Below are positions 1 to 38,858 of a stretch of DNA of 38,858 bases, piece by piece (positions within the stretch are counted from its first letter, which is position 1; the number at the start of each line of letters is the position of its first letter). A model generated the notes under the pieces. That model searched no databases. It was given only the letters and a program-made list of their open reading frames with translations, and had not been told where the DNA came from. The translations under genes and the position numbers were made by a program. This DNA comes from a virus: the IMG/VR virus record IMGVR_UViG_3300048904_000120; one strand, written 5' to 3'.

Positions 1-104
1 GACGCGCGCACGGTTCACAAGGAGGGAGAGCCAGCCATCGGCGGCGGCTTCAGGAAACATCGATGAAAAGCGACGCCATTCCAGATCGAAATTCATCAGA
101 AGGG
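1..104. repeat. Left copy of a 104-bp terminal duplication (closure overlap of a circular or circularly permuted ~38,754-bp genome)
   Basis: Bases 1-104 are identical to 38755-38858. A minus-strand ORF reads through the junction in frame. Confidence 0.95.
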
Positions 105-345
105 CGTACATGTCCGGCACCTTCTCTGCGATCTGCACCTGACGATGGAGTTCGATCAGTTCGGCGACGGGGCAAAGGTGCTCGTCGCCGGCCTTGCGCA
201 GTTCCTGCATGAATACTGACTTAGGCACTGAAGCAGCCAGTGTATCCATTACGGACAAATTTTTACGCGCAACAGGAGCTTGTTGCGGGCGGAAGGCTTC
301 GAGACTGCGTAATAAGCCGTTGCGGGCCAGGGTTTGCGTTTTCAT
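1..345 (-). CDS. Hypothetical early protein, first 115 codons. The gene is cut by the window edge and continues 38754->38710 (129 aa in total).
   Basis: ATG 345-343 lies 6 nt after the SD-like CAGAAGGAA. The frame is open to base 1, and the duplicated right end continues it to TGA 38710-38712. It lies just downstream of promoter 390-418. Confidence 0.65.
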   Translation of the reverse strand, partial: MKTQTLARNGLLRSLEAFRPQQAPVARKNLSVMDTLAASVPKSVFMQELRKAGDEHLCPVAELIELHRQVQIAEKVPDMYALLMNFDLEWRRFSSMFPEAAADGWLSLLVNRARV

Positions 346-389
346 CGACGTTTCCTTCTGGTTTGTTGTTGTGTGTGCTGCTGAGATGG

Positions 390-418
390 ATAATACGGCA
401 CGAGTATTAGAAACGCAA
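390..418 (-). promoter_or_regulatory. Sigma70-like early-left promoter TTGCGT-17-TATTAT with an embedded perfect dyad TAATAC-N7-GTATTA (391-409)
   Basis: The -35 is at 413-418 and the -10 at 390-395 (read on the minus strand). It is nearly identical to promoter 6923-6951, including the spacer TTCTAATACT. Confidence 0.55.
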
Positions 419-457
419 GCGATTTTTCGAGCCGATGTGTGTGATCGGCTACGCTAC

Positions 458-736
458 TTAATTGGTCCTAGTGATCGCAGAGTCTATCTGCTCGTCGAGC
501 CTTTCGACTGGCGAGGGGCCTTTGTATGCAAACAAGCGCGGCAGATACCAGGTGAGGGAGCTATTGTCGTAGTGGTAGCGGGCGTGACTTCGCAGCCATC
601 GGTAGCGCTCAGCGTCCCTCCTGAGCGCTTCTGTCTCAGCGAGGAGATCGTCATACTTCTGCTTGATCGCCTTATATTCCGACGCGTAGTCGACGGATGC
701 CGCGTTATACATCTGATTCGCTTGTTCGTTCGTCAT
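458..736 (-). CDS. Hypothetical protein (92 aa, coiled-coil-like, RYRWLR motif)
   Basis: Track ORF 458-760. The internal ATG at 736 follows SD AGGAGGAAG and overlaps the upstream stop (ATGA). Confidence 0.7.
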   Translation of the reverse strand: MTNEQANQMYNAASVDYASEYKAIKQKYDDLLAETEALRRDAERYRWLRSHARYHYDNSSLTWYLPRLFAYKGPSPVERLDEQIDSAITRTN

Positions 737-1341
737 GCTTCCTCCTGTCTGTTGACCCAACCCCTGCGCTCAAACGCCGGTCGTAACTTCTCGATTGTGC
801 CAGCACGCAGCTCCGCAATCGCCGGCCCGATCTTCGCGGCCGCGTTGTATGCCGTGCTTCGGCTGACTCCGCATTCGTCGGCGATGTGCTGCGCAGAAGG
901 GCAGTAGTGCGAGCCATAGACGAATTCTCGCATCAGCATCAGGCGGATGACGGCCCGATTGCGCACGATGCCCGAAAACAGGTTTTCCAGGCGCTCGATA
1001 CCTACTGCGCGCTCGCCGTTCTCTCCGCCGTATTCCGCATCCAGGAGCGCCTGCTGATCGCGCGAGGTATGCGAGGCGATGACGTCGAGGATCAACCGCG
1101 CCTGCGCCCGTTTCTCGCTCGCGGATAGGATCATGCCGCCTTCCTTGCCGACGAACTCGCCGACCTTGCCGACCTTCACGCCGGCCGTTGCCCGCCACGT
1201 GTACGCGAAAGACAGTGCGCTCTCCATTGATCCAAAGAGCGCCATTCTTCGCACCGCTTCGTCATCGGCCGTAGACGAGCGCAGAGTAAGTCCGATTCGC
1301 CGAAACTGATCTTCCCGATCTGATAAACGCAGCCCTTGCAT
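733..1341 (-). CDS. Putative DNA-binding regulator with a C-terminal HTH. It sits near the end of the cro operon and is a candidate late-gene regulator.
   Basis: 202-aa ORF with SD GAGGAA. HTH-like segment SAQHIADECGVSRSTAYNAAAKIG. The functional call is inference from position only. Confidence 0.55.
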   Translation of the reverse strand: MQGLRLSDREDQFRRIGLTLRSSTADDEAVRRMALFGSMESALSFAYTWRATAGVKVGKVGEFVGKEGGMILSASEKRAQARLILDVIASHTSRDQQALLDAEYGGENGERAVGIERLENLFSGIVRNRAVIRLMLMREFVYGSHYCPSAQHIADECGVSRSTAYNAAAKIGPAIAELRAGTIEKLRPAFERRGWVNRQEEA

Positions 1342-1414
1342 GTGGATTCCTCGCGCGCTATTAGTATTTTTAGTGGGTCGCCGTATTCATGCCGGCGTAA
1401 CGGTTTGGTCGGCT

Positions 1415-1585
1415 TCAATCGCGGCCTTCTTTGCGCCTGATGTAGTCGTCGAGAATCTCTGCAACCTGTTCAGGTGTGCACTCCGACCAAATGTAATAGT
1501 CGCGAATCTCGACGAACTTTCGATATCGCGCTCCGTCGCGCGCGTCGATCGCTTGCTGCTTGCATTCATCACATTGACAGACCAT
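1415..1585 (-). CDS. Hypothetical small Cys-containing protein (56 aa)
   Basis: Track ORF 1415-1654. The ATG at 1585 is preceded by the strong SD AAGGAGGAAG. Confidence 0.6.
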   Translation of the reverse strand: MVCQCDECKQQAIDARDGARYRKFVEIRDYYIWSECTPEQVAEILDDYIRRKEGRD

Positions 1586-1670
1586 TACGCTTCCTCCTTT
1601 TGCTCGCGTTTCGGCGGATTCCATGCTCGCGCCATGACGTTGAAGAACAGCCACCAGTACAGGGCGGGAC

Positions 1671-2006
1671 TCATTTCGGCTCCTTGTCGATCGTCTTGGA
1701 CTTGTCCAGAGTCGCTGCGAGATACGCGCGAATATCGTCGCAGTCGAATCGCTTAGTCGACCACATCCGGCCGATCCGCTCGATCTGTTCGTCGGTCAAT
1801 GGGCGGCCGCTCGGATTGACCACGTCATCCCAGGCGTGGCAACGCCCGCAAATACGGCCCTCGTCCGACTCGCATTTGCAGGGCACGAAAGCCTCTTGCT
1901 TGCCGCTCGCGGCCTCGTATGCTTGTCGCATCAATTCTGGAACGACAAGGCCAAGCTGGTCGCACTTATCGCCGTATTCCTTCGCAAACCATTCATCGAA
2001 CGTCAT
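1671..2006 (-). CDS. Hypothetical protein (111 aa, Cys-rich CKC...CGRCH)
   Basis: Track ORF. The start overlaps the upstream stop (ATGA coupling). Confidence 0.65.
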   Translation of the reverse strand: MTFDEWFAKEYGDKCDQLGLVVPELMRQAYEAASGKQEAFVPCKCESDEGRICGRCHAWDDVVNPSGRPLTDEQIERIGRMWSTKRFDCDDIRAYLAATLDKSKTIDKEPK

Positions 2007-2290
2007 ACCGCCTCCAGTTGGTTAGCCATCAATCGCGCACGGCAAGCGTCTTGCATCGCCCGTAGCGTCTCCATCGCTCGAAACACTGGCGGCGTATCCT
2101 CGCGCGTGCTAAACCAAATGCAGCCCGATCTATCGCGGCGGCCGTTGCATTTCACCTTGCCGCTGGTTTCAAGTCGCGATAGTGCCTGGCGCACCTTCTG
2201 AGCCGTAATGTCGATGCTGTCGGCGATCTGCTGAACGGTGGCGCCCTCGGGCTGCGTGCTGAGGTAATCGCTGATGCGGGCTGGAATCAT
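2003..2290 (-). CDS. Small winged-helix DNA-binding protein (MarR/ArsR-like fold)
   Basis: 95 aa. ATVQQIADSIDITAQKVRQALSRLETSGKV is HTH plus wing-like. Translationally coupled on both sides. Confidence 0.6.
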   Translation of the reverse strand: MIPARISDYLSTQPEGATVQQIADSIDITAQKVRQALSRLETSGKVKCNGRRDRSGCIWFSTREDTPPVFRAMETLRAMQDACRARLMANQLEAV

Positions 2291-3084
2291 GCTGCCTCCG
2301 AATCAAGGCCGCCCACGTCGCGCGATGCTCGCCGGTGGCTCTCCCAATCAAACTTCACGCTTACGCCAGATTCGCTCAGGCGGTCCATGAATCGCTCGCC
2401 GAGATACGCCTTCAGGCTCGGTACGTCGAGGTTCGTCAGCAGGATGGTGGGCTTGCAATTGAGCCTGCGCGCCTCTAGCAGCTCGTGCAGCGTGCGTTGC
2501 TCGTCATCCGTTCCGCGCTGCAATCCGATCTCGTCGAGGATCATCAAATCGATCGACTCGAACTGGCGAAGCATCTGTTCTTCGGTAAGCTCGGAGTTGC
2601 GCGACCATGTTCCGCGAATCTTGGTAAACAAGCGTGCGGTGGACGTAAAGTAGACGGTGTGACCGCGTGCCATCAGGTAGTTAGCAGCGGCGCATGCAAG
2701 GTGCGATTTACCGGTACCAACTTTGCCGATTCCTACAAGGACAGTGCCGCACCTGAGATGGTCTTGGAATGTCCGGGCGAAATTCTTGAACCTTGACCAT
2801 GCAAGGTCTTGCGGGGGCGTCTTTTTTTCGTAGTTATCGAAAGTCCGATCGCGGAACAGCGCCGGGATACCCGCTTGCTCAAGACGCGCCTCGACCTTCG
2901 CCTGACGCTCTGCGCGCTCCTTCTCTGCTTTAGCGGCGGCCTCGCGGTCTTCGGCGTTTTGCTCGCACACGGGGCAGCGATCAGCTCGGATAACCCGCTC
3001 GCCAACTGAAAACGAGCGGATCGAGAACTTTCCATGTTCTGCGCACGAGCCGATTTGCACGGTTTGGCTGATCGAAACGTTCAT
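2287..3084 (-). CDS. DnaC/IstB-like AAA+ helicase loader with an N-terminal zinc ribbon
   Basis: Walker A GIGKVGTGKSH, Walker B DLMILDEIG, N-terminal C..H...CPVC. It sits downstream of the initiator gene. Confidence 0.8.
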   Translation of the reverse strand: MNVSISQTVQIGSCAEHGKFSIRSFSVGERVIRADRCPVCEQNAEDREAAAKAEKERAERQAKVEARLEQAGIPALFRDRTFDNYEKKTPPQDLAWSRFKNFARTFQDHLRCGTVLVGIGKVGTGKSHLACAAANYLMARGHTVYFTSTARLFTKIRGTWSRNSELTEEQMLRQFESIDLMILDEIGLQRGTDDEQRTLHELLEARRLNCKPTILLTNLDVPSLKAYLGERFMDRLSESGVSVKFDWESHRRASRDVGGLDSEAA

Positions 3085-3602
3085 TTTTGCTCTCCGTGAT
3101 TAGCGAAATCTCCGTGCAATTTTTCGCGAAGTTCAATAGCTGCGTGTTTTGCGTCTTCGATGTTTTTGAACGTGCCGCCATTCACCATGCGGCCGTCGTG
3201 ACTGACCCGAGCACACCATGCGTTCGAGGCCTTATGCCAAAAGACCCCTTTTATGCCGCTAGTGTTGTCGCGCCGCATCTTCGCGTTTCTCACGTTTTCA
3301 GTGTTGGAGCACACGCGAAGGTTCGCGATTCTGTTGTCAGATCGAACGCCGTTGATGTGGTCGATATGGCCTTCCGGCCACGCCCCATTGGCGAGCAGCC
3401 ATGCGACACGGTGCGCTTGGTAGAGCTTTCGATCTATCTTGACCTTCAGGTATCCCTGAATGCCGATCGATCCGGCAACCTGCCCGGCTTTGATGCAGTT
3501 GGACTTCGCTACCTTCCATCGGAGTTCGCCGGTTTCTGCGTCGTAGCTAAGTTGTTCCGAGACGTACTCGCGTGTTAAGTGCGTGGTCGTTAAATCATTC
3601 AT
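3081..3602 (-). CDS. HNH homing-type endonuclease with an AP2 DNA-binding domain
   Basis: HRVAWLLANGAWPEGHIDHINGVRSDNRIANLRVCSNTEN followed by GVFWHKASNAWCARV. The ATG at 3602 follows SD AAGGAA. Confidence 0.8.
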   Translation of the reverse strand: MNDLTTTHLTREYVSEQLSYDAETGELRWKVAKSNCIKAGQVAGSIGIQGYLKVKIDRKLYQAHRVAWLLANGAWPEGHIDHINGVRSDNRIANLRVCSNTENVRNAKMRRDNTSGIKGVFWHKASNAWCARVSHDGRMVNGGTFKNIEDAKHAAIELREKLHGDFANHGEQK

Positions 3603-3638
3603 CGCGGTTCCTTGTTTGTTTTTGTACAACACTTCTGG

Positions 3639-4352
3639 TTAGAAAAGTGGCGTGCTGTAGTCCATGTCAGCAAGCGATTTTGTTTTACTAGATGATACCC
3701 CAGATGTTTTAGAGTTGGGCGGAAAAATACCCTGATATCCGTTCGCAATCGAGTGATTGATCGCCGCCTTCAGATCGACCCCTTGCGCGCGGTAGGCTGC
3801 GAGCTGCTCGATTGTCTTCAGTGCGCTGCTAGGCGTCATCGGCTTTTTCTTCTCTCTGCGGTGTTGCTCCCATTCGGCCCATAACTCAGGATCGAGCCAT
3901 TCAGGTAAGGAGGGGCGCGCAGCGACCTTTTCAGTCTTTGCTGCCTTTCTCAGTTCTTTCTTAGAATCAGTACTTACTAGTGGTTGATTACCCAAATCTG
4001 GGTTTCCCTGATCTGGATTACCCAAATCTGGGTTTCCTGAATTTGGGTCGGAGGGCGTCGCGCGCTCGCGAACAAGGTAGTCGAGCGTCCCGTCTGCGTG
4101 CTTCTTGCGTCTCAGATAGCCGACATTCAAGAGTTCGTTAATGATCGCGTAGACGGCCGTTTTGCCAGACTGGCGCTGTCCTGCGCCTGCCGTGCAGTTG
4201 ATCAGTGCCTCAATGCTGACGCGCCAATGATCGGGCTTGCCAAGCAGGAAGATGAGCATCCCGCGAGCGGCCCACGACAGGCGCTCATCTTCACTGATCC
4301 GCTTGTCGAGAATGTAGAAGTTGCTGTCCGGGCGCGGCTCTCGGATGATCAT
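3639..4352 (-). CDS. Replication initiator (lambda O / DnaD-like, N-terminal wHTH) with an internal GNPD(L/Q) repeat linker
   Basis: Track ORF 3639-4511 trimmed to the ATG at 4352, which overlaps the upstream stop (ATGA). It is followed by a loader gene and contains the iterons at 3986-4050. Confidence 0.7.
   Translation of the reverse strand: MIIREPRPDSNFYILDKRISEDERLSWAARGMLIFLLGKPDHWRVSIEALINCTAGAGQRQSGKTAVYAIINELLNVGYLRRKKHADGTLDYLVRERATPSDPNSGNPDLGNPDQGNPDLGNQPLVSTDSKKELRKAAKTEKVAARPSLPEWLDPELWAEWEQHRREKKKPMTPSSALKTIEQLAAYRAQGVDLKAAINHSIANGYQGIFPPNSKTSGVSSSKTKSLADMDYSTPLF
3986..4050. repeat. In-gene iteron array (candidate lytic origin)
   Basis: The 22-bp GATTACCCAAATCTGGGTTTCC occurs perfectly repeated at 3986-4007 and 4016-4037. 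Overall there are four 15-bp units (3991-4050), with an AT-richer stretch at 3961-3990. Confidence 0.6.
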
Positions 4353-4828
4353 GCTGCGTTCCTCTTGAGGACGGAAAACGACTTCTTGCCCTTGGTGCTG
4401 TTGCAGGATCGGCAAAGCGTCTGCAGGTTTTCGAGCGTCGTCGGGCCGCCGTCGCGCTCGGAAATGATATGGTCGCAGCAGAGATCGACGTGCGAGCTGC
4501 ACATGACGCACCGGTACGCATCACGCTCGAAAACAGACTTCGCAAGGGTTCGGCTGATTTTCGCCTTCTGGTAGACGTCCCCCCGGCTTCTTGAGCGGAT
4601 GGCGCCGGAGGCGTACATCTGTTCCTCGATTCGGCGCATCATTTCACCGCCATTCCCGTCGCCCCACTCGCGCATAAACGGGGCAGCCTCTTCGATGGCC
4701 TTTTTGATTCGCCGATCAAACTTGGCGCTCGCGGCCTTCGCCGCCTTCTCGTGGGCGCGCGCCGCAGCCTTCTGCTCCGGTGTCATCCACCATTCGTAGT
4801 CGATGTCCAAGATGCTGTTCACGCTCAC
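4349..4828 (-). CDS. HNH endonuclease
   Basis: C-terminal CVMCSSHVDLCCDHIISERDGGPTTLENLQTLCRSCNSTKG. The GTG start overlaps the cro-like stop. Confidence 0.85.
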   Translation of the reverse strand: MSVNSILDIDYEWWMTPEQKAAARAHEKAAKAASAKFDRRIKKAIEEAAPFMREWGDGNGGEMMRRIEEQMYASGAIRSRSRGDVYQKAKISRTLAKSVFERDAYRCVMCSSHVDLCCDHIISERDGGPTTLENLQTLCRSCNSTKGKKSFSVLKRNAA

Positions 4829-5070
4829 TCCTTGCCGGTGCCAACTACACGCGCCGGCAAATCGCGCAGGCGCAGCAGGTCGACGATCTGCATGCCGTCG
4901 CCAGCGGTGATCTCGTCGCTTGCCATAGCGAGCTTTACAGCGCGGTCAGGCGTCACAGGACGGGCGTAATTCTTGATGTGATACCAAGAGCACAGGCTCA
5001 TGCCGAGCTTCTCGCGCACCTGGTCGACGATCTTGCGGCCGTGCTTTTGGTGGAACTCGTTTGCATCCAT
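4825..5070 (-). CDS. Cro-like / YdaS-type small HTH regulator, first gene of the leftward operon
   Basis: 81 aa with SD GAGGAG. Divergent from the CI-like gene across a 267-bp control region. Confidence 0.55.
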   Translation of the reverse strand: MDANEFHQKHGRKIVDQVREKLGMSLCSWYHIKNYARPVTPDRAVKLAMASDEITAGDGMQIVDLLRLRDLPARVVGTGKE

Positions 5071-5337
5071 TTGTCGGCTCCTCGCGCCTGTTGATCTAAG
5101 GCTTTCATTGTATTATAAAGCGCCAAAAGTATCCAGTATTTGTAAGCGTAAAGCGCTGTAAGTTAGTGAAAACTCTAGTTTTTTGCTTTGGTCACGCTTG
5201 CATTCAGACGCCCGATGTCGCAATATTCAGTTACACGAGAAAAGCAGGGCGGCGAGGGGAACACGACCGTACCGGTGAAAAGCGCATGAGGTGCGCACGA
5301 CGGGGCCAACCCGCGACTAAAACACAGGAACCGAAAG
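5071..5337. promoter_or_regulatory. Divergent cro / cI control region
   Basis: AT-rich. On the minus strand, TATAAT (5112-5117) and TACAAT (5107-5112) are -10 candidates. Contains a 10/12 dyad TAAGGC-N7-GTATTA at 5097-5115. TAAAGCGC occurs twice, and AGCGCTGTAA (5152-5161) recurs inverted at 5827-5836. Confidence 0.5.
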
Positions 5338-5787
5338 ATGACCGTAGAAACAATCGAGCGCATCCGCCAACGAAACTTCCTTTGGCTGTTTGACCAATTC
5401 AAAGAAGACTTTCGAAAGGATTGGCCGAACGAGCCAGATCGCGGAATGCTCAGACGATTTGCCGACCGTCTCGGCATGGATCAGATCTACGTGTCGCAGA
5501 TCAAGAACGGTGGGAAGAAGGAAGAGGGCGGAAACGGCCGCATCATCGGCCCGCAGCTCGCGCGTCGCATAGAGAGCGCTCTGAACCTCCCGGAAGGCTG
5601 GCTCGATACAAACCATCAGGCGCCGGCAGAAGTCCAGGATGAGGGTCTGGCAGACGTTCTAAACACTGTCCGCGGCCTCTACGAACATTCACCTGAAGCA
5701 ACGCGCGCCGCACTGATAAAGGTGATGGGCGCTATCGTCACAGGAAAGCCGATAGAGACGATCGTAGAGAAAGAGCACGCAAAATAA
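5338..5787 (+). CDS. CI-like repressor (HTH; no obvious S24 autopeptidase domain)
   Basis: 149 aa. HTH-like LRRFADRLGMDQIYVSQIKNG. Divergent from the cro-like gene. Confidence 0.6.
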   Translation: MTVETIERIRQRNFLWLFDQFKEDFRKDWPNEPDRGMLRRFADRLGMDQIYVSQIKNGGKKEEGGNGRIIGPQLARRIESALNLPEGWLDTNHQAPAEVQDEGLADVLNTVRGLYEHSPEATRAALIKVMGAIVTGKPIETIVEKEHAK

Positions 5788-5802
5788 GCTGCTCGCAAAC
5801 GG

Positions 5803-5830
5803 TTGACAGCGGGGCAGACAAAAGTATTAC
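5803..5830 (+). promoter_or_regulatory. Sigma70-like promoter TTGACA-16-TATTAC downstream of the repressor gene
   Basis: The -35 is at 5803-5808 and the -10 at 5825-5830. The -10 overlaps a GTATTA half-site (5824-5829) and TTACAGCGCT (5827-5836). Confidence 0.5.
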
Positions 5831-5994
5831 AGCGCTAACAATTTTCGTCCTACCAAAGTAATTTTGACTTCTAATACAGCGAAAATGCAACAAAGCAATA
5901 CAAGGATTTGTTGCGTACCCTTATGATATGCCTTATCGTTACGTGGACGCTTAGTTGAAAGCGCCTCCCCAAACGATCAGAAAGGCGGGTAATT

Positions 5995-6177
5995 ATGACC
6001 GGTGCGCAAGTTGTCGCTACGAGTGGTACGAATGTTTTGCCGGTGTTCGAGGGCGAGTTATCGCCTGAGGCTTGGAGTGACAACGAATTCATCAATGCGG
6101 CCTGCGCCGCCATCCCCGTTCACATGCGTCAGGAGGCGATTGCCGCACTTCTGTCGATCGTTGGGCGAACGCACTAA
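5995..6177 (+). CDS. Hypothetical 60-aa protein in the immunity island
   Basis: Track ORF with a modest SD (AAAGGCGGG), downstream of promoter 5803-5830. Confidence 0.5.
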   Translation: MTGAQVVATSGTNVLPVFEGELSPEAWSDNEFINAACAAIPVHMRQEAIAALLSIVGRTH

Positions 6178-6194
6178 TACGCGCAAAGTTTTGG

Positions 6195-6224
6195 TTGACA
6201 CAACTTGGACTGTTTTGGTAAGAT
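6195..6224 (+). promoter_or_regulatory. Strong sigma70-like promoter TTGACA-18-TAAGAT with no ORF behind it
   Basis: The -35 is at 6195-6200 and the -10 at 6219-6224. The next ~140 nt carry only hairpins and two intrinsic terminators. Confidence 0.6.
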
Positions 6225-6293
6225 GTGTCTACCGTGACGTCATTGCGACTTGGGTCGTATTCATCACCGGTTCCTTCTGCTGCAAGGCAGTTT

Positions 6294-6323
6294 CCGCTCC
6301 CCGTCTGGGTTGAGCGGCTTTTT
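6294..6323 (+). terminator. Intrinsic terminator 1
   Basis: CCGCTCCCC-GTCT-GGG(TT)GAGCGG followed by CTTTTT. Confidence 0.55.
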
Positions 6324-6332
6324 ACAAAGTAA

Positions 6333-6369
6333 GCCGTCGCTAGAGCAATCAGCGGCGGCTTTTTCGTTT
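6333..6369 (+). terminator. Intrinsic terminator 2
   Basis: GCCGTCGCT-9 nt-AGCGGCGGC (one G.U pair) followed by TTTTTCGTTTT. Confidence 0.65.
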
Positions 6370-6506
6370 TCGCCGGCGCTCCCCACGCCTGACTGCCGGG
6401 AAAGTTCGGCGTATGGATCGGTAGACCGCTAAGGAGGCGGGGCAGCCTGTAAAGCTGTCGCTTCGGCCAGCTAGGATCGTTACCTAGTCGATCCACCAAT
6501 TTCTAT

Positions 6507-6585
6507 TCCGCGAAACCCGAGCAAGGTGCATGGGCTTGACTGTTAATCAATGGCTAGCTGAGTTCGATTCTCAGGCGCGGAGCCA
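6507..6585 (+). tRNA. tRNA-like element (Asn-type anticodon loop CUGUUAA, encoded CCA) with a non-canonical cloverleaf
   Basis: T arm CTGAG-TTCGATT-CTCAG. Acceptor TCCGCG(A)/(G)CGCGGA plus G plus CCA. D arm CCCG-11 nt-TGGG. Deviations: A at position 8, a 7-66 mismatch, a 4-bp anticodon stem with a C-T mismatch, and a 6-nt variable loop. Confidence 0.4.
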
Positions 6586-6610
6586 AACAAAAAGCCCGCA
6601 TCGCGCGGGC
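6585..6610 (-). terminator. Intrinsic terminator for the leftward small-ORF cassette
   Basis: GCCCGC-ATCGC-GCGGGC (6594-6610). On the minus strand it is followed by TTTTTGTTT. Confidence 0.65.
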
Positions 6611-6615
6611 CTTAG

Positions 6616-6735
6616 TCATTCATCATCCGGATCTTCCTCCGGTTCTTCGTCATCCTCGCCATCTGTCTCGTTGTAGTAGGCGTCTGCCTCCTGATCGAGC
6701 CAGAAATCGTGGCTGCACTTAAACCGCGCGTTCAC
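6616..6735 (-). CDS. Possible 39-aa protein with an extremely acidic tail
   Basis: The GTG at 6735 lies 6 nt after SD GGAGG. Sequence VNARFKCSHDFWLDQEADAYYNETDGEDDEEPEEDPDDE. Too short for the ORF track. Confidence 0.35.
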   Translation of the reverse strand: MNARFKCSHDFWLDQEADAYYNETDGEDDEEPEEDPDDE

Positions 6736-6895
6736 TGCGCGCCTCCAGTGCGTTAGAGAGGATCTTCAGCATGGCGCGCGCTTCGCCGATTGCGCATGCG
6801 CTCTCGATGGTGATGTGACCGGACTGCGCCAGCTCGCGCAGCTTGTCGATCGTCTCGGCTGCTTGCTTCAGGACGTAATTTTCATAGTTGCTCAT
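6719..6895 (-). CDS. Hypothetical 58-aa helical protein (below the track cutoff)
   Basis: The ATG at 6895 lies 7 nt after GGAG. Sequence MSNYENYVLKQAAETIDKLRELAQSGHITIESACAIGEARAMLKILSNALEARSERAV. It has its own promoter and terminator. Confidence 0.55.
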   Translation of the reverse strand: MSNYENYVLKQAAETIDKLRELAQSGHITIESACAIGEARAMLKILSNALEARSERAV

Positions 6896-6922
6896 GGTTG
6901 GTCTCCGCGTTTGCGTTCAGAT

Positions 6923-6951
6923 ATAATACGTCGCAAGTATTAGAACATCAA
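6923..6951 (-). promoter_or_regulatory. Sigma70-like promoter TTGATG-17-TATTAT with a perfect dyad TAATAC-N7-GTATTA (6924-6942)
   Basis: The -35 is at 6946-6951 and the -10 at 6923-6928 (minus strand). Paralogous to promoter 390-418. Confidence 0.55.
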
Positions 6952-6956
6952 GTTTT

Positions 6957-6966
6957 GTTTGCAAAC
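6957..6966. promoter_or_regulatory. Perfect 10-bp palindrome GTTTGCAAAC between the divergent promoters
   Basis: Seen directly. It lies between the -35 of the leftward promoter and the -35 of the rightward one. Confidence 0.4.
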
Positions 6967-6985
6967 TGTCGACGCCGTGGATGCT

Positions 6986-7014
6986 TTGCGCGTTCGCTCG
7001 CCCACATTTAATAC
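6986..7014 (+). promoter_or_regulatory. Candidate promoter of the rightward block, TTGCGC-17-TAATAC
   Basis: The -35 is at 6986-6991 and the -10 at 7009-7014. A 10/12 dyad TAATAC-N7-GACTTA at 7009-7027 overlaps the -10. Confidence 0.4.
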
Positions 7015-7038
7015 ATTCGCAGACTTATAGGAGCCGCC

Positions 7039-7284
7039 ATGTCTCTCGTATCGCTTGTCGTTGTCGCGCTTGTGTTGCTGCTGTCTGCGCTTGGCGTGCT
7101 GGCTGTTGCGATGCTCGCAATGGACTTCGCGGAGGACGCCGAAGAAATGGCGCTGTGCCTGGATCAAGAGAGCGCGCACGGGGCGTTACTGGGCAGCGTA
7201 GAGAGCGAGAAGCATCGACTGATTGCTGGAGCGATGAAGGCTGATCGCGAGGCGGCACTAAAACGTATCGGGGGCGATGCTTGA
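7039..7284 (+). CDS. Small membrane protein (N-terminal TM helix)
   Basis: SD GGAG. N-terminus LVSLVVVALVLLLSALGVLAVAMLA. The stop overlaps the next start (TGATG). Confidence 0.6.
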   Translation: MSLVSLVVVALVLLLSALGVLAVAMLAMDFAEDAEEMALCLDQESAHGALLGSVESEKHRLIAGAMKADREAALKRIGGDA

Positions 7285-8009
7285 TGGTTGACTTACGACT
7301 TGGCGATTGCCTGGAGGTCATGCAGACGATTGCCGACAAGTCGGTTGATCTGATCTTGTGCGATTTGCCCTACGGCACGACCCGTAACAAGTGGGATTCG
7401 GTCATTCCGCTAGAGCAGTTGTGGTCGCATTACAACCGGATCGCGAAGCCGAATGCTGCTGTGGTGCTGACGGCGCAGGCGCCTTTCGACAAGGTGCTCG
7501 GCGCATCGAACGTCGCCGCGCTCCGGTACGAGTGGATATGGCGCAAAGAGGCGGGGACAGGGTTTCTCAACGCCAAGCGCGCGCCACTGAAAGACCATGA
7601 AAACGTGCTCGTTTTCTATCGCGAGTCGCCGACGTACAACCCTCAGATGCGAACGGGGTTCAAGCCGTATAAGTGCGCACAAGGCAAGACCAAAAGCGCG
7701 AACTACGGTGCGCAATCTGGCGCCGTGACGGAAAGCAGCGGCGAGCGTTACCCGCTAACCGTGCTGGACTTCCCTCGCGACAAGAACAAGGTCCATCCCA
7801 CGCAGAAGCCGGTCGCGCTGTTCGAATACCTGATTCGCACGTACACGAACGAAGGCGACACGGTGCTCGATAACTGCATGGGATCGGGCACTACCGGCGT
7901 TGCCGCAGCTCGCACCGGCCGCAAGTTCATCGGCATCGAGCGCGATCCGGGCTACTTCGCCATCGCGACGAATCGCATTGCTGGCGCTCAGTCATTGGAG
8001 GCTGCTTGA
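7284..8009 (+). CDS. DNA methyltransferase (beta-class N6-adenine / N4-cytosine type)
   Basis: Motif IV DLPYG (DLILCDLPYGTT) lies upstream of motif I NCMGSGTTGVAAARTGRKFIGIE. Confidence 0.9.
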   Translation: MVDLRLGDCLEVMQTIADKSVDLILCDLPYGTTRNKWDSVIPLEQLWSHYNRIAKPNAAVVLTAQAPFDKVLGASNVAALRYEWIWRKEAGTGFLNAKRAPLKDHENVLVFYRESPTYNPQMRTGFKPYKCAQGKTKSANYGAQSGAVTESSGERYPLTVLDFPRDKNKVHPTQKPVALFEYLIRTYTNEGDTVLDNCMGSGTTGVAAARTGRKFIGIERDPGYFAIATNRIAGAQSLEAA

Positions 8010-8905
8010 TCGATTACCAGAAGGCCATTGAGACGCACGGCAGCATCAAGGCTGCAGCTCGGGCAAGCGGCATCGCAGAGACGACGTTTCGCGATCGCAT
8101 GAAGGCGGCGAAGCATCAAGACGTGGTGCTGACACTGACGGAAAAGAAGCTGACGAACCGGCTTGCGATTCGCAACGGATCGATCGTCGTCGGCTCTGAC
8201 GCTCACTACTCGCCGAAGCTGGTCACGACCGCGCACAAGGCGTTCTGCAATGTGATCGCGGAGCACGCGAGCGATATCAAGGCCGTGATCCTGAACGGCG
8301 ACCTGCTCGACGGCGCACGTATCTCGAAACACGCCCGTATTGGCTGGCAAAAGACGTGCAGCGTCAAGGACGAGCTAGAGGTGGTGCAGGACCGCTTAGG
8401 CGAGATCGAGGCCGCTGCGCGCGGTATGAAGCTGCTGCGCACGATCGGAAACCATGACGTGAGATTCGACAGCCGCCTGGCTCACTCTGCGCCGGAATAC
8501 GAAGGCATCGCAGGGTTCGCGCTCGCTGACCATCTGCCGGCGTGGAAAGACTCATACAGGATCGACGTCAATGACGACACAGTCATCATCCATTCCGTCG
8601 CAAACGGGATGCACGCAGCCTATAACAACGTCGTCAAGGGTGCCGGATACCACGTCATTACCGGACACACACACCGTCTTCAAGCCGTTCAATTTCGAGG
8701 TTTTGGGCGTCTACGCTACGGAATCGAAACCGGCATGCTCGCCGACCCAAGCCAAGACGAATTTCATTACCTGACCGGCCGCAATGCGAACTGGCAGAGC
8801 GGCTTTGCGCTGCTGACGTGGCGTGATGGCGAGTTGCTGCATCCAGAGTTCTGCTCGGTGCGGGATGACGGCAAGGCGTACTTCCGTGGACAGAGGATGG
8901 CATGA
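8006..8905 (+). CDS. HTH-fused metallophosphoesterase (Mre11/SbcD-style GNHD motif set)
   Basis: TTG start after GGAGG. N-terminal HTH GSIKAAARASGIAETTFRDRMK. Motifs GSDAH, NGDLLDG, GNHD and GHTH. Confidence 0.6.
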   Translation: MIDYQKAIETHGSIKAAARASGIAETTFRDRMKAAKHQDVVLTLTEKKLTNRLAIRNGSIVVGSDAHYSPKLVTTAHKAFCNVIAEHASDIKAVILNGDLLDGARISKHARIGWQKTCSVKDELEVVQDRLGEIEAAARGMKLLRTIGNHDVRFDSRLAHSAPEYEGIAGFALADHLPAWKDSYRIDVNDDTVIIHSVANGMHAAYNNVVKGAGYHVITGHTHRLQAVQFRGFGRLRYGIETGMLADPSQDEFHYLTGRNANWQSGFALLTWRDGELLHPEFCSVRDDGKAYFRGQRMA

Positions 8906-9114
8906 GAACACTTGCGCCGCACGAAGACCTAGACACGGTTGCTGATGCGTTCGCAATTGTGATCGGCCATCTGATTAACGATGGCGTCGTAGAGGTAGGA
9001 GACGACGCTTTCGCCATGCTGTCGCAACGCGCGATGCAATACGACGAGGACGAATACGCCGGGCTGATCGAGACGGCGATACAGATCATTGCTCGCGCAA
9101 GCGTGGCGCACTAA
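8902..9114 (+). CDS. Hypothetical acidic 70-aa protein
   Basis: Track ORF with ATGA coupling to the upstream gene. Confidence 0.55.
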   Translation: MRTLAPHEDLDTVADAFAIVIGHLINDGVVEVGDDAFAMLSQRAMQYDEDEYAGLIETAIQIIARASVAH

Positions 9115-9242
9115 TTCATCACCCCAGGCACAGGTGGGCAAACAGTGTCAGCCGCACAGGTGTTGGAAGCGTCCCTGTCTCCGCCCGCAAGGGAACTCTA
9201 GGGCGCGCCGGGTGCGGCATCTTCTCAACTATTGGAGCGCGC

Positions 9243-9422
9243 ATGAAGGAAAAGGACTTTTCGCAGTCGTTCGATGCTGTCGATTGGGCGAAGGCGTTCA
9301 TGAAGATCGTCATTGACGGCAATGTGCGCATCGACGAGGCGCTCATGGTGGCATGGTTTGCCAATGCGATCATGCGCGGATATGACTACCGTGATGCAGA
9401 AGTGCGCGCCGCACTCACATAG
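9243..9422 (+). CDS. Hypothetical 59-aa protein (just below the track cutoff)
   Basis: ATG after TGGAGC. Sequence MKEKDFSQSFDAVDWAKAFMKIVIDGNVRIDEALMVAWFANAIMRGYDYRDAEVRAALT. Confidence 0.45.
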   Translation: MKEKDFSQSFDAVDWAKAFMKIVIDGNVRIDEALMVAWFANAIMRGYDYRDAEVRAALT

Positions 9423-9470
9423 ACCGATCCCCGCGCGCTTGCGGCATCTTCTCAACCGACTGGAGCAGAC

Positions 9471-9596
9471 ATGGGAACCTTTTTGACGATCTTTGCCGTT
9501 GGGCCATTCGTGCTAATTGGCGCGGCAATCAGCGCATTTCTGTGGTTCTGGATCGCGGCTCTGGCGTTCGGCTTTATCCGAAGCGTATTCAGGTAA
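9471..9596 (+). CDS. Possible 41-aa hydrophobic peptide
   Basis: ATG after TGGAGC. Sequence MGTFLTIFAVGPFVLIGAAISAFLWFWIAALAFGFIRSVFR. It has the same upstream motif as the 59-aa ORF. Confidence 0.4.
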   Translation: MGTFLTIFAVGPFVLIGAAISAFLWFWIAALAFGFIRSVFR

Positions 9597-9767
9597 CCCT
9601 TTCGCGCGCTCCTGGTCAGGGCAGGAACCCGGCAACACATACGGGCCGGTGAGCGCGCACCTAACACGCGGGAATGTCGCAGGCACGCCGTGCAGTAGAT
9701 GCGTGCTGACAGCCGGGAAAGCACCGGCATCCCTCAAAAGTAGATAGATTTAGACGGAAATAGACAC

Positions 9768-10079
9768 ATGGCTAAAGGTGTGAAAACCGGCGGCCGAGTC
9801 AGAGGAACGCCGAACAAGATCACGGCCGATATCCGTGCGCTCGCACAGAACCACACGGAGACGGCAATCGCAATGCTGGCCACGATCTTGACGACGAGCG
9901 AGAACGATTCGGCCCGCATCGCGGCGGCAAAAGAGCTGCTTGACCGCGGATATGGCAAGTCCACGCAGGCGGTTGAAATGTCCGGCAAGGACGGCGACCC
10001 GATCGCCATTACCAAGATCGAGCGCGTAATTGTCGATACTCCAAATTCAAACACCGCGGGTGTTCGTCCCGCTACTTGA
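9768..10079 (+). CDS. Putative terminase small subunit
   Basis: 103 aa, with the basic N-terminus KGVKTGGRVRGTPNK. It lies immediately upstream of terL and overlaps it. Confidence 0.5.
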   Translation: MAKGVKTGGRVRGTPNKITADIRALAQNHTETAIAMLATILTTSENDSARIAAAKELLDRGYGKSTQAVEMSGKDGDPIAITKIERVIVDTPNSNTAGVRPAT

Positions 10080-11265
10080 GCCTGCGCGCTACAAGGGCGG
10101 TCACGGCGGCCGCGGCTCGGGCAAGTCGCATTTCTTCGGTGAAATGCTGATCGAGCGCTCGGTGATGGAAAAGACGGACGCTGTATGTGTTCGTGAGGTG
10201 CAGAAGTCGCTCAAGCAATCGGTTAAGAAACTGCTCGAAGGCAAGATCGAGGCGTTGAACGCTGGCGCTTACTTCGATGTGCAGGACGCACAGATCAAGT
10301 CGACGCACGGCGGGCTGATTATGTTCCAGGGTATGCAGAACCATACCGCGGAGACGATCAAGTCGCTGGAAGGCTTCGATATCGCGTGGGTCGAGGAAGC
10401 GCAGTCGCTTAGTCAACGCTCGCTCGATCTGTTGCGCCCGACTATTCGTAAGCCGGGATCGGAACTCTGGTTCTCGTGGAATCCGAGCGCGGCAACAGAT
10501 CCGGTCGACGCCTTACTTCGTTGCGCTGAGCCGCCGCCTGGCTCGGTCATCGTCGAGGCGAACTACATGGACAATCCGTGGCTCCCTGATGAGCTGCGCA
10601 TTGAAATGGAGTACGACAAGCGCCGCGACCCGGACAAGTACGCGCATATCTGGCTTGGCAAGTACCAGCAGAACAGCGAGGCGCGAGTATTCAAGAACTG
10701 GCGCATCGAGGAATTCGAACGGCCGGCGGGCACCATTCATCGATTGGGTGCGGACTGGGGATTCTCGGTCGATCCGTCCGTGCTGATTCGATGCGATATC
10801 GAAGGCAACCTTCTGTACGTGGATTATGAAGCGTACATGGTCGGCTGCGAGATCGTGAACTTGCCGGAACTGTTCATGAGCGTTCCCGACGCTGAGAAGT
10901 GGCCGATCACGGCTGACTCTGCGCGGCCGGAAACGATCAGCCACATGCAGAAGAACGGCTTTCCGAAGATTCGGCCGGCAATCAAGGGCGCGAAGTCGCT
11001 GGAAGAGGGCGTTGAATTCCTGAAGTCGTTCGACATCATTGTTCATCCGCGCTGCAAGCATCTGATCGATGAACTCTCGCTCTACAAGTACAAGGAAGAC
11101 CCGTTGACGGGCGCCATCCTGCCGATTCTCGAAGACAAGGATAACCACGTCATCGACGCGCTGCGGTACGCCTGTGAGGGCGCACGACGCGCTGGCAAGG
11201 CTCCGAAACCCTCTAAACCTGTAGTCCGCCGCACCGTTGTTGGTAACGGCGGCTGGATGGGCTAG
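10030..11265 (+). CDS. terL: Terminase large subunit (PBSX/Terminase_3-like)
   Basis: Walker A GGRGSGKSH near the N-terminus. Its size and its position before the portal gene fit. The TTG start is taken from the track. Confidence 0.85.
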   Translation: MSILQIQTPRVFVPLLEPARYKGGHGGRGSGKSHFFGEMLIERSVMEKTDAVCVREVQKSLKQSVKKLLEGKIEALNAGAYFDVQDAQIKSTHGGLIMFQGMQNHTAETIKSLEGFDIAWVEEAQSLSQRSLDLLRPTIRKPGSELWFSWNPSAATDPVDALLRCAEPPPGSVIVEANYMDNPWLPDELRIEMEYDKRRDPDKYAHIWLGKYQQNSEARVFKNWRIEEFERPAGTIHRLGADWGFSVDPSVLIRCDIEGNLLYVDYEAYMVGCEIVNLPELFMSVPDAEKWPITADSARPETISHMQKNGFPKIRPAIKGAKSLEEGVEFLKSFDIIVHPRCKHLIDELSLYKYKEDPLTGAILPILEDKDNHVIDALRYACEGARRAGKAPKPSKPVVRRTVVGNGGWMG

Positions 11266-11510
11266 GAGTTCTCTATTGCCAATAGGGCGTCATGAGCGGC
11301 GCCGCGTGTTCGGGCAAGGAAGTCTTCCAGTGTTCCGTATGCGACTGGTTCCCGGTGCGTCGCAAAGTATTGCTTACCGTTAATGACGGTATGCCACGAG
11401 CCGACCCATTCGTCGCGCTCGATATGGTAGTCCCCAATCTCGCGCATGTCGTCTATGTATTGGGCGTGAAAGCTGCCGCCATCAGGCAGCGGAAGTGTTT
11501 TTGCGTCCAT
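11262..11510 (-). CDS. Reverse-oriented hypothetical 82-aa protein (moron between terL and portal)
   Basis: Track ORF 11262-12017 trimmed to the ATG at 11510, which follows SD AAGAGG. The rest of that ORF is antisense to the portal gene. Confidence 0.55.
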   Translation of the reverse strand: MDAKTLPLPDGGSFHAQYIDDMREIGDYHIERDEWVGSWHTVINGKQYFATHREPVAYGTLEDFLARTRGAAHDALLAIENS

Positions 11511-11573
11511 TAGATGCCTCTTAGTTAGATCGTCAGATTGCCACTGGCAGGAACGACAGTCAACAGGATTAAT

Positions 11574-13691
11574 ATGGCTAGGAAGCCGAAAGAAGACCCC
11601 AAAGCGAAGATTGTCGCCGAGGCGAAAGAGCGTTTCGCGCGATGCGAGGAAGCGGAAAGCGATTTCCGCAAGCGCTTCGTCGAAGACCTGAAGTTTGCCA
11701 ATGGCGACGCCGACAACGGCTGGCAATGGCCCGATCAGATCCGCAATGCACGCGAAGGCGATCAGCGGCCATGTCTGACGATCAACAAGACACGTCAGCA
11801 CAATCTCCAGATCATCAACGATGCGAAGCAGAACAAGCCGTCGGTCAAGACGCTCCCGGTCGACGGCGACGCGGACATTGAAATCGCGAAGATTCTTGAC
11901 GGCATTATTCGTCACATCGAATACAACAGCCACGCCGAGATTGTGTATGACACGGCGACTGAGTTCGCGGTACAGGGTGGCATTGGTTACTGGCGCGTTG
12001 TCACAGAGTACGCGCATGACGGCTCTTTCGATCAGGAAATCTTCCTCCGCCGCGTCAAGAACCCGCTAACGGTCTATCTTGATCCGGATATCGAATCCGC
12101 GGACGGCTCAGACGCGAAGTACGGCTTCGTGTTCGAGCAGATGACGAAGGCTGAATTCGAGGCGACGTATCCTGGCGAGAAGGCTGCCGATGTGCAATTC
12201 GGTGATGACTCGTCGAAGGGCGATTGGATCGGCAAAGACAAGATCCGCGTCTGCGAGTACTTCCGCAAGACGAGCAAGAGCGACACGCTTGTTGCGCATC
12301 CAGAGCTTGGCGCGGTCATGCTGTCCGATCTGCCGCCCGATGAGCAGAAGAGGGTTGAGGGCGACGCTTCAATCCAGCGTCGCACGGTCAGCACGCCGCA
12401 GATGACCTGGTATCTGCTCGCCGGCGACACGATCATCGACGAAAAGCCGTGGCCCGGTCGGTATATCCCGATTGTGCGCGTGATCGGCGAAGAGATCGTC
12501 ATCGATGGCAAGGTCGAGCGCAAGGGCCACACGCGCAGCATGAAAGATGCGCAGCGCATGTACAACTACATGTCGTCGGCTCAAGTCGAGTACATCGCGC
12601 TTCAGACGAAGACGCCATTCGTCGGCCCGATTGAGGCGTTCGAGGGCTTCGAATCCGAGTGGGCTAACGCAAACAAAGACAACCTTCCGTATCTGCCTTA
12701 CAACGGCCTGCGCGATGACGGGCAGCAGATCGAGCGTCCGCAGCGCGAGCAGCCGCCTGTAGGCGCTTCTGCGTATCTGCAAGGCATGCAGACCGCGCAG
12801 CAAGAGCTAATGATGGCGTCCGGCCAGTATCAAGAGCAGTTCGGGCAGCAATCGAACGCTCAAGCCGGCGTTGCGATTCAGGCTCGGCAGCGTCAAGGCG
12901 ATCGCGCGACGTATCACTTCATCGACAACGTTGCTCGCTCGATCCGCTATACCGGCCGCGTGCTGATCGACCTTATCCCGAAGATTTACGACACGGCGCG
13001 AGTCGTGCGGATCTTGGGCGAGGACGGTACAGAGACATTCGCGCAGTTCGATCCGAGCCAGCCGCATCCGGTTTCAACGCCTGATGGACAGCCGGCGCCG
13101 CCGCAGGACCAGCGCGACCATCTGAAGGACGTGCAACTGATCTACAACCCAGGCATCGGCCGCTATGACGTGACCGTCGAGGTTGGCCCGAACTACGAGA
13201 CGCGCAGACAGGAAGCATTCAACGCGCTGACGCAGATCATGAGCCAGGACCAGGAGTTGATGAAGGTTGCCGGCGACCTGCTGTTCAAGGCCGCTGACTT
13301 CCCGATGGCTGACGAGGTTGCCGAGCGTCTGCACCGCACGATCCCGCCTGCGATCTTGGGCGAAGGTCCGTCGCCTGAGATGCAGGACGCCACGCAGAAG
13401 ATGCAGCACATGGGCCAGATGATCGAGCACTTGACGCAGCAGCTTCAGCAGGCGCAGCAGGGCAAGGAGCAGCAGGACACGAACATCAAGGCGTATGACG
13501 CCGAGACGAAGCGCCTGCAAGCACTCGGTCAGCCGCTTGATCCGCAAGTCGTTGCGCATGTGGCTACGCAAGTCGTCATGCAGATGATGCAGACCGGCTC
13601 GCCAGAAGGTAGTCCACCGCCTGACCCATCGCAACAGATGCAACAACCCCCGAACCCGCCGAGTGCGGGTTTTTCTTTGCCCGCTCAATAA
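11574..13691 (+). CDS. Portal protein
   Basis: About 705 aa, located after terL. The ATG at 11574 follows AGGA. Q-rich C-terminal tail. Confidence 0.85.
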   Translation: MARKPKEDPKAKIVAEAKERFARCEEAESDFRKRFVEDLKFANGDADNGWQWPDQIRNAREGDQRPCLTINKTRQHNLQIINDAKQNKPSVKTLPVDGDADIEIAKILDGIIRHIEYNSHAEIVYDTATEFAVQGGIGYWRVVTEYAHDGSFDQEIFLRRVKNPLTVYLDPDIESADGSDAKYGFVFEQMTKAEFEATYPGEKAADVQFGDDSSKGDWIGKDKIRVCEYFRKTSKSDTLVAHPELGAVMLSDLPPDEQKRVEGDASIQRRTVSTPQMTWYLLAGDTIIDEKPWPGRYIPIVRVIGEEIVIDGKVERKGHTRSMKDAQRMYNYMSSAQVEYIALQTKTPFVGPIEAFEGFESEWANANKDNLPYLPYNGLRDDGQQIERPQREQPPVGASAYLQGMQTAQQELMMASGQYQEQFGQQSNAQAGVAIQARQRQGDRATYHFIDNVARSIRYTGRVLIDLIPKIYDTARVVRILGEDGTETFAQFDPSQPHPVSTPDGQPAPPQDQRDHLKDVQLIYNPGIGRYDVTVEVGPNYETRRQEAFNALTQIMSQDQELMKVAGDLLFKAADFPMADEVAERLHRTIPPAILGEGPSPEMQDATQKMQHMGQMIEHLTQQLQQAQQGKEQQDTNIKAYDAETKRLQALGQPLDPQVVAHVATQVVMQMMQTGSPEGSPPPDPSQQMQQPPNPPSAGFSLPAQ

Positions 13692-13700
13692 GGAACAAGA

Positions 13701-14009
13701 ATGGCCGGATACATCGGGATTTTGCAGGACGGCTCTAACCAGACGCCGGTAAGCACGCTTTTCGTCATTCGACAGACGCTGACGCCTGCATCGGTCGGCG
13801 CTAACACGAGTGCAGAGCAGACATTCGCGGTGCCCGGCCTCCAGGTTGGCGACTCGATCGACATCAACAAGGCGTCGCATCAAGTCGGCTTGTCTATCGG
13901 CAACGTGCGCGTCTCCGCGGCGAACACGCTGGCGATCCAGTTCGTGAATACGACTGGCAGCCCGATCGTGCCGACGAGTGAGCAATACATCATCGGCGGC
14001 CAGCGCTAA
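13701..14009 (+). CDS. Hypothetical virion-module protein (102 aa)
   Basis: Good SD (GGAA), located between portal and scaffold, and followed by a terminator. Confidence 0.6.
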   Translation: MAGYIGILQDGSNQTPVSTLFVIRQTLTPASVGANTSAEQTFAVPGLQVGDSIDINKASHQVGLSIGNVRVSAANTLAIQFVNTTGSPIVPTSEQYIIGGQR

Positions 14010-14031
14010 CGCCTGACCGCATCAGTTTCGA

Positions 14032-14055
14032 GCTCGCCTAACCGCGGGCTTTTTT
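14032..14055 (+). terminator. Intrinsic terminator
   Basis: GCTCGC-CTAACC-GCGGGC followed by TTTTTT. Confidence 0.55.
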
Positions 14056-14106
14056 ATTTCCCGTACCGGTGCGGCATCACCGGGCTAAATCCTCTTGGAC
14101 TCGTCC

Positions 14107-14832
14107 ATGCAAATCGAAGAAAACGCATTGCCGCAAGAAAACGTCACGCCTACGGAGTTGGAACAGGCGCAACAGCCCGCTGAAGTCGTCTCTGAACCGG
14201 GCGCAGAGCAAACCGCATCGGAAGTCGATCAGCAGTCGCAAGAGCAGCAAAAGCCCAAAAACGATTGGGTTCAACGACGCATCGACCAACTGACGCGCGA
14301 GAAACACGAAGAGAAACGCCAGCGAGAAGCACTCGAAGCGCGATTGCGCGAGCTTCAGCCGCAGCAGGAGACGACTGGGCAGCCGATGACGGCCGAACAG
14401 ATCCGATCCGAAGCCAAGCGACTGATCGAGCAAGAGCGATTCGACGAGGCTTGCAACAAGGTATTCGACGCGGGCAAAGGTGACTTTGGAGCGGAGTGGG
14501 ATTCGTCCCTGCGCACGTTCCAAATGCTCGGCGGCGCATCGCCCGACTTTCTGCAAGCCATCACGTCGATGGATCACGGTCACAAGGTGCTTCATGCACT
14601 CGGCCAAGACCCGGAGACAGCTGAACGCGTGCTTTCCCTTCCCCCGTTGCGAATGGCTCTCGAACTGGCTCGCCTAGAAGCGAAGGTCAGCGCGAGTGCA
14701 CCTACCCCGAAACCTGTTTCCAAAGCGCCCGCACCGATTACTCCCGTCGGCGGGAAGTCTGCGCCTGTCGAGCCGGCTGAGTTCGCCTCGACCGCGGAAT
14801 ACATCGCTTGGAAGAAACGAAACAAAGGCTGA
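14107..14832 (+). CDS. Scaffolding protein
   Basis: Acidic, Q/E-rich helical protein directly upstream of the coat gene. The start could be TTG 14095 or ATG 14107. Confidence 0.7.
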   Translation: MQIEENALPQENVTPTELEQAQQPAEVVSEPGAEQTASEVDQQSQEQQKPKNDWVQRRIDQLTREKHEEKRQREALEARLRELQPQQETTGQPMTAEQIRSEAKRLIEQERFDEACNKVFDAGKGDFGAEWDSSLRTFQMLGGASPDFLQAITSMDHGHKVLHALGQDPETAERVLSLPPLRMALELARLEAKVSASAPTPKPVSKAPAPITPVGGKSAPVEPAEFASTAEYIAWKKRNKG

Positions 14833-14840
14833 TTACTTAG

Positions 14841-16049
14841 ATGGCAAATACGCTTCTTACCCCGACCAAGATCCTCGACGAATCGCTGATGATCTTGGAG
14901 AACAACCTCACGTTCTCGTCGCGCATCAACCGCGAATACAGCAAGGAATTCGCCGTCAGCGGCGCGAAGATCGGTTCGACCGTCAACGCACGCAAGCCGA
15001 ACCGCTTCGTCGGCACGACCGGCCCGAACCTGAACATCGAAAACGTCAACGAAACGTCGGTGCCGATCTCGCTCACGACGCAGTTCCACGTTGACTTCAC
15101 GTTCAGTTCGCAAGAACTGACGTTGATCGTCGACGAGTTCGCGGATCGCTACCTGAAGCCGGCAATGGCGACCATCGCCAATAAGATCGACTTCGACGGC
15201 TTGGCGCTTGCCGGCAACGTGGCAAACAGCATCGGCACGGTTGGCACGACCCCGAACGACATTTCGGTTCTTCTGAACGCGGGCGTCAAGCTCGACAACG
15301 AAGCAGCACCGCGCGATGGTCAGCGCACTGTCGTGTGGGATCCGGCAACCAACGGCTCGATGGTTAAGGCTGCCGCTGGCCTGTTCAACCCGTCGAACAA
15401 GATCGGCGCGCAGTACGAATCGGGCATCTTCTCGCCGTCCGGCCTCGGCTTCGATATCGGCATGGATCAGAACGTGAACGTCTTCACGACTGGTTCGCGC
15501 GGCAACGGCACGGTTTCCGGCGCTGGCCAAACCGGCTCGACGCTGACCGTTACCGGCCTCGGCGCTGGCGCAACGGTGGCGAAGGGTGACGTGTTCACCA
15601 TTGCCGGCGTATATGGCGTCAACCCGCAGAACCGACAGACGACCGGCGTGCTTCGCCAGTTCGTCGTGACCGCTCCGGCCACGGCAGACGGTTCGGGCAA
15701 CGCAACGCTGTCGATTTTCCCGGCGATCAACACCGCAGCAAGCAACCAGCAGTACCAGACGGTTTCGGCTGGCCCTGCGAACGCTGCCGCTGTGACGTGG
15801 GATGTTGCAGCGTCGACGCAATACAGCGCGAACCTTGGCTATCACAAGGATGCATTCACGCTCGTTACCGCCGACCTGGAAGACGTGTCGCAGTACGGCG
15901 CATGGGGCGCCCGCCGCATGCACAAGGGCATTTCGATGCGTATCTCGCGCCAGTACGCGATCGGCACTGACACGGTTCCTTGCCGAATCGACGTCTTGTA
16001 CGGCTACGCCGCGATCTACCCGGAACTCGCGACGAAGATCATCCGGTAA
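14841..16049 (+). CDS. Major capsid protein (P22 gp5-type coat)
   Basis: 402 aa. Its position, plus blocks resembling the P22 coat (KGDVFTIAGVYGVNP..., C-terminal CRIDVLYGYAAIYPE). Confidence 0.85.
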   Translation: MANTLLTPTKILDESLMILENNLTFSSRINREYSKEFAVSGAKIGSTVNARKPNRFVGTTGPNLNIENVNETSVPISLTTQFHVDFTFSSQELTLIVDEFADRYLKPAMATIANKIDFDGLALAGNVANSIGTVGTTPNDISVLLNAGVKLDNEAAPRDGQRTVVWDPATNGSMVKAAAGLFNPSNKIGAQYESGIFSPSGLGFDIGMDQNVNVFTTGSRGNGTVSGAGQTGSTLTVTGLGAGATVAKGDVFTIAGVYGVNPQNRQTTGVLRQFVVTAPATADGSGNATLSIFPAINTAASNQQYQTVSAGPANAAAVTWDVAASTQYSANLGYHKDAFTLVTADLEDVSQYGAWGARRMHKGISMRISRQYAIGTDTVPCRIDVLYGYAAIYPELATKIIR

Positions 16050-16071
16050 TGCCGCTGATCCAGCAATCGAA

Positions 16072-16093
16072 CCCCTCTTCGGAGGGGTTTTTT
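16072..16093 (+). terminator. Intrinsic terminator after the coat gene
   Basis: CCCCTC-TTCG-GAGGGG followed by TTTTTT. Confidence 0.8.
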
Positions 16094-16108
16094 CATTCTG
16101 ACGAGCCG

Positions 16109-16438
16109 ATGCCATACGAAAAATTCCCCGCATGGGCGACTGGTCCCGATGGTGCGCAACGCATCGTCAACAGCCAGGACGAGCTAGACGCGCTCTCTGG
16201 CTTCACGGTGCCTGATTACGTGCCGCCCGTGCCGCGCGAGCAAAAGCCCGATTTCGTCGCCTATCCCAAGTGGATCGGAGATCAGCTTGTGCAGAACGCG
16301 GAAGAAGAATCTGCGCTGCTCGGCTCTGACGACGTGGACACGCGCGAAGCCCTGTTGCAGATCGCAGCAGAGAAGGGCGTGAAGATCGACAAACGCTGGT
16401 CCGATGACAAGATTCGGGCCGCTCTTGAGGCTGTTTGA
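16109..16438 (+). CDS. Hypothetical 109-aa protein
   Basis: Track ORF 15980-16438 trimmed to the first ATG after the terminator. Confidence 0.55.
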   Translation: MPYEKFPAWATGPDGAQRIVNSQDELDALSGFTVPDYVPPVPREQKPDFVAYPKWIGDQLVQNAEEESALLGSDDVDTREALLQIAAEKGVKIDKRWSDDKIRAALEAV

Positions 16439-17151
16439 TGACCACTGCGACCGACCTCATCACGCTCGCGCTGAAGGACATAGGCGCACTCGGTATCGGG
16501 CAGGCGGCAAGCGCAGAAGATACCGCCGATGCACTTGCTACGCTGAACATGATGCTTGGTCAGTGGCAAGGCGAGCGCCTCTCTGTCTATCACCTGGTCG
16601 ACACCGCGATTCCGTCGACCGGGAAACAGACGTACACGGTCGGGACTGGCGGCGATTTCAACGTTCAGCGGCCGATCAAGATCAACGCAGCATATGCGCG
16701 GCTCAATGCGGGCAGCTCGACGCCGATCGATTATCCGGTTCGGATTATCGAGTCGATGGAGGACTATTCGCGCCTGGCATTGAAGGGGCTGCAATCGTTC
16801 CCTGCGTGGGCCTATTACGACCCGGCTTTCCCGCTTGGAAACCTGACGTATTACCCGATCCCGGACAGCACGTTTCAGCTTCACATCGTCACGATGGAGG
16901 CGCTTCCGCAGTTCACGGCGACAGGGCAAGTCATCAACCTGCCGCCTGAGTACATGGCTGCGATTCGCTACAACCTTGGCCTGTATCTCGCGCCGTCGTA
17001 TCAGATCGAGCCGCAGCGTTCGCTTATTGGTCTCGCGCTGAATGCCAAGCGTGTTGTGAAGCGAATGAACAGCCAGATCCCGTCCATGACGATGCCTCGC
17101 GGCCTCGGCTCGAAGCAGCGTTACAACATCTACAGCGGCTCTAATTACTGA
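16438..17151 (+). CDS. Head-to-tail adaptor (P22 gp4-like N-terminus)
   Basis: DLITLALKDIGALGIGQAASAEDTADALATLNMMLGQW resembles the gp4 N-terminal motif. TGATG coupling. Confidence 0.65.
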   Translation: MTTATDLITLALKDIGALGIGQAASAEDTADALATLNMMLGQWQGERLSVYHLVDTAIPSTGKQTYTVGTGGDFNVQRPIKINAAYARLNAGSSTPIDYPVRIIESMEDYSRLALKGLQSFPAWAYYDPAFPLGNLTYYPIPDSTFQLHIVTMEALPQFTATGQVINLPPEYMAAIRYNLGLYLAPSYQIEPQRSLIGLALNAKRVVKRMNSQIPSMTMPRGLGSKQRYNIYSGSNY

Positions 17152-18575
17152 TGCGGATTCCTCTGACTGGCGGTGCGTACACCGCGAAAAGCGTCATCGC
17201 TAACGCACAGCGGTCGGTAAATTTATTTGCTGAGCAGAACCCGCAAGACTCGGCCGCGCAGTTCACGTATTACCCGACGCCGGGCCTCACGCTTGTTTCG
17301 ACGCCGCCCATTGCCGCGGAAAGTCGTTGCATCTACACGGCATCGAATGGCAAGCGTTACGAAGTGGTCGGCATGAATGTCTACTACGTGGATTCGTCGA
17401 ACGTCTATAAGCAGATCGGCGCGCTTTCCACGCTTTCGGGCGTTGTGTCGATGGTCGACAACGGGACGAACGCGTTCATTGTCGACGGCTCCAAGAACGG
17501 ATTCACGGTCGATATCACAACCAATGTGATGATCCCATGCGCTGACCCGGCTTTCTATGGGGCTGATCGCGTGGATTATGTCGACGGCTATTTCGTGTTC
17601 AATCAGCCTGGCACGCAGCACTTCTACATCTCGAAATACAACGACATTACGTTCGATTCGCTAGATATCGCGTCGAAGTCGACGTATTCGGACAATCTCG
17701 TCACGCTTGCGGTGATGCACCGTGAAATCTGGTTGTTCGGCGAGCAGACAACCGAAGTTTGGTACAACACCGGCGCATCAGATTTCACGTTCGGCCGCAT
17801 GCCGGGTGTGTACGTCGAGCATGGATGCGCTGCGAAGCACTCGGTCGCAAAGATCGATCTCGCGCTGTTTTGGGTCGGCAAGGATCTGCAGGGGCAGGGC
17901 GTTGTTTTTGCCGGCCGCAACTACGCGGCTGAGCGGATCTCAACGCACGCGATGGAGCAGGAGTTTCTAACGTACAGCCGGATAGACGACGCGATCGGCT
18001 TTTCGTACCTGCAAGGCGGCCACGCGTTCTACGTGTTGACGTTCCCGACCGCCAATAAGACATGGTGCTTCGACACGGCAACGGGCCAATGGGCTGAGCG
18101 TGGATATCTGGAGGCAGACGGCACATTCAGCCGGCACCGCGCGAACTGCTATTCGTTCAATGGCGGCCAAAACCTCGTTGGCGACTGGGAAACCGGCAAG
18201 GTGTACGCGCTCGACCCGAACGCATACACCGACAACGGTAACCCGCTTCTCTGCGTTCGGGGCTTCCCGCACATCAGCGGAGCCGATGGAAACCGCGTCC
18301 TGTTCCGGCAATTCATCGCGGATATGGAAGTCGGTAACGGCCTGCCCGGCGACTCCGCAGAGCCTGAGATTCGCCTGCGCTGGTCCGATGACCGCGGGCG
18401 CAGTTGGGGAAACGCGGTAACAAACTCGCTTGGCAAGGCTGGCGAATACCTCACGTCGATTCAATGGCAGCGCCTCGGCTATGCGCGCGAACGCGTGTTC
18501 GAACTGTCATGGTCCGCTCCGGTCAAGACTGCGCTTAACGGCGCATGGGTCGATGTGTCGAGGGCCAGGACATGA
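17151..18575 (+). CDS. Tail hub / packaged-DNA stabilisation protein (P22 gp10-like)
   Basis: 474 aa (P22 gp10 is about 472 aa). Gene order matches, and FGEQTTEVWYNTGA resembles a gp10 block. Confidence 0.7.
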   Translation: MRIPLTGGAYTAKSVIANAQRSVNLFAEQNPQDSAAQFTYYPTPGLTLVSTPPIAAESRCIYTASNGKRYEVVGMNVYYVDSSNVYKQIGALSTLSGVVSMVDNGTNAFIVDGSKNGFTVDITTNVMIPCADPAFYGADRVDYVDGYFVFNQPGTQHFYISKYNDITFDSLDIASKSTYSDNLVTLAVMHREIWLFGEQTTEVWYNTGASDFTFGRMPGVYVEHGCAAKHSVAKIDLALFWVGKDLQGQGVVFAGRNYAAERISTHAMEQEFLTYSRIDDAIGFSYLQGGHAFYVLTFPTANKTWCFDTATGQWAERGYLEADGTFSRHRANCYSFNGGQNLVGDWETGKVYALDPNAYTDNGNPLLCVRGFPHISGADGNRVLFRQFIADMEVGNGLPGDSAEPEIRLRWSDDRGRSWGNAVTNSLGKAGEYLTSIQWQRLGYARERVFELSWSAPVKTALNGAWVDVSRART

Positions 18576-19174
18576 GCACGCCGACAAACTTTCCAGACGT
18601 CGGCGTGCCGCTGGTCGACCCGAAGACGGGCCGGCTTTCGATGGTCTGGTTCCAGCTTCTGATCGCGCTTTTCAATCGAACTGGCGGCACATCGGGAGAT
18701 AGCGGATCGACTCAGGAACTGTCGGAAGTGGCTCAACAGATCGCCTCGCTGGTGCCGGTCGATTACGGGGCCGCGCTGCGTATTGCTGACGTCGAGGCGG
18801 CGCTTTCTGTGCTTGCTGGCGCGGTGACGCAGAGCGAGCCTGATTCGTTCGTCCCGACGCACGGCATACAGGACGCGCCGGATCTTCATGCAGTCGCTAC
18901 GCAAACGGCGAACGGCTTCATGTCGGGTGCGGACAAGGCGAAGCTCGACGCGATGACGGCGACGGTTGAAGATCGATTCGTCTCGGGAACTGGTTTCACG
19001 CCTGGGACAACGACGAGCCTGACGCTATCGAAGGCATACGCGAACGCCGCGGCCGTCACGGTGCATTTCGACGGCGTATTCCAGGGCAGCGACCAATACA
19101 CGATCGCCGGAACGACGATCACGTTCACATCTGCGATCCCTGTCGGCACGCAGACAGTCTATGCACGAGGGTAA
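18572..19174 (+). CDS. Tail fibre / needle-like structural protein
   Basis: ATGA coupling. Fibre-type motif GFMSGADKAKLD. The C-terminal ~70 aa are homologous to residues ~97-165 of tailspike 1. Confidence 0.6.
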   Translation: MSTPTNFPDVGVPLVDPKTGRLSMVWFQLLIALFNRTGGTSGDSGSTQELSEVAQQIASLVPVDYGAALRIADVEAALSVLAGAVTQSEPDSFVPTHGIQDAPDLHAVATQTANGFMSGADKAKLDAMTATVEDRFVSGTGFTPGTTTSLTLSKAYANAAAVTVHFDGVFQGSDQYTIAGTTITFTSAIPVGTQTVYARG

Positions 19175-19177
19175 GGC

Positions 19178-19516
19178 ATGACAACAACATATAAAGAAAT
19201 GGTGAAGGGCGCGACGCTGACCGGTGCCGCGTCTAGCCTGTACACCGCAGCAACCGCTACGTCGGCATCTATTCAGGCGGCAAGCGCGAACAACCCGACT
19301 GGCGGCGTCGTGACGCTCAACGTCTACAAGGTTCCGGCTGGCCGCTCCGCTGACGGGACGACGCGCATCGCGTCAAAGAACATAGGCGCCGGCGCGACCG
19401 CGCAGTTCCCTGAGCTGGTCAATCACAAACTCGAACCCGGCACGCAGCTTTACGCGGACGGTAACGGCTGCTCGATCAGCATAAGCGGGATCGAATACGT
19501 AAAGGATAGCGCTTGA
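19178..19516 (+). CDS. Hypothetical virion-module protein (112 aa)
   Basis: Track ORF within the late operon. Confidence 0.55.
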   Translation: MTTTYKEMVKGATLTGAASSLYTAATATSASIQAASANNPTGGVVTLNVYKVPAGRSADGTTRIASKNIGAGATAQFPELVNHKLEPGTQLYADGNGCSISISGIEYVKDSA

Positions 19517-20088
19517 GAAACTTCCTGAAGATCGCTGAAGGGCTGAATGTCCAACCCCTGTTGAACGCTGTCTATCGAAAGCCGGATCTGTGGAAGGCCG
19601 ACGACTTCCTGCGCAAGTTTCCGCAAGGGCCGTTCGGAGAAACCGACACGATATATCTGCGCTTTCAAGACAAGGTGAACGTCGAGAACGACGAGCAGCT
19701 TGATCTCTACAAGCAGAACAAACTCGCCGGCCATGATCTGCACGAATGTCCCTGGCGCGACGAGATCAACGAACTGCCTGAAGCGCGCGCACACATCATG
19801 GCGCTTATGTCCTCGATGGGCGCGACGCGGCTCGGGCGCTGCATGTTGAATCGCATCGTCCCGGGCGGCCGGATCTTCCCGCACGCTGATTCGCCTTGGC
19901 ATGCGGAATATTGGGATCGCTATCACATCGTCATCCAATCGGAACCCGGCAACGTGTTCCGCTGCGGTGACGAGCAAGTATGGATGCGTCCCGGTGAAGT
20001 CTGGTGGTTCCAAAACGCGATCGAGCATGAAGTTATCAACAACTCGGCAGAGGATCGCATTCACCTTGTCGTAGATCTGAGGTTCTGA
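19513..20088 (+). CDS. Aspartyl/asparaginyl beta-hydroxylase-family cupin (2OG/Fe(II) oxygenase-like)
   Basis: PHAD...RYHIVI...W.RPGEVWWF.NAIEHEVINNS..DRIHLVVD (HxD...H triad pattern). The TTG start after AAGGA overlaps the upstream stop. Confidence 0.65.
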   Translation: MRNFLKIAEGLNVQPLLNAVYRKPDLWKADDFLRKFPQGPFGETDTIYLRFQDKVNVENDEQLDLYKQNKLAGHDLHECPWRDEINELPEARAHIMALMSSMGATRLGRCMLNRIVPGGRIFPHADSPWHAEYWDRYHIVIQSEPGNVFRCGDEQVWMRPGEVWWFQNAIEHEVINNSAEDRIHLVVDLRF

Positions 20089-20547
20089 ATGATCACATTC
20101 GCAGTCGAGAAGTTCTCGGACGTGTACGGCGAACTGCTTCCGCTTCTGCATGAGCACTACGGCGAAATCTCGCTGCACAAGGAGCACGGCGTTCCGCTCG
20201 ATCCGAAAGTCGATGTATATCGCGCGCGCGAGGCGGATGGTTCGCTGATGATGGTAATCGGGCGCGAGGCGGGCGAGATCGTCGCCTACTTCGTGTGCTT
20301 CATCGCGACGGGTCTTCATTACCAATCGTGCCTGACCTGCTCGCCGGATATTTTCTTCGTCCGCGAAGACAAGCGAACCGGCATGGCTGGCGTTCGCCTG
20401 TTCAAGTTCGTCGAGAAAGAACTTAAGCGCCGCGGCGTGAAGCTCTGGTTTGTCGGCAGCAAGAATGCGCACGACGCGACGGCATTGTTCCGGTTCCTGA
20501 AGTTTGAGCCGGTTGAAACAACCTACTCCAAGTGGTTGGGGGATTAA
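20089..20547 (+). CDS. GNAT-family N-acetyltransferase (probable)
   Basis: 152 aa. A beta4-alphaA-like block IFFVREDKRTGMAGVRLFKFVEKELKRRGVKLWFVG. The start abuts the hydroxylase stop (TGAATG). Confidence 0.5.
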   Translation: MITFAVEKFSDVYGELLPLLHEHYGEISLHKEHGVPLDPKVDVYRAREADGSLMMVIGREAGEIVAYFVCFIATGLHYQSCLTCSPDIFFVREDKRTGMAGVRLFKFVEKELKRRGVKLWFVGSKNAHDATALFRFLKFEPVETTYSKWLGD

Positions 20548-20549
20548 CT

Positions 20550-21299
20550 ATGGTTGCAGCAGCAGTAGGGGTAGGCGCGGCTGTCGCGGGCACCGCAGGC
20601 GCCGCAATGAGTTCGAGCGCTTCCAGAAGCGCCGCGAGCAAACAGGCTGATGCCGCGAACTACGCCGCTGATCTTCAGCAGCAGCAGTGGCAACAGACGC
20701 AGCAGAACCTTCAGCCCTATATGGACTTGGGTTCTAGCTACATCAACCCGCTGAGGGATGCGCTGTCGAACCCCGCGCTTACTCAGAAGTTCAGCGCGCC
20801 AACGGCGGCAGAAGCGCAAGCAACGCCAGGCTATCAATTCACGCTCGGTCAAGGGCTGAAGGCGACGCAAAACAGCGCTGCGGCACGCGGTCTTGGCACG
20901 TCAGGTGCGGCGCTAAAGGGCGCGGCAAACTATGCGACCGGCCTCGCCGACTCGACGTACAACGACGTCTACAACCGTGCCTTGCAGACGTACAACACGA
21001 ACTACAACACGGCATCGAACAACGTCAACCGCTTGCAAAGCGTGGTCGGAAGCGGGCAGAACGCGGCCGCTGGACTCGGCAGCCTCGGCGCGCAGACGGC
21101 GAACAGCATTGGTAACACGCTCACGAGCGCAGCTAACGCAAGCGCGGCCGGCCAGATCGGCTCTGCGAACGCGCTGTCTAACGGCCTGAGCAGCATCGCC
21201 AACGGCGCCAGTACCTATGCGTTGCTGAACAATAACGCGGGCAGCACGAGCGCCGCGGGAACGACGACCGGCAACAACTCTTACGGGTTCACGATCTAA
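20550..21299 (+). CDS. Internal virion / ejection protein (low complexity, A/N/Q/S/G-rich)
   Basis: Its position matches P22 gp7/gp14. N-terminal hydrophobic segment. The ATG at 20550 follows GGGG. Confidence 0.55.
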   Translation: MVAAAVGVGAAVAGTAGAAMSSSASRSAASKQADAANYAADLQQQQWQQTQQNLQPYMDLGSSYINPLRDALSNPALTQKFSAPTAAEAQATPGYQFTLGQGLKATQNSAAARGLGTSGAALKGAANYATGLADSTYNDVYNRALQTYNTNYNTASNNVNRLQSVVGSGQNAAAGLGSLGAQTANSIGNTLTSAANASAAGQIGSANALSNGLSSIANGASTYALLNNNAGSTSAAGTTTGNNSYGFTI

Positions 21300-22783
21300 T
21301 GGCTCTTGATACTTCGATCGCCCTTAACGCGAACGCGCCGCAACCTGCTAATCCACTGCAAACGGCGCTGCAAGTCGCGCAGTTCCGCGCGTACAACGCG
21401 AACGGCCTAGCGGCTCAGCAACAGCTCGCGGCTAACCGGGCAACGTCTGCGGCGTATCAGCAGGCGACCGACGCAACGACAGGCAAAGTCGACAATAACA
21501 AACTCGTCGGCATTCTGAGCCAGAACCCTGACGCGGCATACAACCTACCGCAAGTAATTCAAGGCATCAACACGCAGAATCAGCAGCAAGCCACGCTTGA
21601 TACAACGCGGCTCGATCAAGCCCAAAAGGCGCAGGGCGCGCTTCGTTCCGGCATGGGTTCATTGCTCACGAAGGCGGATCTCTCGCCGTCCGATATCCAA
21701 GGCTTCGTCGGAACGATGGTTGATGCGGGCGCGATTCCGCGACAAGTCGCGGATGCGGAGCTGAAAAGCATGCCGCAAGATCCGGCTCAGATCCGGCCGT
21801 GGCTCGCACAGCACTTCAATGCGGCGCTCTCTGGCGAGCAGCAACTTGCCAACATGAAGCCGCAATTCGCGCAGATCAACACAGGCCCGGCGACTGTTGC
21901 GGTTAATCAGAACCCGAACGCGATTGGCGCGAACGGTCAGTCGATGGGCGTCGGCTCCGTTGGCTACACGGTCGGAAACGGCCTGTCGCCGTCCGATGCC
22001 GCGGCGCAAGTGCCGGTCATCAATCCGGATGGCACGCCAGGTACGCGCAGCAAAGCAAGCGTTCTGCAAGAGCAGGGCTACGGCGACGCGTTGCCAGCAG
22101 GCTTCAAGAGCAACGGCCGATACGGCGCCTCGAATGGTGGCGTCGTTGCAACTGGGCCGGCTGCCGGCACAGTGGAGGCGGTACAGAAGGCGAACGCCGC
22201 GGGCGGCGACATGCTCGTCGCCGATCAGCAGTCGAATGCGCAATCCGGGCAGCGCATCAACATGCTGCAGCAAGCCGGCGACGCGCTCTCGAAGGCGCAG
22301 ACCGGTACGGGCGCAGACAAGCTCAACGCCGTGCGCGGGCTGATTGCAACGCTCGGCGGTCCTGCCGACAAGGTTGCGAGCTACGACGAAGCGAACAAGT
22401 ACCTCACGCAGTACGCGCAGCAAAAGGCGGCTTCTTTCGGTCACGGCACGGATGCGCAGCTCTCCGCTGCAATGTCCGGCAATGGCAACACGAAGATCAG
22501 CAACCTCGCCGCGCAAGACGTCGTGAAGGTCAATCTCGCGCTCGAACGCATGGATCAGGCGCGCATGCAGGCATGGCAGAACGCCGGCTTGCAGCCTTCG
22601 CAATACGCTCAGTGGAAGTCGCAGTTTGGTTCGACGATGGACCCGCGCGTATTCATCGCCGATCAGATGGACCCGGCCAAGATTCAAGGCATGGTCAAGA
22701 AGATGAATCCGAAAGAGCAGGCGACATTCCGCACGCAATATAACTGGGCGGTCCAAAACGGCTATATCAACGGTCCCCAATAA
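21299..22783 (+). CDS. Internal virion / ejection protein
   Basis: 494 aa, Q/A-rich, in a position equivalent to P22 gp20. TAATG coupling. Confidence 0.55.
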   Translation: MALDTSIALNANAPQPANPLQTALQVAQFRAYNANGLAAQQQLAANRATSAAYQQATDATTGKVDNNKLVGILSQNPDAAYNLPQVIQGINTQNQQQATLDTTRLDQAQKAQGALRSGMGSLLTKADLSPSDIQGFVGTMVDAGAIPRQVADAELKSMPQDPAQIRPWLAQHFNAALSGEQQLANMKPQFAQINTGPATVAVNQNPNAIGANGQSMGVGSVGYTVGNGLSPSDAAAQVPVINPDGTPGTRSKASVLQEQGYGDALPAGFKSNGRYGASNGGVVATGPAAGTVEAVQKANAAGGDMLVADQQSNAQSGQRINMLQQAGDALSKAQTGTGADKLNAVRGLIATLGGPADKVASYDEANKYLTQYAQQKAASFGHGTDAQLSAAMSGNGNTKISNLAAQDVVKVNLALERMDQARMQAWQNAGLQPSQYAQWKSQFGSTMDPRVFIADQMDPAKIQGMVKKMNPKEQATFRTQYNWAVQNGYINGPQ

Positions 22784-24957
22784 TGGCGAACTATGACGAT
22801 GCTTTCGAGGCTGCGGGCAAGCAATACAACGTAGACCCGAAGCTTCTGAAGGCCATGATGACTCAGGAAAGCTCGGGCAATCCGAACGCTGTATCTCCGA
22901 AAGAAGCGACCGGCCTGATGCAGTTGATGCCGGCAACCGCTAAGGAGATGGGCGTTTCGAATCCGAGCGATCCAGTTCAGAACATCATGGGCGGCGCTCG
23001 CTACATGGCCCAGATGCTCGACAAATACGGCGACGTGAATACGGCTCTAGCGGCCTATAACGCGGGGCCGGGCGCCGTAGACAAGGCGGGCGGAATCCCG
23101 AACTTCCCGGAAACGCAAGGCTACGTCAAGCGGATCTCCGCCAACTATCAAGGAAAGCCAATGGCGCAATCCGCGCTTCCCGGTCTGCCGCCTACGGCTG
23201 GCGGCGCATCGGCGGGCGATGACCCGTTCAGCAAGCTAATGGGCGGTTCGACAACTGCGGCCGCACCGTCTGCCCCTGCTGCTGACGGCGATCCGTTTAG
23301 CAAACTCATGGCGACGAAGCCGGCCGCACAGCCTGCGCCGGCTGCGCAACCGTCGGCAGGCGCTTCGCCGCAAGGCGAGTGGCACGCGCCCGGCGCTGTG
23401 ACGATGGGTATCGGTGACGTCATCAAAGGCGGCGTTCAGTCGATGGTTCATGGTGGCGCATGGCTTGCCAACAAGATCGCGCCGGACTCGCAGTTCGCCA
23501 AGGATATCAACGCCGCGGTCCCGCAAGTCGATCAGGCGATCACGTCGCAAGATGCGCAATACGCGCAACAGCGAGCGGCGCAGGGCGGCTCTGGCATCGA
23601 CATTGGCCGAGCGGCCGGCAACGTAATTGGCAGTGCGCCGATGATGGCGCTGCCGAGCGGTGCAGGCGGCGGACTGTTGGCGAAGATCGGCGCTGGCGCG
23701 GTATCCGGCCTAGCTAGCGCCGCGGCAACGCCAGTCGTCAACGCTGGCGACAACTACGCGCAGCAGAAGGCTATGCAGCTCGGCACCGGCGCAGCAGTCG
23801 GCGCAGTTGCCAATCCGCTCGTTAGCGCGATCGGGGGAGCTGTCGCACCTAAGATCGGCGAGGCGCAAAAGAAGTTGCTCGATGCGGGTGTGCCGCTCAC
23901 TCCCGGCCAGATCAAGGGCGGGAATTGGTCGAAGGTTGAAGACATGGCGACGAGCCTGCCGGGTGTCGGCAACGTCGTCCGAAATGCTCAGCAACGCGCG
24001 CTTCAGGGCTACAACGCGGCCACCTACGACAAGGTTCTTGAACCTCTCGGCGTGAAATTCGCAGACGTGGCGAATGGGGCGAAGACGGGCAGCGAAGGCG
24101 TTGCCGCGGTCAAGAAGACCATTTCCGACGTCTACGACAATACGCTGTCGCAGATGACGTTCAAGCCGGACGGCCAGTTCCAGCAGGGCTTGCAAGGCTT
24201 GGCGTCGATGGCTCAGTCGTTGCCGGCAACGGAACAGAAGCAGTTCCTCGACACGTTGCAGCGTCAGGTTGCGGGCAAGATCAACCCGCAAACCTTGTCG
24301 ATGGATGGCGCGACGCTCAAGGAAGTTCAGAGCGAATTAGGGCGGCTGTCTCGCGGCTGGTCTAGCGACCCATCTGTCGATAAGCGCAACCTCGGCGCGG
24401 CAGTCGGCGAAGTCAAGAACCTGATTGAGCAATCGCTTGGACGCACCAACGCGCCTGAGTTGGCTGAATCGCTGAAAAGTGCGAACGCCGCGTATGCGAA
24501 CTATGCGCGCTTGCGTGGCGCTGCAGCATCGACCGGCGCGATGAACAACGATGGCGTATTCACCGCGGCGCAGTTGCAAAGCGCAGTGCGTGGCGCGGAC
24601 AAATCGGCCGGGAAGGGCGCAACCGCAACGGGTAACGCGCTGATGCAGGATTGGTCGAGCGCGGGTCAAAGCGTGCTAGGCAATAAGTACCCCGATTCAG
24701 GTACGGCAGGGCGCTCGATGCTCGGCTATCTGCTCGGCGGTGGCGCCTTCGCGGCTCCTGGCGCAATCCTGCCGACGCTGGCTGCCGCTGGCGCGGCGTC
24801 TCTCCCGTACACGCAGGCGGGCGGCAAGCTGGCGACGATGCTACTTACGAAGCGGCCTGCGGCTGCGGTCCCAATAGGGAATGCGCTTTCCCGCTACGGT
24901 GTCCCACTCGCCGCGCCTGCGGGCAACGCGCTCGTCAATGCGATCACAGGCCCTTAG
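22783..24957 (+). CDS. Ejection protein with an N-terminal lytic transglycosylase (SLT) domain
   Basis: MTQESSGNPNAVSPKEATGLMQLMPATAKEMG...AYNAGPGAV, followed by a long A/G-rich region. Confidence 0.85.
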   Translation: MANYDDAFEAAGKQYNVDPKLLKAMMTQESSGNPNAVSPKEATGLMQLMPATAKEMGVSNPSDPVQNIMGGARYMAQMLDKYGDVNTALAAYNAGPGAVDKAGGIPNFPETQGYVKRISANYQGKPMAQSALPGLPPTAGGASAGDDPFSKLMGGSTTAAAPSAPAADGDPFSKLMATKPAAQPAPAAQPSAGASPQGEWHAPGAVTMGIGDVIKGGVQSMVHGGAWLANKIAPDSQFAKDINAAVPQVDQAITSQDAQYAQQRAAQGGSGIDIGRAAGNVIGSAPMMALPSGAGGGLLAKIGAGAVSGLASAAATPVVNAGDNYAQQKAMQLGTGAAVGAVANPLVSAIGGAVAPKIGEAQKKLLDAGVPLTPGQIKGGNWSKVEDMATSLPGVGNVVRNAQQRALQGYNAATYDKVLEPLGVKFADVANGAKTGSEGVAAVKKTISDVYDNTLSQMTFKPDGQFQQGLQGLASMAQSLPATEQKQFLDTLQRQVAGKINPQTLSMDGATLKEVQSELGRLSRGWSSDPSVDKRNLGAAVGEVKNLIEQSLGRTNAPELAESLKSANAAYANYARLRGAAASTGAMNNDGVFTAAQLQSAVRGADKSAGKGATATGNALMQDWSSAGQSVLGNKYPDSGTAGRSMLGYLLGGGAFAAPGAILPTLAAAGAASLPYTQAGGKLATMLLTKRPAAAVPIGNALSRYGVPLAAPAGNALVNAITGP

Positions 24958-25061
24958 ACACCATGCCTTGATACGAGGATATGCGACTGACAAAGTCGCA
25001 ATGCAGGCGGTTGTGAATATAAGCCGCCAAAACTGATCGCTATTCATTTTTTCTCCCTCGA

Positions 25062-25085
25062 CCCCGCCTAGTGCGGGGTTTTTTT
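25062..25085 (+). terminator. Intrinsic terminator
   Basis: CCCCGC-CTAGT-GCGGGG followed by TTTTTTT. Confidence 0.8.
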
Positions 25086-25098
25086 ATTGAGGCAATAC

Positions 25099-27138
25099 AT
25101 GCAGCTTCTGCCGAACGCAAAGCTTCAGTTCGTGGATCAAAACGGCGCGCCTCTGGCGGGTGGCTCCGTCTACTACTACGCTCCCGGAACGACGAACCCG
25201 CTTCCTACGTTTCAGGATAAAGCCGGCACGATCCAGAACACCAACCCCGTATTGCTTGACAGTCGGGGGCAAGCCATCGTATGGGGAAGCGGCACATATC
25301 GTCAAGTTGTTTGCGACGCATCGGGCGTAACGATTTGGGATCAGATCGTTACGGATGCATCGACGGGTCTGATTCAAGGCCAGTTGATCGATGAAGTGTT
25401 CAACGCGGGCGCGGATTTCACTGCGGGCACGACTACCGTCCTGACGCTGGCAAACGTCTACGGCGCAGAGGGTAACGTCTCTGTTGTGTTCGACGGCATC
25501 ACGCAATCGCCGACGACCTACACGCTGAATTTCAAGACGCTCACGTTCAATGCGCCGATTCCGGTCGGCGTATTGCAAGTATGGGTCAAGGGTGGCGTTA
25601 CGCTGCCGATCAATACGCCGGCTGCCGGAAGCGTCGTCGATACCACCGTAGCGCCTGGGTCGGCGCTGTACAACCGCATCAACCACCGTTGGGACGTGAC
25701 AGATCCCAATTTCGGCGCGTGCGGCGATGGCGTGACGGACGATTCGGCCGCGATCAATAAGGCGTTTCAACTCGCTGCGAACGTCGGCGGTGAGGTCTAT
25801 TTCCCGTCGTCCAAAACGTTCCTTATCAAGTCGCCGCTGACGTGTTCGGTTCAGGTTCCGCTTCAGCCCGTTATCGGCACGAACTATCAACTGTATTTCT
25901 CCGATATTCGGACTGTCAGCATCGTTTCGCCCGGAAGAAGCACGATTAGGGCGGGCGCCAGCATGACGACCATGCTGACCATTCAGTACGCGAACGGCAA
26001 TATCGCGCCGTATTACACCAAGATCGACGGCCTCGTGTTCGATGGCAATGGCCTCGCTACGAACGGCGTTCTGCTGAACTACTCGACGCGCTCGCACGTT
26101 GTGCGCAACAGCTTCGTCGGCATGAGCGGCTACGGTCTGGCAAACGCCGGCTATGGTGTCGCTGAATTTCTGTACAACACGTTTGCGACGACAATCGGCA
26201 TTCAGGTTCAACAGGGCGGCGATACCCTGATGGATCACAACGATTTCTATGCTCCGGCGAACTCGAACGGACATATCGGCATCGACATGCAGGGATGGTC
26301 TGGCAACACGCATATCCACAACTCAACGTGGACGGCCGATCCGACTTCGAGCAACGAAACACCGATCCTTCTGCACGCGAATATTTCTGCGCAGACGGGG
26401 CGAGAAGTTCGTGATGTGACGATCAAGAACAACGAGTTTTGCGGTTATGACTTGCCAATTAGCGGCGTGGCAGGTTCGAACAATATGTATAACTGCATCA
26501 TCTCGGGCAATCACAAGACGGCATTGAGCGGGACCAAGATTAGTGCCGCGCTGATTTCGCTGACTGGTCCTGGTCAGTTCATCATCAGCGACAACATCGT
26601 TGGGAACGCTGCGTATCCGGTGCTGAGCGGGAATGTCATCAGCCTTGCCAACGCTTCGCGCATGACGATCAAGGGCAACAAGTTCACGAACCTGCTGAAT
26701 ACGCCAATCGTCCTGACGAACGTTGTTCAATCCAAGGTCTACGACAACGAGTTCTACGACGTCGGCCAGTCGTTGCCTGGCAACGCGATCATTTACCTCG
26801 GGTCGACGTGCGCAACAAACGAGTTCTACCGGAACACGTATAACCAGTCGCAGCCTACATACGGCCAAGTTGGCATCGTTGAAAACACCGGCTGCAACTT
26901 CAACACGGCAACGAACGAAACGTTCATCGGCATCAATCAGCCCTATACGGTCGTTGGCGCGAACAGTAATTTCAAGTTGACTTCGTATGGTTCCGCCGCG
27001 CCGGTAAGCGGGACACATGGCGCGGGTGAAATCGTCTGGAATACGAACCTCAGCAATTCGGCTGGCGTCCCGGTTGGTTTCGTGTGTGTTGCGGGTGGCT
27101 CGCCGGGTACGTGGCGCAGCTTCGGCGTAACGGTTTAA
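25099..27138 (+). CDS. Tailspike 1 (pectate-lyase-like beta-helix depolymerase)
   Basis: N-terminus MQLLPNAKLQFVDQNGAPLAGGSVYYY (fibre/spike anchor type). WDVTDPNFGACGDGVTDDSAAINKA is a Pectate_lyase_3-like motif. Confidence 0.75.
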   Translation: MQLLPNAKLQFVDQNGAPLAGGSVYYYAPGTTNPLPTFQDKAGTIQNTNPVLLDSRGQAIVWGSGTYRQVVCDASGVTIWDQIVTDASTGLIQGQLIDEVFNAGADFTAGTTTVLTLANVYGAEGNVSVVFDGITQSPTTYTLNFKTLTFNAPIPVGVLQVWVKGGVTLPINTPAAGSVVDTTVAPGSALYNRINHRWDVTDPNFGACGDGVTDDSAAINKAFQLAANVGGEVYFPSSKTFLIKSPLTCSVQVPLQPVIGTNYQLYFSDIRTVSIVSPGRSTIRAGASMTTMLTIQYANGNIAPYYTKIDGLVFDGNGLATNGVLLNYSTRSHVVRNSFVGMSGYGLANAGYGVAEFLYNTFATTIGIQVQQGGDTLMDHNDFYAPANSNGHIGIDMQGWSGNTHIHNSTWTADPTSSNETPILLHANISAQTGREVRDVTIKNNEFCGYDLPISGVAGSNNMYNCIISGNHKTALSGTKISAALISLTGPGQFIISDNIVGNAAYPVLSGNVISLANASRMTIKGNKFTNLLNTPIVLTNVVQSKVYDNEFYDVGQSLPGNAIIYLGSTCATNEFYRNTYNQSQPTYGQVGIVENTGCNFNTATNETFIGINQPYTVVGANSNFKLTSYGSAAPVSGTHGAGEIVWNTNLSNSAGVPVGFVCVAGGSPGTWRSFGVTV

Positions 27139-27157
27139 ATTATCGAGGTTAAATACA

Positions 27158-28585
27158 ATGACGACGACCGTACCCGTTCAATTGGTCAGTCCCGCAAGTT
27201 CAACGGTAGGCCAGGTTCTGCGCTCTAGCGGAGCTAGCCTGCCTCCCGCATGGGCTTCGCTTTCGGCATCAGATTCTACATTTACTCAGGCGGGAACCGG
27301 CGCGACGCCTGTTTCCGTGCAGTCTGAGCTGCGCACCCGCGTCAATGTAAAGCAGTTCGGCGCTGTAGGCGATGGTGTAACGGATGACACTGCCGCGATC
27401 AATGCCGCATTGGCCGCGGTCAACGTTGCTGGCGGTACGCTGTGGTTCCCGGCAGGCGTCTATATCTGCTCCGGCCAATGGAATATGGCGAACTTCAGCA
27501 ACGTGCATTTGCGTGGCGCCGGGGGCATCTTCCAGGGTGGCAACGCAGTTGGCACGATGATCAAGTTCACGCAATCAGGCTCGACCTCGTGCATCAACAA
27601 CACGGGCGGGATTGGCTGTTCGTTCCATGACATCGTTTTTGCCTACACGAGCGCCACATATAGCGGAACGTTGCTCGATGCCTCCTGCGCGACGCCGCAA
27701 AATATCACGCAGGGCAAGATCGATGGATGCCAGTTCCTTCAGCTCGGAACGACAAACACCGCTGGCAACCTGGTGGCGATCAATAACGTCAGCGGCTACG
27801 TCATCGAGAACTGCATCTTCGCGCGGGCAAACTGCGCGATCCGCGGCGGCTTGAATGGCTCGCTTGGCGCAAGCAACGCCGTCACGGTAAGCAACTGCGA
27901 GATCAGCTACTGCACGACCGCTATTGCCAATCCGAATAACTTTTGGACGATTCTTCGGACTTCATTTGAGCCGGGGCCGTCGCTCGGGCCGTCGCAGATT
28001 TGGAACGATACGTCGAATCCTATTGCGAACCTGACGATTATCGGGTGCTTCTTCGGTGATGTGCAGAACACCGGGACGCACCTGAACTTGACGGGCGTTA
28101 CTAATCTTCTCATCCTCGGGTCGATTTTTGGCGGCGACAACGTCCACGTAACGACCGCGGTTGCGCTCGCTGGAGTGAACACAGGCATCGTCATTCAGGG
28201 TAATACGTTCGTCCAGTTGAATACGGGTATCAGCATTACCGGGACCGTTTCGGGCGGCAGCCTGTCGGGTAACACATTCACGTCGACGACTACGCCGCTC
28301 TTTGGCAAGTCCAGCGCAAGCAATTTCAGCCTTTCGGGCAACGCCGGATTTATCACTGAGAAAACCGGGACTGCGACGATCACGGCTGGCACGTTCAGCG
28401 TAACCGTCAATCATGGATTGGCTGTCACGCCGGGCAATGGTCAGATCGAGTTGGTTCCGGCCGGCGACACGCTCGGCGCGCGTTGGTGGCTTGCTTCGTG
28501 GACGGCAACACAGTTCACGATAACGATCAACGCATCGCAGGCGTCCAACCTCGTTTTCTACTGGCACGCGAACGTGAACCAGTAA
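27158..28585 (+). CDS. Tailspike 2 (pectate-lyase-like beta-helix) with a short N-terminus
   Basis: VNVKQFGAVGDGVTDDTAAINAALAAVNVAGGTLWFPAGVY, plus repetitive beta-helix-like N/G/T-rich turns. Confidence 0.75.
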   Translation: MTTTVPVQLVSPASSTVGQVLRSSGASLPPAWASLSASDSTFTQAGTGATPVSVQSELRTRVNVKQFGAVGDGVTDDTAAINAALAAVNVAGGTLWFPAGVYICSGQWNMANFSNVHLRGAGGIFQGGNAVGTMIKFTQSGSTSCINNTGGIGCSFHDIVFAYTSATYSGTLLDASCATPQNITQGKIDGCQFLQLGTTNTAGNLVAINNVSGYVIENCIFARANCAIRGGLNGSLGASNAVTVSNCEISYCTTAIANPNNFWTILRTSFEPGPSLGPSQIWNDTSNPIANLTIIGCFFGDVQNTGTHLNLTGVTNLLILGSIFGGDNVHVTTAVALAGVNTGIVIQGNTFVQLNTGISITGTVSGGSLSGNTFTSTTTPLFGKSSASNFSLSGNAGFITEKTGTATITAGTFSVTVNHGLAVTPGNGQIELVPAGDTLGARWWLASWTATQFTITINASQASNLVFYWHANVNQ

Positions 28586-28610
28586 GAAGGTCAGCCGTAA
28601 GTAACCCTAA

Positions 28611-28636
28611 GCCGCCTTCGGGCGGCTTTTTCTTTT
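28611..28636 (+). terminator. Intrinsic terminator
   Basis: GCCGCC-TTCG-GGCGGC followed by TTTTTCTTTT. Confidence 0.8.
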
Positions 28637-28644
28637 CCGATCCC

Positions 28645-28836
28645 ATGAAAGACACCGCTTCAGCCGTCGCACAGACGGTCGCGCAAATCGCGCCTCCGTG
28701 GTACGCAACGGCGCTCGCGTGGAGTGACGCGAATTTCCCGCGCGTGCTGCTCACGCTGTCCGTGATTTACACGGCATTGCAGATTTACTCGTCGATCAAG
28801 CGCCTGCGCAAAGGAGATGCGAATGTCGATGAATAA
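28645..28836 (+). CDS. Small membrane protein (holin/antiholin-like, 63 aa)
   Basis: Track ORF trimmed to the ATG after the terminator. One TM segment (VLLTLSVIYTALQIYSSI) and a basic C-terminus. It lies directly upstream of the endolysin. Confidence 0.5.
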   Translation: MKDTASAVAQTVAQIAPPWYATALAWSDANFPRVLLTLSVIYTALQIYSSIKRLRKGDANVDE

Positions 28837-29275
28837 CGAGAACCTTCAAAAGCTGATCGCCGAGCTGCGCCGCGACGAGGGCGTTCGTTATTCGCCGTAC
28901 AACGACACGAAGGGCATTCCAACGGTTGGCGTCGGGCACAACCTGAACTCGAAGCCTCTGCCGGCCGGCTGGAAATATCCGCTCAACGACATGCAGATTA
29001 ATTCGCTGCTCGATGACGATCTCGAAGACGTGTTCCACGACCTTGACCGCAACTTGCCCTGGTGGACTGATCTCAACGACGTGCGACAGCGCGCTTTGGC
29101 GAACATGGCGTTCAATCTCGGAATCACGAAACTACTCGGCTTCCGTAACACGCTCGTTGCCATGCGTCAGGGCAAATACGACGCAGCAGCGGACGGTATG
29201 TTGGCGTCCGCATGGGCAACGCAAGTAAAGGGCAGGGCGACGCGCCTTGCCGACATGATGCGCCGGGGGTGCTGA
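28823..29275 (+). CDS. Endolysin, T4-lysozyme-type muramidase (GH24)
   Basis: RRDEGVRYSPYNDTKGIPTVGVGHN (E-D-T catalytic pattern). The start is probably ATG 28823, 6 nt after AAAGGAG; the track ORF starts at 28817. Confidence 0.9.
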   Translation: MSMNNENLQKLIAELRRDEGVRYSPYNDTKGIPTVGVGHNLNSKPLPAGWKYPLNDMQINSLLDDDLEDVFHDLDRNLPWWTDLNDVRQRALANMAFNLGITKLLGFRNTLVAMRQGKYDAAADGMLASAWATQVKGRATRLADMMRRGC

Positions 29276-29276
29276 T

Positions 29277-29819
29277 ATGGACTGGAAACAGGTACTTGGG
29301 GGCGTCGCGCCAACGCTGGCGACTGCCTTGTCTGTTGTTGGCGGCCCGGCCGGTATGGTGGCGGGCGCAGCGTTGCGCGCGGTAAGCAGCGCGGTACTCG
29401 GTCATCAAGAGGGCACATCCGATCAGGTGACGCAGGCGATTCAAGCCGGCCTGTCGCCTGACGCGATTGCGGCGCTTCAGAAGGCGGATAACGACTTCAA
29501 AGTGCAGATGGCGCAGATCCAGGCGGCAACCGATCAGGCGTCTATCAAAGCCGGTTCTGACGCTATCGGCAATGTCAACGCGACGATGCAATCCGAAGCG
29601 AAGGCGGATCATTGGCCCACCTATACGTGGCGCCCGTTCATCGGCTTTGTGTTCGGCCTCTACGTTATGTCGATGTTCATCCTGCCGCTCTTTCACGTGC
29701 AGCCGGTTCCGTTGTCAGCGGATCTAACGCTGACGATCGGCGCGGTGCTCGGCGTGGCCTCGTTCTTCCGCGGCAAGGCGCAGGCAGATCCGCGAATAAA
29801 CGCGGACAGCCGCGGTTAA
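29277..29819 (+). CDS. Holin of the 3-TM GTA-holin type (probable)
   Basis: 180 aa. The C-terminal half WRPFIGFVFGLYVMSMFILPLF...LTLTIGAVLGVASFF resembles the GTA 3TM holin family. It follows the endolysin. Confidence 0.5.
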   Translation: MDWKQVLGGVAPTLATALSVVGGPAGMVAGAALRAVSSAVLGHQEGTSDQVTQAIQAGLSPDAIAALQKADNDFKVQMAQIQAATDQASIKAGSDAIGNVNATMQSEAKADHWPTYTWRPFIGFVFGLYVMSMFILPLFHVQPVPLSADLTLTIGAVLGVASFFRGKAQADPRINADSRG

Positions 29820-30007
29820 GCCGCTTCAACCGTTGTGGGTTGCTTCTTCGGCGGGATTGAATTGGGGTGCGGCGGCATGCCGAGCAGTCGCCGTGCCTCT
29901 TCTCGAACATCGACCGAGCAGAACAGACCCAGATCGTCAATGTCCTGAAGCCGGAATGCGAAACATTCGAATTCTTCTGCCGTTGCTTTTTTCGGGGCTG
30001 GCAACAT
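29816..30007 (-). CDS. Hypothetical 63-aa protein, last leftward gene
   Basis: Track ORF. It has its own upstream promoter (30045-30080) but no clear SD. Confidence 0.4.
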   Translation of the reverse strand: MLPAPKKATAEEFECFAFRLQDIDDLGLFCSVDVREEARRLLGMPPHPNSIPPKKQPTTVEAA

Positions 30008-30044
30008 GGTCTGTCACTTTTATTAATTTGGTTAAACGCCTTAT

Positions 30045-30080
30045 GTATTAATAATACTCCACAGACCTAACGATTTGCAA
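30045..30080 (-). promoter_or_regulatory. Sigma70-like promoter TTGCAA-18-TATTAT overlapped by the palindrome GTATTA-A-TAATAC (30045-30057)
   Basis: The -35 is at 30075-30080 and the -10 at 30051-30056 (minus strand). Confidence 0.45.
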
Positions 30081-30190
30081 TGTCGAAGTTTTGTTGTTGT
30101 GCATGTTGACATAATAGGTATTATCGGTTCTTTTTTGCGTTCACGGTGATGAACGCTAGGTGTCCGGCAATGGGACGCTAGGAGCCGATT

Positions 30191-30316
30191 TAGCGTACCT
30201 GTAGCCGAACACTACGCTGCATGTGGATAACTTTGGCGTACCTGTGACCGGACTCTAAATCTCATAGCGTACCTGTGGCCGAACTCTAAACCGGCTTAGC
30301 GTACCTGTGGCCGGAC
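30191..30316. repeat. Four 20-bp iterons, consensus TAGCGTACCTGTRRCCGRAC (candidate parS or plasmid-type origin)
   Basis: Copies at 30191-30210, 30234-30253, 30265-30284 and 30297-30316, all in the same orientation. Start-to-start spacings are 43, 31 and 32 bp. They lie in an AT-richer non-coding stretch. Confidence 0.85.
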
Positions 30317-30326
30317 AAAACCATAC

Positions 30327-30950
30327 TTATATCTCTTCTATATCCTTCGGCGCTGCCGCGATCCGCCTCCGGGTGTCCATCAAACGGCGCACTGCAGGGT
30401 GCGCAGAATCCTCATCAACCTCATCAGGCGGCGTCGCAAGTTCAGTTGTTGGAAGCGCGGCCTTCAGAACGCCTTCGGTGGAATCCCACCTAAAACCGTC
30501 TCCAGGAATGATCTCGCAGTTTGTGAGCGCTTCGGCGTCGACGCGCCCGCGTTCGTTCACCGCCTCGCCGATTGCCTTTAGACGCTCGCCAATCTTCATA
30601 GGGATATAGTCGACCACGATTGTGCACAAAACTCGCGTTCCTAGCCGAATGTCTAGGCGCTCGCGGGCGATGTATAGCGTCCCTGTCTTGCCCTTTCCTT
30701 TCGTGATGACGCGAAGCATCCTGTGTTTTTCAAGGATCTTCACGCACTCGGATACGGTGCTCTTCCCCATCCCTGTCATTTCGGCAAGTCGGCGGATTCC
30801 CGGCTCGGCCTCGCCAGTGTCGAAGTCGGCGTGGCTTTTGATGGCCTGCCAAAGACCAAAGGCGCTCATCCCGATCTGTGCGGCAATCCCCGATTCGAAC
30901 AAGTCGCGCTGCATGGTCTGGAATGTCGTATCAATCTTGGTCTTCATCAC
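30327..30950 (-). CDS. Winged-helix DNA-binding protein (Rep-like or centromere-binding candidate)
   Basis: 207 aa. HTH IRRLAEMTGMGKSTVSECVKILEKHRMLRV. Coupled to the RHH gene, with iterons immediately 3' of it. Confidence 0.55.
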   Translation of the reverse strand: MMKTKIDTTFQTMQRDLFESGIAAQIGMSAFGLWQAIKSHADFDTGEAEPGIRRLAEMTGMGKSTVSECVKILEKHRMLRVITKGKGKTGTLYIARERLDIRLGTRVLCTIVVDYIPMKIGERLKAIGEAVNERGRVDAEALTNCEIIPGDGFRWDSTEGVLKAALPTTELATPPDEVDEDSAHPAVRRLMDTRRRIAAAPKDIEEI

Positions 30951-31195
30951 TTGCCGCCCTGCTTCCGCCGCGCCAGCTCGCGCCGCGCCCCTTCGACAAG
31001 CAGGTCAGACATTGGCGTGTCAGTCAGCTTCATAAACGCGCGCAATTCCTCATACAAGCTCTTTGGCATGTTCACCGCCATTCGCTGCGTTGAGTCGCGC
31101 TCGCGGAATGTCGGCTGTGCTTCGTTCTCTGGCTTTGCTGGTTGCTGGCCAATAAAGGCGTCGACAGCGCTGCGGTTCAGTGGAGGATTAGCCAT
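30947..31195 (-). CDS. Ribbon-helix-helix protein (ParG-like partition adaptor candidate)
   Basis: 82 aa with a disordered N-terminus. The C-terminal RMAVNMPKSLYEELRAFMKLTDTPMSDLLVEGARRELARR is an RHH pattern. It overlaps the parA stop. Confidence 0.6.
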   Translation of the reverse strand: MANPPLNRSAVDAFIGQQPAKPENEAQPTFRERDSTQRMAVNMPKSLYEELRAFMKLTDTPMSDLLVEGARRELARRKQGGK

Positions 31196-31838
31196 TGAGA
31201 ACCCCCGCCATCAGCGTTCCGAACTCGTCGCTCGCCTTCCCGTCTCGGTATTCGGGCGGCAACTCCATAACCGAAAGCCCTAGTTTCGCGCCCTTCCGGT
31301 ATGCCGCGCGGTCGACGATCGTCGGGCCTAGTTCGAAGTCTCCCATTTCCCGGATAACGTCGATCGATTCGTCAAGCTCGGCCCTGATGTAGTGCGGAAC
31401 GGCGTTCACGAAGGCGATAGCGCGCACTGGCGCCGTTACCGTCGCCCTTCTCTGCCTGACTATGTGCGCCGTCTGCGCAAGGCTCCAGGCGTCAAATTGG
31501 CCTATCCGCAACGGAATCAGGATTATGTCAGCCAATGCCATCGCGACGCGTGTTTCCATATCGAGGTTCGGCGGGCAGTCGATGACGATGTGATCGAAGT
31601 TCGGCGCGTCAGCAGTGACGGCGTGCCCGTAATTTTGGTCGACCCGCACGACGCTTAGGTTCTGCGGCACTTCGGCGTCGATGCGCAACTGCCCCCACTG
31701 GTACGCGCTGGACTGGTACGGATTGGCGTCGTATAGGCGCACAGAGCCGCCCTGCATGGCGAGCGTACCGGCGACGTTGGTGGCGGTCATTGTCTTGCCG
31801 ACGCCACCCTTCTGCATCACAATCGCTATGATGGTCAT
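31188..31838 (-). CDS. parA: ParA/ParF-type partition ATPase
   Basis: Deviant Walker A MQKGGVGKT. 216 aa. The ATG at 31838 follows GGGGAAGGAA; the track ORF starts at TTG 31886. Confidence 0.85.
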   Translation of the reverse strand: MTIIAIVMQKGGVGKTMTATNVAGTLAMQGGSVRLYDANPYQSSAYQWGQLRIDAEVPQNLSVVRVDQNYGHAVTADAPNFDHIVIDCPPNLDMETRVAMALADIILIPLRIGQFDAWSLAQTAHIVRQRRATVTAPVRAIAFVNAVPHYIRAELDESIDVIREMGDFELGPTIVDRAAYRKGAKLGLSVMELPPEYRDGKASDEFGTLMAGVLNG

Positions 31839-31906
31839 GTTCCTTCCCCTGTTATTGTGCGCAAATCCTAGTTCATACTTGCGCAAACATCAATGGGGGA
31901 AGTGAC

Positions 31907-31932
31907 GCATACGTATGCGCGTGTGCGCACAC
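31907..31932. promoter_or_regulatory. Two adjacent perfect 12-bp palindromes upstream of parA (par operator / centromere candidate)
   Basis: GCATACGTATGC (31907-31918) and GTGTGCGCACAC (31921-31932). TGCGCAAA also occurs twice (31858-31865, 31880-31887). Confidence 0.6.
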
Positions 31933-31938
31933 GTATGA

Positions 31939-32436
31939 CTACACAGCCGCCGTCATCTTGAACCGCTTCGTCTCCTGTCCCGGCAGGATCTTGCGCGTCT
32001 TGCCGGCATTCGCGTCGCGCGTGTACATCTTGCAAGCCCGCACATACTGGCGTCGCCCGACCGTCTCGATAATCTGCTCGTAGACGTGAATCCCGCCATT
32101 CACCGCGCTCAATTCCTCGCCAGTGAATACGTACCGTCCTAGATCGTGCGCGCGCTCTCGAACGCTAATCAGTGCGTTCCGGGCCTCGTTCACGGCGTTA
32201 AGGCCGATGTGACCGTTTTTCGCCATTGCGCATACGTTGACGGCAATGTTCAGACCCACGATCAGCGTGTCCCAATGGTGGGCGTCGCCAAATCCGCGCG
32301 AGAGGGCGACGGCGGCTGCGTGCAGGCCGGTTAGCGTCTCGACGCGCTCACTCTCTGGCATCGGCTCATCAGCGTTGAATAACGACGTGATGAATTCCTT
32401 CTCGACGTACACCTTCCGGTGCGTTCGCTTTCTCAT
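31939..32436 (-). CDS. Hypothetical 165-aa protein (third gene of the unknown operon)
   Basis: Track ORF with ATGA coupling to the upstream gene. Confidence 0.65.
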   Translation of the reverse strand: MRKRTHRKVYVEKEFITSLFNADEPMPESERVETLTGLHAAAVALSRGFGDAHHWDTLIVGLNIAVNVCAMAKNGHIGLNAVNEARNALISVRERAHDLGRYVFTGEELSAVNGGIHVYEQIIETVGRRQYVRACKMYTRDANAGKTRKILPGQETKRFKMTAAV

Positions 32437-32933
32437 TTTCCTTCCTCCCCAGATTGCCTTGCTCGGTCGATGGCGGCGTCGAGCGCTTCCTCGATCGTCT
32501 TGCCGCGTCCGTACAAAAAAAGATCAGTCTTTTCTCGCCGATATTCCGGAAGCGAGAACCACCAACTCACACCTTCCTTGTCTCTCTTCAACGTCACGCT
32601 GCCCGGCGAACCTTGAATAGAGAAATCGCATGCATAGAGGCACCAGCCTTTCGGGATTCGCTCCTGAATGCTTGCATCATCCGGCGTGGGGTGGGTGAAT
32701 TGGTCGATGCCGCTACCGTCGCACGCAAAGCATTCCTGATCCGTGCCAATGTCGGGATCGCGCACCATGCGACCCGTCCCGCCACAACCGCCGCACGGCT
32801 CCTTCCTCTCCGCCAATACGCGGGATTCGTAAAACTCGATCAGCGGTTGCACGGCGCTCAGCAACTGGTCGTCGCCGTGAGTCCTGAGATTCAGGATTGC
32901 CAGATCGAGCGCTGCTTTCTGTTCGTCCGTCAT
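32433..32933 (-). CDS. Hypothetical protein with a DnaJ-type zinc-finger motif pair
   Basis: CGGCGGTG and CFACDGSG (CxxCxGxG, twice). ATGA coupling on both sides. Confidence 0.65.
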   Translation of the reverse strand: MTDEQKAALDLAILNLRTHGDDQLLSAVQPLIEFYESRVLAERKEPCGGCGGTGRMVRDPDIGTDQECFACDGSGIDQFTHPTPDDASIQERIPKGWCLYACDFSIQGSPGSVTLKRDKEGVSWWFSLPEYRREKTDLFLYGRGKTIEEALDAAIDRARQSGEEGK

Positions 32934-34093
32934 TTGCTCGCTCCCTTGGCAATGGCGGCGTCGATCAACTTCTGAACGGAGTTGAACGATTCGTCGAGCG
33001 TGCCGGCGGTATAGATCGCGTGCCTTGCGCTTTGCAGAGCTGTCACCGTGCCGCGTTCTGCATCCTTCTCCATCCCCGCGATCCGCTCGCGCAGCGCGGC
33101 GATCTCGGCGGAGGGGTGGGCGTAGAGCGGCACTTCGACCATATCGGCAGGCGCGAGCTTTTTCAGGTTCTCATCGAGCGGAACGCGGCACAGGTCAACG
33201 CCTCGATGGCTCGTGTACATCCACGCCACCGGCTCCGCCTGCCCCTCACTCGCCCCCGCCGCATCGGCTACCGAACTCGCGGGAGGGGCGGCGAGAGCAA
33301 CACGGGCTTGCCATCCCTCCCAGCGCGCGTTGAGATAGTCGCGTCCCTCTCCGTATGTATCTCCTTCGCGAAGCGCCCTCACATCGTCGGCGGTATGATC
33401 GCTCGCCCATCCGTTTTCATGCATCGATCGGTTCCACACGACGGCGTAATCTGCTTCAAACCGCTCGCGCTCTTGCTCTGCGCTCTGCGCCCCCGCTGTG
33501 TCGGCGTCCGCACGCTCAGGCGTAGGGGCGGCGTCTGTGCCGCAGGTCAAGCAATCGACTTCCCAACAGTGAGGGCACGCCACCGGCTGCGCCCCCGCTG
33601 TGTCGATAGCAGGCTCGCACGGATCGTTGCACGTCTCGGGATCGCCGCAGCAGTGCGCAACGTCGGTCGTGAATGGTGCGCCGTATGGCGCGGAGCGCGG
33701 TAGCTTCGACATAACGAATTCCGCAACCGAGTTGGCTAGCTTGTAATCCGCCGGAATGGTGTATCGACCAAACAGGCCCATCACGATGTCTTGCAAATCG
33801 CCGTCGCTCATGACCTTGCGTCTTGCGGCTTGATGGTTGGCAAACGTCCTCAGAAGTTGAGCCGCGCGAGCACACACCGCGTCGCCTTCGTAATTGCTGA
33901 AGCGGGTTATCCGGTAGCTCATCTCGTCAAGCTGCTCGGCAATATCGAGCGCATCCCTCACATCGTCCTGCTTCGCCCCCGCTGTGTCGGCGATGCTCGC
34001 GGAGAGAATCTCAGCCGCGACGCGTTCGAACGATTGAAGCGAGTCTGCATTGCGCGCCGTATTGAACAACTGGCGGATGAGTTCTTGGGTCAT
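32930..34093 (-). CDS. Hypothetical 387-aa multi-domain protein with a Cys-rich centre and DTAGA(Q/K) repeats
   Basis: Track ORF with SD GGAAAG. Central HCCGDPETCNDPCEP...CPHCWEVDCLTCG. Contains three copies of a 16-bp DNA repeat. Confidence 0.7.
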   Translation of the reverse strand: MTQELIRQLFNTARNADSLQSFERVAAEILSASIADTAGAKQDDVRDALDIAEQLDEMSYRITRFSNYEGDAVCARAAQLLRTFANHQAARRKVMSDGDLQDIVMGLFGRYTIPADYKLANSVAEFVMSKLPRSAPYGAPFTTDVAHCCGDPETCNDPCEPAIDTAGAQPVACPHCWEVDCLTCGTDAAPTPERADADTAGAQSAEQERERFEADYAVVWNRSMHENGWASDHTADDVRALREGDTYGEGRDYLNARWEGWQARVALAAPPASSVADAAGASEGQAEPVAWMYTSHRGVDLCRVPLDENLKKLAPADMVEVPLYAHPSAEIAALRERIAGMEKDAERGTVTALQSARHAIYTAGTLDESFNSVQKLIDAAIAKGASK

Positions 34094-34167
34094 GCTTTCC
34101 TCAAAAATGAAGGGTGGCTAGGCGGCGATGCGCGCGCCAGTGTCTGTCTGCTTTAGATACGACCGAG

Positions 34168-34251
34168 CTATAACGGGCTTCGATCGTGTGTGAAGAAGGC
34201 GGCCACGTAGACGGACGGGCGTAATAAGGCGAAGTGGTAGTAGTTGTGCAT
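34168..34251 (-). CDS. Possible 27-aa leader peptide (MHNYYHFALLRPSVYVAAFFTHDRSPL)
   Basis: The ATG lies 3 nt after CAGAAGGAACC, about 45 nt downstream of promoter 34300-34328. Confidence 0.35.
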   Translation of the reverse strand: MHNYYHFALLRPSVYVAAFFTHDRSPL

Positions 34252-34286
34252 GCTGGTTCCTTCTGTTGTGTGGTTATTGTTGTTCC

Positions 34287-34328
34287 TGCATTGCGATGAA
34301 TAATACCTTGGGCGTATCTGCAATGCAA
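34287..34328 (-). promoter_or_regulatory. Sigma70-like internal promoter TTGCAT-17-TATTAT with two operator-like dyads
   Basis: The -35 is at 34323-34328 and the -10 at 34300-34305. TAATAC-N7-GTATCT lies at 34301-34319, and TGCATTGC (34287-34294) / GCAATGCA (34320-34327) bracket the core promoter. Confidence 0.55.
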
Positions 34329-34340
34329 GCTTCTTCTGTA

Positions 34341-34700
34341 TTATTTTCGCGCGAGTAAACACAGATCGCGGAAGCCGTTCTGCGATCGCTCATAGCCAAC
34401 TAGGTTCTTGCTCATCCATGCGGGCGGTTCGGCGCGCTTCGTCTTGCTGTCGATCGCCTCCCGAAGTTGCTCACCTTCCAATAACTCGAACGTGATGGCG
34501 CCGCGCTTGCTGTTGTTGCGCCAGACCATGCCCTTCTGCACCATCAGATGCAGCGTGTCTCGCACGCAAGCCCGTGGGCGTCCCGGCAGTAGTCCCATCA
34601 CTTCTTCTTGCGAATACGCGCGTCCTGCCTGCATGGCGTCTGCCAGCTCGTGCGGAGATATCGTTTCCGGCTGACGGCCGATGTTGATTGTGTTTTTCAT
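34341..34700 (-). CDS. Hypothetical 119-aa protein
   Basis: Track ORF with ATGA coupling to the upstream gene. Confidence 0.65.
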   Translation of the reverse strand: MKNTINIGRQPETISPHELADAMQAGRAYSQEEVMGLLPGRPRACVRDTLHLMVQKGMVWRNNSKRGAITFELLEGEQLREAIDSKTKRAEPPAWMSKNLVGYERSQNGFRDLCLLARK

Positions 34701-35122
34701 GCTGCCTCAGCTTCCATTTTTCCATCGCGAACGAACTTCCATTCGTCGTATGCGCGATCCCAGGTTGCGAACTTTTCTTCTCTGCTTGCCTTGCCGGCGT
34801 CTAGCCATTGATGGCACCAATGACAGCCCGGAACGGTGTAGGCGTGGTCAGCCTTCAACCCCATTCCTTTGCCGTGCTTGCCCTGGTTGCTATGGCAGGG
34901 GACAACGATATCGGGCGAAGCGTCTCCGCCGCACACGACGCCGAGAAAGCATCGTTCGCCGCGGCACGCTGCAAGGTACTTTGAGCCTTCGGCTACGGTT
35001 GGCTTCTTGATGCGCGACTTCATCGCCGTGCGCTTGATCGTCGTCTTTCGATCGGCCAGCTCGAACGGCTTCGGCTCGGGGCGCTTGAATCCGGTACGCT
35101 TCATCGGTGCGGATCGTTTCAT
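34697..35122 (-). CDS. YbcO / DUF1364-like putative nuclease
   Basis: The C-terminal 141 aa of track ORF 34697-35608. CRGERCFLGVVCGGD...VVPCHSNQGKHGKGMGLKADH...CHWCH. ATGA coupling at 35119-35122. Confidence 0.6.
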   Translation of the reverse strand: MKRSAPMKRTGFKRPEPKPFELADRKTTIKRTAMKSRIKKPTVAEGSKYLAACRGERCFLGVVCGGDASPDIVVPCHSNQGKHGKGMGLKADHAYTVPGCHWCHQWLDAGKASREEKFATWDRAYDEWKFVRDGKMEAEAA

Positions 35123-35532
35123 CGCGCGGCTTCCGATGAACGTACAGTAAGCTGCCAGAAGGGATTGAAGGTTCCGCGCTTGATCGCATCCTTGGCAAGC
35201 AGCAGACCGTACAGCTTGTCCCGGTAGCGCGCAGACGCATCGGCCCGCGCACGTTTTTTGTCGAACTCGACATCGCGCTTGCTGCCTGCGCGGTAGATCG
35301 CCGCAGCGCCGTCGCCGCCACGTCCGCCGACGCGCTGGCTCCAGTCGCAGATATAGACTTGCTTCGGCTTGGCCGTGTGCATGTTGTTGATGTGCTTGCG
35401 TACGCCGCTGACAGACATTCCCATCATGGCCGCGATCTGCGGAACGGTTGCAGGCTCTTTCTGTAACAGTTCGACGATGAGTCGCCTGTTCTGGTAGCGC
35501 GAGCTGTTCGGGTCTTTGGGGCTTCCTCTCAT
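35119..35532 (-). CDS. wHTH DNA-binding protein
   Basis: RRLIVELLQKEPATVPQIAAMMGMSVSGVRKHINNMH. Confidence 0.6.
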   Translation of the reverse strand: MRGSPKDPNSSRYQNRRLIVELLQKEPATVPQIAAMMGMSVSGVRKHINNMHTAKPKQVYICDWSQRVGGRGGDGAAAIYRAGSKRDVEFDKKRARADASARYRDKLYGLLLAKDAIKRGTFNPFWQLTVRSSEAAR

Positions 35533-35927
35533 GCTGCAAATTCCTCGTAACTTGCCGGCGCACTCCAGCGCACGCCTCGTTCGGATCCGAAAGCCTGGAT
35601 AAGCTCACAAAGATCCGAAAACATGCGCTTCGTCATTCGCGACGTGCTCTGTCCGAGCGCAATAAACCCGGTGCCTTCCATGTTCGGAACGACGGTCATC
35701 TTCTGAAGCGACGCACTGAAAAAATCCTTCCACTCAGCAGGCGTCAGCTTGCGGCCGTACCACTCGACTTGATTCGATACGTCCGTCAGGAGCGCCCACA
35801 GGAGCGCGTTTTGATCGTTCGATCGGGTAGGGGCGGAAAGCGTCAGCACATCGCCGTCAGGGCGGCGCTTGAGGCATTCGATCGCGTATGCGCGGCTCGT
35901 CGGCGTAAGGTAGATGGTTTCTTTCAT
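35529..35927 (-). CDS. ninB: NinB (Orf) recombination mediator
   Basis: Strong resemblance to lambda NinB: RSNDQNALLWALLTDVSNQVEWYGRKL...GQSTSRMTKRMFSDLCELIQAFGSERGVRWS. Confidence 0.9.
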   Translation of the reverse strand: MKETIYLTPTSRAYAIECLKRRPDGDVLTLSAPTRSNDQNALLWALLTDVSNQVEWYGRKLTPAEWKDFFSASLQKMTVVPNMEGTGFIALGQSTSRMTKRMFSDLCELIQAFGSERGVRWSAPASYEEFAA

Positions 35928-36301
35928 GCTTTCGCCACCATAACGATGCACTGGCCGCCTTTGACGATTGGCCCGCGGGAAACGTGCAGCTCGTCGATCT
36001 GGCTGTCGTCGTCGAATACGCCTGCGTGCATCAGCGCATCGAGGCCGGCCTTGCAGAAGTTGTCAATGTCGCGCCGGCGCTTATCGCCACCGCAAACACG
36101 CATCGCCACGAACAGACGCGCATCGCCGAATTTCTTCGCGTTGTGCTCGGCTACGATCTCGGCGACGCGCTTGCGAAAGTCTTTGCCCTGCTGCGTGATG
36201 TACATGCCGACTGGCGACTTGCGCCAATAGGCGTTCACGGAAGGCGGGAGGGGGAGCACTAGGATCTGCGATTCCCCGTATAACTGTGATTGGCCTGTCA
36301 T
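35924..36301 (-). CDS. rusA: RusA Holliday-junction resolvase
   Basis: LPLPPSVNAYWR...DKRRRDIDNFCKAGLDALMHAGVFDDDSQI. The ATG at 36301 overlaps the upstream stop. Confidence 0.9.
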   Translation of the reverse strand: MTGQSQLYGESQILVLPLPPSVNAYWRKSPVGMYITQQGKDFRKRVAEIVAEHNAKKFGDARLFVAMRVCGGDKRRRDIDNFCKAGLDALMHAGVFDDDSQIDELHVSRGPIVKGGQCIVMVAKA

Positions 36302-36564
36302 TTCGTGTTCTTCTCGCTGCGGATATACGCCCACAGTTCGCGTTTCGCCGTCTCTGCGGCGCTATCGCCTGCCTTGCCCCTCACGCTCTCGACGATCGCC
36401 TTAGCGCTGCTGTAGTCGCCTCGGCGGCCGTCTCTCACTGCCTGCATGAAACGGCGCAAGCATTCGCCCCTGTCCACGCCTAGCACCAAGGAATCGACCG
36501 GTAATCGACCGTGCGCCGGATCACGTAATGTCTGCGCAACGGCTCGGCCCAAGGATTCGCGCAT
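36298..36564 (-). CDS. Hypothetical protein (start uncertain)
   Basis: Track ORF. The 3' end is ATGA-coupled to rusA, but there is no SD at 36564. An alternative 46-codon ORF (start 36611) overlaps its 5' part. Confidence 0.45.
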   Translation of the reverse strand: MRESLGRAVAQTLRDPAHGRLPVDSLVLGVDRGECLRRFMQAVRDGRRGDYSSAKAIVESVRGKAGDSAAETAKRELWAYIRSEKNTK

Positions 36565-36623
36565 GCAATTTCAAGGTAGCCACCGGACAGCAGCGTTAAG
36601 GTCGTGGACATGGTTGTTCTCGG

Positions 36624-37151
36624 TTACTTGATATCGAGCCTTCTGCCGCGAACTAGCGAGCAGCCCGGCACTTCGAATCCATCTTTCAGCGCCTGCGCGA
36701 TCAGCTTCTTATCCGGCATCGGCTTCGGCGGCTCCGGTTCCGTCTTGTACGCATCCGGGATCAGCGATTCGTCTGCGATCTGAACGCTCGGCGGATTGAG
36801 CGCAATCTTGATGCGGAAGTAGGGCGTATCGATCTTGTCGCGCTGCGCCAGCGTGAGGCCGTCGAGCAGGTACTTGCGGATTCGCTCTGCTCGGTTCTCA
36901 AGCGCCTTCGCGCGCTCGGTCATGGCCTTGGCTGCTTCCTTGATCTGCGCTGCTGTCGACTCCAGGTTGCGAGCGACGAACGCCGTGTTCATGCACTTCG
37001 TTTCCAGATCGCCGCTGATCGCTTCGAGCGTGTCAGCGAACGTCTGGTCGTCCAGGTCCAGGTCTTCGAGCTTCGCCGCATCTGCGCGGTACTCGCTCGC
37101 GATTTCGAAGAGATTGCTCACTACCGGCTCCTTGTTGTCATCGCCAGACAT
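36624..37151 (-). CDS. Siphovirus Gp157-family protein
   Basis: 175 aa. N-terminal acidic coiled coil plus C-terminal YFRIKIALNPPSVQI...IPDAYK...PDKKLIAQALKDG pattern. Confidence 0.6.
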   Translation of the reverse strand: MSGDDNKEPVVSNLFEIASEYRADAAKLEDLDLDDQTFADTLEAISGDLETKCMNTAFVARNLESTAAQIKEAAKAMTERAKALENRAERIRKYLLDGLTLAQRDKIDTPYFRIKIALNPPSVQIADESLIPDAYKTEPEPPKPMPDKKLIAQALKDGFEVPGCSLVRGRRLDIK

Positions 37152-37211
37152 AAAGCATCTGGCGTATCCGTTCTAGAATATTGCCACGAAATAAAGCATT
37201 TCGCGTATTAA

Positions 37212-37421
37212 TCACGCATAAAATTTCGCTATGATCGCTCTGGTGCGATTAAGGTGGTCTTGCTCCATCGGATCGTCCTGCTGGCGCAGCTCTAGGATGA
37301 ATCGCAGCATGTCTCTGCGCATTGTGGCTTCCGCAACGTCGATCTCTGCGATGCGGATCTGTTCGCGGATATGTTCGAGCGAGACGGTGATGACTGGCGT
37401 TGTGTTGTCAAGTTTGTTCAT
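37212..37421 (-). CDS. Hypothetical 69-aa protein
   Basis: Track ORF 37212-37439 trimmed to the ATG at 37421 (SD GGAGAGGGA, ATGA overlap with the upstream stop). Confidence 0.55.
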   Translation of the reverse strand: MNKLDNTTPVITVSLEHIREQIRIAEIDVAEATMRRDMLRFILELRQQDDPMEQDHLNRTRAIIAKFYA

Positions 37422-37651
37422 TTCAGTATCCCTCTCCATTCAAACCCGCCAGCGTGCTCTGCTGCATCGCTCGGCGTCATCTTCAGCGCCTCGGCGCTAC
37501 CCGGCGTGTTCGCCGACATGCCCCACCATGTGCCCGTCCAGTAGCTAAACCACCGCACGATCTTGCCGTTCGCCTTTACTCGCACTTCGTACACGCCGAC
37601 GTGTGCCGGCGTAATGTCTCGCGGGTGCCACTCACTAAGGTTCGCCTCCAT
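37418..37651 (-). CDS. Hypothetical Trp-rich 77-aa protein
   Basis: Track ORF with SD AAGGGGAA. Confidence 0.6.
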   Translation of the reverse strand: MEANLSEWHPRDITPAHVGVYEVRVKANGKIVRWFSYWTGTWWGMSANTPGSAEALKMTPSDAAEHAGGFEWRGILK

Positions 37652-37703
37652 GCTTTCCCCTTGGTGCGCCGCTAGAGCGTGCTAGCGGCGCGGTCATTGT
37701 TCG

Positions 37704-37952
37704 TTAGAAGGGCGGCAGATCGTCGTCGAGGAAGTCGCCGGCCGGTGCAGCCTGCTTCGATCCTGCTTGCTGCTCGTCCTTGCGACGCACCGACAGGCTG
37801 AAGAACTTGCCGGTCGGGCCTTCCTTGACCCAGGCGCTCAGCCAATAGTCGACGCCATCGACGTTGATCTTTCCGGCGTACTCCGGATGCGTGTCTTTCT
37901 CTTTGCGCTGGTTCTTGCCAAGCGTGCCGCGGTTCGTGTTGTCGTATGCCAT
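37704..37952 (-). CDS. 82-aa protein with a DUF736-like core and an SSB-type acidic C-terminal tip (DFLDDDLPPF)
   Basis: It lies directly after erf, where phage ssb genes sit. The tail resembles the bacterial SSB tail DFDDDIPF, but the body is too short for a canonical OB-fold SSB. Confidence 0.6.
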   Translation of the reverse strand: MAYDNTNRGTLGKNQRKEKDTHPEYAGKINVDGVDYWLSAWVKEGPTGKFFSLSVRRKDEQQAGSKQAAPAGDFLDDDLPPF

Positions 37953-37955
37953 GTG

Positions 37956-38570
37956 TTAAGCCTCTACGGTGAGTTCAGCCTTGCGCGCGTCGTAGACGGC
38001 CTTCAGCTGCGGTTGTTGATCCTTGGTGACGCGCTTCCATGCGCCGGCGAAGATGCCTTGAAGCTGCTCGATTTCCTCGCACTCTTTGAGCGCGGTAATG
38101 CAGTCGCTGAGTTCGGACGAATCGATCTGCTTTGTGGCGGGCCCCTTTACGATCGACTTCGCTTCAGGCTTCGCGCCGACGCCGGATCCGGCGTTGCCGT
38201 CGTCATCTGCTTGATAGAGGCCAGTTACAGCGGAAAGGCTGTATCGGCGCAGGTAGGTGAGCGCGGAGCCGAAGCCTTGCGGATCTTGCTTCGGAAGCGG
38301 CGCGACGGCCGTATCCTCCATCCACTGACCAGACTCGTGCATGAGGCGCGTAGTCAGATGCAGCTTCCCGTCATCAGAAGGCGACGGAAGCTGAAGAAAA
38401 ACGATGCCGTTCTCGTTGAGCGGAACCTTGATCGCGTCGATGACCGATTCGAGGTCCGCATACGTGTTCTTGAAGTGCGGGTTTTTTGCGTCCTTCGCCG
38501 CGAAGCGGATGGACTGTTGCGCTTTCAAAAGCGCCGGGGCCAGCTTGTCGATGTTCTCGCTCGTTCGCAT
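37956..38570 (-). CDS. erf: ERF-family single-strand annealing recombinase
   Basis: KNPHFKNTYADLESVIDAIKVPLNENGI...GSALTYLRRYSLSAVTGL. SD AGGAGAA. Confidence 0.85.
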   Translation of the reverse strand: MRTSENIDKLAPALLKAQQSIRFAAKDAKNPHFKNTYADLESVIDAIKVPLNENGIVFLQLPSPSDDGKLHLTTRLMHESGQWMEDTAVAPLPKQDPQGFGSALTYLRRYSLSAVTGLYQADDDGNAGSGVGAKPEAKSIVKGPATKQIDSSELSDCITALKECEEIEQLQGIFAGAWKRVTKDQQPQLKAVYDARKAELTVEA

Positions 38571-38709
38571 GTTCGTTCTCCTGTTGCTCGCGTTCTTCGG
38601 AAATTTGTTGCTGCCACCACTCGGCGCCGTCGCTCATTGGAAAGCCCCTAGGTTCTGCGCTGCCGCCCATGCCCCGTATCCGAAGCAGACGAGCAGCGCG
38701 ATCGTCCAC

Positions 38710-38858
38710 TCAAGCGCGGCCCGCATGGCTGATCTCGTCGATTTCATCGCGCAGGACGCGCGCACGGTTCACAAGGAGGGAGAGCCAGCCATCGGCGGCG
38801 GCTTCAGGAAACATCGATGAAAAGCGACGCCATTCCAGATCGAAATTCATCAGAAGGG
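38710..38858 (-). CDS. 3' portion of the junction-spanning 129-aa gene (same gene as 1-345)
   Basis: The frame continuing from the duplicated segment ends at TGA 38710-38712. Confidence 0.65.
   Translation of the reverse strand, partial: LLMNFDLEWRRFSSMFPEAAADGWLSLLVNRARVLRDEIDEISHAGRA
38755..38858. repeat. Right copy of the 104-bp terminal duplication
   Basis: Identical to bases 1-104. Confidence 0.95.

Follow-up and report, generated by a model that had tools for sequence, protein, structure and literature searches.

A predicted small RNA gene adjoining the CI-type repressor gene of a P22-like phage, with a seed antisense to the Shine-Dalgarno regions of two first cistrons

To our knowledge, base-pairing control of phage genes by phage-encoded RNAs is understood in only a few cases (c4, sar, OOP, and P4 CI), nearly all of them from enterobacterial phages. 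In P1 and P7, when c4 prevents the small ORF icd from being translated, ant is silenced as well by polarity, and differences between the c4 seeds of the two phages lead to heteroimmunity. The sar RNA of P22 is transcribed opposite its target strand and is fully complementary to it. A review (PMC12197685) describes c4 as a small RNA of ~77 nt that prevents expression by trans pairing at the ribosome-binding region of an operon's leading ORF, and the 68/69-nt sar RNA as one that base-pairs with ant mRNA so that its translation cannot start.

We analyzed a stretch of 38,858 nucleotides (hereafter the window), which represents a circular genome of 38,754 bp whose ends overlap by 104 nt. The genome carries P22-type portal and tail genes and encodes ParA, a Rep-like gene, and iterons; the phage is temperate, P22-like, probably plasmid-borne, and associated with Burkholderiaceae. 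A member of this family is the most likely host because relatives sit in Caballeronia and Burkholderia assemblies: one (L072) is a phage-sized contig of 39,936 bp (JALQDM010000008.1) that belongs to the assembly (GCA_023631225.1) of the isolate Caballeronia sp. NCTM1, and homologues of B1, one of the two putative target genes, were also found in Burkholderia sp. Ac-20384. Relatives were many in IMG/VR and protein-indexed assemblies, and ~15 distinct versions of the RNA gene were gathered from these contigs. Close relatives of the locus were not found among GenBank phages, PLSDB plasmids, or GTDB genomes, where matches were limited to the terminase (Xanthomonas phage PBR31), methylase fragments, and tRNA-Asn-like DNA (Acinetobacter phages), and in GTDB neither the repressor nor the sRNA pattern gave a match. 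Three more distant 55-kb relatives that keep the B1 leader type (L133, L134, and L073; the 55-kb contigs include IMGVR_UViG_2808606887_000001 and JAAGPE010000004.1) had no copy of the sRNA in the 8-10 kb examined.

The sRNA is very probably a self-contained gene in the immunity region, adjoining the repressor gene, and a regulatory RNA not previously described; its parts, its neighbors, and its two putative targets are located in Table 1. It is not a homologue of c4 or sar and belongs to no Rfam family, as no hit was returned when the entire window was run through cmscan at gathering thresholds, and Rfam searches at E <= 10 (positions 5750-7050 and the locus of relative L021) returned sub-threshold matches only, to the terminator stems plus one tRNA-Sec-like match. 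Downstream of the sRNA, the window also holds a tRNA-Tyr, a tRNA-Asn-like element, and a bidirectional terminator, none of which appeared in the earlier note on this DNA that had proposed the sRNA. The tRNA-Asn-like element is 78-84% identical to tRNA-Asn-annotated DNA of Acinetobacter and Synechococcus phages.

Table 1. Positions in the window of the predicted sRNA gene, its neighbors, and its two putative target regions.
Feature	Position	Strand	Remarks
CI-type repressor gene	5338..5787	+	phrog_12107 transcriptional repressor, E = 1.6e-10; weak HTH_3 match; upstream of the sRNA, same strand
60-aa ORF between repressor and sRNA genes	5995..6177	+	called in all lineages
sRNA promoter, TTGACA-18-TAAGAT	6195..6224	+	extended -10 (TGG TAAGAT)
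Predicted sRNA, ~93 nt	6231..6323	+	putative TSS ~7 nt past the -10; 3' end at the U tract of terminator 1
5' hairpin	6231..6271	+	closed by ACCG/CGGU
Seed GGUUCCUUCUG	6269..6279	+	core UCCUU (6272-6276) unpaired; flanks enter the bases of both adjoining stems
Hairpin 2, CUGCU-GCAA-GGCAG	6277..6290	+	5 bp
Intrinsic terminator 1	6294..6323	+	provides the sRNA 3' end
Intrinsic terminator 2 (back-up)	6333..6369	+	11+2-bp hairpin followed by U5
Small conserved hairpin	6375-6389		beyond the terminators
tRNA-Tyr(GTA)	6415-6498		ARAGORN
tRNA-Asn-like element	6506-6582		weak Rfam match
Bidirectional terminator	6591-6613		
Promoter A, CTTGCA-N17-TATTAT	34300..34329	-	palindrome GATAC-N7-GTAT; repeat family D7
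Target site A CAGAAGGAACC, SD of 27-aa ORF	34255..34265	-	11-nt perfect seed match; 3 nt before ATG
27-aa ORF MHNYYHFALLRPSVYVAAFFTHDRSPL	34168..34251	-	first cistron behind promoter A
Promoter B, CTTGCG-N17-TATTAT	390..419	-	palindrome TAATAC-N7-GTATTA; repeat family D7
Target site B CAGAAGGAAAC, SD of gene B1	350..360	-	9 contiguous matches to the window seed, 12 to the seed of L072; 6 nt before ATG
Gene B1, 129 aa	1..345	-	across the circular junction into 38710-38754

By analogy, the functionally closest known system is P1/P7 c4. The resemblance to c4 that the earlier note drew stands for the predicted way of working, trans pairing at the ribosome-binding site of a leading ORF, and falls for membership, since the Rfam C4 model is unmatched (whole window at gathering thresholds; 5750-7050 at E <= 10) and the RNA has a promoter of its own, with no co-transcription with its targets. 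As with c4, a small leading ORF would be targeted, the seed varies among lineages, and the element that carries it resembles a plasmid prophage. Whereas c4 is released from the start of the transcript that it targets, the RNA described here lies beside a CI-type repressor as a transcription unit of its own, bounded by a promoter 7 nt upstream and by a terminator. Its two putative targets are dispersed on the other strand, at distances of about 6 and 10.8 kb around the circle, and no antirepressor was identified among them; the seed is a linear linker between hairpins, whereas c4 uses two loops. The P22-type portal and tail genes recall the phage that carries sar, but the RNA is encoded away from its targets, shares 8-14 nt with them, and has no Rfam match; opposite 6231-6323 only spurious ORFs were found.

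Other likenesses are to RNAs that act in trans through short seeds. Hfq-dependent sRNAs of enterobacteria, including the prophage-encoded DicF, likewise combine an independent gene, a short single-stranded seed, and a terminator with a U tail, and likewise have several mRNA targets at the SD, while the A-rich (AAC)n tracts that precede the target SDs resemble Hfq distal-face sites. The terminator U tail and the AAC/ACA repeats in the leaders hint indirectly that the predicted sRNA may depend on Hfq. Features of class I trans sRNAs are predicted here: an independent unit with a U-tailed terminator, and a conserved unpaired seed complementary to initiation regions. In contrast to Hfq-type sRNAs, the identified targets are the phage's own genes and not those of the host, and Rfam homology is lacking. 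The limited complementarity to a very short ORF encoded elsewhere also recalls the trans-encoded type I antitoxin RNAs of IstR-1/TisB and OhsC/ShoB, although the 27-aa peptide is not clearly membrane-active and the seed would also target a 129-aa protein.

The signals that delimit the RNA were assessed across the window and its relatives. The sRNA promoter scores 10/12 with a TG before the -10 and is the sole 10/12 sigma-70 site in either half of the window, in agreement with the claim that it is the best sigma-70 match present. A promoter of the form TTGAC(A/G)-17/18-TAnnnT occurs at an equal distance past the 60-aa ORF in every lineage, with diverging flanks. Both proposed intrinsic terminators were recovered by RNAfold as strong hairpins followed by U runs; a simple terminator scan omits them because their stems contain an internal bulge and an inner stem. 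Terminator 1 carries U5-6 in all variants on stems that differ in sequence (CCGCUC/GAGCGG, CCGGCUC/GAGCCGG, GCCUC/GAGGC, and GCUC/GAGC), while terminator 2 occurs in most lineages and is missing in the L023 type, and is therefore not essential to the RNA. The predicted RNA contains no AUG, consistent with the statement that no credible ORF follows the promoter, and reading frames are broken among relatives because differences in the length of the 5' hairpin are not multiples of three.

We found that the segment 6231-6372 folds with a minimum free energy of -52.2 kcal/mol (z = -3.15), a stability reached by 0 of 200 shuffled sequences. When 15 variants were folded separately, they shared one layout, in which the 5' end forms one or two hairpins of variable make-up and leads into an unpaired (U)UCCUU(C), followed by hairpin 2, a linker of 2-3 nt, the terminator, and a U tract. 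The 5' part varies most among lineages, spanning 25-75 nt as one or two hairpins, with some hairpin always present. At the position of hairpin 2, at least 7 unrelated stems occur, including CAGUC/GACUG, GUGGUCU/AGAUCAC, CCGCC/GGCGG, GUGGCCC/GGGCUAC, and CCGUA/UACGG. The predicted probability of being unpaired was 0.76-0.99 for the seed core in the 15 variants, compared to ~0.4 for the whole RNA, while the outer seed nucleotides were predicted to lie inside the stems of hairpin 1 and hairpin 2.

A covariance model built on the seed, hairpin 2, and terminator 1 (R1) gave exactly one strong match per genome. In the resulting structural alignment (A6), which was fitted to the model and so favors structure, 98.2% of cells were paired, compared to 84.1% in column shuffles (reached by 0 of 500 shuffles) and 24-47% in slid controls, and 9 of the 14 modeled pairs had changed on both sides. 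Such two-sided changes were found in all five modeled pairs of hairpin 2 and in four of the nine pairs of terminator 1 (98.7% of cells paired). MAFFT with RNAalifold on the seed-to-terminator segment recovered only the terminator, misaligning hairpin 2 because stem lengths differ, and was replaced by the covariance-model alignment. The earlier note had called for a covariance search in related phages. Promoter, seed, hairpins, and terminator are kept in ~15 variants, with compensatory pair changes, and we consider it highly likely that the 6195-6323 region is a real, structured small RNA gene.

The repeats on which the proposed targets had been based were confirmed. The 11-mer GGTTCCTTCTG recurs exactly at 6269 and 34255 on the + strand, and a 9-mer copy lies on the same strand at 352-360 (9 contiguous bases; 350-360 with one mismatch); in shuffled sequence, matches to GGTTCCTTCTG averaged 0.39 with a maximum of 2. 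Both putative targets are promoter-proximal cistrons of leftward operons, as had been claimed, with each ATG on the - strand behind a TTGC-N17-TATTAT promoter. The 27-aa ORF heads an operon in which a 387-aa gene comes next, then two more genes and parA, with the Rep-like gene and iterons farther on leftward, beyond the parA operon. B1 is the first gene of an erf / gam / rusA / ninB operon. A third copy of the D7 promoter module (CTTGC-N17-TATTAT, palindrome (T)AATAC-N7-GTATT(A)) is present at 6923-6952. Sites A and B share a CA-rich leader and the string CTTATTACGC ~30 nt into the ORF, and they are not independent matches to the seed because both belong to paralogous promoter/leader modules. 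The target leaders are unstructured (z near 0 vs. shuffles), as accessible sites should be. An internal anti-SD hairpin in these leaders was considered and rejected, as they fold no better than shuffled sequence.

Regarding the products of the two cistrons, close relatives retain the frame of the 27-aa ORF together with the motif xxLLRxxxxVAAFFxHxRxxL, and distant relatives retain MH.Y..ALLR. For B1, searches of PHROGs, PDB profiles, and Foldseek (AlphaFold model vs. PDB and BFVD) gave no functional match; its AlphaFold model (pLDDT 68) has a helical C-terminal domain and a disordered N-terminus.

We assessed whether seed and target change together by comparing each seed with the leaders of the same genome. 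The cognate match at site B spanned 8-14 nt across 12 lineages: 9 nt in the window type (seed UUCCUUCUG, B1 leader CAGAAGGAA), 12 nt in the Caballeronia phage L072 (CGUUUCCUUCUG and CAGAAGGAAACG), 9 nt in L021 (UUCCUUCCG and CGGAAGGAA), 10 nt in L023 (UUCCUUCCGU and ACGGAAGGAA), 14 nt in L025, where an extra U in the seed is matched by an extra A in the leader (UCGGUUCCUUUCCG and CGGAAAGGAACCGA), 11 nt in L077 (UUCCUUCCGUG and CACGGAAGGAA), 12 nt in L078 (GUUUCCUUCCGU and ACGGAAGGAAAC), 8 nt in L076 and L106, and 9-10 nt in L121, L131, and L136. At site A, the cognate match spanned 8-13 nt across nine lineages and tracked the seed variant, such that the window seed GGUUCC pairs with GGAACC and the L072 seed GUUUCC with GGAAAC. 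At both sites, a CUG in the seed always goes with CAG in the target and a CCG with CGG.

Mean complementarity was 10.2 nt in cognate pairs compared to 8.6 nt in non-cognate pairs, a modest advantage (1.6 nt) among related lineages in which several non-cognate pairs were equally good. Permuting the sRNA-leader partners gave P = 0.0007-0.005 for run length and P = 0.015-0.02 for energy, with few independent compensatory events (~3-5: U/C with A/G, one insertion, G/U with C/A at site A, and extensions). As far as sequence can tell, the most telling single comparison for seed-target covariation is L023 vs. L025: their repressors are 97.8% identical and their B1 promoters and 5' UTRs almost identical, while the sRNA seed and hairpins and the SD patch of the leader have both been rewritten with complementarity retained. 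Conservation, predicted accessibility, and covariation at both sites together uphold the central claim of the earlier note, that of a stand-alone small RNA gene with a single-stranded seed antisense to the SDs of two first cistrons.

The earlier note had cautioned that the match could be generic because many SDs of this genome are of the GGAA type, a caveat that applies in part. Some of the complementarity is expected of any pyrimidine-rich RNA because the constant core UUCCUU:AAGGAA is the complement of an SD motif used by several genes, and the core matches the SDs of parA (31839-31846) and of a replication-region gene starting near 3599 (3605-3613). The lineage-specific flanks, by contrast, change together with the two leader modules alone. 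In the window type, the core also matches the SD of the repressor itself (5326-5333). As a conserved target, the repressor SD was rejected, since its 8-9-nt match is lost in L076, L077, and L078.

If the RNA is real but matches SDs only generically or incidentally, its pyrimidine stretch could serve as an anti-SD of a general kind or bind a protein (as a sponge for Hfq or S1, for example). Otherwise the hairpins could be mainly the tandem terminators of the repressor/60-aa operon, with an RNA that does not regulate B1 or the 27-aa ORF specifically. The additional SDs that fit the core, those of parA, the gene near 3599, and the window-type repressor, are consistent with this, as is the fact that several non-cognate pairs are as complementary as the cognate ones. 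When a 23-nt query was scanned against the genome by duplex energy alone, many sites, GC-rich coding ones among them, outscored both proposed targets, though such a scan is not discriminating. Terminators 1 and 2 are also located where the repressor operon must end, but terminators alone need no promoter, and a conserved near-consensus one lies past the 60-aa stop codon in all lineages. Since the seed flanks vary in step with both leader modules (CUG/CAG, CCG/CGG, and the matched insertion) and the match to the repressor SD is lost in three lineages, we consider generic or incidental complementarity unlikely.

Another reading casts the sRNA as a type I antitoxin encoded in trans to its toxin, a toxic 27-aa peptide, in a system that stabilizes the plasmid prophage. 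The ORF is small and conserved, includes a hydrophobic patch (VYVAAFF), and has a strong promoter immediately upstream; in nine lineages, 8-13 nt complementary to the sRNA extend over its SD, and ParA, the Rep-like gene, and the iterons make plasmid-type maintenance functions plausible. The hydrophobic stretch of ~7 residues is, however, too short for a membrane helix, the L077 peptide is a different 20-aa sequence, and toxin families gave no match. The seed also targets B1, predicted to be a soluble helical protein of 129 aa, equally well, and an antitoxin role therefore appears quite improbable.

Hardly tenable is the idea that the promoter serves a downstream tRNA/structured-RNA cassette with the hairpins as a cis-acting leader or attenuator: the tRNA-Tyr and the tRNA-Asn-like element lie 46 nt past terminator 2 and lack an obvious promoter, and weak Rfam matches to His_leader and the trpB motif extend across the terminators, but these matches (21.8 bits vs. 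a gathering threshold of 49, and 19.6 vs. 59) align only on the terminator stems, an RNA with no AUG provides no leader peptide, and the cassette varies among lineages (tRNAs, an unrelated structured RNA of ~200 nt, or nothing in L001 and L023) while the sRNA part is constant. Because the region past the terminators varies in this way, the small RNA would be the constant product of the promoter and not the leader of a downstream gene.

We therefore favor the reading in which the predicted sRNA pairs in trans at both SDs and represses translation of B1 and the 27-aa ORF, to which we assign a probability of roughly two in three on the basis of the sequence comparisons. The near-consensus, apparently unregulated sigma-70 promoter would give rise to an RNA of ~93 nt (75-125 nt in relatives), in which a variable 5' hairpin is followed by the exposed pyrimidine stretch (C)GGUUCCUUCUG and then by hairpin 2, and which ends in a U-tailed intrinsic terminator. 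The exposed stretch would pair in trans with the SD regions of the two paralogous, unstructured, CA-rich leaders, such that the ribosome-binding sites are occluded and the first cistrons are translated less, and the loss of translation would probably lower expression of the downstream genes by polarity. We infer both that the RNA accumulates and that pairing represses rather than activates. The sRNA may provide a second, RNA-based layer that quiets the early operons in the lysogen, or may set operon timing. The proposed regulation is easy to test because the natural seed-target variants amount to a compensatory-mutation experiment.

If so, the locus would add an unrelated family, from Burkholderiaceae phages, to the base-pairing regulators that phages direct at phage genes. 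The gene has an unusually clean anatomy (strong promoter, exposed seed, terminator) and two dispersed targets that derive from a duplicated promoter/operator/leader module. The natural variants may yield orthogonal pairs of RNA repressor and RBS for Burkholderia-type hosts, and B1 and the 27-aa ORF are flagged as putative controlled entry points of the early operons. A further possibility, which we put forward tentatively and regard as doubtful, is that the sRNA and the two SD patches form a fast-evolving RNA specificity module, a second immunity determinant that is independent of the CI-type repressor and gates the recombination and ParA operons through a block on translation of B1 and of a leader peptide. 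Rapid change of such a module is suggested because the seed and both leaders are rewritten, with complementarity kept, between phages with 97.8% identical repressors. Were this the case, lysogenic quiescence, plasmid-prophage maintenance, and heteroimmunity among co-circulating relatives would be tied to a matching rule of ~10 nt.

Between the terminators of the sRNA, the predicted RNA of about 93 nt beside the repressor gene, and a bidirectional terminator lies a variable "cassette slot". It opens every time with a conserved hairpin, GGCG-CUCCCCA-CGCC, whose stem covaries (GGAG/CUCC, GCGG/CCGC), followed by UGACUGCYGGRAAAG. What comes next differs: there may be tRNAs, a structured RNA of about 200 nt, or no element at all. 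The structured RNA has no match in Rfam, and in it a long-range helix, CUCUCACG...CGUGAGAG, is conserved while the apical parts vary. Two tRNA-like genes occur here in the window, as well as in L012 and L028, two related phage contigs. The first is called as tRNA-Tyr by ARAGORN despite falling short of the Rfam tRNA model. The second, not accepted by ARAGORN, has one additional base separating the T stem from the acceptor stem, and shows 78–84% identity to stretches that are annotated as tRNA-Asn in myoviruses of Acinetobacter and in one Synechococcus phage.

Three paralogous leftward promoters were found in the window. Within each sits a palindrome, (T)AATAC-N7-GTATT(A), which takes the form GATAC-N5-7-GTATC in relatives. 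The palindrome looks like an operator for a regulator; it is absent from the cro/repressor intergenic region. Downstream of one of these promoters lies B1, the gene for a 129-aa protein whose Shine–Dalgarno (SD) region is complementary to the sRNA. In some close relatives, a small additional gene of about 45 codons with hairpins is inserted between this promoter and the B1 leader, leaving intact the final ~30 nt of the leader with the sRNA-complementary SD, such that the proposed sRNA target, which the earlier note had placed in promoter-proximal cistrons, is not promoter-proximal in every case.

B1 and the 27-aa ORF, whose SD is the other proposed sRNA target, share the element (G)CTTATTACG about 30 nt into the coding sequence, at a position constant in all lineages. 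Whereas adjacent codons vary, the nucleotide sequence of this element is preserved in almost all lineages examined; it contains two UUA codons, which should be rare at the G+C content of ~58%. It has no complementarity to the sRNA, and may serve as a site in the RNA or DNA, or as a rare-codon pause. B1 additionally carries a conserved internal hairpin that spans the codons for RPQQxPVAR; three B1 leaders were folded, and each was predicted to form it.

Coordinates of features in the window and in related phage contigs (L-numbers)
Feature	Position	Strand	Remarks
Hairpin GCAACA-N6-8-UGUUGC in B1 coding region	258-277	-	also in B1 genes of L023, L078
(G)CTTATTACG	307-316 (B1); 34219-34228 (27-aa ORF)	-	encodes Leu-Leu-Arg
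Promoters CTTGC/A-N17-TATTAT	390-419; 6923-6952; 34300-34329	-	paralogous
~45-codon gene insertion	L015 1060-1340	-	also L004, L009, L016-L018
Three tandem 15-nt units (GATTACCCAAATCTGGGTTTCC-like)	3986-4045		within RepO-like gene, 3639-4511
Cassette slot	window 6375-6404; L072 4925-5125 (-); L021 7140-7370; L078 5420-5650 (-)		also L009, L003, L013
tRNA-Tyr(GTA)	6415-6498		first past sRNA terminators
tRNA-Asn(GUU)-like element	6506-6582		second past sRNA terminators
Four 24-nt direct repeats (GCGTACCTGTGGCCGAACTCTAAA-like)	30193-30322		spacing 31-43 nt
DnaD/Rep-like gene	30327-30950	-	
parA	31188-31886	-	

The GATTACCCAAATCTGGGTTTCC-like units within the RepO-like gene are probably origin iterons inside the initiator gene, as likewise found in lambdoid phages. 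The GCGTACCTGTGGCCGAACTCTAAA-like repeats adjoin the DnaD/Rep-like gene and lie downstream of parA. Together with the lack of an integrase among the ORFs scanned and the separate, phage-sized contig of Caballeronia sp. NCTM1 (L072), these repeats beside the DnaD/Rep-like gene and parA suggest a plasmid prophage.

Follow-up and report, generated by a model that had tools for sequence, protein, structure and literature searches.

A non-canonical tRNA-Asn(GUU) gene of a virus-restricted lineage in the immunity region of a temperate-type phage

The immunity region of the viral DNA analyzed here (IMG/VR record IMGVR_UViG_3300048904_000120; 38,858 nt, hereafter the window) contains at 6507-6585 an element that resembles a tRNA and departs from one in several places, raising the question of whether it decodes, marks an old integration site or serves the maturation of another RNA. 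An initial annotation of the element weighed these three readings without picking one. We favor the first: with a probability of about 0.85, 6507-6585 is a functional tRNA-Asn(GUU) gene from a virus-restricted and remodelled lineage, carried as cargo in a slot of the immunity region. The features on which the analysis draws are collected in Table 1.

Table 1. Features of the tRNA cassette and its surroundings (window coordinates).
Feature	Position	Strand	Description	Basis
Sigma-70-like promoter	6195-6224	+	TTGACA-18 nt-TAAGAT with TG; 10/12 matches	Consensus scan
Small-RNA segment	6225-6370	+	Two hairpin and T-run terminators	Sequence
Small-RNA terminator	6294-6323	+	CCGCTC...GAGCGG-CTTTTT	Sequence
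Small-RNA terminator	6331-6370	+	AAGCCGTCGCT...AGCGGCGGCTTTTT	Sequence
Pre-slot segment	6371-6414	+	Two short hairpins (loops CUCCCCA, GGAAAG)	Comparison of empty-slot relatives
tRNA-Tyr(GUA) gene	6415-6498	+	84 nt, non-canonical phage type, encoded CCA	ARAGORN default
Spacer between tRNA-Tyr and tRNA-Asn	6499-6506	+	ATTTCTAT; 8 nt, ends A(-2) U(-1)	
tRNA-Asn(GUU) gene	6507-6585	+	79 nt, non-canonical phage type	Direct sequence reading, ARAGORN -ps80, model R1, covariation
tRNA-Asn acceptor stem	6507-6512/6576-6581	+	TCCGCG/CGCGGA, 6 bp	Direct sequence reading
tRNA-Asn 7:66	6513/6575	+	A.G mismatch	Direct sequence reading
tRNA-Asn residues 8 and 9	6514-6515	+	A8 A9	Direct sequence reading
tRNA-Asn D stem	6516-6519/6531-6534	+	CCCG/TGGG	Direct sequence reading
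tRNA-Asn D loop	6520-6530	+	AGCAAGGTGCA, with GG (AAGG)	Direct sequence reading
tRNA-Asn residue after D stem	6535	+	Unpaired C	Direct sequence reading
tRNA-Asn anticodon stem	6536-6539/6547-6550	+	TTGA/TCAA, 4 bp	Direct sequence reading
tRNA-Asn anticodon	6542-6544	+	GTT, in loop CTGTTAA	Direct sequence reading
tRNA-Asn unpaired residue	6551	+	T	Direct sequence reading
tRNA-Asn variable loop	6552-6557	+	GGCTAG, 6 nt	Direct sequence reading
tRNA-Asn T arm	6558-6574	+	CTGAG-TTCGATT-CTCAG	Direct sequence reading
tRNA-Asn discriminator	6582	+	G	Direct sequence reading
tRNA-Asn 3' end	6583-6585	+	Encoded CCA	Direct sequence reading
Terminator of convergent small ORFs	6591-6613	-	Hairpin GCCCGC..GCGGGC, intrinsic terminator	Terminator scan

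Anatomy and detection of the element

Direct reading of the sequence confirmed every feature that the initial annotation had listed (the T arm, a 6-bp acceptor stem followed by G-CCA, a D arm with GG and an Asn-type anticodon loop) as well as the four departures from a canonical tRNA that it had noted (A8, a 7-66 mismatch, a 4-bp anticodon stem and a 6-nt variable loop). The element has the 7-nt anticodon loop, U33, purine 37, TTCRANN T loop, G18 G19 and NCCA end of canonical tRNAs, features that are invariant or nearly so across the family described below, and it lacks U8, a 7-bp acceptor stem, a 5-bp anticodon stem with residue 26 and a 4-5-nt variable loop. The lineage is defined by a 6-bp acceptor stem capped by a purine.purine 7:66 apposition, A8 A9 and a D arm (CCCG-AGCAAGGUGCA-UGGG) of the class-II-tRNA type, together with the absence of a 27:43 pair, a 6-nt GGYUAG variable loop, a standard T arm, G73 and an encoded CCA. 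The scaffold can be described as a class-II-like D arm set on a class-I body. In principle, the L-shape could suffer from A8, which replaces the near-universal U8, and from the loss of the 26/27:43 geometry. The identity set established for tRNA-Asn of E. coli and bacteria comprises G34 U35 U36, the discriminator G73 and U1-A72, all of which are present in 6507-6585.

ARAGORN, which the initial annotation had named as a check, is silent on the element at default settings, but with -ps80 it calls a tRNA-Asn(gtt) of 79 nt at exactly 6507-6585. An Rfam scan of the window returned nothing at gathering score, the element included; its top sub-threshold match in the tRNA clan (CL00001) was tRNA-Sec (RF01852), which reached 21.6 bits where 47 is the gathering score. 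The tRNA-Sec model fits slightly better than other clan models on account of its longer D arm and unusual acceptor/T geometry. We nonetheless rejected an assignment to tRNA-Sec or allo-tRNAs, given this score, an anticodon that is GUU rather than UCA, a 6-nt variable loop and the absence of an 8/5 or 9/4 geometry, the element having 6 bp plus a mismatch over a 5-bp T stem. Sub-threshold Rfam matches to His-leader, trpB and isrK at 6261-6370 and 6589-6648 were also discarded, as they covered terminator hairpins only. Rfam scans of eight related loci gave nothing at gathering score.

A covariance model (R1) built from 61 homologues, with the window and its two closest relatives left out, matched 6507-6585 over its full length (1-79) with 104.7 bits (E = 1.3e-31), which places the element far beyond chance. 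Other family members score 95-105 bits with R1, including 95 bits for the copy in Acinetobacter phage ZZ1, and other tRNA-Asn genes score 47 (canonical gene of Pseudomonas aeruginosa), 51 (phage KPP10) and 21 bits (phage T5). Default ARAGORN misses 93 of the 119 family copies among the matches listed. A strongly covarying, virus-restricted tRNA-Asn architecture mostly escapes the default search and is left unannotated in many GenBank phage records. Phages seemingly devoid of a tRNA-Asn gene often possess one.

A virus-restricted tRNA-Asn family

Homologues of the element are widespread among viruses. In blastn searches, 96-98 phage records matched the whole of 6507-6585 at 78-84% identity, several of them annotated as tRNA-Asn (TAC1, 79 nt; Konradin; Apostate). 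A scan with the exact 17-mer of the D arm matched at least 120 viral contigs; apart from two matches that are not tRNAs, those listed yielded 119 elements (L001 and L002 counted), every one of them 79 nt long with a GTT anticodon. The 79-nt tRNA-Asn(GUU) family has members in no fewer than 118 viral contigs; it is also present in Acinetobacter phages, whose GenBank records sometimes name it tRNA-Asn. By comparison, 185,579 representative bacterial and archaeal genomes gave 40 signature matches, of which 4 were true tRNAs, all located in tRNA arrays. The only match in PLSDB was the canonical tRNA-Asn of P. aeruginosa, which is 82% identical along 61 nt. With 5500-7500 as the query, megablast matched none of the GenBank phages, so that the phage lacks a close isolate. 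Keyword searches of the literature gave no description of the architecture, and full-text matches to the signature sequences were unrelated primers only.

Covariation in 63 distinct sequences supports each of the acceptor, D, anticodon and T helices. Paired cells make up 90% of the total, double changes occur at 15 pairs, and there are 245 compensatory cells; shuffles give 70 +/- 7.5 of the latter and slid controls 17-39. The positions that depart from the canonical fold are just as constant: 7:66 is unpaired in 61 of the 63 sequences, and all 63 have an unpaired 27:43 and A8. Because these mismatches are nearly universal, the apparent defects are selected traits. GTT, G73 and C74 are invariant, and both the CCA end and U1-A72 are encoded in 60/63. 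A search anchored on the anticodon and variable loop, not on the D arm, still recovered a nearly constant D arm, with co-changes at 10:25, 12:23 and 13:22. The window copy agrees with the alignment (A2) at each of its 37 invariant and 16 nearly invariant columns, has no broken pair and displays the full signature of the family (A8 A9, a YCCR-AGCWAGGYGCA-KGGR D arm, a C after the D stem, a GGNUAG variable loop, GUU and G73).

These observations bear on whether the element could be a decaying phage tRNA-Asn or a chance cloverleaf, as its four canonical departures and its failure to pass default ARAGORN or the Rfam gathering threshold might suggest. A decaying or accidental structure would not be expected to share its departures with 61-63 of 63 homologues in which all stems covary, nor to retain every invariant family position, and we consider this explanation highly improbable. 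Furthermore, the element is 100% identical to its counterpart in the relative L066 despite diverged flanks: identity is complete over 6371-6615 and drops to 81-97% on either side. The complete identity could also reflect recent recombination instead of selection.

The genomic context of the family fits working tRNAs. About half of the loci among the matches listed are arrays with at least 15 tRNAs. In one of them (L016), the tRNAs called by ARAGORN cover the 19 amino acids other than Asn, Asn itself has no call, and the element lies inside the same array; in arrays of this type, otherwise without a tRNA-Asn, the element fills the Asn slot. The leader sequence is also biased, with U(-1) in 97% and A(-2) in 93% of 117 distinct family members, as compared to 75% and 59%, respectively, in 1843 other tRNAs at the same loci. 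Such an A(-2) U(-1) leader fits maturation by RNase P at the annotated 5' end. With its deviations turning out to be family characters, its stems covarying, its identity bases kept and the Asn position of arrays filled by its homologues, the element gives strong support to the initial suggestion of a functional, if odd, phage tRNA-Asn.

Comparisons with described phages delimit the family further. Members are annotated as tRNA-Asn in Acinetobacter phages TAC1 (MK170160, 7599-7677), vB_AbaM_Konradin, Apostate, Berthold, Liucustia and P1, and are present as unannotated copies in KARL-1, AM101, ZZ1 and others. Like the window element, they are 79 nt long and have an identical or near-identical D arm, A8 A9, the 7:66 mismatch, GUU, G73, CCA, an unpaired 27:43 and the GGYUAG variable loop, whereas their stems differ by compensatory changes. 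The settings contrast as well, because the Acinetobacter copies belong to multi-tRNA arrays of large lytic phages (100-170 kb) and the window copy shares its cassette with one other tRNA, within the immunity region of a P22-like, 39-kb phage of temperate type. The lytic 88-kb Nankokuvirus myoviruses (KPP10, PAK_P3) carry a three-gene set of tRNA-Asn, tRNA-Tyr and tRNA-Gln, in which Asn and Tyr are adjacent as they are in the window. Their tRNA-Asn also lacks U8 (it has G8) and shares with the window the D-loop core CAAGGUG, but it has a 7-bp acceptor stem, a 5-bp anticodon stem and a 5-nt variable loop; its R1 score of 51 bits indicates a related but distinct type. Anticodon stems of 4 bp, in which the 27:43 pair is lost, are found in 5.6% of bacterial tRNA genes (PMC13092985), and this loss alone is therefore not exotic. 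Such stems have been linked to relaxed wobble in the tRNA-Trp(CCA) that reads UGA (PMC13092985). The window tRNA differs from them by several further fixed changes, and nothing in it suggests altered decoding.

A two-gene cassette in a variable cargo slot

The initial annotation had placed the element 135 nt downstream of the small-RNA terminators. The distance is correct, but the interval is not empty, as ARAGORN calls a tRNA-Tyr(GUA) gene within it. Recognition of this overlooked neighbor turns a lone oddity into a two-gene tRNA cassette, formed by tRNA-Tyr and tRNA-Asn. The tRNA-Tyr is also non-canonical, with a UAAGGAG D loop on a 4-5-bp stem, a long variable arm, a discriminator A and a T loop (AUCGUUA) in which A54 and U58 are swapped. 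Even with E values up to 10 allowed, 6415-6498 matched no Rfam family. The signature pattern of this tRNA-Tyr was found in at least 120 viral contigs, and an RNAalifold analysis of 75 sequences revealed compensatory changes in 22 of 23 pairs. Of about 270 loci sampled, only 5 contain members of both the tRNA-Tyr and the tRNA-Asn family, and the two genes lie next to each other in just two of the sampled loci, the window and L066. We considered the possibility that Tyr and Asn form an obligate pair, as GUN/Q34 tRNAs and targets of colicin-E5-type nucleases, and rejected it as a general rule, since co-occurrence at this frequency does not support a joint Q34-tRNA logic. The canonical anticodon loops of both tRNAs also make evasion of an E5-type nuclease unlikely.

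The cassette occupies a variable cargo slot behind an immunity-region small RNA. In agreement with the initial annotation, this small RNA is closed by terminators; they are two, each a hairpin with a T run, and end near 6370. The promoter ahead of it keeps its position in relatives (alignment A3), and the small-RNA segment is kept, with covarying stems, in L066, L207, L191, L025 and 28 further contigs; it matched no Rfam family. Relatives thus have in common the promoter, the small RNA and the two terminators ahead of the slot. The pre-slot segment, whose hairpins occur in relatives with or without a downstream tRNA, marks the left edge of the slot. The right edge is the minus-strand terminator (6613-6591), which begins a few nucleotides past the CCA end and corresponds to the convergent small-ORF terminator described earlier as abutting it; the same junction (AAACAAAAAGCC..) follows the CCA end for every cargo type read in relatives. 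Across 33 related loci sharing the small RNA, the slot is empty or contains Tyr, Asn, Tyr plus Asn or other RNAs. Approximately half of the slots in relatives found via the small RNA alone have no tRNA or recognized tRNA-like RNA, and at least four (L326, L329, L345 and L350) present only the pre-slot hairpins before the terminator. The slot also takes tRNA-like RNAs that end in CCA and lack a normal anticodon loop (for example in L330, L332, L336, L342 and L343). This variability among close relatives offers a natural experiment on small-RNA cargo in a temperate phage.

The variability of the slot also informs the second reading of the initial annotation, that of a relic attP core, that is, the 3' part of a host tRNA-Asn left by integrase-mediated insertion. 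Integration into tRNA genes is widespread among temperate phages, which then carry the 3' end of the tRNA, and both the encoded CCA and the temperate type of the immunity region would suit such an origin. However, the cloverleaf is complete, homology extends over its full length and the 5' half, in particular the D arm, is its most family-specific part. The match is to the virus-restricted family and not to a cellular tRNA-Asn, as the R1 scores of the window copy and the canonical gene indicate. Also in agreement with the initial annotation, Pfam and PHROGs searches identified no integrase or recombinase domain in the scanned ORFs of at least 150 aa; the phage has instead a ParA gene (31188-31886). 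No prophage copy of the phage was encountered. Finally, what relatives carry at this junction is Tyr, some other RNA or no cargo at all. An attP origin is accordingly left without support and seems to us extremely improbable.

In the third reading, 6507-6585 acts mainly as a processing or stability module for the upstream small RNA and not mainly as a decoding tRNA. The tRNAs sit directly behind the small RNA without a promoter of their own, some related slots (e.g., L330) carry the CCA-ended RNAs that lack a normal anticodon loop, and RNase P, by cutting at the 5' end of the tRNA, would shorten the transcript upstream. The immunity RNAs c4 of P1/P7 and CI of P4 provide the precedent, being tRNA-shaped RNase P substrates beside an immunity-region small RNA, as in the window. 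In c4 and CI the tRNA-like fold is inside the precursor of the regulator itself and has no decoding identity, whereas the window has a separable, swappable and fully equipped tRNA and a small RNA that stands alone in many relatives. The small RNA owns two intrinsic terminators, and in L326, L329, L345 and L350 nothing separates the pre-slot hairpins from the terminator. Moreover, the tRNA-Asn is found in more than 100 phages without such a small RNA, mostly within tRNA arrays, and neither its anticodon nor its identity bases vary. A tRNA handle as a requirement of the small RNA is refuted by these terminators and by the relatives, about half of them, that have no tRNA; a predominantly processing role for the window copy is improbable. 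What had appeared to be a tRNA-like relic is better described as a functional tRNA-Tyr and tRNA-Asn cassette, with the attP and handle ideas set aside.

Proposed expression, charging and benefit of the cassette

How a cassette without its own promoter would be transcribed is suggested by its position. A candidate promoter at about 6390-6418 (CTGACT-17 nt-TATGGA) was rejected because it matches the consensus at only 7 of 12 positions and would start transcription inside the tRNA. In relatives, just 8-20 nt are left ahead of the tRNA, which also argues against a dedicated promoter. With two good terminators upstream and no recognizable promoter of its own, the cassette presumably depends on read-through for its expression. 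Transcription would most likely come by read-through from 6195-6224, which is the probable promoter of both the small-RNA transcript and the tRNAs. Co-transcription followed by release of the tRNAs by RNase P is likely: the enzyme would cut behind the conserved A(-2) U(-1), and trimming would bring the 3' end back to the encoded CCA. The host could then charge the tRNA-Asn via G34 U35 U36, G73 and U1-A72, using either AsnRS or a non-discriminating AspRS with GatCAB, and the charged tRNA would be used in translation to read AAC and AAU.

The most likely benefit to the phage would be the continued decoding of Asn (and Tyr) codons once tRNA-targeting defenses deplete or cleave the tRNAs of the host, defenses for which the remodelled D arm and core may be a poor substrate. 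Counter-defense by phage tRNAs has precedents. Variants of the T5 tRNA-Lys, tRNA-Thr and tRNA-Asn neutralize the AriB nuclease of PARIS (PMC12409363), whose second subunit reads D-loop bases 16 and 17, the U16C change impairing cleavage (PMC12409363). The T5 tRNA-Asn(GUU), phage-encoded like that of the window, has a demonstrated counter-defense role with D-loop position 16 among its determinants and is the best functional analogue. It differs from the window tRNA in having a canonical cloverleaf, G1-C72, U8 and a 7-bp acceptor stem; with R1 scores of 21 and 19 bits and canonical structures, the T5 tRNA-Asn and tRNA-Tyr were rejected as family members. Phage tRNA-Tyr genes, in turn, overcome PtuAB of retron-Eco7 (PMC11555353). 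The tRNA-Tyr(GUA) of T5/SP15 does so in the face of host tRNA-Tyr depletion, a finding that bears on 6415-6498 (PMC11555353), although the T loop of the T5 gene (TTCGACT) is normal and its D arm differs from that of the window gene. Rescue in that system depended largely on promoter strength (PMC11555353).

The likeness of the window family to the T5 tRNA-Asn in counter-defense is one of analogy. Positions 36-41 of the window tRNA (U36-A-A-U-C-A41) equal the site that AriB prefers in E. coli tRNA-Lys. We therefore rejected escape from AriB via the cleavage-site sequence; any resistance must come from the tRNA body. Fixed changes in the body combined with untouched identity elements are what would be expected of a tRNA selected to evade tRNA-targeting immunity. 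PADLOC detected no phage-borne tRNA-targeting defense in ten unassigned ORFs. A broader proposal, which we advance tentatively, is that the Asn and Tyr genes represent two virus-restricted scaffolds that have spread horizontally between phages of many hosts because they can be charged and decoded while escaping host tRNA-targeting nucleases or modifying enzymes, and that are traded as cassettes in the slot. If so, phage tRNA repertoires are systematically under-counted, as standard finders miss most copies. The field has so far a small number of examples from T5, and the Asn family offers constructs to test.

A second possible benefit is the supply of extra tRNA for ejection and tailspike proteins, which are rich in Asn. 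Phage tRNAs have classically been explained by codon compensation (PMC10264068), and working tRNA-Asn and tRNA-Tyr genes could top up late proteins rich in these residues without any evasion of defenses. Asn makes up 4.5% of the predicted proteome of the window and reaches 10.2%, 7.5%, 8.9% and 8.6% in the ejection/tailspike ORFs at 20532-21299, 21299-22783, 25087-27138 and 27158-28585, respectively; Tyr is at 5.5-6.7% in ORFs at 16435-18575. Yet supply alone leaves unexplained the remodelled body, its conservation across phages of unrelated hosts and its near-absence from cells, and close relatives with similar virion genes have no Asn cassette or carry a different cargo. We regard compensation as the principal benefit as possible but doubtful.

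Far less probable is that the element is a non-decoding, tRNA-shaped decoy that titrates a host tRNA-targeting nuclease or modification enzyme. Belukhina et al. considered that viral tRNAs, when over-expressed, might inhibit AriB competitively (PMC12409363), and the odd core of the window tRNA may favor binding without cleavage. A pure decoy, however, has no need for a strict GUU, G73, U1-A72, CCA or a normal T arm for EF-Tu and the ribosome, and the element is the sole Asn gene in full tRNA arrays. In the case of the SP15 tRNA-Tyr, anticodon mutants lose the phenotype (PMC11555353).

The tRNA-Asn gene and its viral family

The element at 6507-6585 is a phage tRNA gene, in itself an ordinary object, whose shape is unusual and conserved. 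Direct reading of the plus strand bore out every structural detail claimed in the initial annotation. The acceptor stem is TCCGCG/CGCGGA with A.G at 7:66, positions 8 and 9 are both A, and the D stem CCCG/TGGG encloses the loop AGCAAGGTGCA. An unpaired C precedes a 4-bp anticodon stem (TTGA/TCAA) with the loop CTGTTAA and anticodon GTT, an unpaired T comes before the variable region GGCTAG, and the T arm (CTGAG-TTCGATT-CTCAG) is followed by a discriminator G and an encoded CCA. The proposed check with tRNA finders gave a divided answer: default ARAGORN did not call the element in the window and Rfam had no match at the gathering score (the top sub-threshold match in the tRNA clan was tRNA-Sec, 21.6 bits), but ARAGORN run with -ps80 called a tRNA-Asn(gtt) at exactly these coordinates. 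Because the standard detectors were unconvinced, the initial unease about the element was reasonable.

In two sensitive blastn searches of GenBank phages, 96-98 records aligned with the full element at 78-84% identity (61 Acinetobacter phages, 34 Pseudomonas phages, 1 cyanophage and, in the first search alone, 2 Salmonella phages). The matched region is annotated as tRNA-Asn in several records, such as TAC1 (79 nt), and lacks annotation in many; in numerous Acinetobacter phage records the 79-nt gene is unannotated or overlaid by a hypothetical CDS. In alignment A1 the members have in common the D arm, an A at both 8 and 9, a mismatched 7:66, no pairing at 27:43 and a variable loop of 6 nt, while stem sequences vary by paired changes. 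Searching IMG/VR for exact copies of the D-arm 17-mer CCGAGCAAGGTGCATGG returned at least 120 matches; those listed, with two GenBank loci, made a set of 119 elements (63 distinct), all 119 of which are 79 nt long with a GTT anticodon. Among the 63 distinct sequences, 90% of cells are paired, 15 pairs changed on both sides, and compensatory cells number 245; shuffles gave 70 +/- 7.5, and sliding the partners by 1-3 columns gave 17-39. The 7:66 position is unpaired in 61 of the 63, nearly always as purine.purine, and 27:43 is unpaired in all of them. The apparent defects of the element are conserved family traits. Because this set had been selected on the D arm, a second scan took the anticodon, the variable loop and the T loop as its anchors; across its 84 distinct sequences the D arm remains AA-YCC-R-AGC-W-AGG-Y-GCA-K-GGR-C, with co-changes at 10:25, 12:23 and 13:22.

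We also built a covariance model of the family (R1) on alignment A4, comprising 61 members and leaving out the window and its two closest relatives. The model scored the window element at 104.7 bits (E = 1.3e-31), other family members at 95-105 bits, the tRNA-Asn of phages KPP10 and PAK_P3 at 51 bits, the canonical Pseudomonas aeruginosa tRNA-Asn at 47 bits and that of T5 at 21 bits. This score and the covariation across the 63 sequences exclude a pseudogene or a chance cloverleaf. When the same 17-mer was searched in one genome per species from 185,579 bacterial and archaeal species (596 Gb), it matched 40 times, about chance level for a 17-mer in 596 Gb. Just four of the 40 were this tRNA, three in Burkholderia records and one in a gammaproteobacterial MAG, and each lies within a tRNA array. 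This conserved and covarying tRNA-Asn(GUU) family is essentially restricted to viruses, and the window element is an intact member of it.

Roughly half of the viral loci with the family are dense tRNA arrays in which 15 or more genes were called. At locus L016, ARAGORN finds tRNAs for 19 other amino acids and no tRNA-Asn, and the family element lies inside that array; default ARAGORN finds 26 of the 119 family copies. The bacterial asparagine identity set consists of G34 U35 U36, G73 and U1-A72. Across the 63 distinct sequences G34 U35 U36 and G73 are fixed and U1-A72 nearly so. Among the leaders of 117 distinct copies, 93% have A at -2 and 97% have U at -1, versus 59% and 75% for 1843 other tRNAs of the same loci, a pattern consistent with RNase P maturation at the annotated 5' end. 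Judged from these sequence features, the element appears to behave as the phage's tRNA-Asn; with a conserved, covarying family and a fixed identity set, the first of three readings offered initially, a functional but odd phage tRNA-Asn, was right. A role purely as a decoy is unlikely, because the decoding and charging elements are invariant.

A variable cargo slot for tRNAs

The initial annotation had overlooked a neighbouring tRNA-Tyr. Its variable arm is long, its ACCA end is encoded, and a stem of 4-5 bp closes its D loop UAAGGAG. The T loop, ATCGTTA, is odd in that the usual T54...A58 is swapped to A54...U58. The D loop, UAAGGAG(G), resembles a Shine-Dalgarno sequence. Rfam returned nothing over this gene, even at E up to 10. 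A pattern drawn from its D-loop and T-loop features matched at least 120 viral contigs in IMG/VR, and RNAalifold folded 75 distinct Tyr sequences into a class-II cloverleaf with compensatory changes in 22 of 23 pairs. The two families share a locus in 5 of ~270 sampled and are largely independent; in the window they form a cassette that occupies a variable cargo slot, the stretch between two pre-slot hairpins and a minus-strand terminator. One Asn-family member (L095:4245-4323) shows the defining A54/U58 swap of the Tyr family as well, its T loop being ATCGTTG, so the swap may be a recurrent phage tRNA trait.

Features of the window
Feature	Coordinates	Strand	Remarks
DnaC-like protein	2287-3084		
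HNH endonuclease	3081-3632	-	
O-like replication initiator	3639-4511		
HNH endonuclease	4349-4828	-	
Repressor-like protein	5338-5787		
Near-consensus promoter	6195-6224	+	upstream of tRNAs
Tandem small-RNA terminators	6294-6323 and 6331-6370	+	upstream of tRNAs
Two-hairpin pre-slot segment	6371-6414	+	44 nt; loops CUCCCCA and GGAAAG
tRNA-Tyr(GTA)	6415-6498	+	default ARAGORN; ends 8 nt upstream of tRNA-Asn
tRNA-Asn(GTT)	6507-6585	+	ARAGORN with -ps80
Terminator of convergent small ORFs	6591-6613	-	begins a few nt past the CCA end
Terminase	10030-11265		
P22-type portal	11538-13691		
ORFs of 176, 513 and 340 aa	14077-16133 and 19450-20472	-	within plus-strand virion block
Ejection ORFs	20532-22783	+	
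Tailspikes	25087-28585	+	
ParA-type ATPase	31188-31886	-	
HNH endonuclease	34697-35608	-	

The relative L066 has flanks 81-97% identical to the window and is 100% identical over 6371-6615. In alignment A3, the same promoter, small RNA and terminators are followed by the Tyr gene only (L207, L191) or the Asn gene only (L025). Because relatives found through their tRNAs are a biased sample, we used the small RNA's first terminator alone as the query, which recovered 32 contigs and the window. The promoter, small RNA, tandem terminators and two short hairpins are conserved in these 33 loci, and the segment 6195-6414 has no Rfam family match.

Slot contents in loci whose slot sequence was read
Content	Loci
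Pre-slot hairpins only	L326, L329, L345, L350
Non-canonical Tyr	L191, L207, L347
Non-canonical Asn	L025
Tyr and Asn	window, L066
Third-type tRNA-Asn(GUU), 76 nt, A8 A9	L328
84-nt CCA-ended tRNA-like RNA without normal anticodon loop	L330, L332, L336, L342, L343
~140-nt element, two T-arm-like hairpins (GCCGGTTCGACTCCGGC, GCGGGTTCGACTCCCGC)	L327, L337, L338, L341, L344
~190-nt insert, unassigned	L331, L333, L334

The 76-nt tRNA-Asn has a 7-bp acceptor, a 4-bp D stem and an unpaired 27:43. The 84-nt RNA combines an acceptor-like stem containing G.U pairs and the T arm GGCGG-TTCGATT-CCGTT with a long hairpin in place of the D and anticodon arms, and has no 7-nt anticodon loop. Rfam gave no match at the gathering score for the 76-nt tRNA, the two-hairpin elements or the ~190-nt inserts, and no tRNA was called, even at lowered stringency, in ~19 small-RNA loci, among them those with the CCA-ended tRNA-like RNA or the ~190-nt insert. 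Such varied contents mark the slot as a cargo hot spot for tRNAs and tRNA-like RNAs and, with the empty slots, indicate that the small RNA needs no tRNA behind it. RNase P cleavage would trim any read-through transcript, but the proposal that the element is an RNase P/CCA processing handle for the small RNA is refuted as a requirement, because some slots are empty and the small RNA comes with terminators of its own. Nor is a relic of attP supported: homology is full-length, the family-specific part is the 5' half, slot contents vary among relatives, and, as the initial annotation held, no integrase was found among the scanned window ORFs of at least 150 aa.

Candidate benefits, precedents and genome context

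The cassette lacks its own promoter, and in relatives just 8-20 nt separate the second terminator from the tRNA; its transcription would therefore depend on read-through of transcripts started at the 6195 promoter. The tRNAs would then be freed by RNase P, have their 3' ends trimmed back to the encoded CCA, be charged through their conserved identity elements and be used in translation. One candidate benefit is counter-defence, with cassette tRNAs standing in against tRNA-targeting defences. Variants of T5 tRNA-Lys, tRNA-Thr and tRNA-Asn jointly neutralise the PARIS nuclease AriB, whose inactive subunit recognises bases 16 and 17 of the D loop and whose cleavage is impaired by U16C (PMC12409363); phage tRNA-Tyr rescues T5-like phages from retron-Eco7 PtuAB (PMC11555353). 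Such selection would be expected to produce a virus-restricted tRNA whose D arm and core are rebuilt and whose identity elements stay untouched. The family's 36-41 sequence is AriB's preferred site, which counts against the simple version. Alternatively, the gene could supply extra decoding capacity for Asn-rich virion proteins: Asn makes up 4.5% of the window's predicted proteome and 7.5-10.2% in the ejection and tailspike ORFs. We would rank counter-defence slightly higher, because supply alone leaves the conserved re-modelling unexplained.

The nearest known genes are family members annotated as tRNA-Asn in Acinetobacter phages, and the window's gene thus joins a kind already known. Taken one at a time, its oddities are not without precedent; in bacteria, 5.6% of tRNA genes have an anticodon stem of 4 bp (PMC13092985). 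The D arm of the window's gene (CCCGAGC..GG...A.GGG) is similar to the class-II tRNA-Tyr D arm; in E. coli the tRNA-Tyr 5' sequence is GGTGGGGTTCCCGAGCGGCCAAAGGGA (from the probe printed in PMC11555353). Searches by keywords and signature sequences, of incomplete literature coverage, found no description of the combined Asn architecture or its virus restriction, or of the swapped Tyr family, which weakly suggests novelty at the family level. The significance is moderate and lies in a detection gap, a candidate counter-defence scaffold and the cargo slot. In PAK_P3 (L124, NC_022970) the tRNA-Asn at ~86082-86158 is unannotated, while its sister KPP10 (L125) annotates the homologous position; the tRNAs of both phages are only Asn, Tyr and Gln.

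The window is a P22-like genome of 38.9 kb and 58% G+C. The minus-strand ORFs within its virion block had no family matches and may be spurious, and coat and scaffold genes were not identified around 14077-20472. The ParA-type ATPase and repressor-like gene, with no detectable integrase, may point to a plasmid-prophage lifestyle. Three HNH endonuclease genes lie in these 39 kb, and one is a fusion with an AP2 domain.

Follow-up and report, generated by a model that had tools for sequence, protein, structure and literature searches.

Why should a short-tailed phage place the genes of two apparent enzymes between its tail genes and the genes of its ejection proteins, and on what would their products act? 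The question is raised by a locus within a stretch of 38,858 nucleotides (IMG/VR record IMGVR_UViG_3300048904_000120), called the window here; megablast detected no nucleotide similarity of the window to deposited phages. The initial annotation had singled out two open reading frames, and both are present on the + strand: one of 191 aa with a TTG start (19513-20088), the hydroxylase, and one of 152 aa with an ATG start (20089-20547), the GNAT. The hydroxylase is the unusual part of this arrangement; an acetyltransferase-like gene in such a slot is already known. It seems plausible, if still tentative, that the two form a module acting on the maturation or assembly of ejection proteins, with an ejection protein or another virion protein as the most likely target.

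The gene order around the pair is P22-like, as had been described, and is matched by Pfam and PHROG assignments. On the + strand, a gp4-like adaptor gene (16435-17151) lies upstream of the gene for a P22 gp10-like head-closure or tail hub protein (Hc3; 17151-18575; phrog_578, 1.1e-113), and an identical gene on the related contig L008 gave a match to PF11134. A fibre-like ORF of 209 aa separates the gp10-like gene from that of a 112-aa late-operon protein (19178-19516, +; phrog_20100, 1.4e-8). The latter is independent of the pair, since a 52% identical homologue occurs in Pseudomonas phage PAE2, where the hydroxylase-GNAT pair is absent. Downstream of the pair, three ejection or internal virion proteins are encoded on the same strand. 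The first is a P22 gp7-like (IVP-B) “DNA ejection” protein (20550-21299; phrog_598, 2.1e-33, with a weak Pfam P22_gp7 match). Its gene most likely starts at the ATG at 20550, 3 nt past the GNAT stop; gene callers on related contigs, L008 included, place the start at the ATG equivalent to 20607. The protein has a hydrophobic N-terminal stretch, which is kept in homologues starting 6-15 nt past the GNAT. The second, of 494 aa (21299-22783), is assigned to the P22 gp20/T7 IVP-C position by synteny only, as Pfam and PHROG searches gave no family match, and its ORF is kept downstream of the pair in related loci. The third, of 724 aa (22783-24957), is IVP-D-like, with an N-terminal lytic transglycosylase (SLT) domain (Pfam SLT, 9.5e-32) and a match to phrog_342, “internal virion protein with endolysin domain”.

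Both genes are tightly embedded in this operon, and the junctions are as initially claimed. The TTG of the hydroxylase (19513-19515) overlaps the TGA of the 112-aa ORF (19514-19516) and is preceded by AAGGA 7 nt upstream, while the hydroxylase TGA (20086-20088) abuts the GNAT ATG (20089-20091), with GAGG 6 nt upstream. The unit containing the pair is bounded on the + strand by an intrinsic-terminator-like hairpin after the coat gene (16069-16090) and by a strong one after the gene of the SLT-domain ejection protein (25060-25080); between these two, neither a sigma-70-like promoter nor a strong terminator was found on that strand. The GC content of windows over the pair is 0.55-0.585 compared with about 0.59-0.62 in the nearest flanks, and thus only slightly lower. 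A moron can be rejected on these grounds, with neither promoter nor terminator flanking the pair, and the earlier view of integral late-operon genes holds. Judging from dN/dS (0.075 for the hydroxylase, 0.098 for the GNAT and 0.11 for gp10), both are real genes under strong purifying selection.

The 191-aa protein is a soluble Fe(II)/2-oxoglutarate (2OG) oxygenase of the Asp_Arg_Hydrox family with a double-stranded beta-helix (cupin) fold. It matches Pfam PF05118 over residues 85-189 (E=3.6e-16; 59.8 bits, cut-off 22.6), and the “PHAD...HE” pattern from which this family had originally been recognized corresponds to P123-H124-A125-D126 and H172-E173. With the AF2 model (pLDDT 90.3, pTM 0.87), Foldseek retrieved 472 PDB matches at E<=1e-3, with 2OG oxygenases of the Asp_Arg_Hydrox family at the head of the list; the top matches were L-proline cis-4-hydroxylase 4p7w (1e-9), beta-hydroxylase 7v4f, human AspH and proline 3-hydroxylase. 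H124, D126, H172 and R182 are aligned to residues of 4p7w and 1e5r (H-x-D, H and R) that we take to be the iron ligands (HxD...H) and the 2OG-binding arginine, and in the phage protein H124, D126 and H172 are the predicted metal ligands and R182 the predicted 2OG-binding residue. All four are invariant in the hydroxylase alignments A1, A2 and A4 and are kept in 149, 148, 144 and 143, respectively, of 151 family domains taken from representatives of clusters at 50% identity. By this measure the enzyme is apparently catalytically competent.

Among enzymes of solved structure, 4p7w, 1e5r and 7v4f are the best sequence-profile and structure matches, at only 15-20% identity. They share the double-stranded beta-helix core, the HxD...H triad and the C-terminal Arg with the phage hydroxylase and are, like it, soluble single-domain proteins of similar size. 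However, they act on free amino acids or antibiotic intermediates and belong to biosynthetic clusters, whereas the phage hydroxylase sits in a virion-assembly operon and is tied to a GNAT. Human AspH and Salmonella LpxO fall into the same Pfam family, with a profile alignment spanning the catalytic half. AspH is anchored in the membrane, has a TPR domain for substrate binding and binds iron at an unusual two-His site, while the phage enzyme has the full HxD...H triad and no extra domain. Envelope remodelling late in infection had been offered as one role of the pair. An LpxO-like hydroxylase and an acetyltransferase would then alter lipid A or LPS, either at that stage or in a lysogen; in its favour, LpxO is of the same Pfam family and the phage has LPS- or polysaccharide-directed tailspikes. 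We regard envelope remodelling as very improbable. LpxO is membrane-bound, but the Kyte-Doolittle mean of the phage hydroxylase over 19 residues reaches a maximum of only 0.75, so that it has no hydrophobic segment, and it scores 13 bits against the NCBIfam LpxO equivalog NF033391, for which the cut-off is 500; on these grounds an LpxO-like role on lipid A is rejected. Moreover, there is no independent promoter for expression in a lysogen, and the GNAT is a soluble protein of 152 aa, unlike the membrane acyltransferases that carry out O-antigen acetylation.

The 152-aa protein alone gave no Pfam match at E<0.01. Its GNAT-like nature, also anticipated by the initial annotation, is borne out by PHROG 1249 “acetyltransferase” (2.4e-10) and by an AF2 model (pLDDT 84.2) in which strands and helices follow the order expected of a GNAT acetyltransferase fold, a mixed beta-sheet with four helices, which is the fold that the protein has as modelled. 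The model gave 445 PDB matches at E<=1e-3, and all those among the matches listed are GNATs. Foldseek, suggested earlier as a check, thus returned enzyme folds for both proteins, with the active-site residues of the hydroxylase intact, and not ordinary structural folds. Several homologues in the same slot exceed the Acetyltransf_1 cut-off of 20.7 bits (33.4 in L103, 32.4 in L006, 28.8 in L004, 26.4 in L005, 24.0 in L002 and 23.2 in L111), and the GNAT-family profile matches solved GNATs at E = 3e-4. Five polar residues, H23, E26, Y67, R96 and K125, are invariant in the 39 sequences of the family. In the model they lie on helix 1, on strands 3-4, in the loop that follows strand 4 and at the end of strand 5; judging from the secondary-structure layout, these elements would form the active-site region typical of GNATs. 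The loop following strand 4 reads R96-T-G-M-A-G (R-x-G-x-x-G) in place of the canonical acetyl-CoA loop R/Q-x-x-G-x-G/A; with R96 invariant and G101 kept in 35/39 sequences, it looks like a variant of the canonical pyrophosphate-binding motif.

The position of the GNAT gene is more familiar than that of its neighbour. A small acetyltransferase-fold gene directly upstream of the first ejection or internal-virion protein is recurrent in podoviruses and is known as the IVP-A slot; it is occupied by gene 13 (IVP-A) in T7, by gene 14 in P22 and by GNAT genes in Zobellviridae and cobaviruses (Hardies et al. 2016, PMC4819975; Bischoff et al. 2019, PMC6775973). The window has the layout of T7 and P22, with a small gene downstream of the tail genes and immediately upstream of an IVP-B/gp7-type gene, and the GNAT, ending at 20547 with the gp7-like start at 20550, fills this slot. 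The slot genes of T7, P22, Zobellviridae, cobaviruses and phiRIO-1-like phages are likewise small (about 135-165 aa) and precede the first ejection gene (T7 gp14, P22 gp7); P22 gp14 (DUF2824, “head morphogenesis”) has 151 aa compared with 152 aa in the window. In tblastn searches, the window GNAT was 27-37% identical to the slot genes of KZY1, Vibrio phages 1.253.O and 1.235.O, and GP100, and matches to Zobellviridae/phiRIO-1-like slot genes covered 93-99% of the query (E = 1e-9 to 1e-22), so that on sequence comparison it is homologous to the Zobellviridae GNATs. Homologues without a hydroxylase occupy the same slot in Zobellviridae and in MW202796, and no hydroxylase stands alongside T7 gene 13, P22 gene 14 or the slot genes of Zobellviridae, cobaviruses and phiRIO-1-like phages, unlike in the window. 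The GNAT is therefore this phage's version of the IVP-A-slot gene and not an extra, and the hydroxylase is the sole addition; the initial suspicion that such a pair is non-standard in P22-like modules was right for the hydroxylase but not for the GNAT.

Published HHpred work describes the slot proteins as acetyltransferase-like (PMC4819975). In our hhalign comparisons, the GNAT profile gave E=0.09 against a 22-sequence alignment of P22 gp14 (PF11039) and E=0.2-0.7 against T7 gp13 (PF11090) as a single sequence, both being shallow comparisons made without secondary structure, and none of P22 gp14, T7 gp13, PAE2 gp12 and PBR31 orf028 was significant; the outcome was the same with the first GNAT alignment and with the broadened 39-sequence profile. 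Because these profile comparisons detected no homology, the equivalence with P22 gp14 and T7 gp13 rests on synteny and the published HHpred results. As for function, the passage of Hardies et al. that cites Kemp et al. (PMC4819975) has the T7 gene 13 product as required for morphogenesis and missing from the virion, and the earlier proposal that the enzymes are ejected into the host finds no support. Two further candidates for comparison were dropped: the small cupin gp04 of VvAW1 showed no detectable similarity to the hydroxylase, and a SET-domain hint for gp30 of Rhodoferax phage P26218 was not confirmed by a PDB sequence search.

Slot proteins of the IVP-A type have been described as assembly factors with no enzymatic activity demonstrated (PMC4819975), and our literature search found no activity or substrate reported for T7 gp13, P22 gp14 or the Zobellviridae-type proteins. 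Both proteins might thus be non-catalytic assembly chaperones, their folds serving as binding scaffolds for ejection proteins and their enzyme-like residues being relics. The window GNAT does not reach Pfam thresholds, its CoA loop is non-canonical, and in related phages the same slot is taken by a small cupin that is apparently non-catalytic, all of which would fit. Relic active sites would be expected to decay, however, and here about 95-99% of the 151 divergent domains retain the metal and 2OG ligands, the GNAT preserves all its invariant polar residues, and the low dN/dS of the hydroxylase points the same way, which makes pure scaffolding very unlikely.

That the two genes belong together is indicated by the synteny survey that had been called for. 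The gene directly following the hydroxylase is the GNAT in 79/80 IMG/VR loci, the exception being a contig that ends 118 nt past the hydroxylase, and also in 31/31 bacterial-genome loci containing a full-length relative and in the isolated phages PfAn1 and DC33. Both genes were found in 112 surveyed loci (97 unique), where the gap between the two tblastn matches is mostly 3-12 nt. Among the 150 best family representatives, at least 10 join an N-terminal hydroxylase and a C-terminal GNAT in a single polypeptide, the latter matching the GNAT profile over its full length (E = 1e-28 to 3e-44). One such fusion is an intact ORF on two independent contigs, and one fusion lineage again lies directly upstream of a gp7-like gene. 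On different structural backbones, the pair or fusion stands immediately before ejection genes of three PHROG families: phrog_598 (the window, L118 and L179), phrog_4287 (L103) and phrog_21132 (L003). Departures from this pattern are the hydroxylase alone directly upstream of the ejection gene in L003, a lone hydroxylase in MW202665 preceded by a 190-aa protein that is not detectably a GNAT, and Limnohabitans phage DC33, where the pair lies between terminase and portal genes, away from the ejection genes. The best reading of these neighbourhoods is that the hydroxylase is an obligate partner of the GNAT.

Pairwise identities of hydroxylase and GNAT show only a moderate correlation (Spearman 0.49), no better than either does with gp10 or gp7, and hence there is no specific signal of co-evolution between the two. 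Hydroxylase alleles also reassort independently of GNAT and backbone, giving no sign of co-evolution with a particular phage protein. A target signature was not apparent either: gp7-like proteins have the same content of Asn, Asp, Pro, Lys and Gln whether or not the phage carries the hydroxylase.

These patterns also bear on two explanations in which the target is not part of the virion. In the first, hydroxylase and GNAT would successively hydroxylate and N-acetylate a free metabolite (amino acid, polyamine or similar), the product or the removal of the substrate would help assembly, DNA packaging or infection, and placement in the slot would reflect timing. The nearest characterised relatives of the hydroxylase, proline 3-/4-hydroxylases and the nucleoside-antibiotic beta-hydroxylase, act on free amino acids or small molecules, and as solved-structure relatives the L-proline cis-4- and cis-3-hydroxylases and the antibiotic enzyme outrank the protein hydroxylase AspH. 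Further, the weak best NCBIfam matches include a “putative nonproteinogenic amino acid hydroxylase”, and the structural neighbours of the GNAT include acetyltransferases of phosphinothricin, arsinothricin, glyphosate and aminoglycosides. Enzymes that take consecutive steps of a pathway are commonly fused, the hydroxylase shows in many cases much stronger conservation than the adjoining ejection proteins (e.g. 88-90% vs 33-55%), and the pair stays together in DC33 even though it is away from the ejection genes. On the other hand, slot GNATs unaccompanied by a hydroxylase are widespread among podoviruses, a role in morphogenesis is reported for the T7 counterpart, pair or fusion adjoins ejection genes of three different families, and no transporter or further pathway genes are linked, so that a metabolite target appears unlikely to us.

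In the second, the pair would modify a host protein late in infection or counter a defence, as a mobile cassette in a permissive site of the late operon. Precedents exist in a bacterial prolyl hydroxylase acting on EF-Tu, in ribosomal oxygenases and in RimI-type acetyltransferases, and RimI and N-terminal acetyltransferases are also found among the structural neighbours of the GNAT. High conservation across phage backbones, cassette-like reassortment and the concentration of carriers in one host group, the Burkholderiales, would agree with such a role. Yet the pair lacks its own promoter, its translation is coupled to that of structural genes, the PADLOC anti-phage-defence models gave no match, and homologous GNATs are fixed in the ejection module elsewhere. 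That the insertion point is one and the same functional slot, on backbones that are unrelated and for fusions as well, is hard to square with chance landing, and we consider a host target very unlikely. If the target were nevertheless a metabolite or a host protein, the pair would represent a widespread late-expressed auxiliary module.

Modification of ejection or other virion proteins, one of the three roles initially offered, fits the comparative evidence best among them. In this case, hydroxylase and GNAT would be synthesized late in the cytoplasm, sharing a transcript with the ejection proteins, and might act together on a shared substrate or in one complex. The substrate would most likely be one or more ejection proteins or another virion component, modified by hydroxylation and N-acetylation before or during procapsid loading. 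We thus infer two active, cooperating proteins whose target would be an ejection or virion protein and not a small molecule or a host protein. A related link is known from bacterial peptide-modification neighbourhoods, in which a 2OG dioxygenase of the beta-hydroxylase family is associated with a GCN5-like acetyltransferase and some of which also hold genes for phage tail-collar-like or collagen-like proteins, the presumed substrates (Iyer, Abhiman, de Souza and Aravind 2010, PMC2938197). Those systems are cellular operons with sulfotransferases, methyltransferases or peptide synthetases, unlike the phage pair, and a two-gene or fused module in a podovirus ejection operon is not described there. 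Our literature search likewise found no beta-hydroxylase linked to internal-virion or ejection proteins.

The pairing may also be informative for the slot at large. Because one of its members is obligatorily paired or fused with an enzyme of near-perfectly conserved catalytic residues, the slot may itself perform chemistry, which hints that the poorly understood assembly step at this position involves real chemistry. The stronger version, that the slot is a genuine enzyme system in which hydroxylase and GNAT covalently mature ejection or virion proteins before procapsid loading, is doubtful at present; if true, the long-enigmatic class of T7 gp13 and P22 gp14 would consist of modifying enzymes and not of passive assembly factors. 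The modification reading predicts that ejection proteins or other proteins of the virion bear marks of +16 Da and +42 Da, and that active-site mutants lose them. Although our literature search found no publication on it, Pseudomonas phage PfAn1 is a culturable carrier of the pair, and prophages of Burkholderia, Ralstonia, Cupriavidus and Paraburkholderia commonly contain the module.

The two enzyme genes of the structural module are encoded on the + strand as a hydroxylase ORF (19513-20088, 191 aa, TTG start) and a GNAT ORF (20089-20547, 152 aa, ATG start). The window sequence contains both ORFs at the coordinates assigned in the initial annotation, together with the junctions noted there: the hydroxylase TTG (19513-19515) overlaps the TGA stop (19514-19516) of the upstream 112-aa ORF, giving TTG/TGA at 19513-19516, and its own stop TGA (20086-20088) abuts the GNAT start ATG (20089-20091), giving TGAATG at 20086-20091. 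AAGGA lies 7 bases 5' of the TTG and GAGG 6 bases 5' of the ATG. The following gp7-like ejection gene most likely starts at ATG 20550, 3 bases past the GNAT stop, and homologues keep the hydrophobic N-terminal stretch that this start adds. Pfam and PHROG matches agree with the proposed gene order, i.e. gp4-like adaptor, gp10-like Hc3 (phrog_578, 1e-113), 209-aa fibre-like ORF, 112-aa ORF, the pair, P22 gp7-like 'DNA ejection' protein (phrog_598, 2e-33), then a 494-aa protein and lastly one with an SLT domain. The pair is bracketed by strong terminator-like hairpins, upstream at 16069-16090 and downstream at 25060-25080, and between them we saw neither further such hairpins nor + strand promoter-like sites, in line with the earlier view of late-operon genes rather than an independently promoted moron. 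GC over the pair is only slightly lower than in its surroundings. This arrangement shows a pair predicted to be co-transcribed and translationally coupled with the ejection genes. A minus-strand ORF of 340 aa (19450-20472) runs antisense across both genes, but is most likely a by-product of high G+C content, because homologues and low dN/dS values speak for the + strand genes. Past the downstream terminator, two successive tailspike-like genes (25087-27138 and 27158-28585) carry pectate-lyase/beta-helix signatures; their N-terminal parts are common to related contigs while the remainder is highly variable among loci. Regions 8006-8905 and 34697-35608 (minus strand) encode a metallo-phosphoesterase-like protein (phrog_221, early/middle region) and a 302-aa protein with a C-terminal HNH endonuclease domain (phrog_131), respectively.

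Structure prediction and searches upheld the proposed enzyme folds of both proteins and the proposed active-site residues of the hydroxylase. The hydroxylase exceeds the Pfam Asp_Arg_Hydrox cut-off (59.8 vs 22.6 bits), and its AlphaFold2 model is confident (pLDDT 90.3), with best solved-structure matches to L-proline cis-4-hydroxylase, a beta-hydroxylase of a nucleoside-antibiotic pathway, human AspH, and proline 3-hydroxylase; profile-to-sequence searches agree. In alignments, H124-x-D126, H172, and R182 fall on the matching H-x-D, H, and R positions of these enzymes, and we take the first three residues to be the iron ligands and R182 the 2OG-binding arginine. All four are invariant in alignments reaching relatives at 25-27% identity and, across 151 domains of 50%-identity cluster representatives, each is kept in 143-149. 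A lipid A-modifying, LpxO-like role, suggested earlier, was rejected given the LpxO equivalog score (13 vs 500 bits) and the lack of a hydrophobic segment in the protein. The GNAT by itself has no Pfam match; it matches PHROG 1249 'acetyltransferase', 445 solved GNATs resemble its model without favouring any one substrate class, and homologues at the same genomic position exceed the Acetyltransf_1 cut-off. Its loop after strand 4 (R96-T-G-M-A-G) appears to be a variant CoA-binding motif, and H23, E26, Y67, R96, and K125 are invariant among 39 sequences, with H77, Y78, and D87 kept in 38. Sequences and models show two enzyme folds whose active-site residues are conserved. Purifying selection on both genes is strong (median dN/dS of 0.075 for the hydroxylase and 0.098 for the GNAT vs 0.11 for the gp10-like gene).

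The position just upstream of the first ejection or internal-virion gene (the IVP-A slot) is already known to hold acetyltransferase-like genes. In phiRIO-1-like phages, a non-structural gene at exactly this position 'matches ... as an acetyltransferase', and T7 IVP-A is reported to be needed for morphogenesis without being retained in the virion (Hardies et al. 2016, PMC4819975); a cobavirus GNAT was equated with the same slot (Bischoff et al. 2019, PMC6775973). GNAT relatives were detected by tblastn in 17 deposited phage genomes, and those of Zobellviridae (Vibrio phages 1.253.O and relatives, Pseudomonas phage GP100, and the oyster-metagenome phage KZY1) and MW202796 sit after the tail hub/tubular B gene and before the internal-virion proteins, with no hydroxylase alongside. 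The homology of the window GNAT to the Zobellviridae slot proteins is direct at the sequence level. P22 gene 14 (151 aa, DUF2824, annotated 'head morphogenesis') and T7 gene 13 occupy equivalent positions; profile-profile comparison of the GNAT family with the P22 gp14 alignment or T7 gp13 was not significant, so this equivalence rests on synteny and published HHpred results.

The GNAT is therefore the expected occupant of a known slot and the hydroxylase the unusual element, which qualifies the earlier view of the whole pair as non-standard: this holds for the hydroxylase, found in only 3 of 50,697 deposited phage genomes and in none of 45 with a gp10 relative, but not for the GNAT. In the closest of these 45, Pseudomonas phage PAE2, the order is the 112-aa-protein homologue, a 135-aa protein that gives a weak GNAT signal, and the gp7-like gene. 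The three carriers are Pseudomonas phage PfAn1 (L001, PV364321; 52% identity), with an adjoining GNAT and then internal-virion proteins, Limnohabitans phage DC33 (L002, PQ492659; 27%), with the pair between terminase and portal, and MW202665 (25%), with the hydroxylase alone directly upstream of a 'DNA ejection' gene. The record for DC33, whose 39-kb genome contains terminase and portal genes, places it in Inoviridae, apparently by a taxonomic error. Metagenomes and prophages contain many more members: a 90%-clustered collection gave 896 matches, many of them from contigs of 36-40 kb and from genomes of Burkholderia, Cupriavidus, Ralstonia, Paraburkholderia, and Pseudomonas; IMG/VR gave at least 470; and at E<=1e-30 the family has 189 representatives after clustering at 50% identity. 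Seven long proteins (P0366, P0411, P0448, P0372, P0405, P0416, P0394) carry two tandem hydroxylase-like domains, followed in the forms of about 965 aa (P0366, P0411, P0448) by a large C-terminal domain with no assigned function; these look cellular rather than viral, extending the family beyond phages.

Adjacency of hydroxylase and GNAT is near-universal. The synteny survey found the GNAT directly after the hydroxylase in 79 of the 80 best IMG/VR loci, the sole exception being a contig that stops 118 nt past the hydroxylase, and in all 31 bacterial-genome loci with full-length relatives, while 49 partial bacterial matches, mostly from Bacteroidota, are other paralogues without a GNAT. Both genes occur in 112 surveyed loci (97 unique), with tblastn matches mostly 3-12 nt apart. 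Moreover, 10 of the 150 best representatives are single polypeptides with an N-terminal hydroxylase and a full-length C-terminal GNAT (GNAT profile E = 1e-28 to 3e-44), and two further fusions are truncated. The P0333 fusion (368 aa) is encoded by an intact ORF on each of two contigs, recovered from different samples, and lies directly upstream of a phrog_598 gp7-like gene. The low-GC phage-like contig L179, which carries a hydroxylase-GNAT fusion, has genes for a cysteine-dioxygenase-like cupin (phrog_7851, 2e-40) and for a PfkB-family kinase (120-1386) as well and, further along, for CTP_transf_like (cytidylyltransferase-like) and, by a faint match, NT5C-like proteins, an uncommon combination of metabolic genes.

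Backbones without detectable similarity to the window tail genes likewise carry the pair ahead of ejection genes. Two such loci (L103 and L111) share a phrog_3287 virion protein as upstream neighbour; after the pair, L103 encodes an ejection protein of phrog_4287 and an SLT-domain protein of 1015 aa, and L111 three large proteins without family assignment. Alleles are reassorted, with loci at 57% (hydroxylase) and 85% (GNAT) identity to the window, others at 90% and 69%, and some in which the pair reaches 85-90% and the backbone about 50%; the correlation between identity matrices is only moderate. The pair thus behaves as a mosaic module, yet one always kept together, and sequence comparison shows obligatory adjacency, repeated fusion, and the same slot on unrelated backbones.

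Other genes use the slot as well. In several gp10-relatives, a small cupin-like gene lies just upstream of the gp7-like gene: Vibrio phage VvAW1 (gp04, L178 8433-8927), Rhodoferax phage P26218 (N-terminal part of gp30, L176 7741-8616), and MW202557 (unannotated, L013 about 4413-4769). This protein, variously labelled 'RmlC-like jelly roll', 'short tail fibre' or 'adhesin', is present in 76 deposited phage genomes, and at least four hydroxylase representatives (P0420, P0441, P0421, P0346) are fused to a domain of its family (E = 5e-16 to 7e-6). The C-terminal half of P26218 gp30 has a weak SET-like signature (RYTNHSPNP ... EVTIDY; Pfam SET E=0.015, below cut-off), to which a PDB sequence search added no confirmation, and is possibly a protein lysine methyltransferase in the same slot. 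The slot thus hosts a changing set of small enzyme-like domains. Within the window, part (23819-24034) of the 724-aa SLT-domain ejection protein (22783-24957) has weak tblastn similarity to VvAW1 gp04 (27% over 79 aa, E=3e-4 in a database of three sequences only).

Both enzymes would act together in the cytoplasm late in infection, on a shared substrate or in one complex, and we infer that their target is most probably an ejection protein, or another protein of the virion, while it matures or is loaded. Four findings speak against this reading: the closest characterised hydroxylase homologues act on free amino acids or small molecules; the DC33 pair does not adjoin ejection genes; the hydroxylase is far better conserved than ejection proteins; and no compositional signature separated the gp7-like proteins of carriers from those of non-carriers. 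A sequential small-molecule pathway and modification of a host protein are therefore serious rivals to a virion-protein target, whereas a purely non-catalytic role is unlikely because the ligands are conserved. Asp/Asn/Pro-hydroxylase-like proteins are widely annotated in phages and viruses, and beta-hydroxylase and acetyltransferase associations occur in bacterial peptide-modification neighbourhoods (Iyer et al. 2010, PMC2938197). Our literature search found no description of an obligatory hydroxylase-GNAT module or fusion in an ejection-protein operon, and the main value of this module is the suggestion that the IVP-A slot does chemistry. PfAn1 and inducible Burkholderiales prophages offer a direct experimental handle; in PfAn1, head-closure and minor-tail genes lie on the strand opposite to the rest of the structural module.

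Follow-up and report, generated by a model that had tools for sequence, protein, structure and literature searches.

P1 is a tailed temperate phage that persists without chromosomal integration and carries repA with oriR iterons and DnaA boxes, a parA-parB-parS partition locus, Cre-lox dimer resolution and a separate lytic replicon, oriL/repL. The genome analysed here resembles it in that a tailed temperate phage, apparently likewise not integrating, has an iteron and DnaA-box replicon beside a ParA operon, together with a putative site-specific recombination site for multimers and a second replicon that would serve lytic growth. The two differ in that P1 is a 94-kb myophage with type Ia partition, RepA and a phage-encoded Cre, whereas the present phage is a 38.8-kb P22-like podophage with a predicted type Ib partition system (small ParA and RHH-like partner), an HTH_36-class initiator of about 200 aa and, as proposed below, the host XerCD acting at a dif-like site. 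A likeness to ParF-ParG-parH of TP228 is seen in a ParA that matches ParF (PDB 4dzz, 2e-7) along its full length, in a repeat-rich region upstream of the operon and in an overlapping downstream gene, whose product of about 80 aa combines a flexible tail at the N-terminus with a strand-helix-helix pattern at the C-terminus. However, the ParA is about 30% identical to plasmid ParAs, its partner is without detectable similarity to ParG or any RHH family, and the centromere is putative.

HTH_36 Rep proteins with iteron-like repeats have already been described for small plasmids, with modules of this type in Paracoccus pAES7, pMARC3, pMOS2 and pAES1 and in E. coli pKL1 (PMC3832669). As in those, PF13730 is the sole recognisable domain and iteron-like direct repeats adjoin the gene; here, in contrast, the repeats follow the gene on its 3' side with a DnaA box among them, and the gene is fused into a phage par operon. 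Burkholderia phage KS14, listed among the phage-plasmids by Pfeifer et al. 2021 (PMC7969092), is similar in its betaproteobacterial host range and in bearing a ParA (its gp40 is the best phage match to the present ParA, 32.9%) and different in being a P2-like myophage. Phage-plasmids have come to be seen as common, but known examples among podoviruses, and beyond the enterobacteria, are few (PMC7969092), and in PLSDB no more than five plasmids encode a P22-like portal, distant matches included. The phage-plasmid as a kind is already known; the combination found here is new.

The window, by which we mean the whole stretch of 38,858 nucleotides analysed, encodes no integrase and carries a plasmid toolkit at the usual integrase position, and the phage is therefore most likely a low-copy plasmid in its host. 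We give a probability of about 0.7 to persistence as a phage-plasmid of this kind, by means of a module with partition, iteron-replicon and dif-like units. The earlier note on this DNA had likewise proposed an integrase-less temperate phage that is probably a plasmid; that headline is supported and strengthened, while the anatomy and mechanism behind it are revised.

Phage type, lysogeny region and recombinase content

The contig ends are a 104-bp terminal direct repeat, giving a closed circular genome of 38,754 bp, as had been claimed. In profile searches the terminase, portal and coat proteins were P22-like and the early genes lambdoid, among them the recombination genes ERF, RusA and NinB; the phage is a podophage of the P22-like type, has a lambdoid early region and encodes a CI-like repressor. 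A full set of phage genes for structure, packaging and lysis shares this single circular replicon with genes for plasmid replication and partition. When 50,697 phage records were searched at the nucleotide level with the right 14 kb of the window, there was no match, and Rfam at gathering thresholds reported nothing in the window.

The CI-like repressor (5338-5787, plus strand, 149 aa, no peptidase domain) matches the transcriptional repressor family phrog_12107 (1.6e-10) and phrog_4 (2e-4). The Cro-like ORF divergent from it (4825-5070, 81 aa) had no family match in PHROG and the other searches, so that of the CI/Cro-type switch proposed earlier the repressor half is borne out and the Cro half is not. 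Lambda-like replication genes occupy 2287-4352 on the minus strand, with an O-like initiator (3639-4352; phrog_678, replication initiation O-like, 2.5e-22), an IstB/DnaC-like loader (2287-3084; IstB_IS21, 2.5e-16) and an HNH/AP2 endonuclease between the two (3081-3632; HNH_3, 8e-18). The O/loader genes are probably the lytic replicon. The cumulative extremes of GC skew, at 4855 and 30184, were rejected as origin markers because they are confounded by gene orientation; the maximum at 30184 is where two transcription blocks converge and is therefore not independent evidence.

No integrase, resolvase, rve/DDE, transposase or protelomerase was detected by Pfam in any ORF with a coding signal or in all 36 other stop-to-stop frames of at least 155 aa, and the unannotated proteins yielded no recombinase against NCBIfam and PHROGs either, in accordance with the absence first read from the letters. 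A 387-aa orphan protein was discarded as a cryptic recombinase, both it and its homologues being without a recombinase domain. Likewise, tRNA-like sequences at 6415-6587 were rejected as a tRNA-type attP because no integrase gene adjoins them and the tRNA-like genes occur in full length. The distal end of the leftward early region is where P22-like phages usually have int-xis-attP; the present phage would have a three-unit maintenance module there, and a Burkholderia gladioli P22-like element has an integrase and an excisionase at the equivalent position. The step from no recombinase to no integration is nevertheless weakened, since a dif-like site at 30104-30131 could recruit the host XerC/XerD.

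Separate inheritance of the proposed partition and replicon units

The ORFs for ParA, for an 82-aa protein and for a winged-helix protein, as well as four repeats, are present on the minus strand where they had been placed. The earlier note took the cassette to be one type Ib partition locus. This reading fails, as natural recombinants split the cassette, here 30104-31933, into separate units when related loci (given L numbers here) are compared by blastn and at the protein level. L016 shares with the window just 30106-30949, comprising the initiator and iterons, and its ParA is 31% identical; L081 and L112 share just the ParA-RHH pair and leader (from about 30945 to 32106/32382) and have a different HTH_36 protein; and in L037 the segment 30123-30771 is replaced. 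The partition unit (ParA, ParG-like protein and leader) and the replicon unit (winged-helix protein and iterons) are inherited separately, and the homology of the recombinants stops at the dif-like site.

The partition unit would span 30947-31933 and be of type Ib. The parA gene (31188-31838, minus strand) encodes, as previously noted, a 216-aa protein with the deviant Walker A motif KGGVGKT, located at residues 10-16, and the product is without an N-terminal DNA-binding domain. It matches Pfam AAA_31 (1.8e-19) and also CbiA, phrog_164 (ParA-like, 3.7e-37) and NCBIfam NF041546 ParA_partition (1.7e-37), the last at 129 bits, which is under the 180-bit equivalog cut-off, with ParA residues 3-210 aligned to profile positions 1-201 of 203. 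Size and Walker A motif suggest a small ParA of type Ib (ParF/ParG-like), a group with a length of about 200-230 aa and a deviant form of that motif. The gene of its putative partner (30947-31195, minus strand, 82 aa) overlaps parA by 8 nt. This protein has a conserved MANPPLNRS motif in an N-terminal tail described as disordered; in the alignment the C-terminal 45 aa, with a conserved strand-helix-helix segment, are invariant and the tail is variable, and in an AF2 model residues 1-44 are without secondary structure and helices are formed by residues 45-58 and 62-80. Pfam, PHROGs, NCBIfam, a fold search and a PDB profile search gave no significant RHH-family, PDB sequence or fold match, and tblastn against plasmid records found none. 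The overlap, size, position and co-inheritance with ParA across recombinants argue for the overlapping ParG-like protein proposed earlier, whereas the RHH fold then assigned to it finds no significant match; we regard it as a candidate ParG-like DNA-binding partner with a putative RHH-like fold.

In the parA leader, at 31906-31933 on the minus strand, lie two perfect palindromes with three CATACG/CGTATG cores, CGCATACGTATGCG at 31906-31919 and CGTGTGCGCACACG at 31920-31933. They had been described as 12 bp long, but are 14 bp each and abut, and they make up two of only seven perfect palindromes of at least 12 bp in the whole window. Every locus with the same ParA-RHH pair (L015, L037, L040) also has the leader in conserved form, those with a different ParA (L016, L039, L019) have other repeat sets in its place, and Caballeronia relatives of the RHH protein have CGTATGG/CCATACG arrays in the leader position. 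The palindromes and their CATACG repeats are a candidate centromere and operator, to which the small RHH-like protein would bind. A putative autonomous promoter of the parA operon was read from the sequence at 31865-31893 on the minus strand (TTGATG, 17 nt, TAGGAT), and two TTTGCGCA boxes, located near 31857-31865 and 31879-31887, flank or overlap it; as it scores below the threshold of a consensus scan, it is a promoter that we only infer.

The winged-helix protein (30327-30947, minus strand, 206 aa) is here proposed as a plasmid-type replication initiator of the HTH_36 class. It is coupled to the partition genes, as stated earlier, its ATG overlapping the TGA of the preceding ORF, and an AF2 model (pLDDT 83) places a winged helix at the N-terminus. 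Its Pfam HTH_36 score of 23.4 bits is below the 25-bit cut-off, and HTH_IclR also matched; PF13730 is present in most of 98 homologues, and PHROG matches point to the N-terminal domains of DnaD-like/O-like replication initiators (2.7e-8). The protein matches no recognised Rep family or NCBIfam Rep model and has no PDB relative, fold and sequence searches against PDB returning generic winged-helix regulators alone, with fold search E values above 0.006. One weak fold match, 4pql_B ("N-terminal domain of DNA binding protein"), is presumably a staphylococcal RepA N-domain and was not used as support. In tblastn there was no match in 72,556 plasmid or 50,697 phage records, and distant homologues occur in bacterial chromosomes without ParA, so the family is not restricted to plasmids. 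In sibling phages the same slot is held by Rep_3, RepL or other HTH_36/DnaD_N proteins: siblings with 82-94% identical lysis genes have either Rep_3 (Rep3_N, 4.9e-32, with Rep3_C) or RepL (5e-32), and on a 39.9-kb phage contig of Caballeronia sp. NCTM1 the set is ParA-RHH-RepL. From this shared slot and the precedent of HTH_36 Rep proteins we infer that the winged-helix protein is functionally equivalent to a Rep.

Just 3' of this gene lies an array of four direct repeats (30191-30322, minus strand), whose 18-nt cores, GCGTACCTGTRRCCGRAC, start at 30193, 30236, 30267 and 30299; 0.21 matches would be expected, and none of 100 shuffles reaches four. The spacing of 43, 31 and 32 bp puts the repeats on about the same helical face, and the extra 11-12 bp in the first interval is accounted for by a perfect DnaA box, TTATCCACA (30222-30230, minus strand), between iterons 1 and 2. 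This is the sole perfect DnaA box in the window (0.08 expected). Among 26 non-redundant loci whose homologue is at least 50% identical, 24 have a perfect box in the same orientation 53-131 nt past the stop codon, and one also follows the initiator stop codon on the contig of a Caballeronia isolate. Across related loci the iteron sequence tracks the winged-helix subtype, independent of ParA-RHH type. The array thus has the look of an iteron origin, with at least three phased direct repeats that adjoin the putative initiator gene and co-vary with its product, and the box within it is of the kind that marks theta replicons. The four downstream iterons of the earlier note do exist, but since they co-vary with the winged-helix protein they are not part of the ParA locus. 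This co-variation, the embedded DnaA box and the slot shared with Rep_3 and RepL argue for assigning the winged-helix protein and iterons to a plasmid-type replicon and not to partition. It follows that replication in the plasmid state may do without the lambda-like O/loader genes, to which it had been ascribed.

No clear AT-rich unwinding element was found within the module. The candidate is a 30-bp patch at 30316-30345 (GC 0.30), which spans the initiator stop codon and directly precedes the first iteron; a similar AT-rich start past the stop codon is seen in L037, L040, L020 and L075. The genome's most AT-rich 80 bp, at 30018-30097, were dropped as an unwinding element because the recombinants put them outside the module boundary. 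An inverted repeat, GCGTTCA-N6-TGAACGC, at 30141-30160 is a single copy of the iteron type of a 56%-identical initiator subtype; it has three copies in L037, L039, L040 and L075, is absent in L016 and is probably dispensable. The iteron repeats adjoin a variable cargo slot.

ParA of identical sequence was found on 18 contigs, none above 50 kb, and neither the RHH homologues nor the initiator homologues of at least 50% identity included any with a longest contig above 50 kb. No contig bearing the module exceeded that length or had host flanks. Phage-sized contigs with module relatives are present in two cultured Caballeronia isolates, the analysis covering 14-20 kb of each contig. In Caballeronia novacaledonica, ParA, RHH protein, initiator, iterons and DnaA box lie on a 47.2-kb contig, for which an independent assembly of the reads gave 46.0 kb. 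Beside the module, siblings carry acyltransferases and a glycosyltransferase, which are cargo of the lysogenic-conversion type.

The dif-like site and other readings of the module

A dif-like XerC/XerD site of 28 bp, AGAACCGATAA-TACCTA-TTATGTCAACA (30104-30131, minus strand), closes the replicon module and is the single match in the window; it had been overlooked in the earlier note. It recurs in 28 distinct versions in related loci, whatever the Rep type, with conserved inner arms YGATAA and TTATGTCAA and a variable 6-bp centre and outer ends. The dif of Burkholderia mallei chromosome 1 is AATGTCGATAATTGATATTATGTCAAAT (PMC2731167), and when this is set out as AATGTCGATAA-TTGATA-TTATGTCAAAT the phage site shares its inner CGATAA and TTATGTCAA exactly. 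Judged by its 11-6-11 build and by inner arms like the dif of the host clade, the site would belong to the Xer class of dif, cer, psi and pdif, and is proposed to be a multimer-resolution or Xer attachment site. The same two traits are found in the Xer sites of plasmids and IMEX elements (cer, psi, Acinetobacter pdif; CTX, VGJ and TLC phages), and like the IMEX phages the present one is without its own recombinase. In the descriptions available to us the known IMEX phages are filamentous or non-tailed, whereas here the site adjoins a full rep/par module in a tailed phage. In one common type of sibling site, a 22-mer that takes in the central region matches exactly an intergenic sequence of a bacterial contig, flanked by housekeeping-type genes as expected for a chromosomal dif. 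Central regions differ between closely related phages, and no integrated copy was seen among the fetched loci. A metagenome scan for the phage's own rep-side/Xer junction gave no match, not even to the known free form, and the scanned collection is therefore one without these samples.

IMEX-like lysogeny would consist in chromosomal integration at dif by the host XerC/XerD, with the rep/par module serving before integration, after excision or as a backup. It would suit the Burkholderia-type inner arms, the conservation of the site in all siblings with any type of Rep, the match of the sibling 22-mer to a bacterial site resembling dif and the want of a phage-encoded integrase. However, a full replication and partition module would be redundant in an integrated prophage, and the contigs bearing the module are neither longer than 50 kb nor flanked by host DNA. 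The central regions vary among close relatives, as they are free to do if the site recombines with its own copy alone, and multimer resolution, as at cer and psi, is the common case for plasmid-borne Xer sites. We consider this mode of lysogeny unlikely. Maintenance as a low-copy plasmid, with the site resolving multimers, remains the preferred reading.

The arrangement of three translationally coupled genes in one operon with repeats on both sides could still suggest a single type Ib locus with a winged-helix accessory and the iterons as centromere, the plasmid being replicated by the lambda-like cro/O/loader genes, for which an O-like initiator and an IstB-like loader do exist. Such a locus would hardly have iterons whose sequence depends on the winged-helix subtype and not on the type of ParA-RHH, nor a family-wide perfect DnaA box within the array; winged-helix homologues with 3' repeats also occur without any ParA, and Rep_3 or RepL takes the same slot in sibling phages. 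This makes a single locus very improbable. To a similarly slight degree one may entertain that the winged-helix protein is a transcriptional regulator, for example a repressor for immunity or maintenance or one that controls the adjacent cargo genes, and that the repeats are operators and no origin. The generic winged-helix regulators returned by fold and profile searches, the names given to homologues by JGI (GntR, MarR or IclR-type) and the neighbouring cargo slot would agree with this, but it leaves unexplained the near-universal perfect DnaA box, the exchange for Rep_3 and RepL, the likeness of the protein to initiator N-domains in PHROG and the tight linkage to ParA in integrase-less phages. 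Least probable of all is an effectively virulent or pseudolysogenic phage in which ParA and Rep act in lytic growth, for instance in genome positioning or early replication. A Cro-like ORF without family support and a repressor without a cleavage domain could be cited for it; against it stand the CI-like repressor itself, the lambdoid ERF, RusA and NinB, the conversion-type cargo of siblings and the occurrence of the module on phage-sized contigs of two cultured isolates.

Probable maintenance as a plasmid and its meaning for the family

With the phage persisting as a low-copy plasmid, the ParF-like ParA and its small ParG-like partner would act on the leader palindromes and CATACG repeats, and the 206-aa protein would be the initiator of an iteron-type theta replicon at about 30191-30947. 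The initiator would bind the four phased iterons next to its own gene and, together with host DnaA at the embedded box, open the origin, and the host XerC/XerD would act at the dif-like site, most likely resolving multimers so that partition can work. In a lysogenic cell, the late genes and the lambda-like O/loader replicon would be shut down by the CI-like repressor, while the module's three genes would still be expressed from a promoter of its own.

From the natural recombinants, three parts of the module can be told apart: a cassette for partition, one for Rep and origin that is exchanged between HTH_36-class, Rep_3 and RepL types, and a site for the host Xer. This offers a small, sharply bounded candidate replicon of about 850 bp and a partition cassette for the genetics of Burkholderia, Paraburkholderia and Caballeronia. 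It also brings to light a family of uncharacterised initiators in which, over about 100 homologues, a clear code links protein sequence to iteron specificity. For prophage prediction the case advises caution, as the lack of an integrase equals neither a lack of lysogeny nor a lack of integration. More speculatively, and with little weight attached, the Burkholderiaceae P22-like lineage may have swapped its integrase for the host XerCD, its genome shuttling between a DnaA-dependent, partitioned low-copy plasmid and a dif-integrated state. Were this true, it would be the first tailed-phage IMEX and a dual-mode lysogen, and the exchange of Rep cassettes and lysogenic-conversion cargo would take place at a junction likewise marked by the dif-like site. 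This locus and its metagenomic and Caballeronia relatives define a Burkholderiaceae lineage of P22-like phages in which a maintenance module of about 1.8 kb replaces the integration module.

The proposed maintenance region and its recombinants

On the minus strand of the window, the ORFs for ParA (31188-31838), its 82-aa partner (30947-31195) and a 206-aa winged-helix protein (30327-30947) follow one another with overlapping start and stop codons. Four direct repeats are found at 30193-30316 (4 matches against 0.21 expected), and two perfect palindromes, two of only seven such in the window, abut at 31906-31933. Every element that an earlier note had listed, in reading the region as one type Ib partition locus, exists in the window, the palindromes being 14 bp each instead of 12. 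ParA is a small type Ib ATPase whose whole length aligns with both NCBIfam ParA_partition and ParF, and it has about 30-36% identity to thousands of plasmid ParAs. Its partner has a variable N-terminal tail without predicted structure, which carries a conserved MANPPLNRS motif, and 45 invariant C-terminal residues predicted to form an extended segment and then two helices. This predicted layout is that of the type Ib protein ParG; no significant ribbon-helix-helix (RHH) match was obtained for the partner.

The exact ParA is present on 18 metagenome contigs, and homologues of the winged-helix protein number about 100. Natural recombinants drawn from 140 fetched related loci dissect the region and indicate that the cassette consists of units inherited separately. 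Locus L016 has in common with the window only 30106-30949, the winged-helix gene and repeats (91.5% identity); its initiator is 98% identical, its ParA only 31%, and an RHH homologue is absent. For loci L081 and L112 the shared stretch is limited to about 30945-32106/32382 (RHH protein, ParA and leader; 91-94%), and their HTH_36 protein differs from that of the window. In L037 both flanks are as in the window and 30123-30771 is replaced. Repeat arrays track the winged-helix subtype, whatever ParA lies upstream: proteins 93-100% identical to that of the window have GTCCGGCCACAGGTACGCTAA, a 64% subtype has GTTCGGCTAGMGTAACGCTA and a 56% subtype has GTTCAYCCCSGTGAACGCAA. The palindromic leader tracks ParA-RHH, different ParA types having different repeat sets, and CGTATGG/CCATACG arrays accompany Caballeronia relatives of the RHH protein.

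At 30141-30160 the window holds one copy of a palindromic iteron, GCGTTCACGGTGATGAACGC, which the 56%-identical initiator subtype uses three times (L037, L039, L040 and the Caballeronia locus L075). The unit is absent from L016, where the initiator is 98% identical to that of the window. The copy may be left over from an exchange of cassettes, or it may serve as a shared accessory site. On a 52-kb siphophage contig (L013, 10001-11815) the order is reversed, with an initiator homologue, repeats and an inverted DnaA box, ParA and a 110-aa protein, so that there are at least two arrangements in which rep and par units are joined.

A candidate iteron replicon

The only perfect DnaA box of the window, TTATCCACA (30222-30230; 0.08 expected), lies inside the array, and iterons 1 and 2 are spaced by 43 bp, not 31-32 bp, because the box is between them. 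A perfect box, oriented likewise, is found 53-131 nt past the stop codon in 24 of the 26 non-redundant loci whose winged-helix protein is at least 50% identical, and two to four repeats begin at the stop codon in all homologues, distant ones included. For the N-terminal winged helix, the matches are to N-domains of DnaD-like and O-like phage initiators, and most homologues carry PF13730; small plasmids with HTH_36-only Rep proteins and iteron-like repeats have been described before (PMC3832669). In siblings, related phages with lysis genes 82-94% identical, the slot that follows each phage's own ParA and small partner is occupied by a Rep_3 initiator (Rep3_N 4.9e-32 plus Rep3_C), by RepL (5e-32) or by another HTH_36/DnaD_N protein, and a 39.9-kb phage contig of Caballeronia sp. 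NCTM1 has ParA-RHH-RepL. The DnaA box, the 3' repeats, the N-domain matches, the HTH_36 precedent and the exchange with Rep_3 and RepL together argue that the third gene fills a replication-initiator slot, and the winged-helix protein with its repeats looks like a replicon. Membership of a curated Rep family was not found for the protein, and its structure model (pLDDT 83) matches generic winged-helix folds only.

A 44%-identical initiator homologue in L011 (2268-3300) and L012, with palindromic repeats directly after its stop codon, comes after an AlpA-type HTH_17 gene and adjoins a gene for a TraG-like coupling protein. GST and SspB genes are present on the same bacterial contig, and the arrangement resembles an integrative element of the same initiator-plus-3'-repeat design without ParA.

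The dif-like site and the possibility of integration

A CTATTATGTCAA motif recurs wherever a module has its distal boundary, and it proves to belong to a 28-bp dif-like site at 30104-30131 (AGAACCGATAA-TACCTA-TTATGTCAACA), which the earlier note had missed. Across the fetched loci 28 distinct versions occur, irrespective of whether the cassette in front is of the winged-helix, Rep_3 or RepL type. The versions agree in their inner arms, YGATAA and TTATGTCAA, and differ in the 6-bp centre and outer ends, the pattern described for proteobacterial dif; on Burkholderia mallei chromosome 1 the dif is AATGTCGATAATTGATATTATGTCAAAT (PMC2731167). Phage proteins have partial homologues in Paraburkholderia and Caballeronia, which agrees with a Burkholderiaceae host.

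The most economical role for the site would be to let host XerCD resolve multimers, which is the third of the classical plasmid-stability functions. Prophage integration through host Xer at the same site is a less probable alternative, raised by the identity of the Xer-like site of several siblings, central region included, to a bacterial intergenic site. This 22-mer, TCGATAAACTCTATTATGTCAA, was found once in the metagenome collection, at 10904-10925 of a bacterial contig (L158). The AT-rich intergenic region around it separates a porin gene from the gene for an Rrf2-type regulator, and sulfate-transport genes and an EF-P gene are on the contig as well. The 22-mer probably represents a chromosomal dif.

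The slot extending from where the late operon ends to the dif-like site (29820-30103) is hypervariable among siblings, seen between lysis genes and Xer-like site in L015, L039, L081, L084, L087, L088 and L104. In the window it contains a 63-aa ORF that has a TTGCAA-18-TATTAT promoter of its own; elsewhere its content is an XRE regulator, one or more acyltransferase_3 genes, a glycosyltransferase, a methyltransferase-like gene or fibre-like proteins. The slot looks like a hot spot for lysogenic-conversion cargo with the Xer site at its border.

The phage chassis and the probable episomal state

A 104-bp direct repeat at the contig ends closes the genome to a circle of 38,754 bp with 58% G+C. 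The late block (about 7.3-29.8 kb, plus strand) comprises methylase, metallophosphoesterase, packaging, structural and lysis genes, including a Terminase_3 large subunit, P22-type portal (3.4e-177), P22 coat protein, ejection-type proteins with an SLT domain, two pectate-lyase-fold tailspikes, a lysozyme and a holin-like protein. Its first genes (7281-8905) encode an N6/N4 DNA methylase and an overlapping metallophosphoesterase (phrog_221), with the terminase region afterwards. The lambdoid early region runs on the minus strand from about 5.1 kb via the contig junction to 30.3 kb and contains a Cro-like ORF; PHROG repressor families match a divergent 149-aa ORF. Its O-like initiator (phrog_678, 2.5e-22) and IstB/DnaC-like loader probably serve lytic replication; ERF, Gp157, RusA, NinB and three HNH endonucleases are also encoded. 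By portal the nearest cultured phage is only 50% identical, and no nucleotide-level relative was found among deposited phages.

The three HNH genes of this 38.8-kb genome lie at 3081-3632, 4349-4828 and 34697-35122, and an HNH_3 plus AP2 endonuclease gene sits between the O-like initiator and loader genes. What is listed as a 303-aa ORF (34697-35608) is in fact a gene for about 141 aa, which overlaps an HTH_5 gene (35119-35532) in a different frame. In a low-coding stretch between repressor and late genes, with no integrase close by, ARAGORN places a tRNA-Tyr(GTA) whose variable arm is long (6415-6498), directly followed by another tRNA-like sequence, in which the T-arm is perfect and the end is CCA (6506-6587); neither reached the Rfam tRNA threshold.

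The claim that no recombinase is encoded was borne out: searches for integrase, resolvase, DDE transposase and protelomerase domains found none in the ORFs with coding signal, in the 36 other stop-to-stop frames of at least 155 aa, or in an orphan 387-aa protein and its homologues. In a P22-like Burkholderia gladioli element, integrase and excisionase occupy the position of the module. The orphan (32930-34093), upstream of the module and with no recognised domain, is a mosaic whose homologues span only 6-53% in varying combinations, some on Paraburkholderia or Caballeronia chromosomal contigs.

No module-bearing contig exceeds 50 kb. Related phages in two cultured Caballeronia isolates are on contigs of 39.9 and 47.2 kb, an independent assembly for one isolate being 46.0 kb, and initiator homologues on long chromosomal contigs are less than 50% identical and lack ParA. 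This evidence, though indirect, agrees throughout with an episomal state. The phage is most likely a phage-plasmid, as first proposed, but by a different mechanism: in place of one partition locus there are separately inherited units, of which a type Ib system of ParA and small partner would serve partition, an iteron/DnaA-box replicon would replicate autonomously in the plasmid state through its HTH_36-class initiator, and a host-Xer site is the third part. P1 and KS14 are known phage-plasmids. The present phage would belong to this known kind, for which a catalogue exists (PMC7969092), and what would be new is the podoviral chassis, the uncharacterised initiator family with interchangeable Rep cassettes, and the dif-like site.
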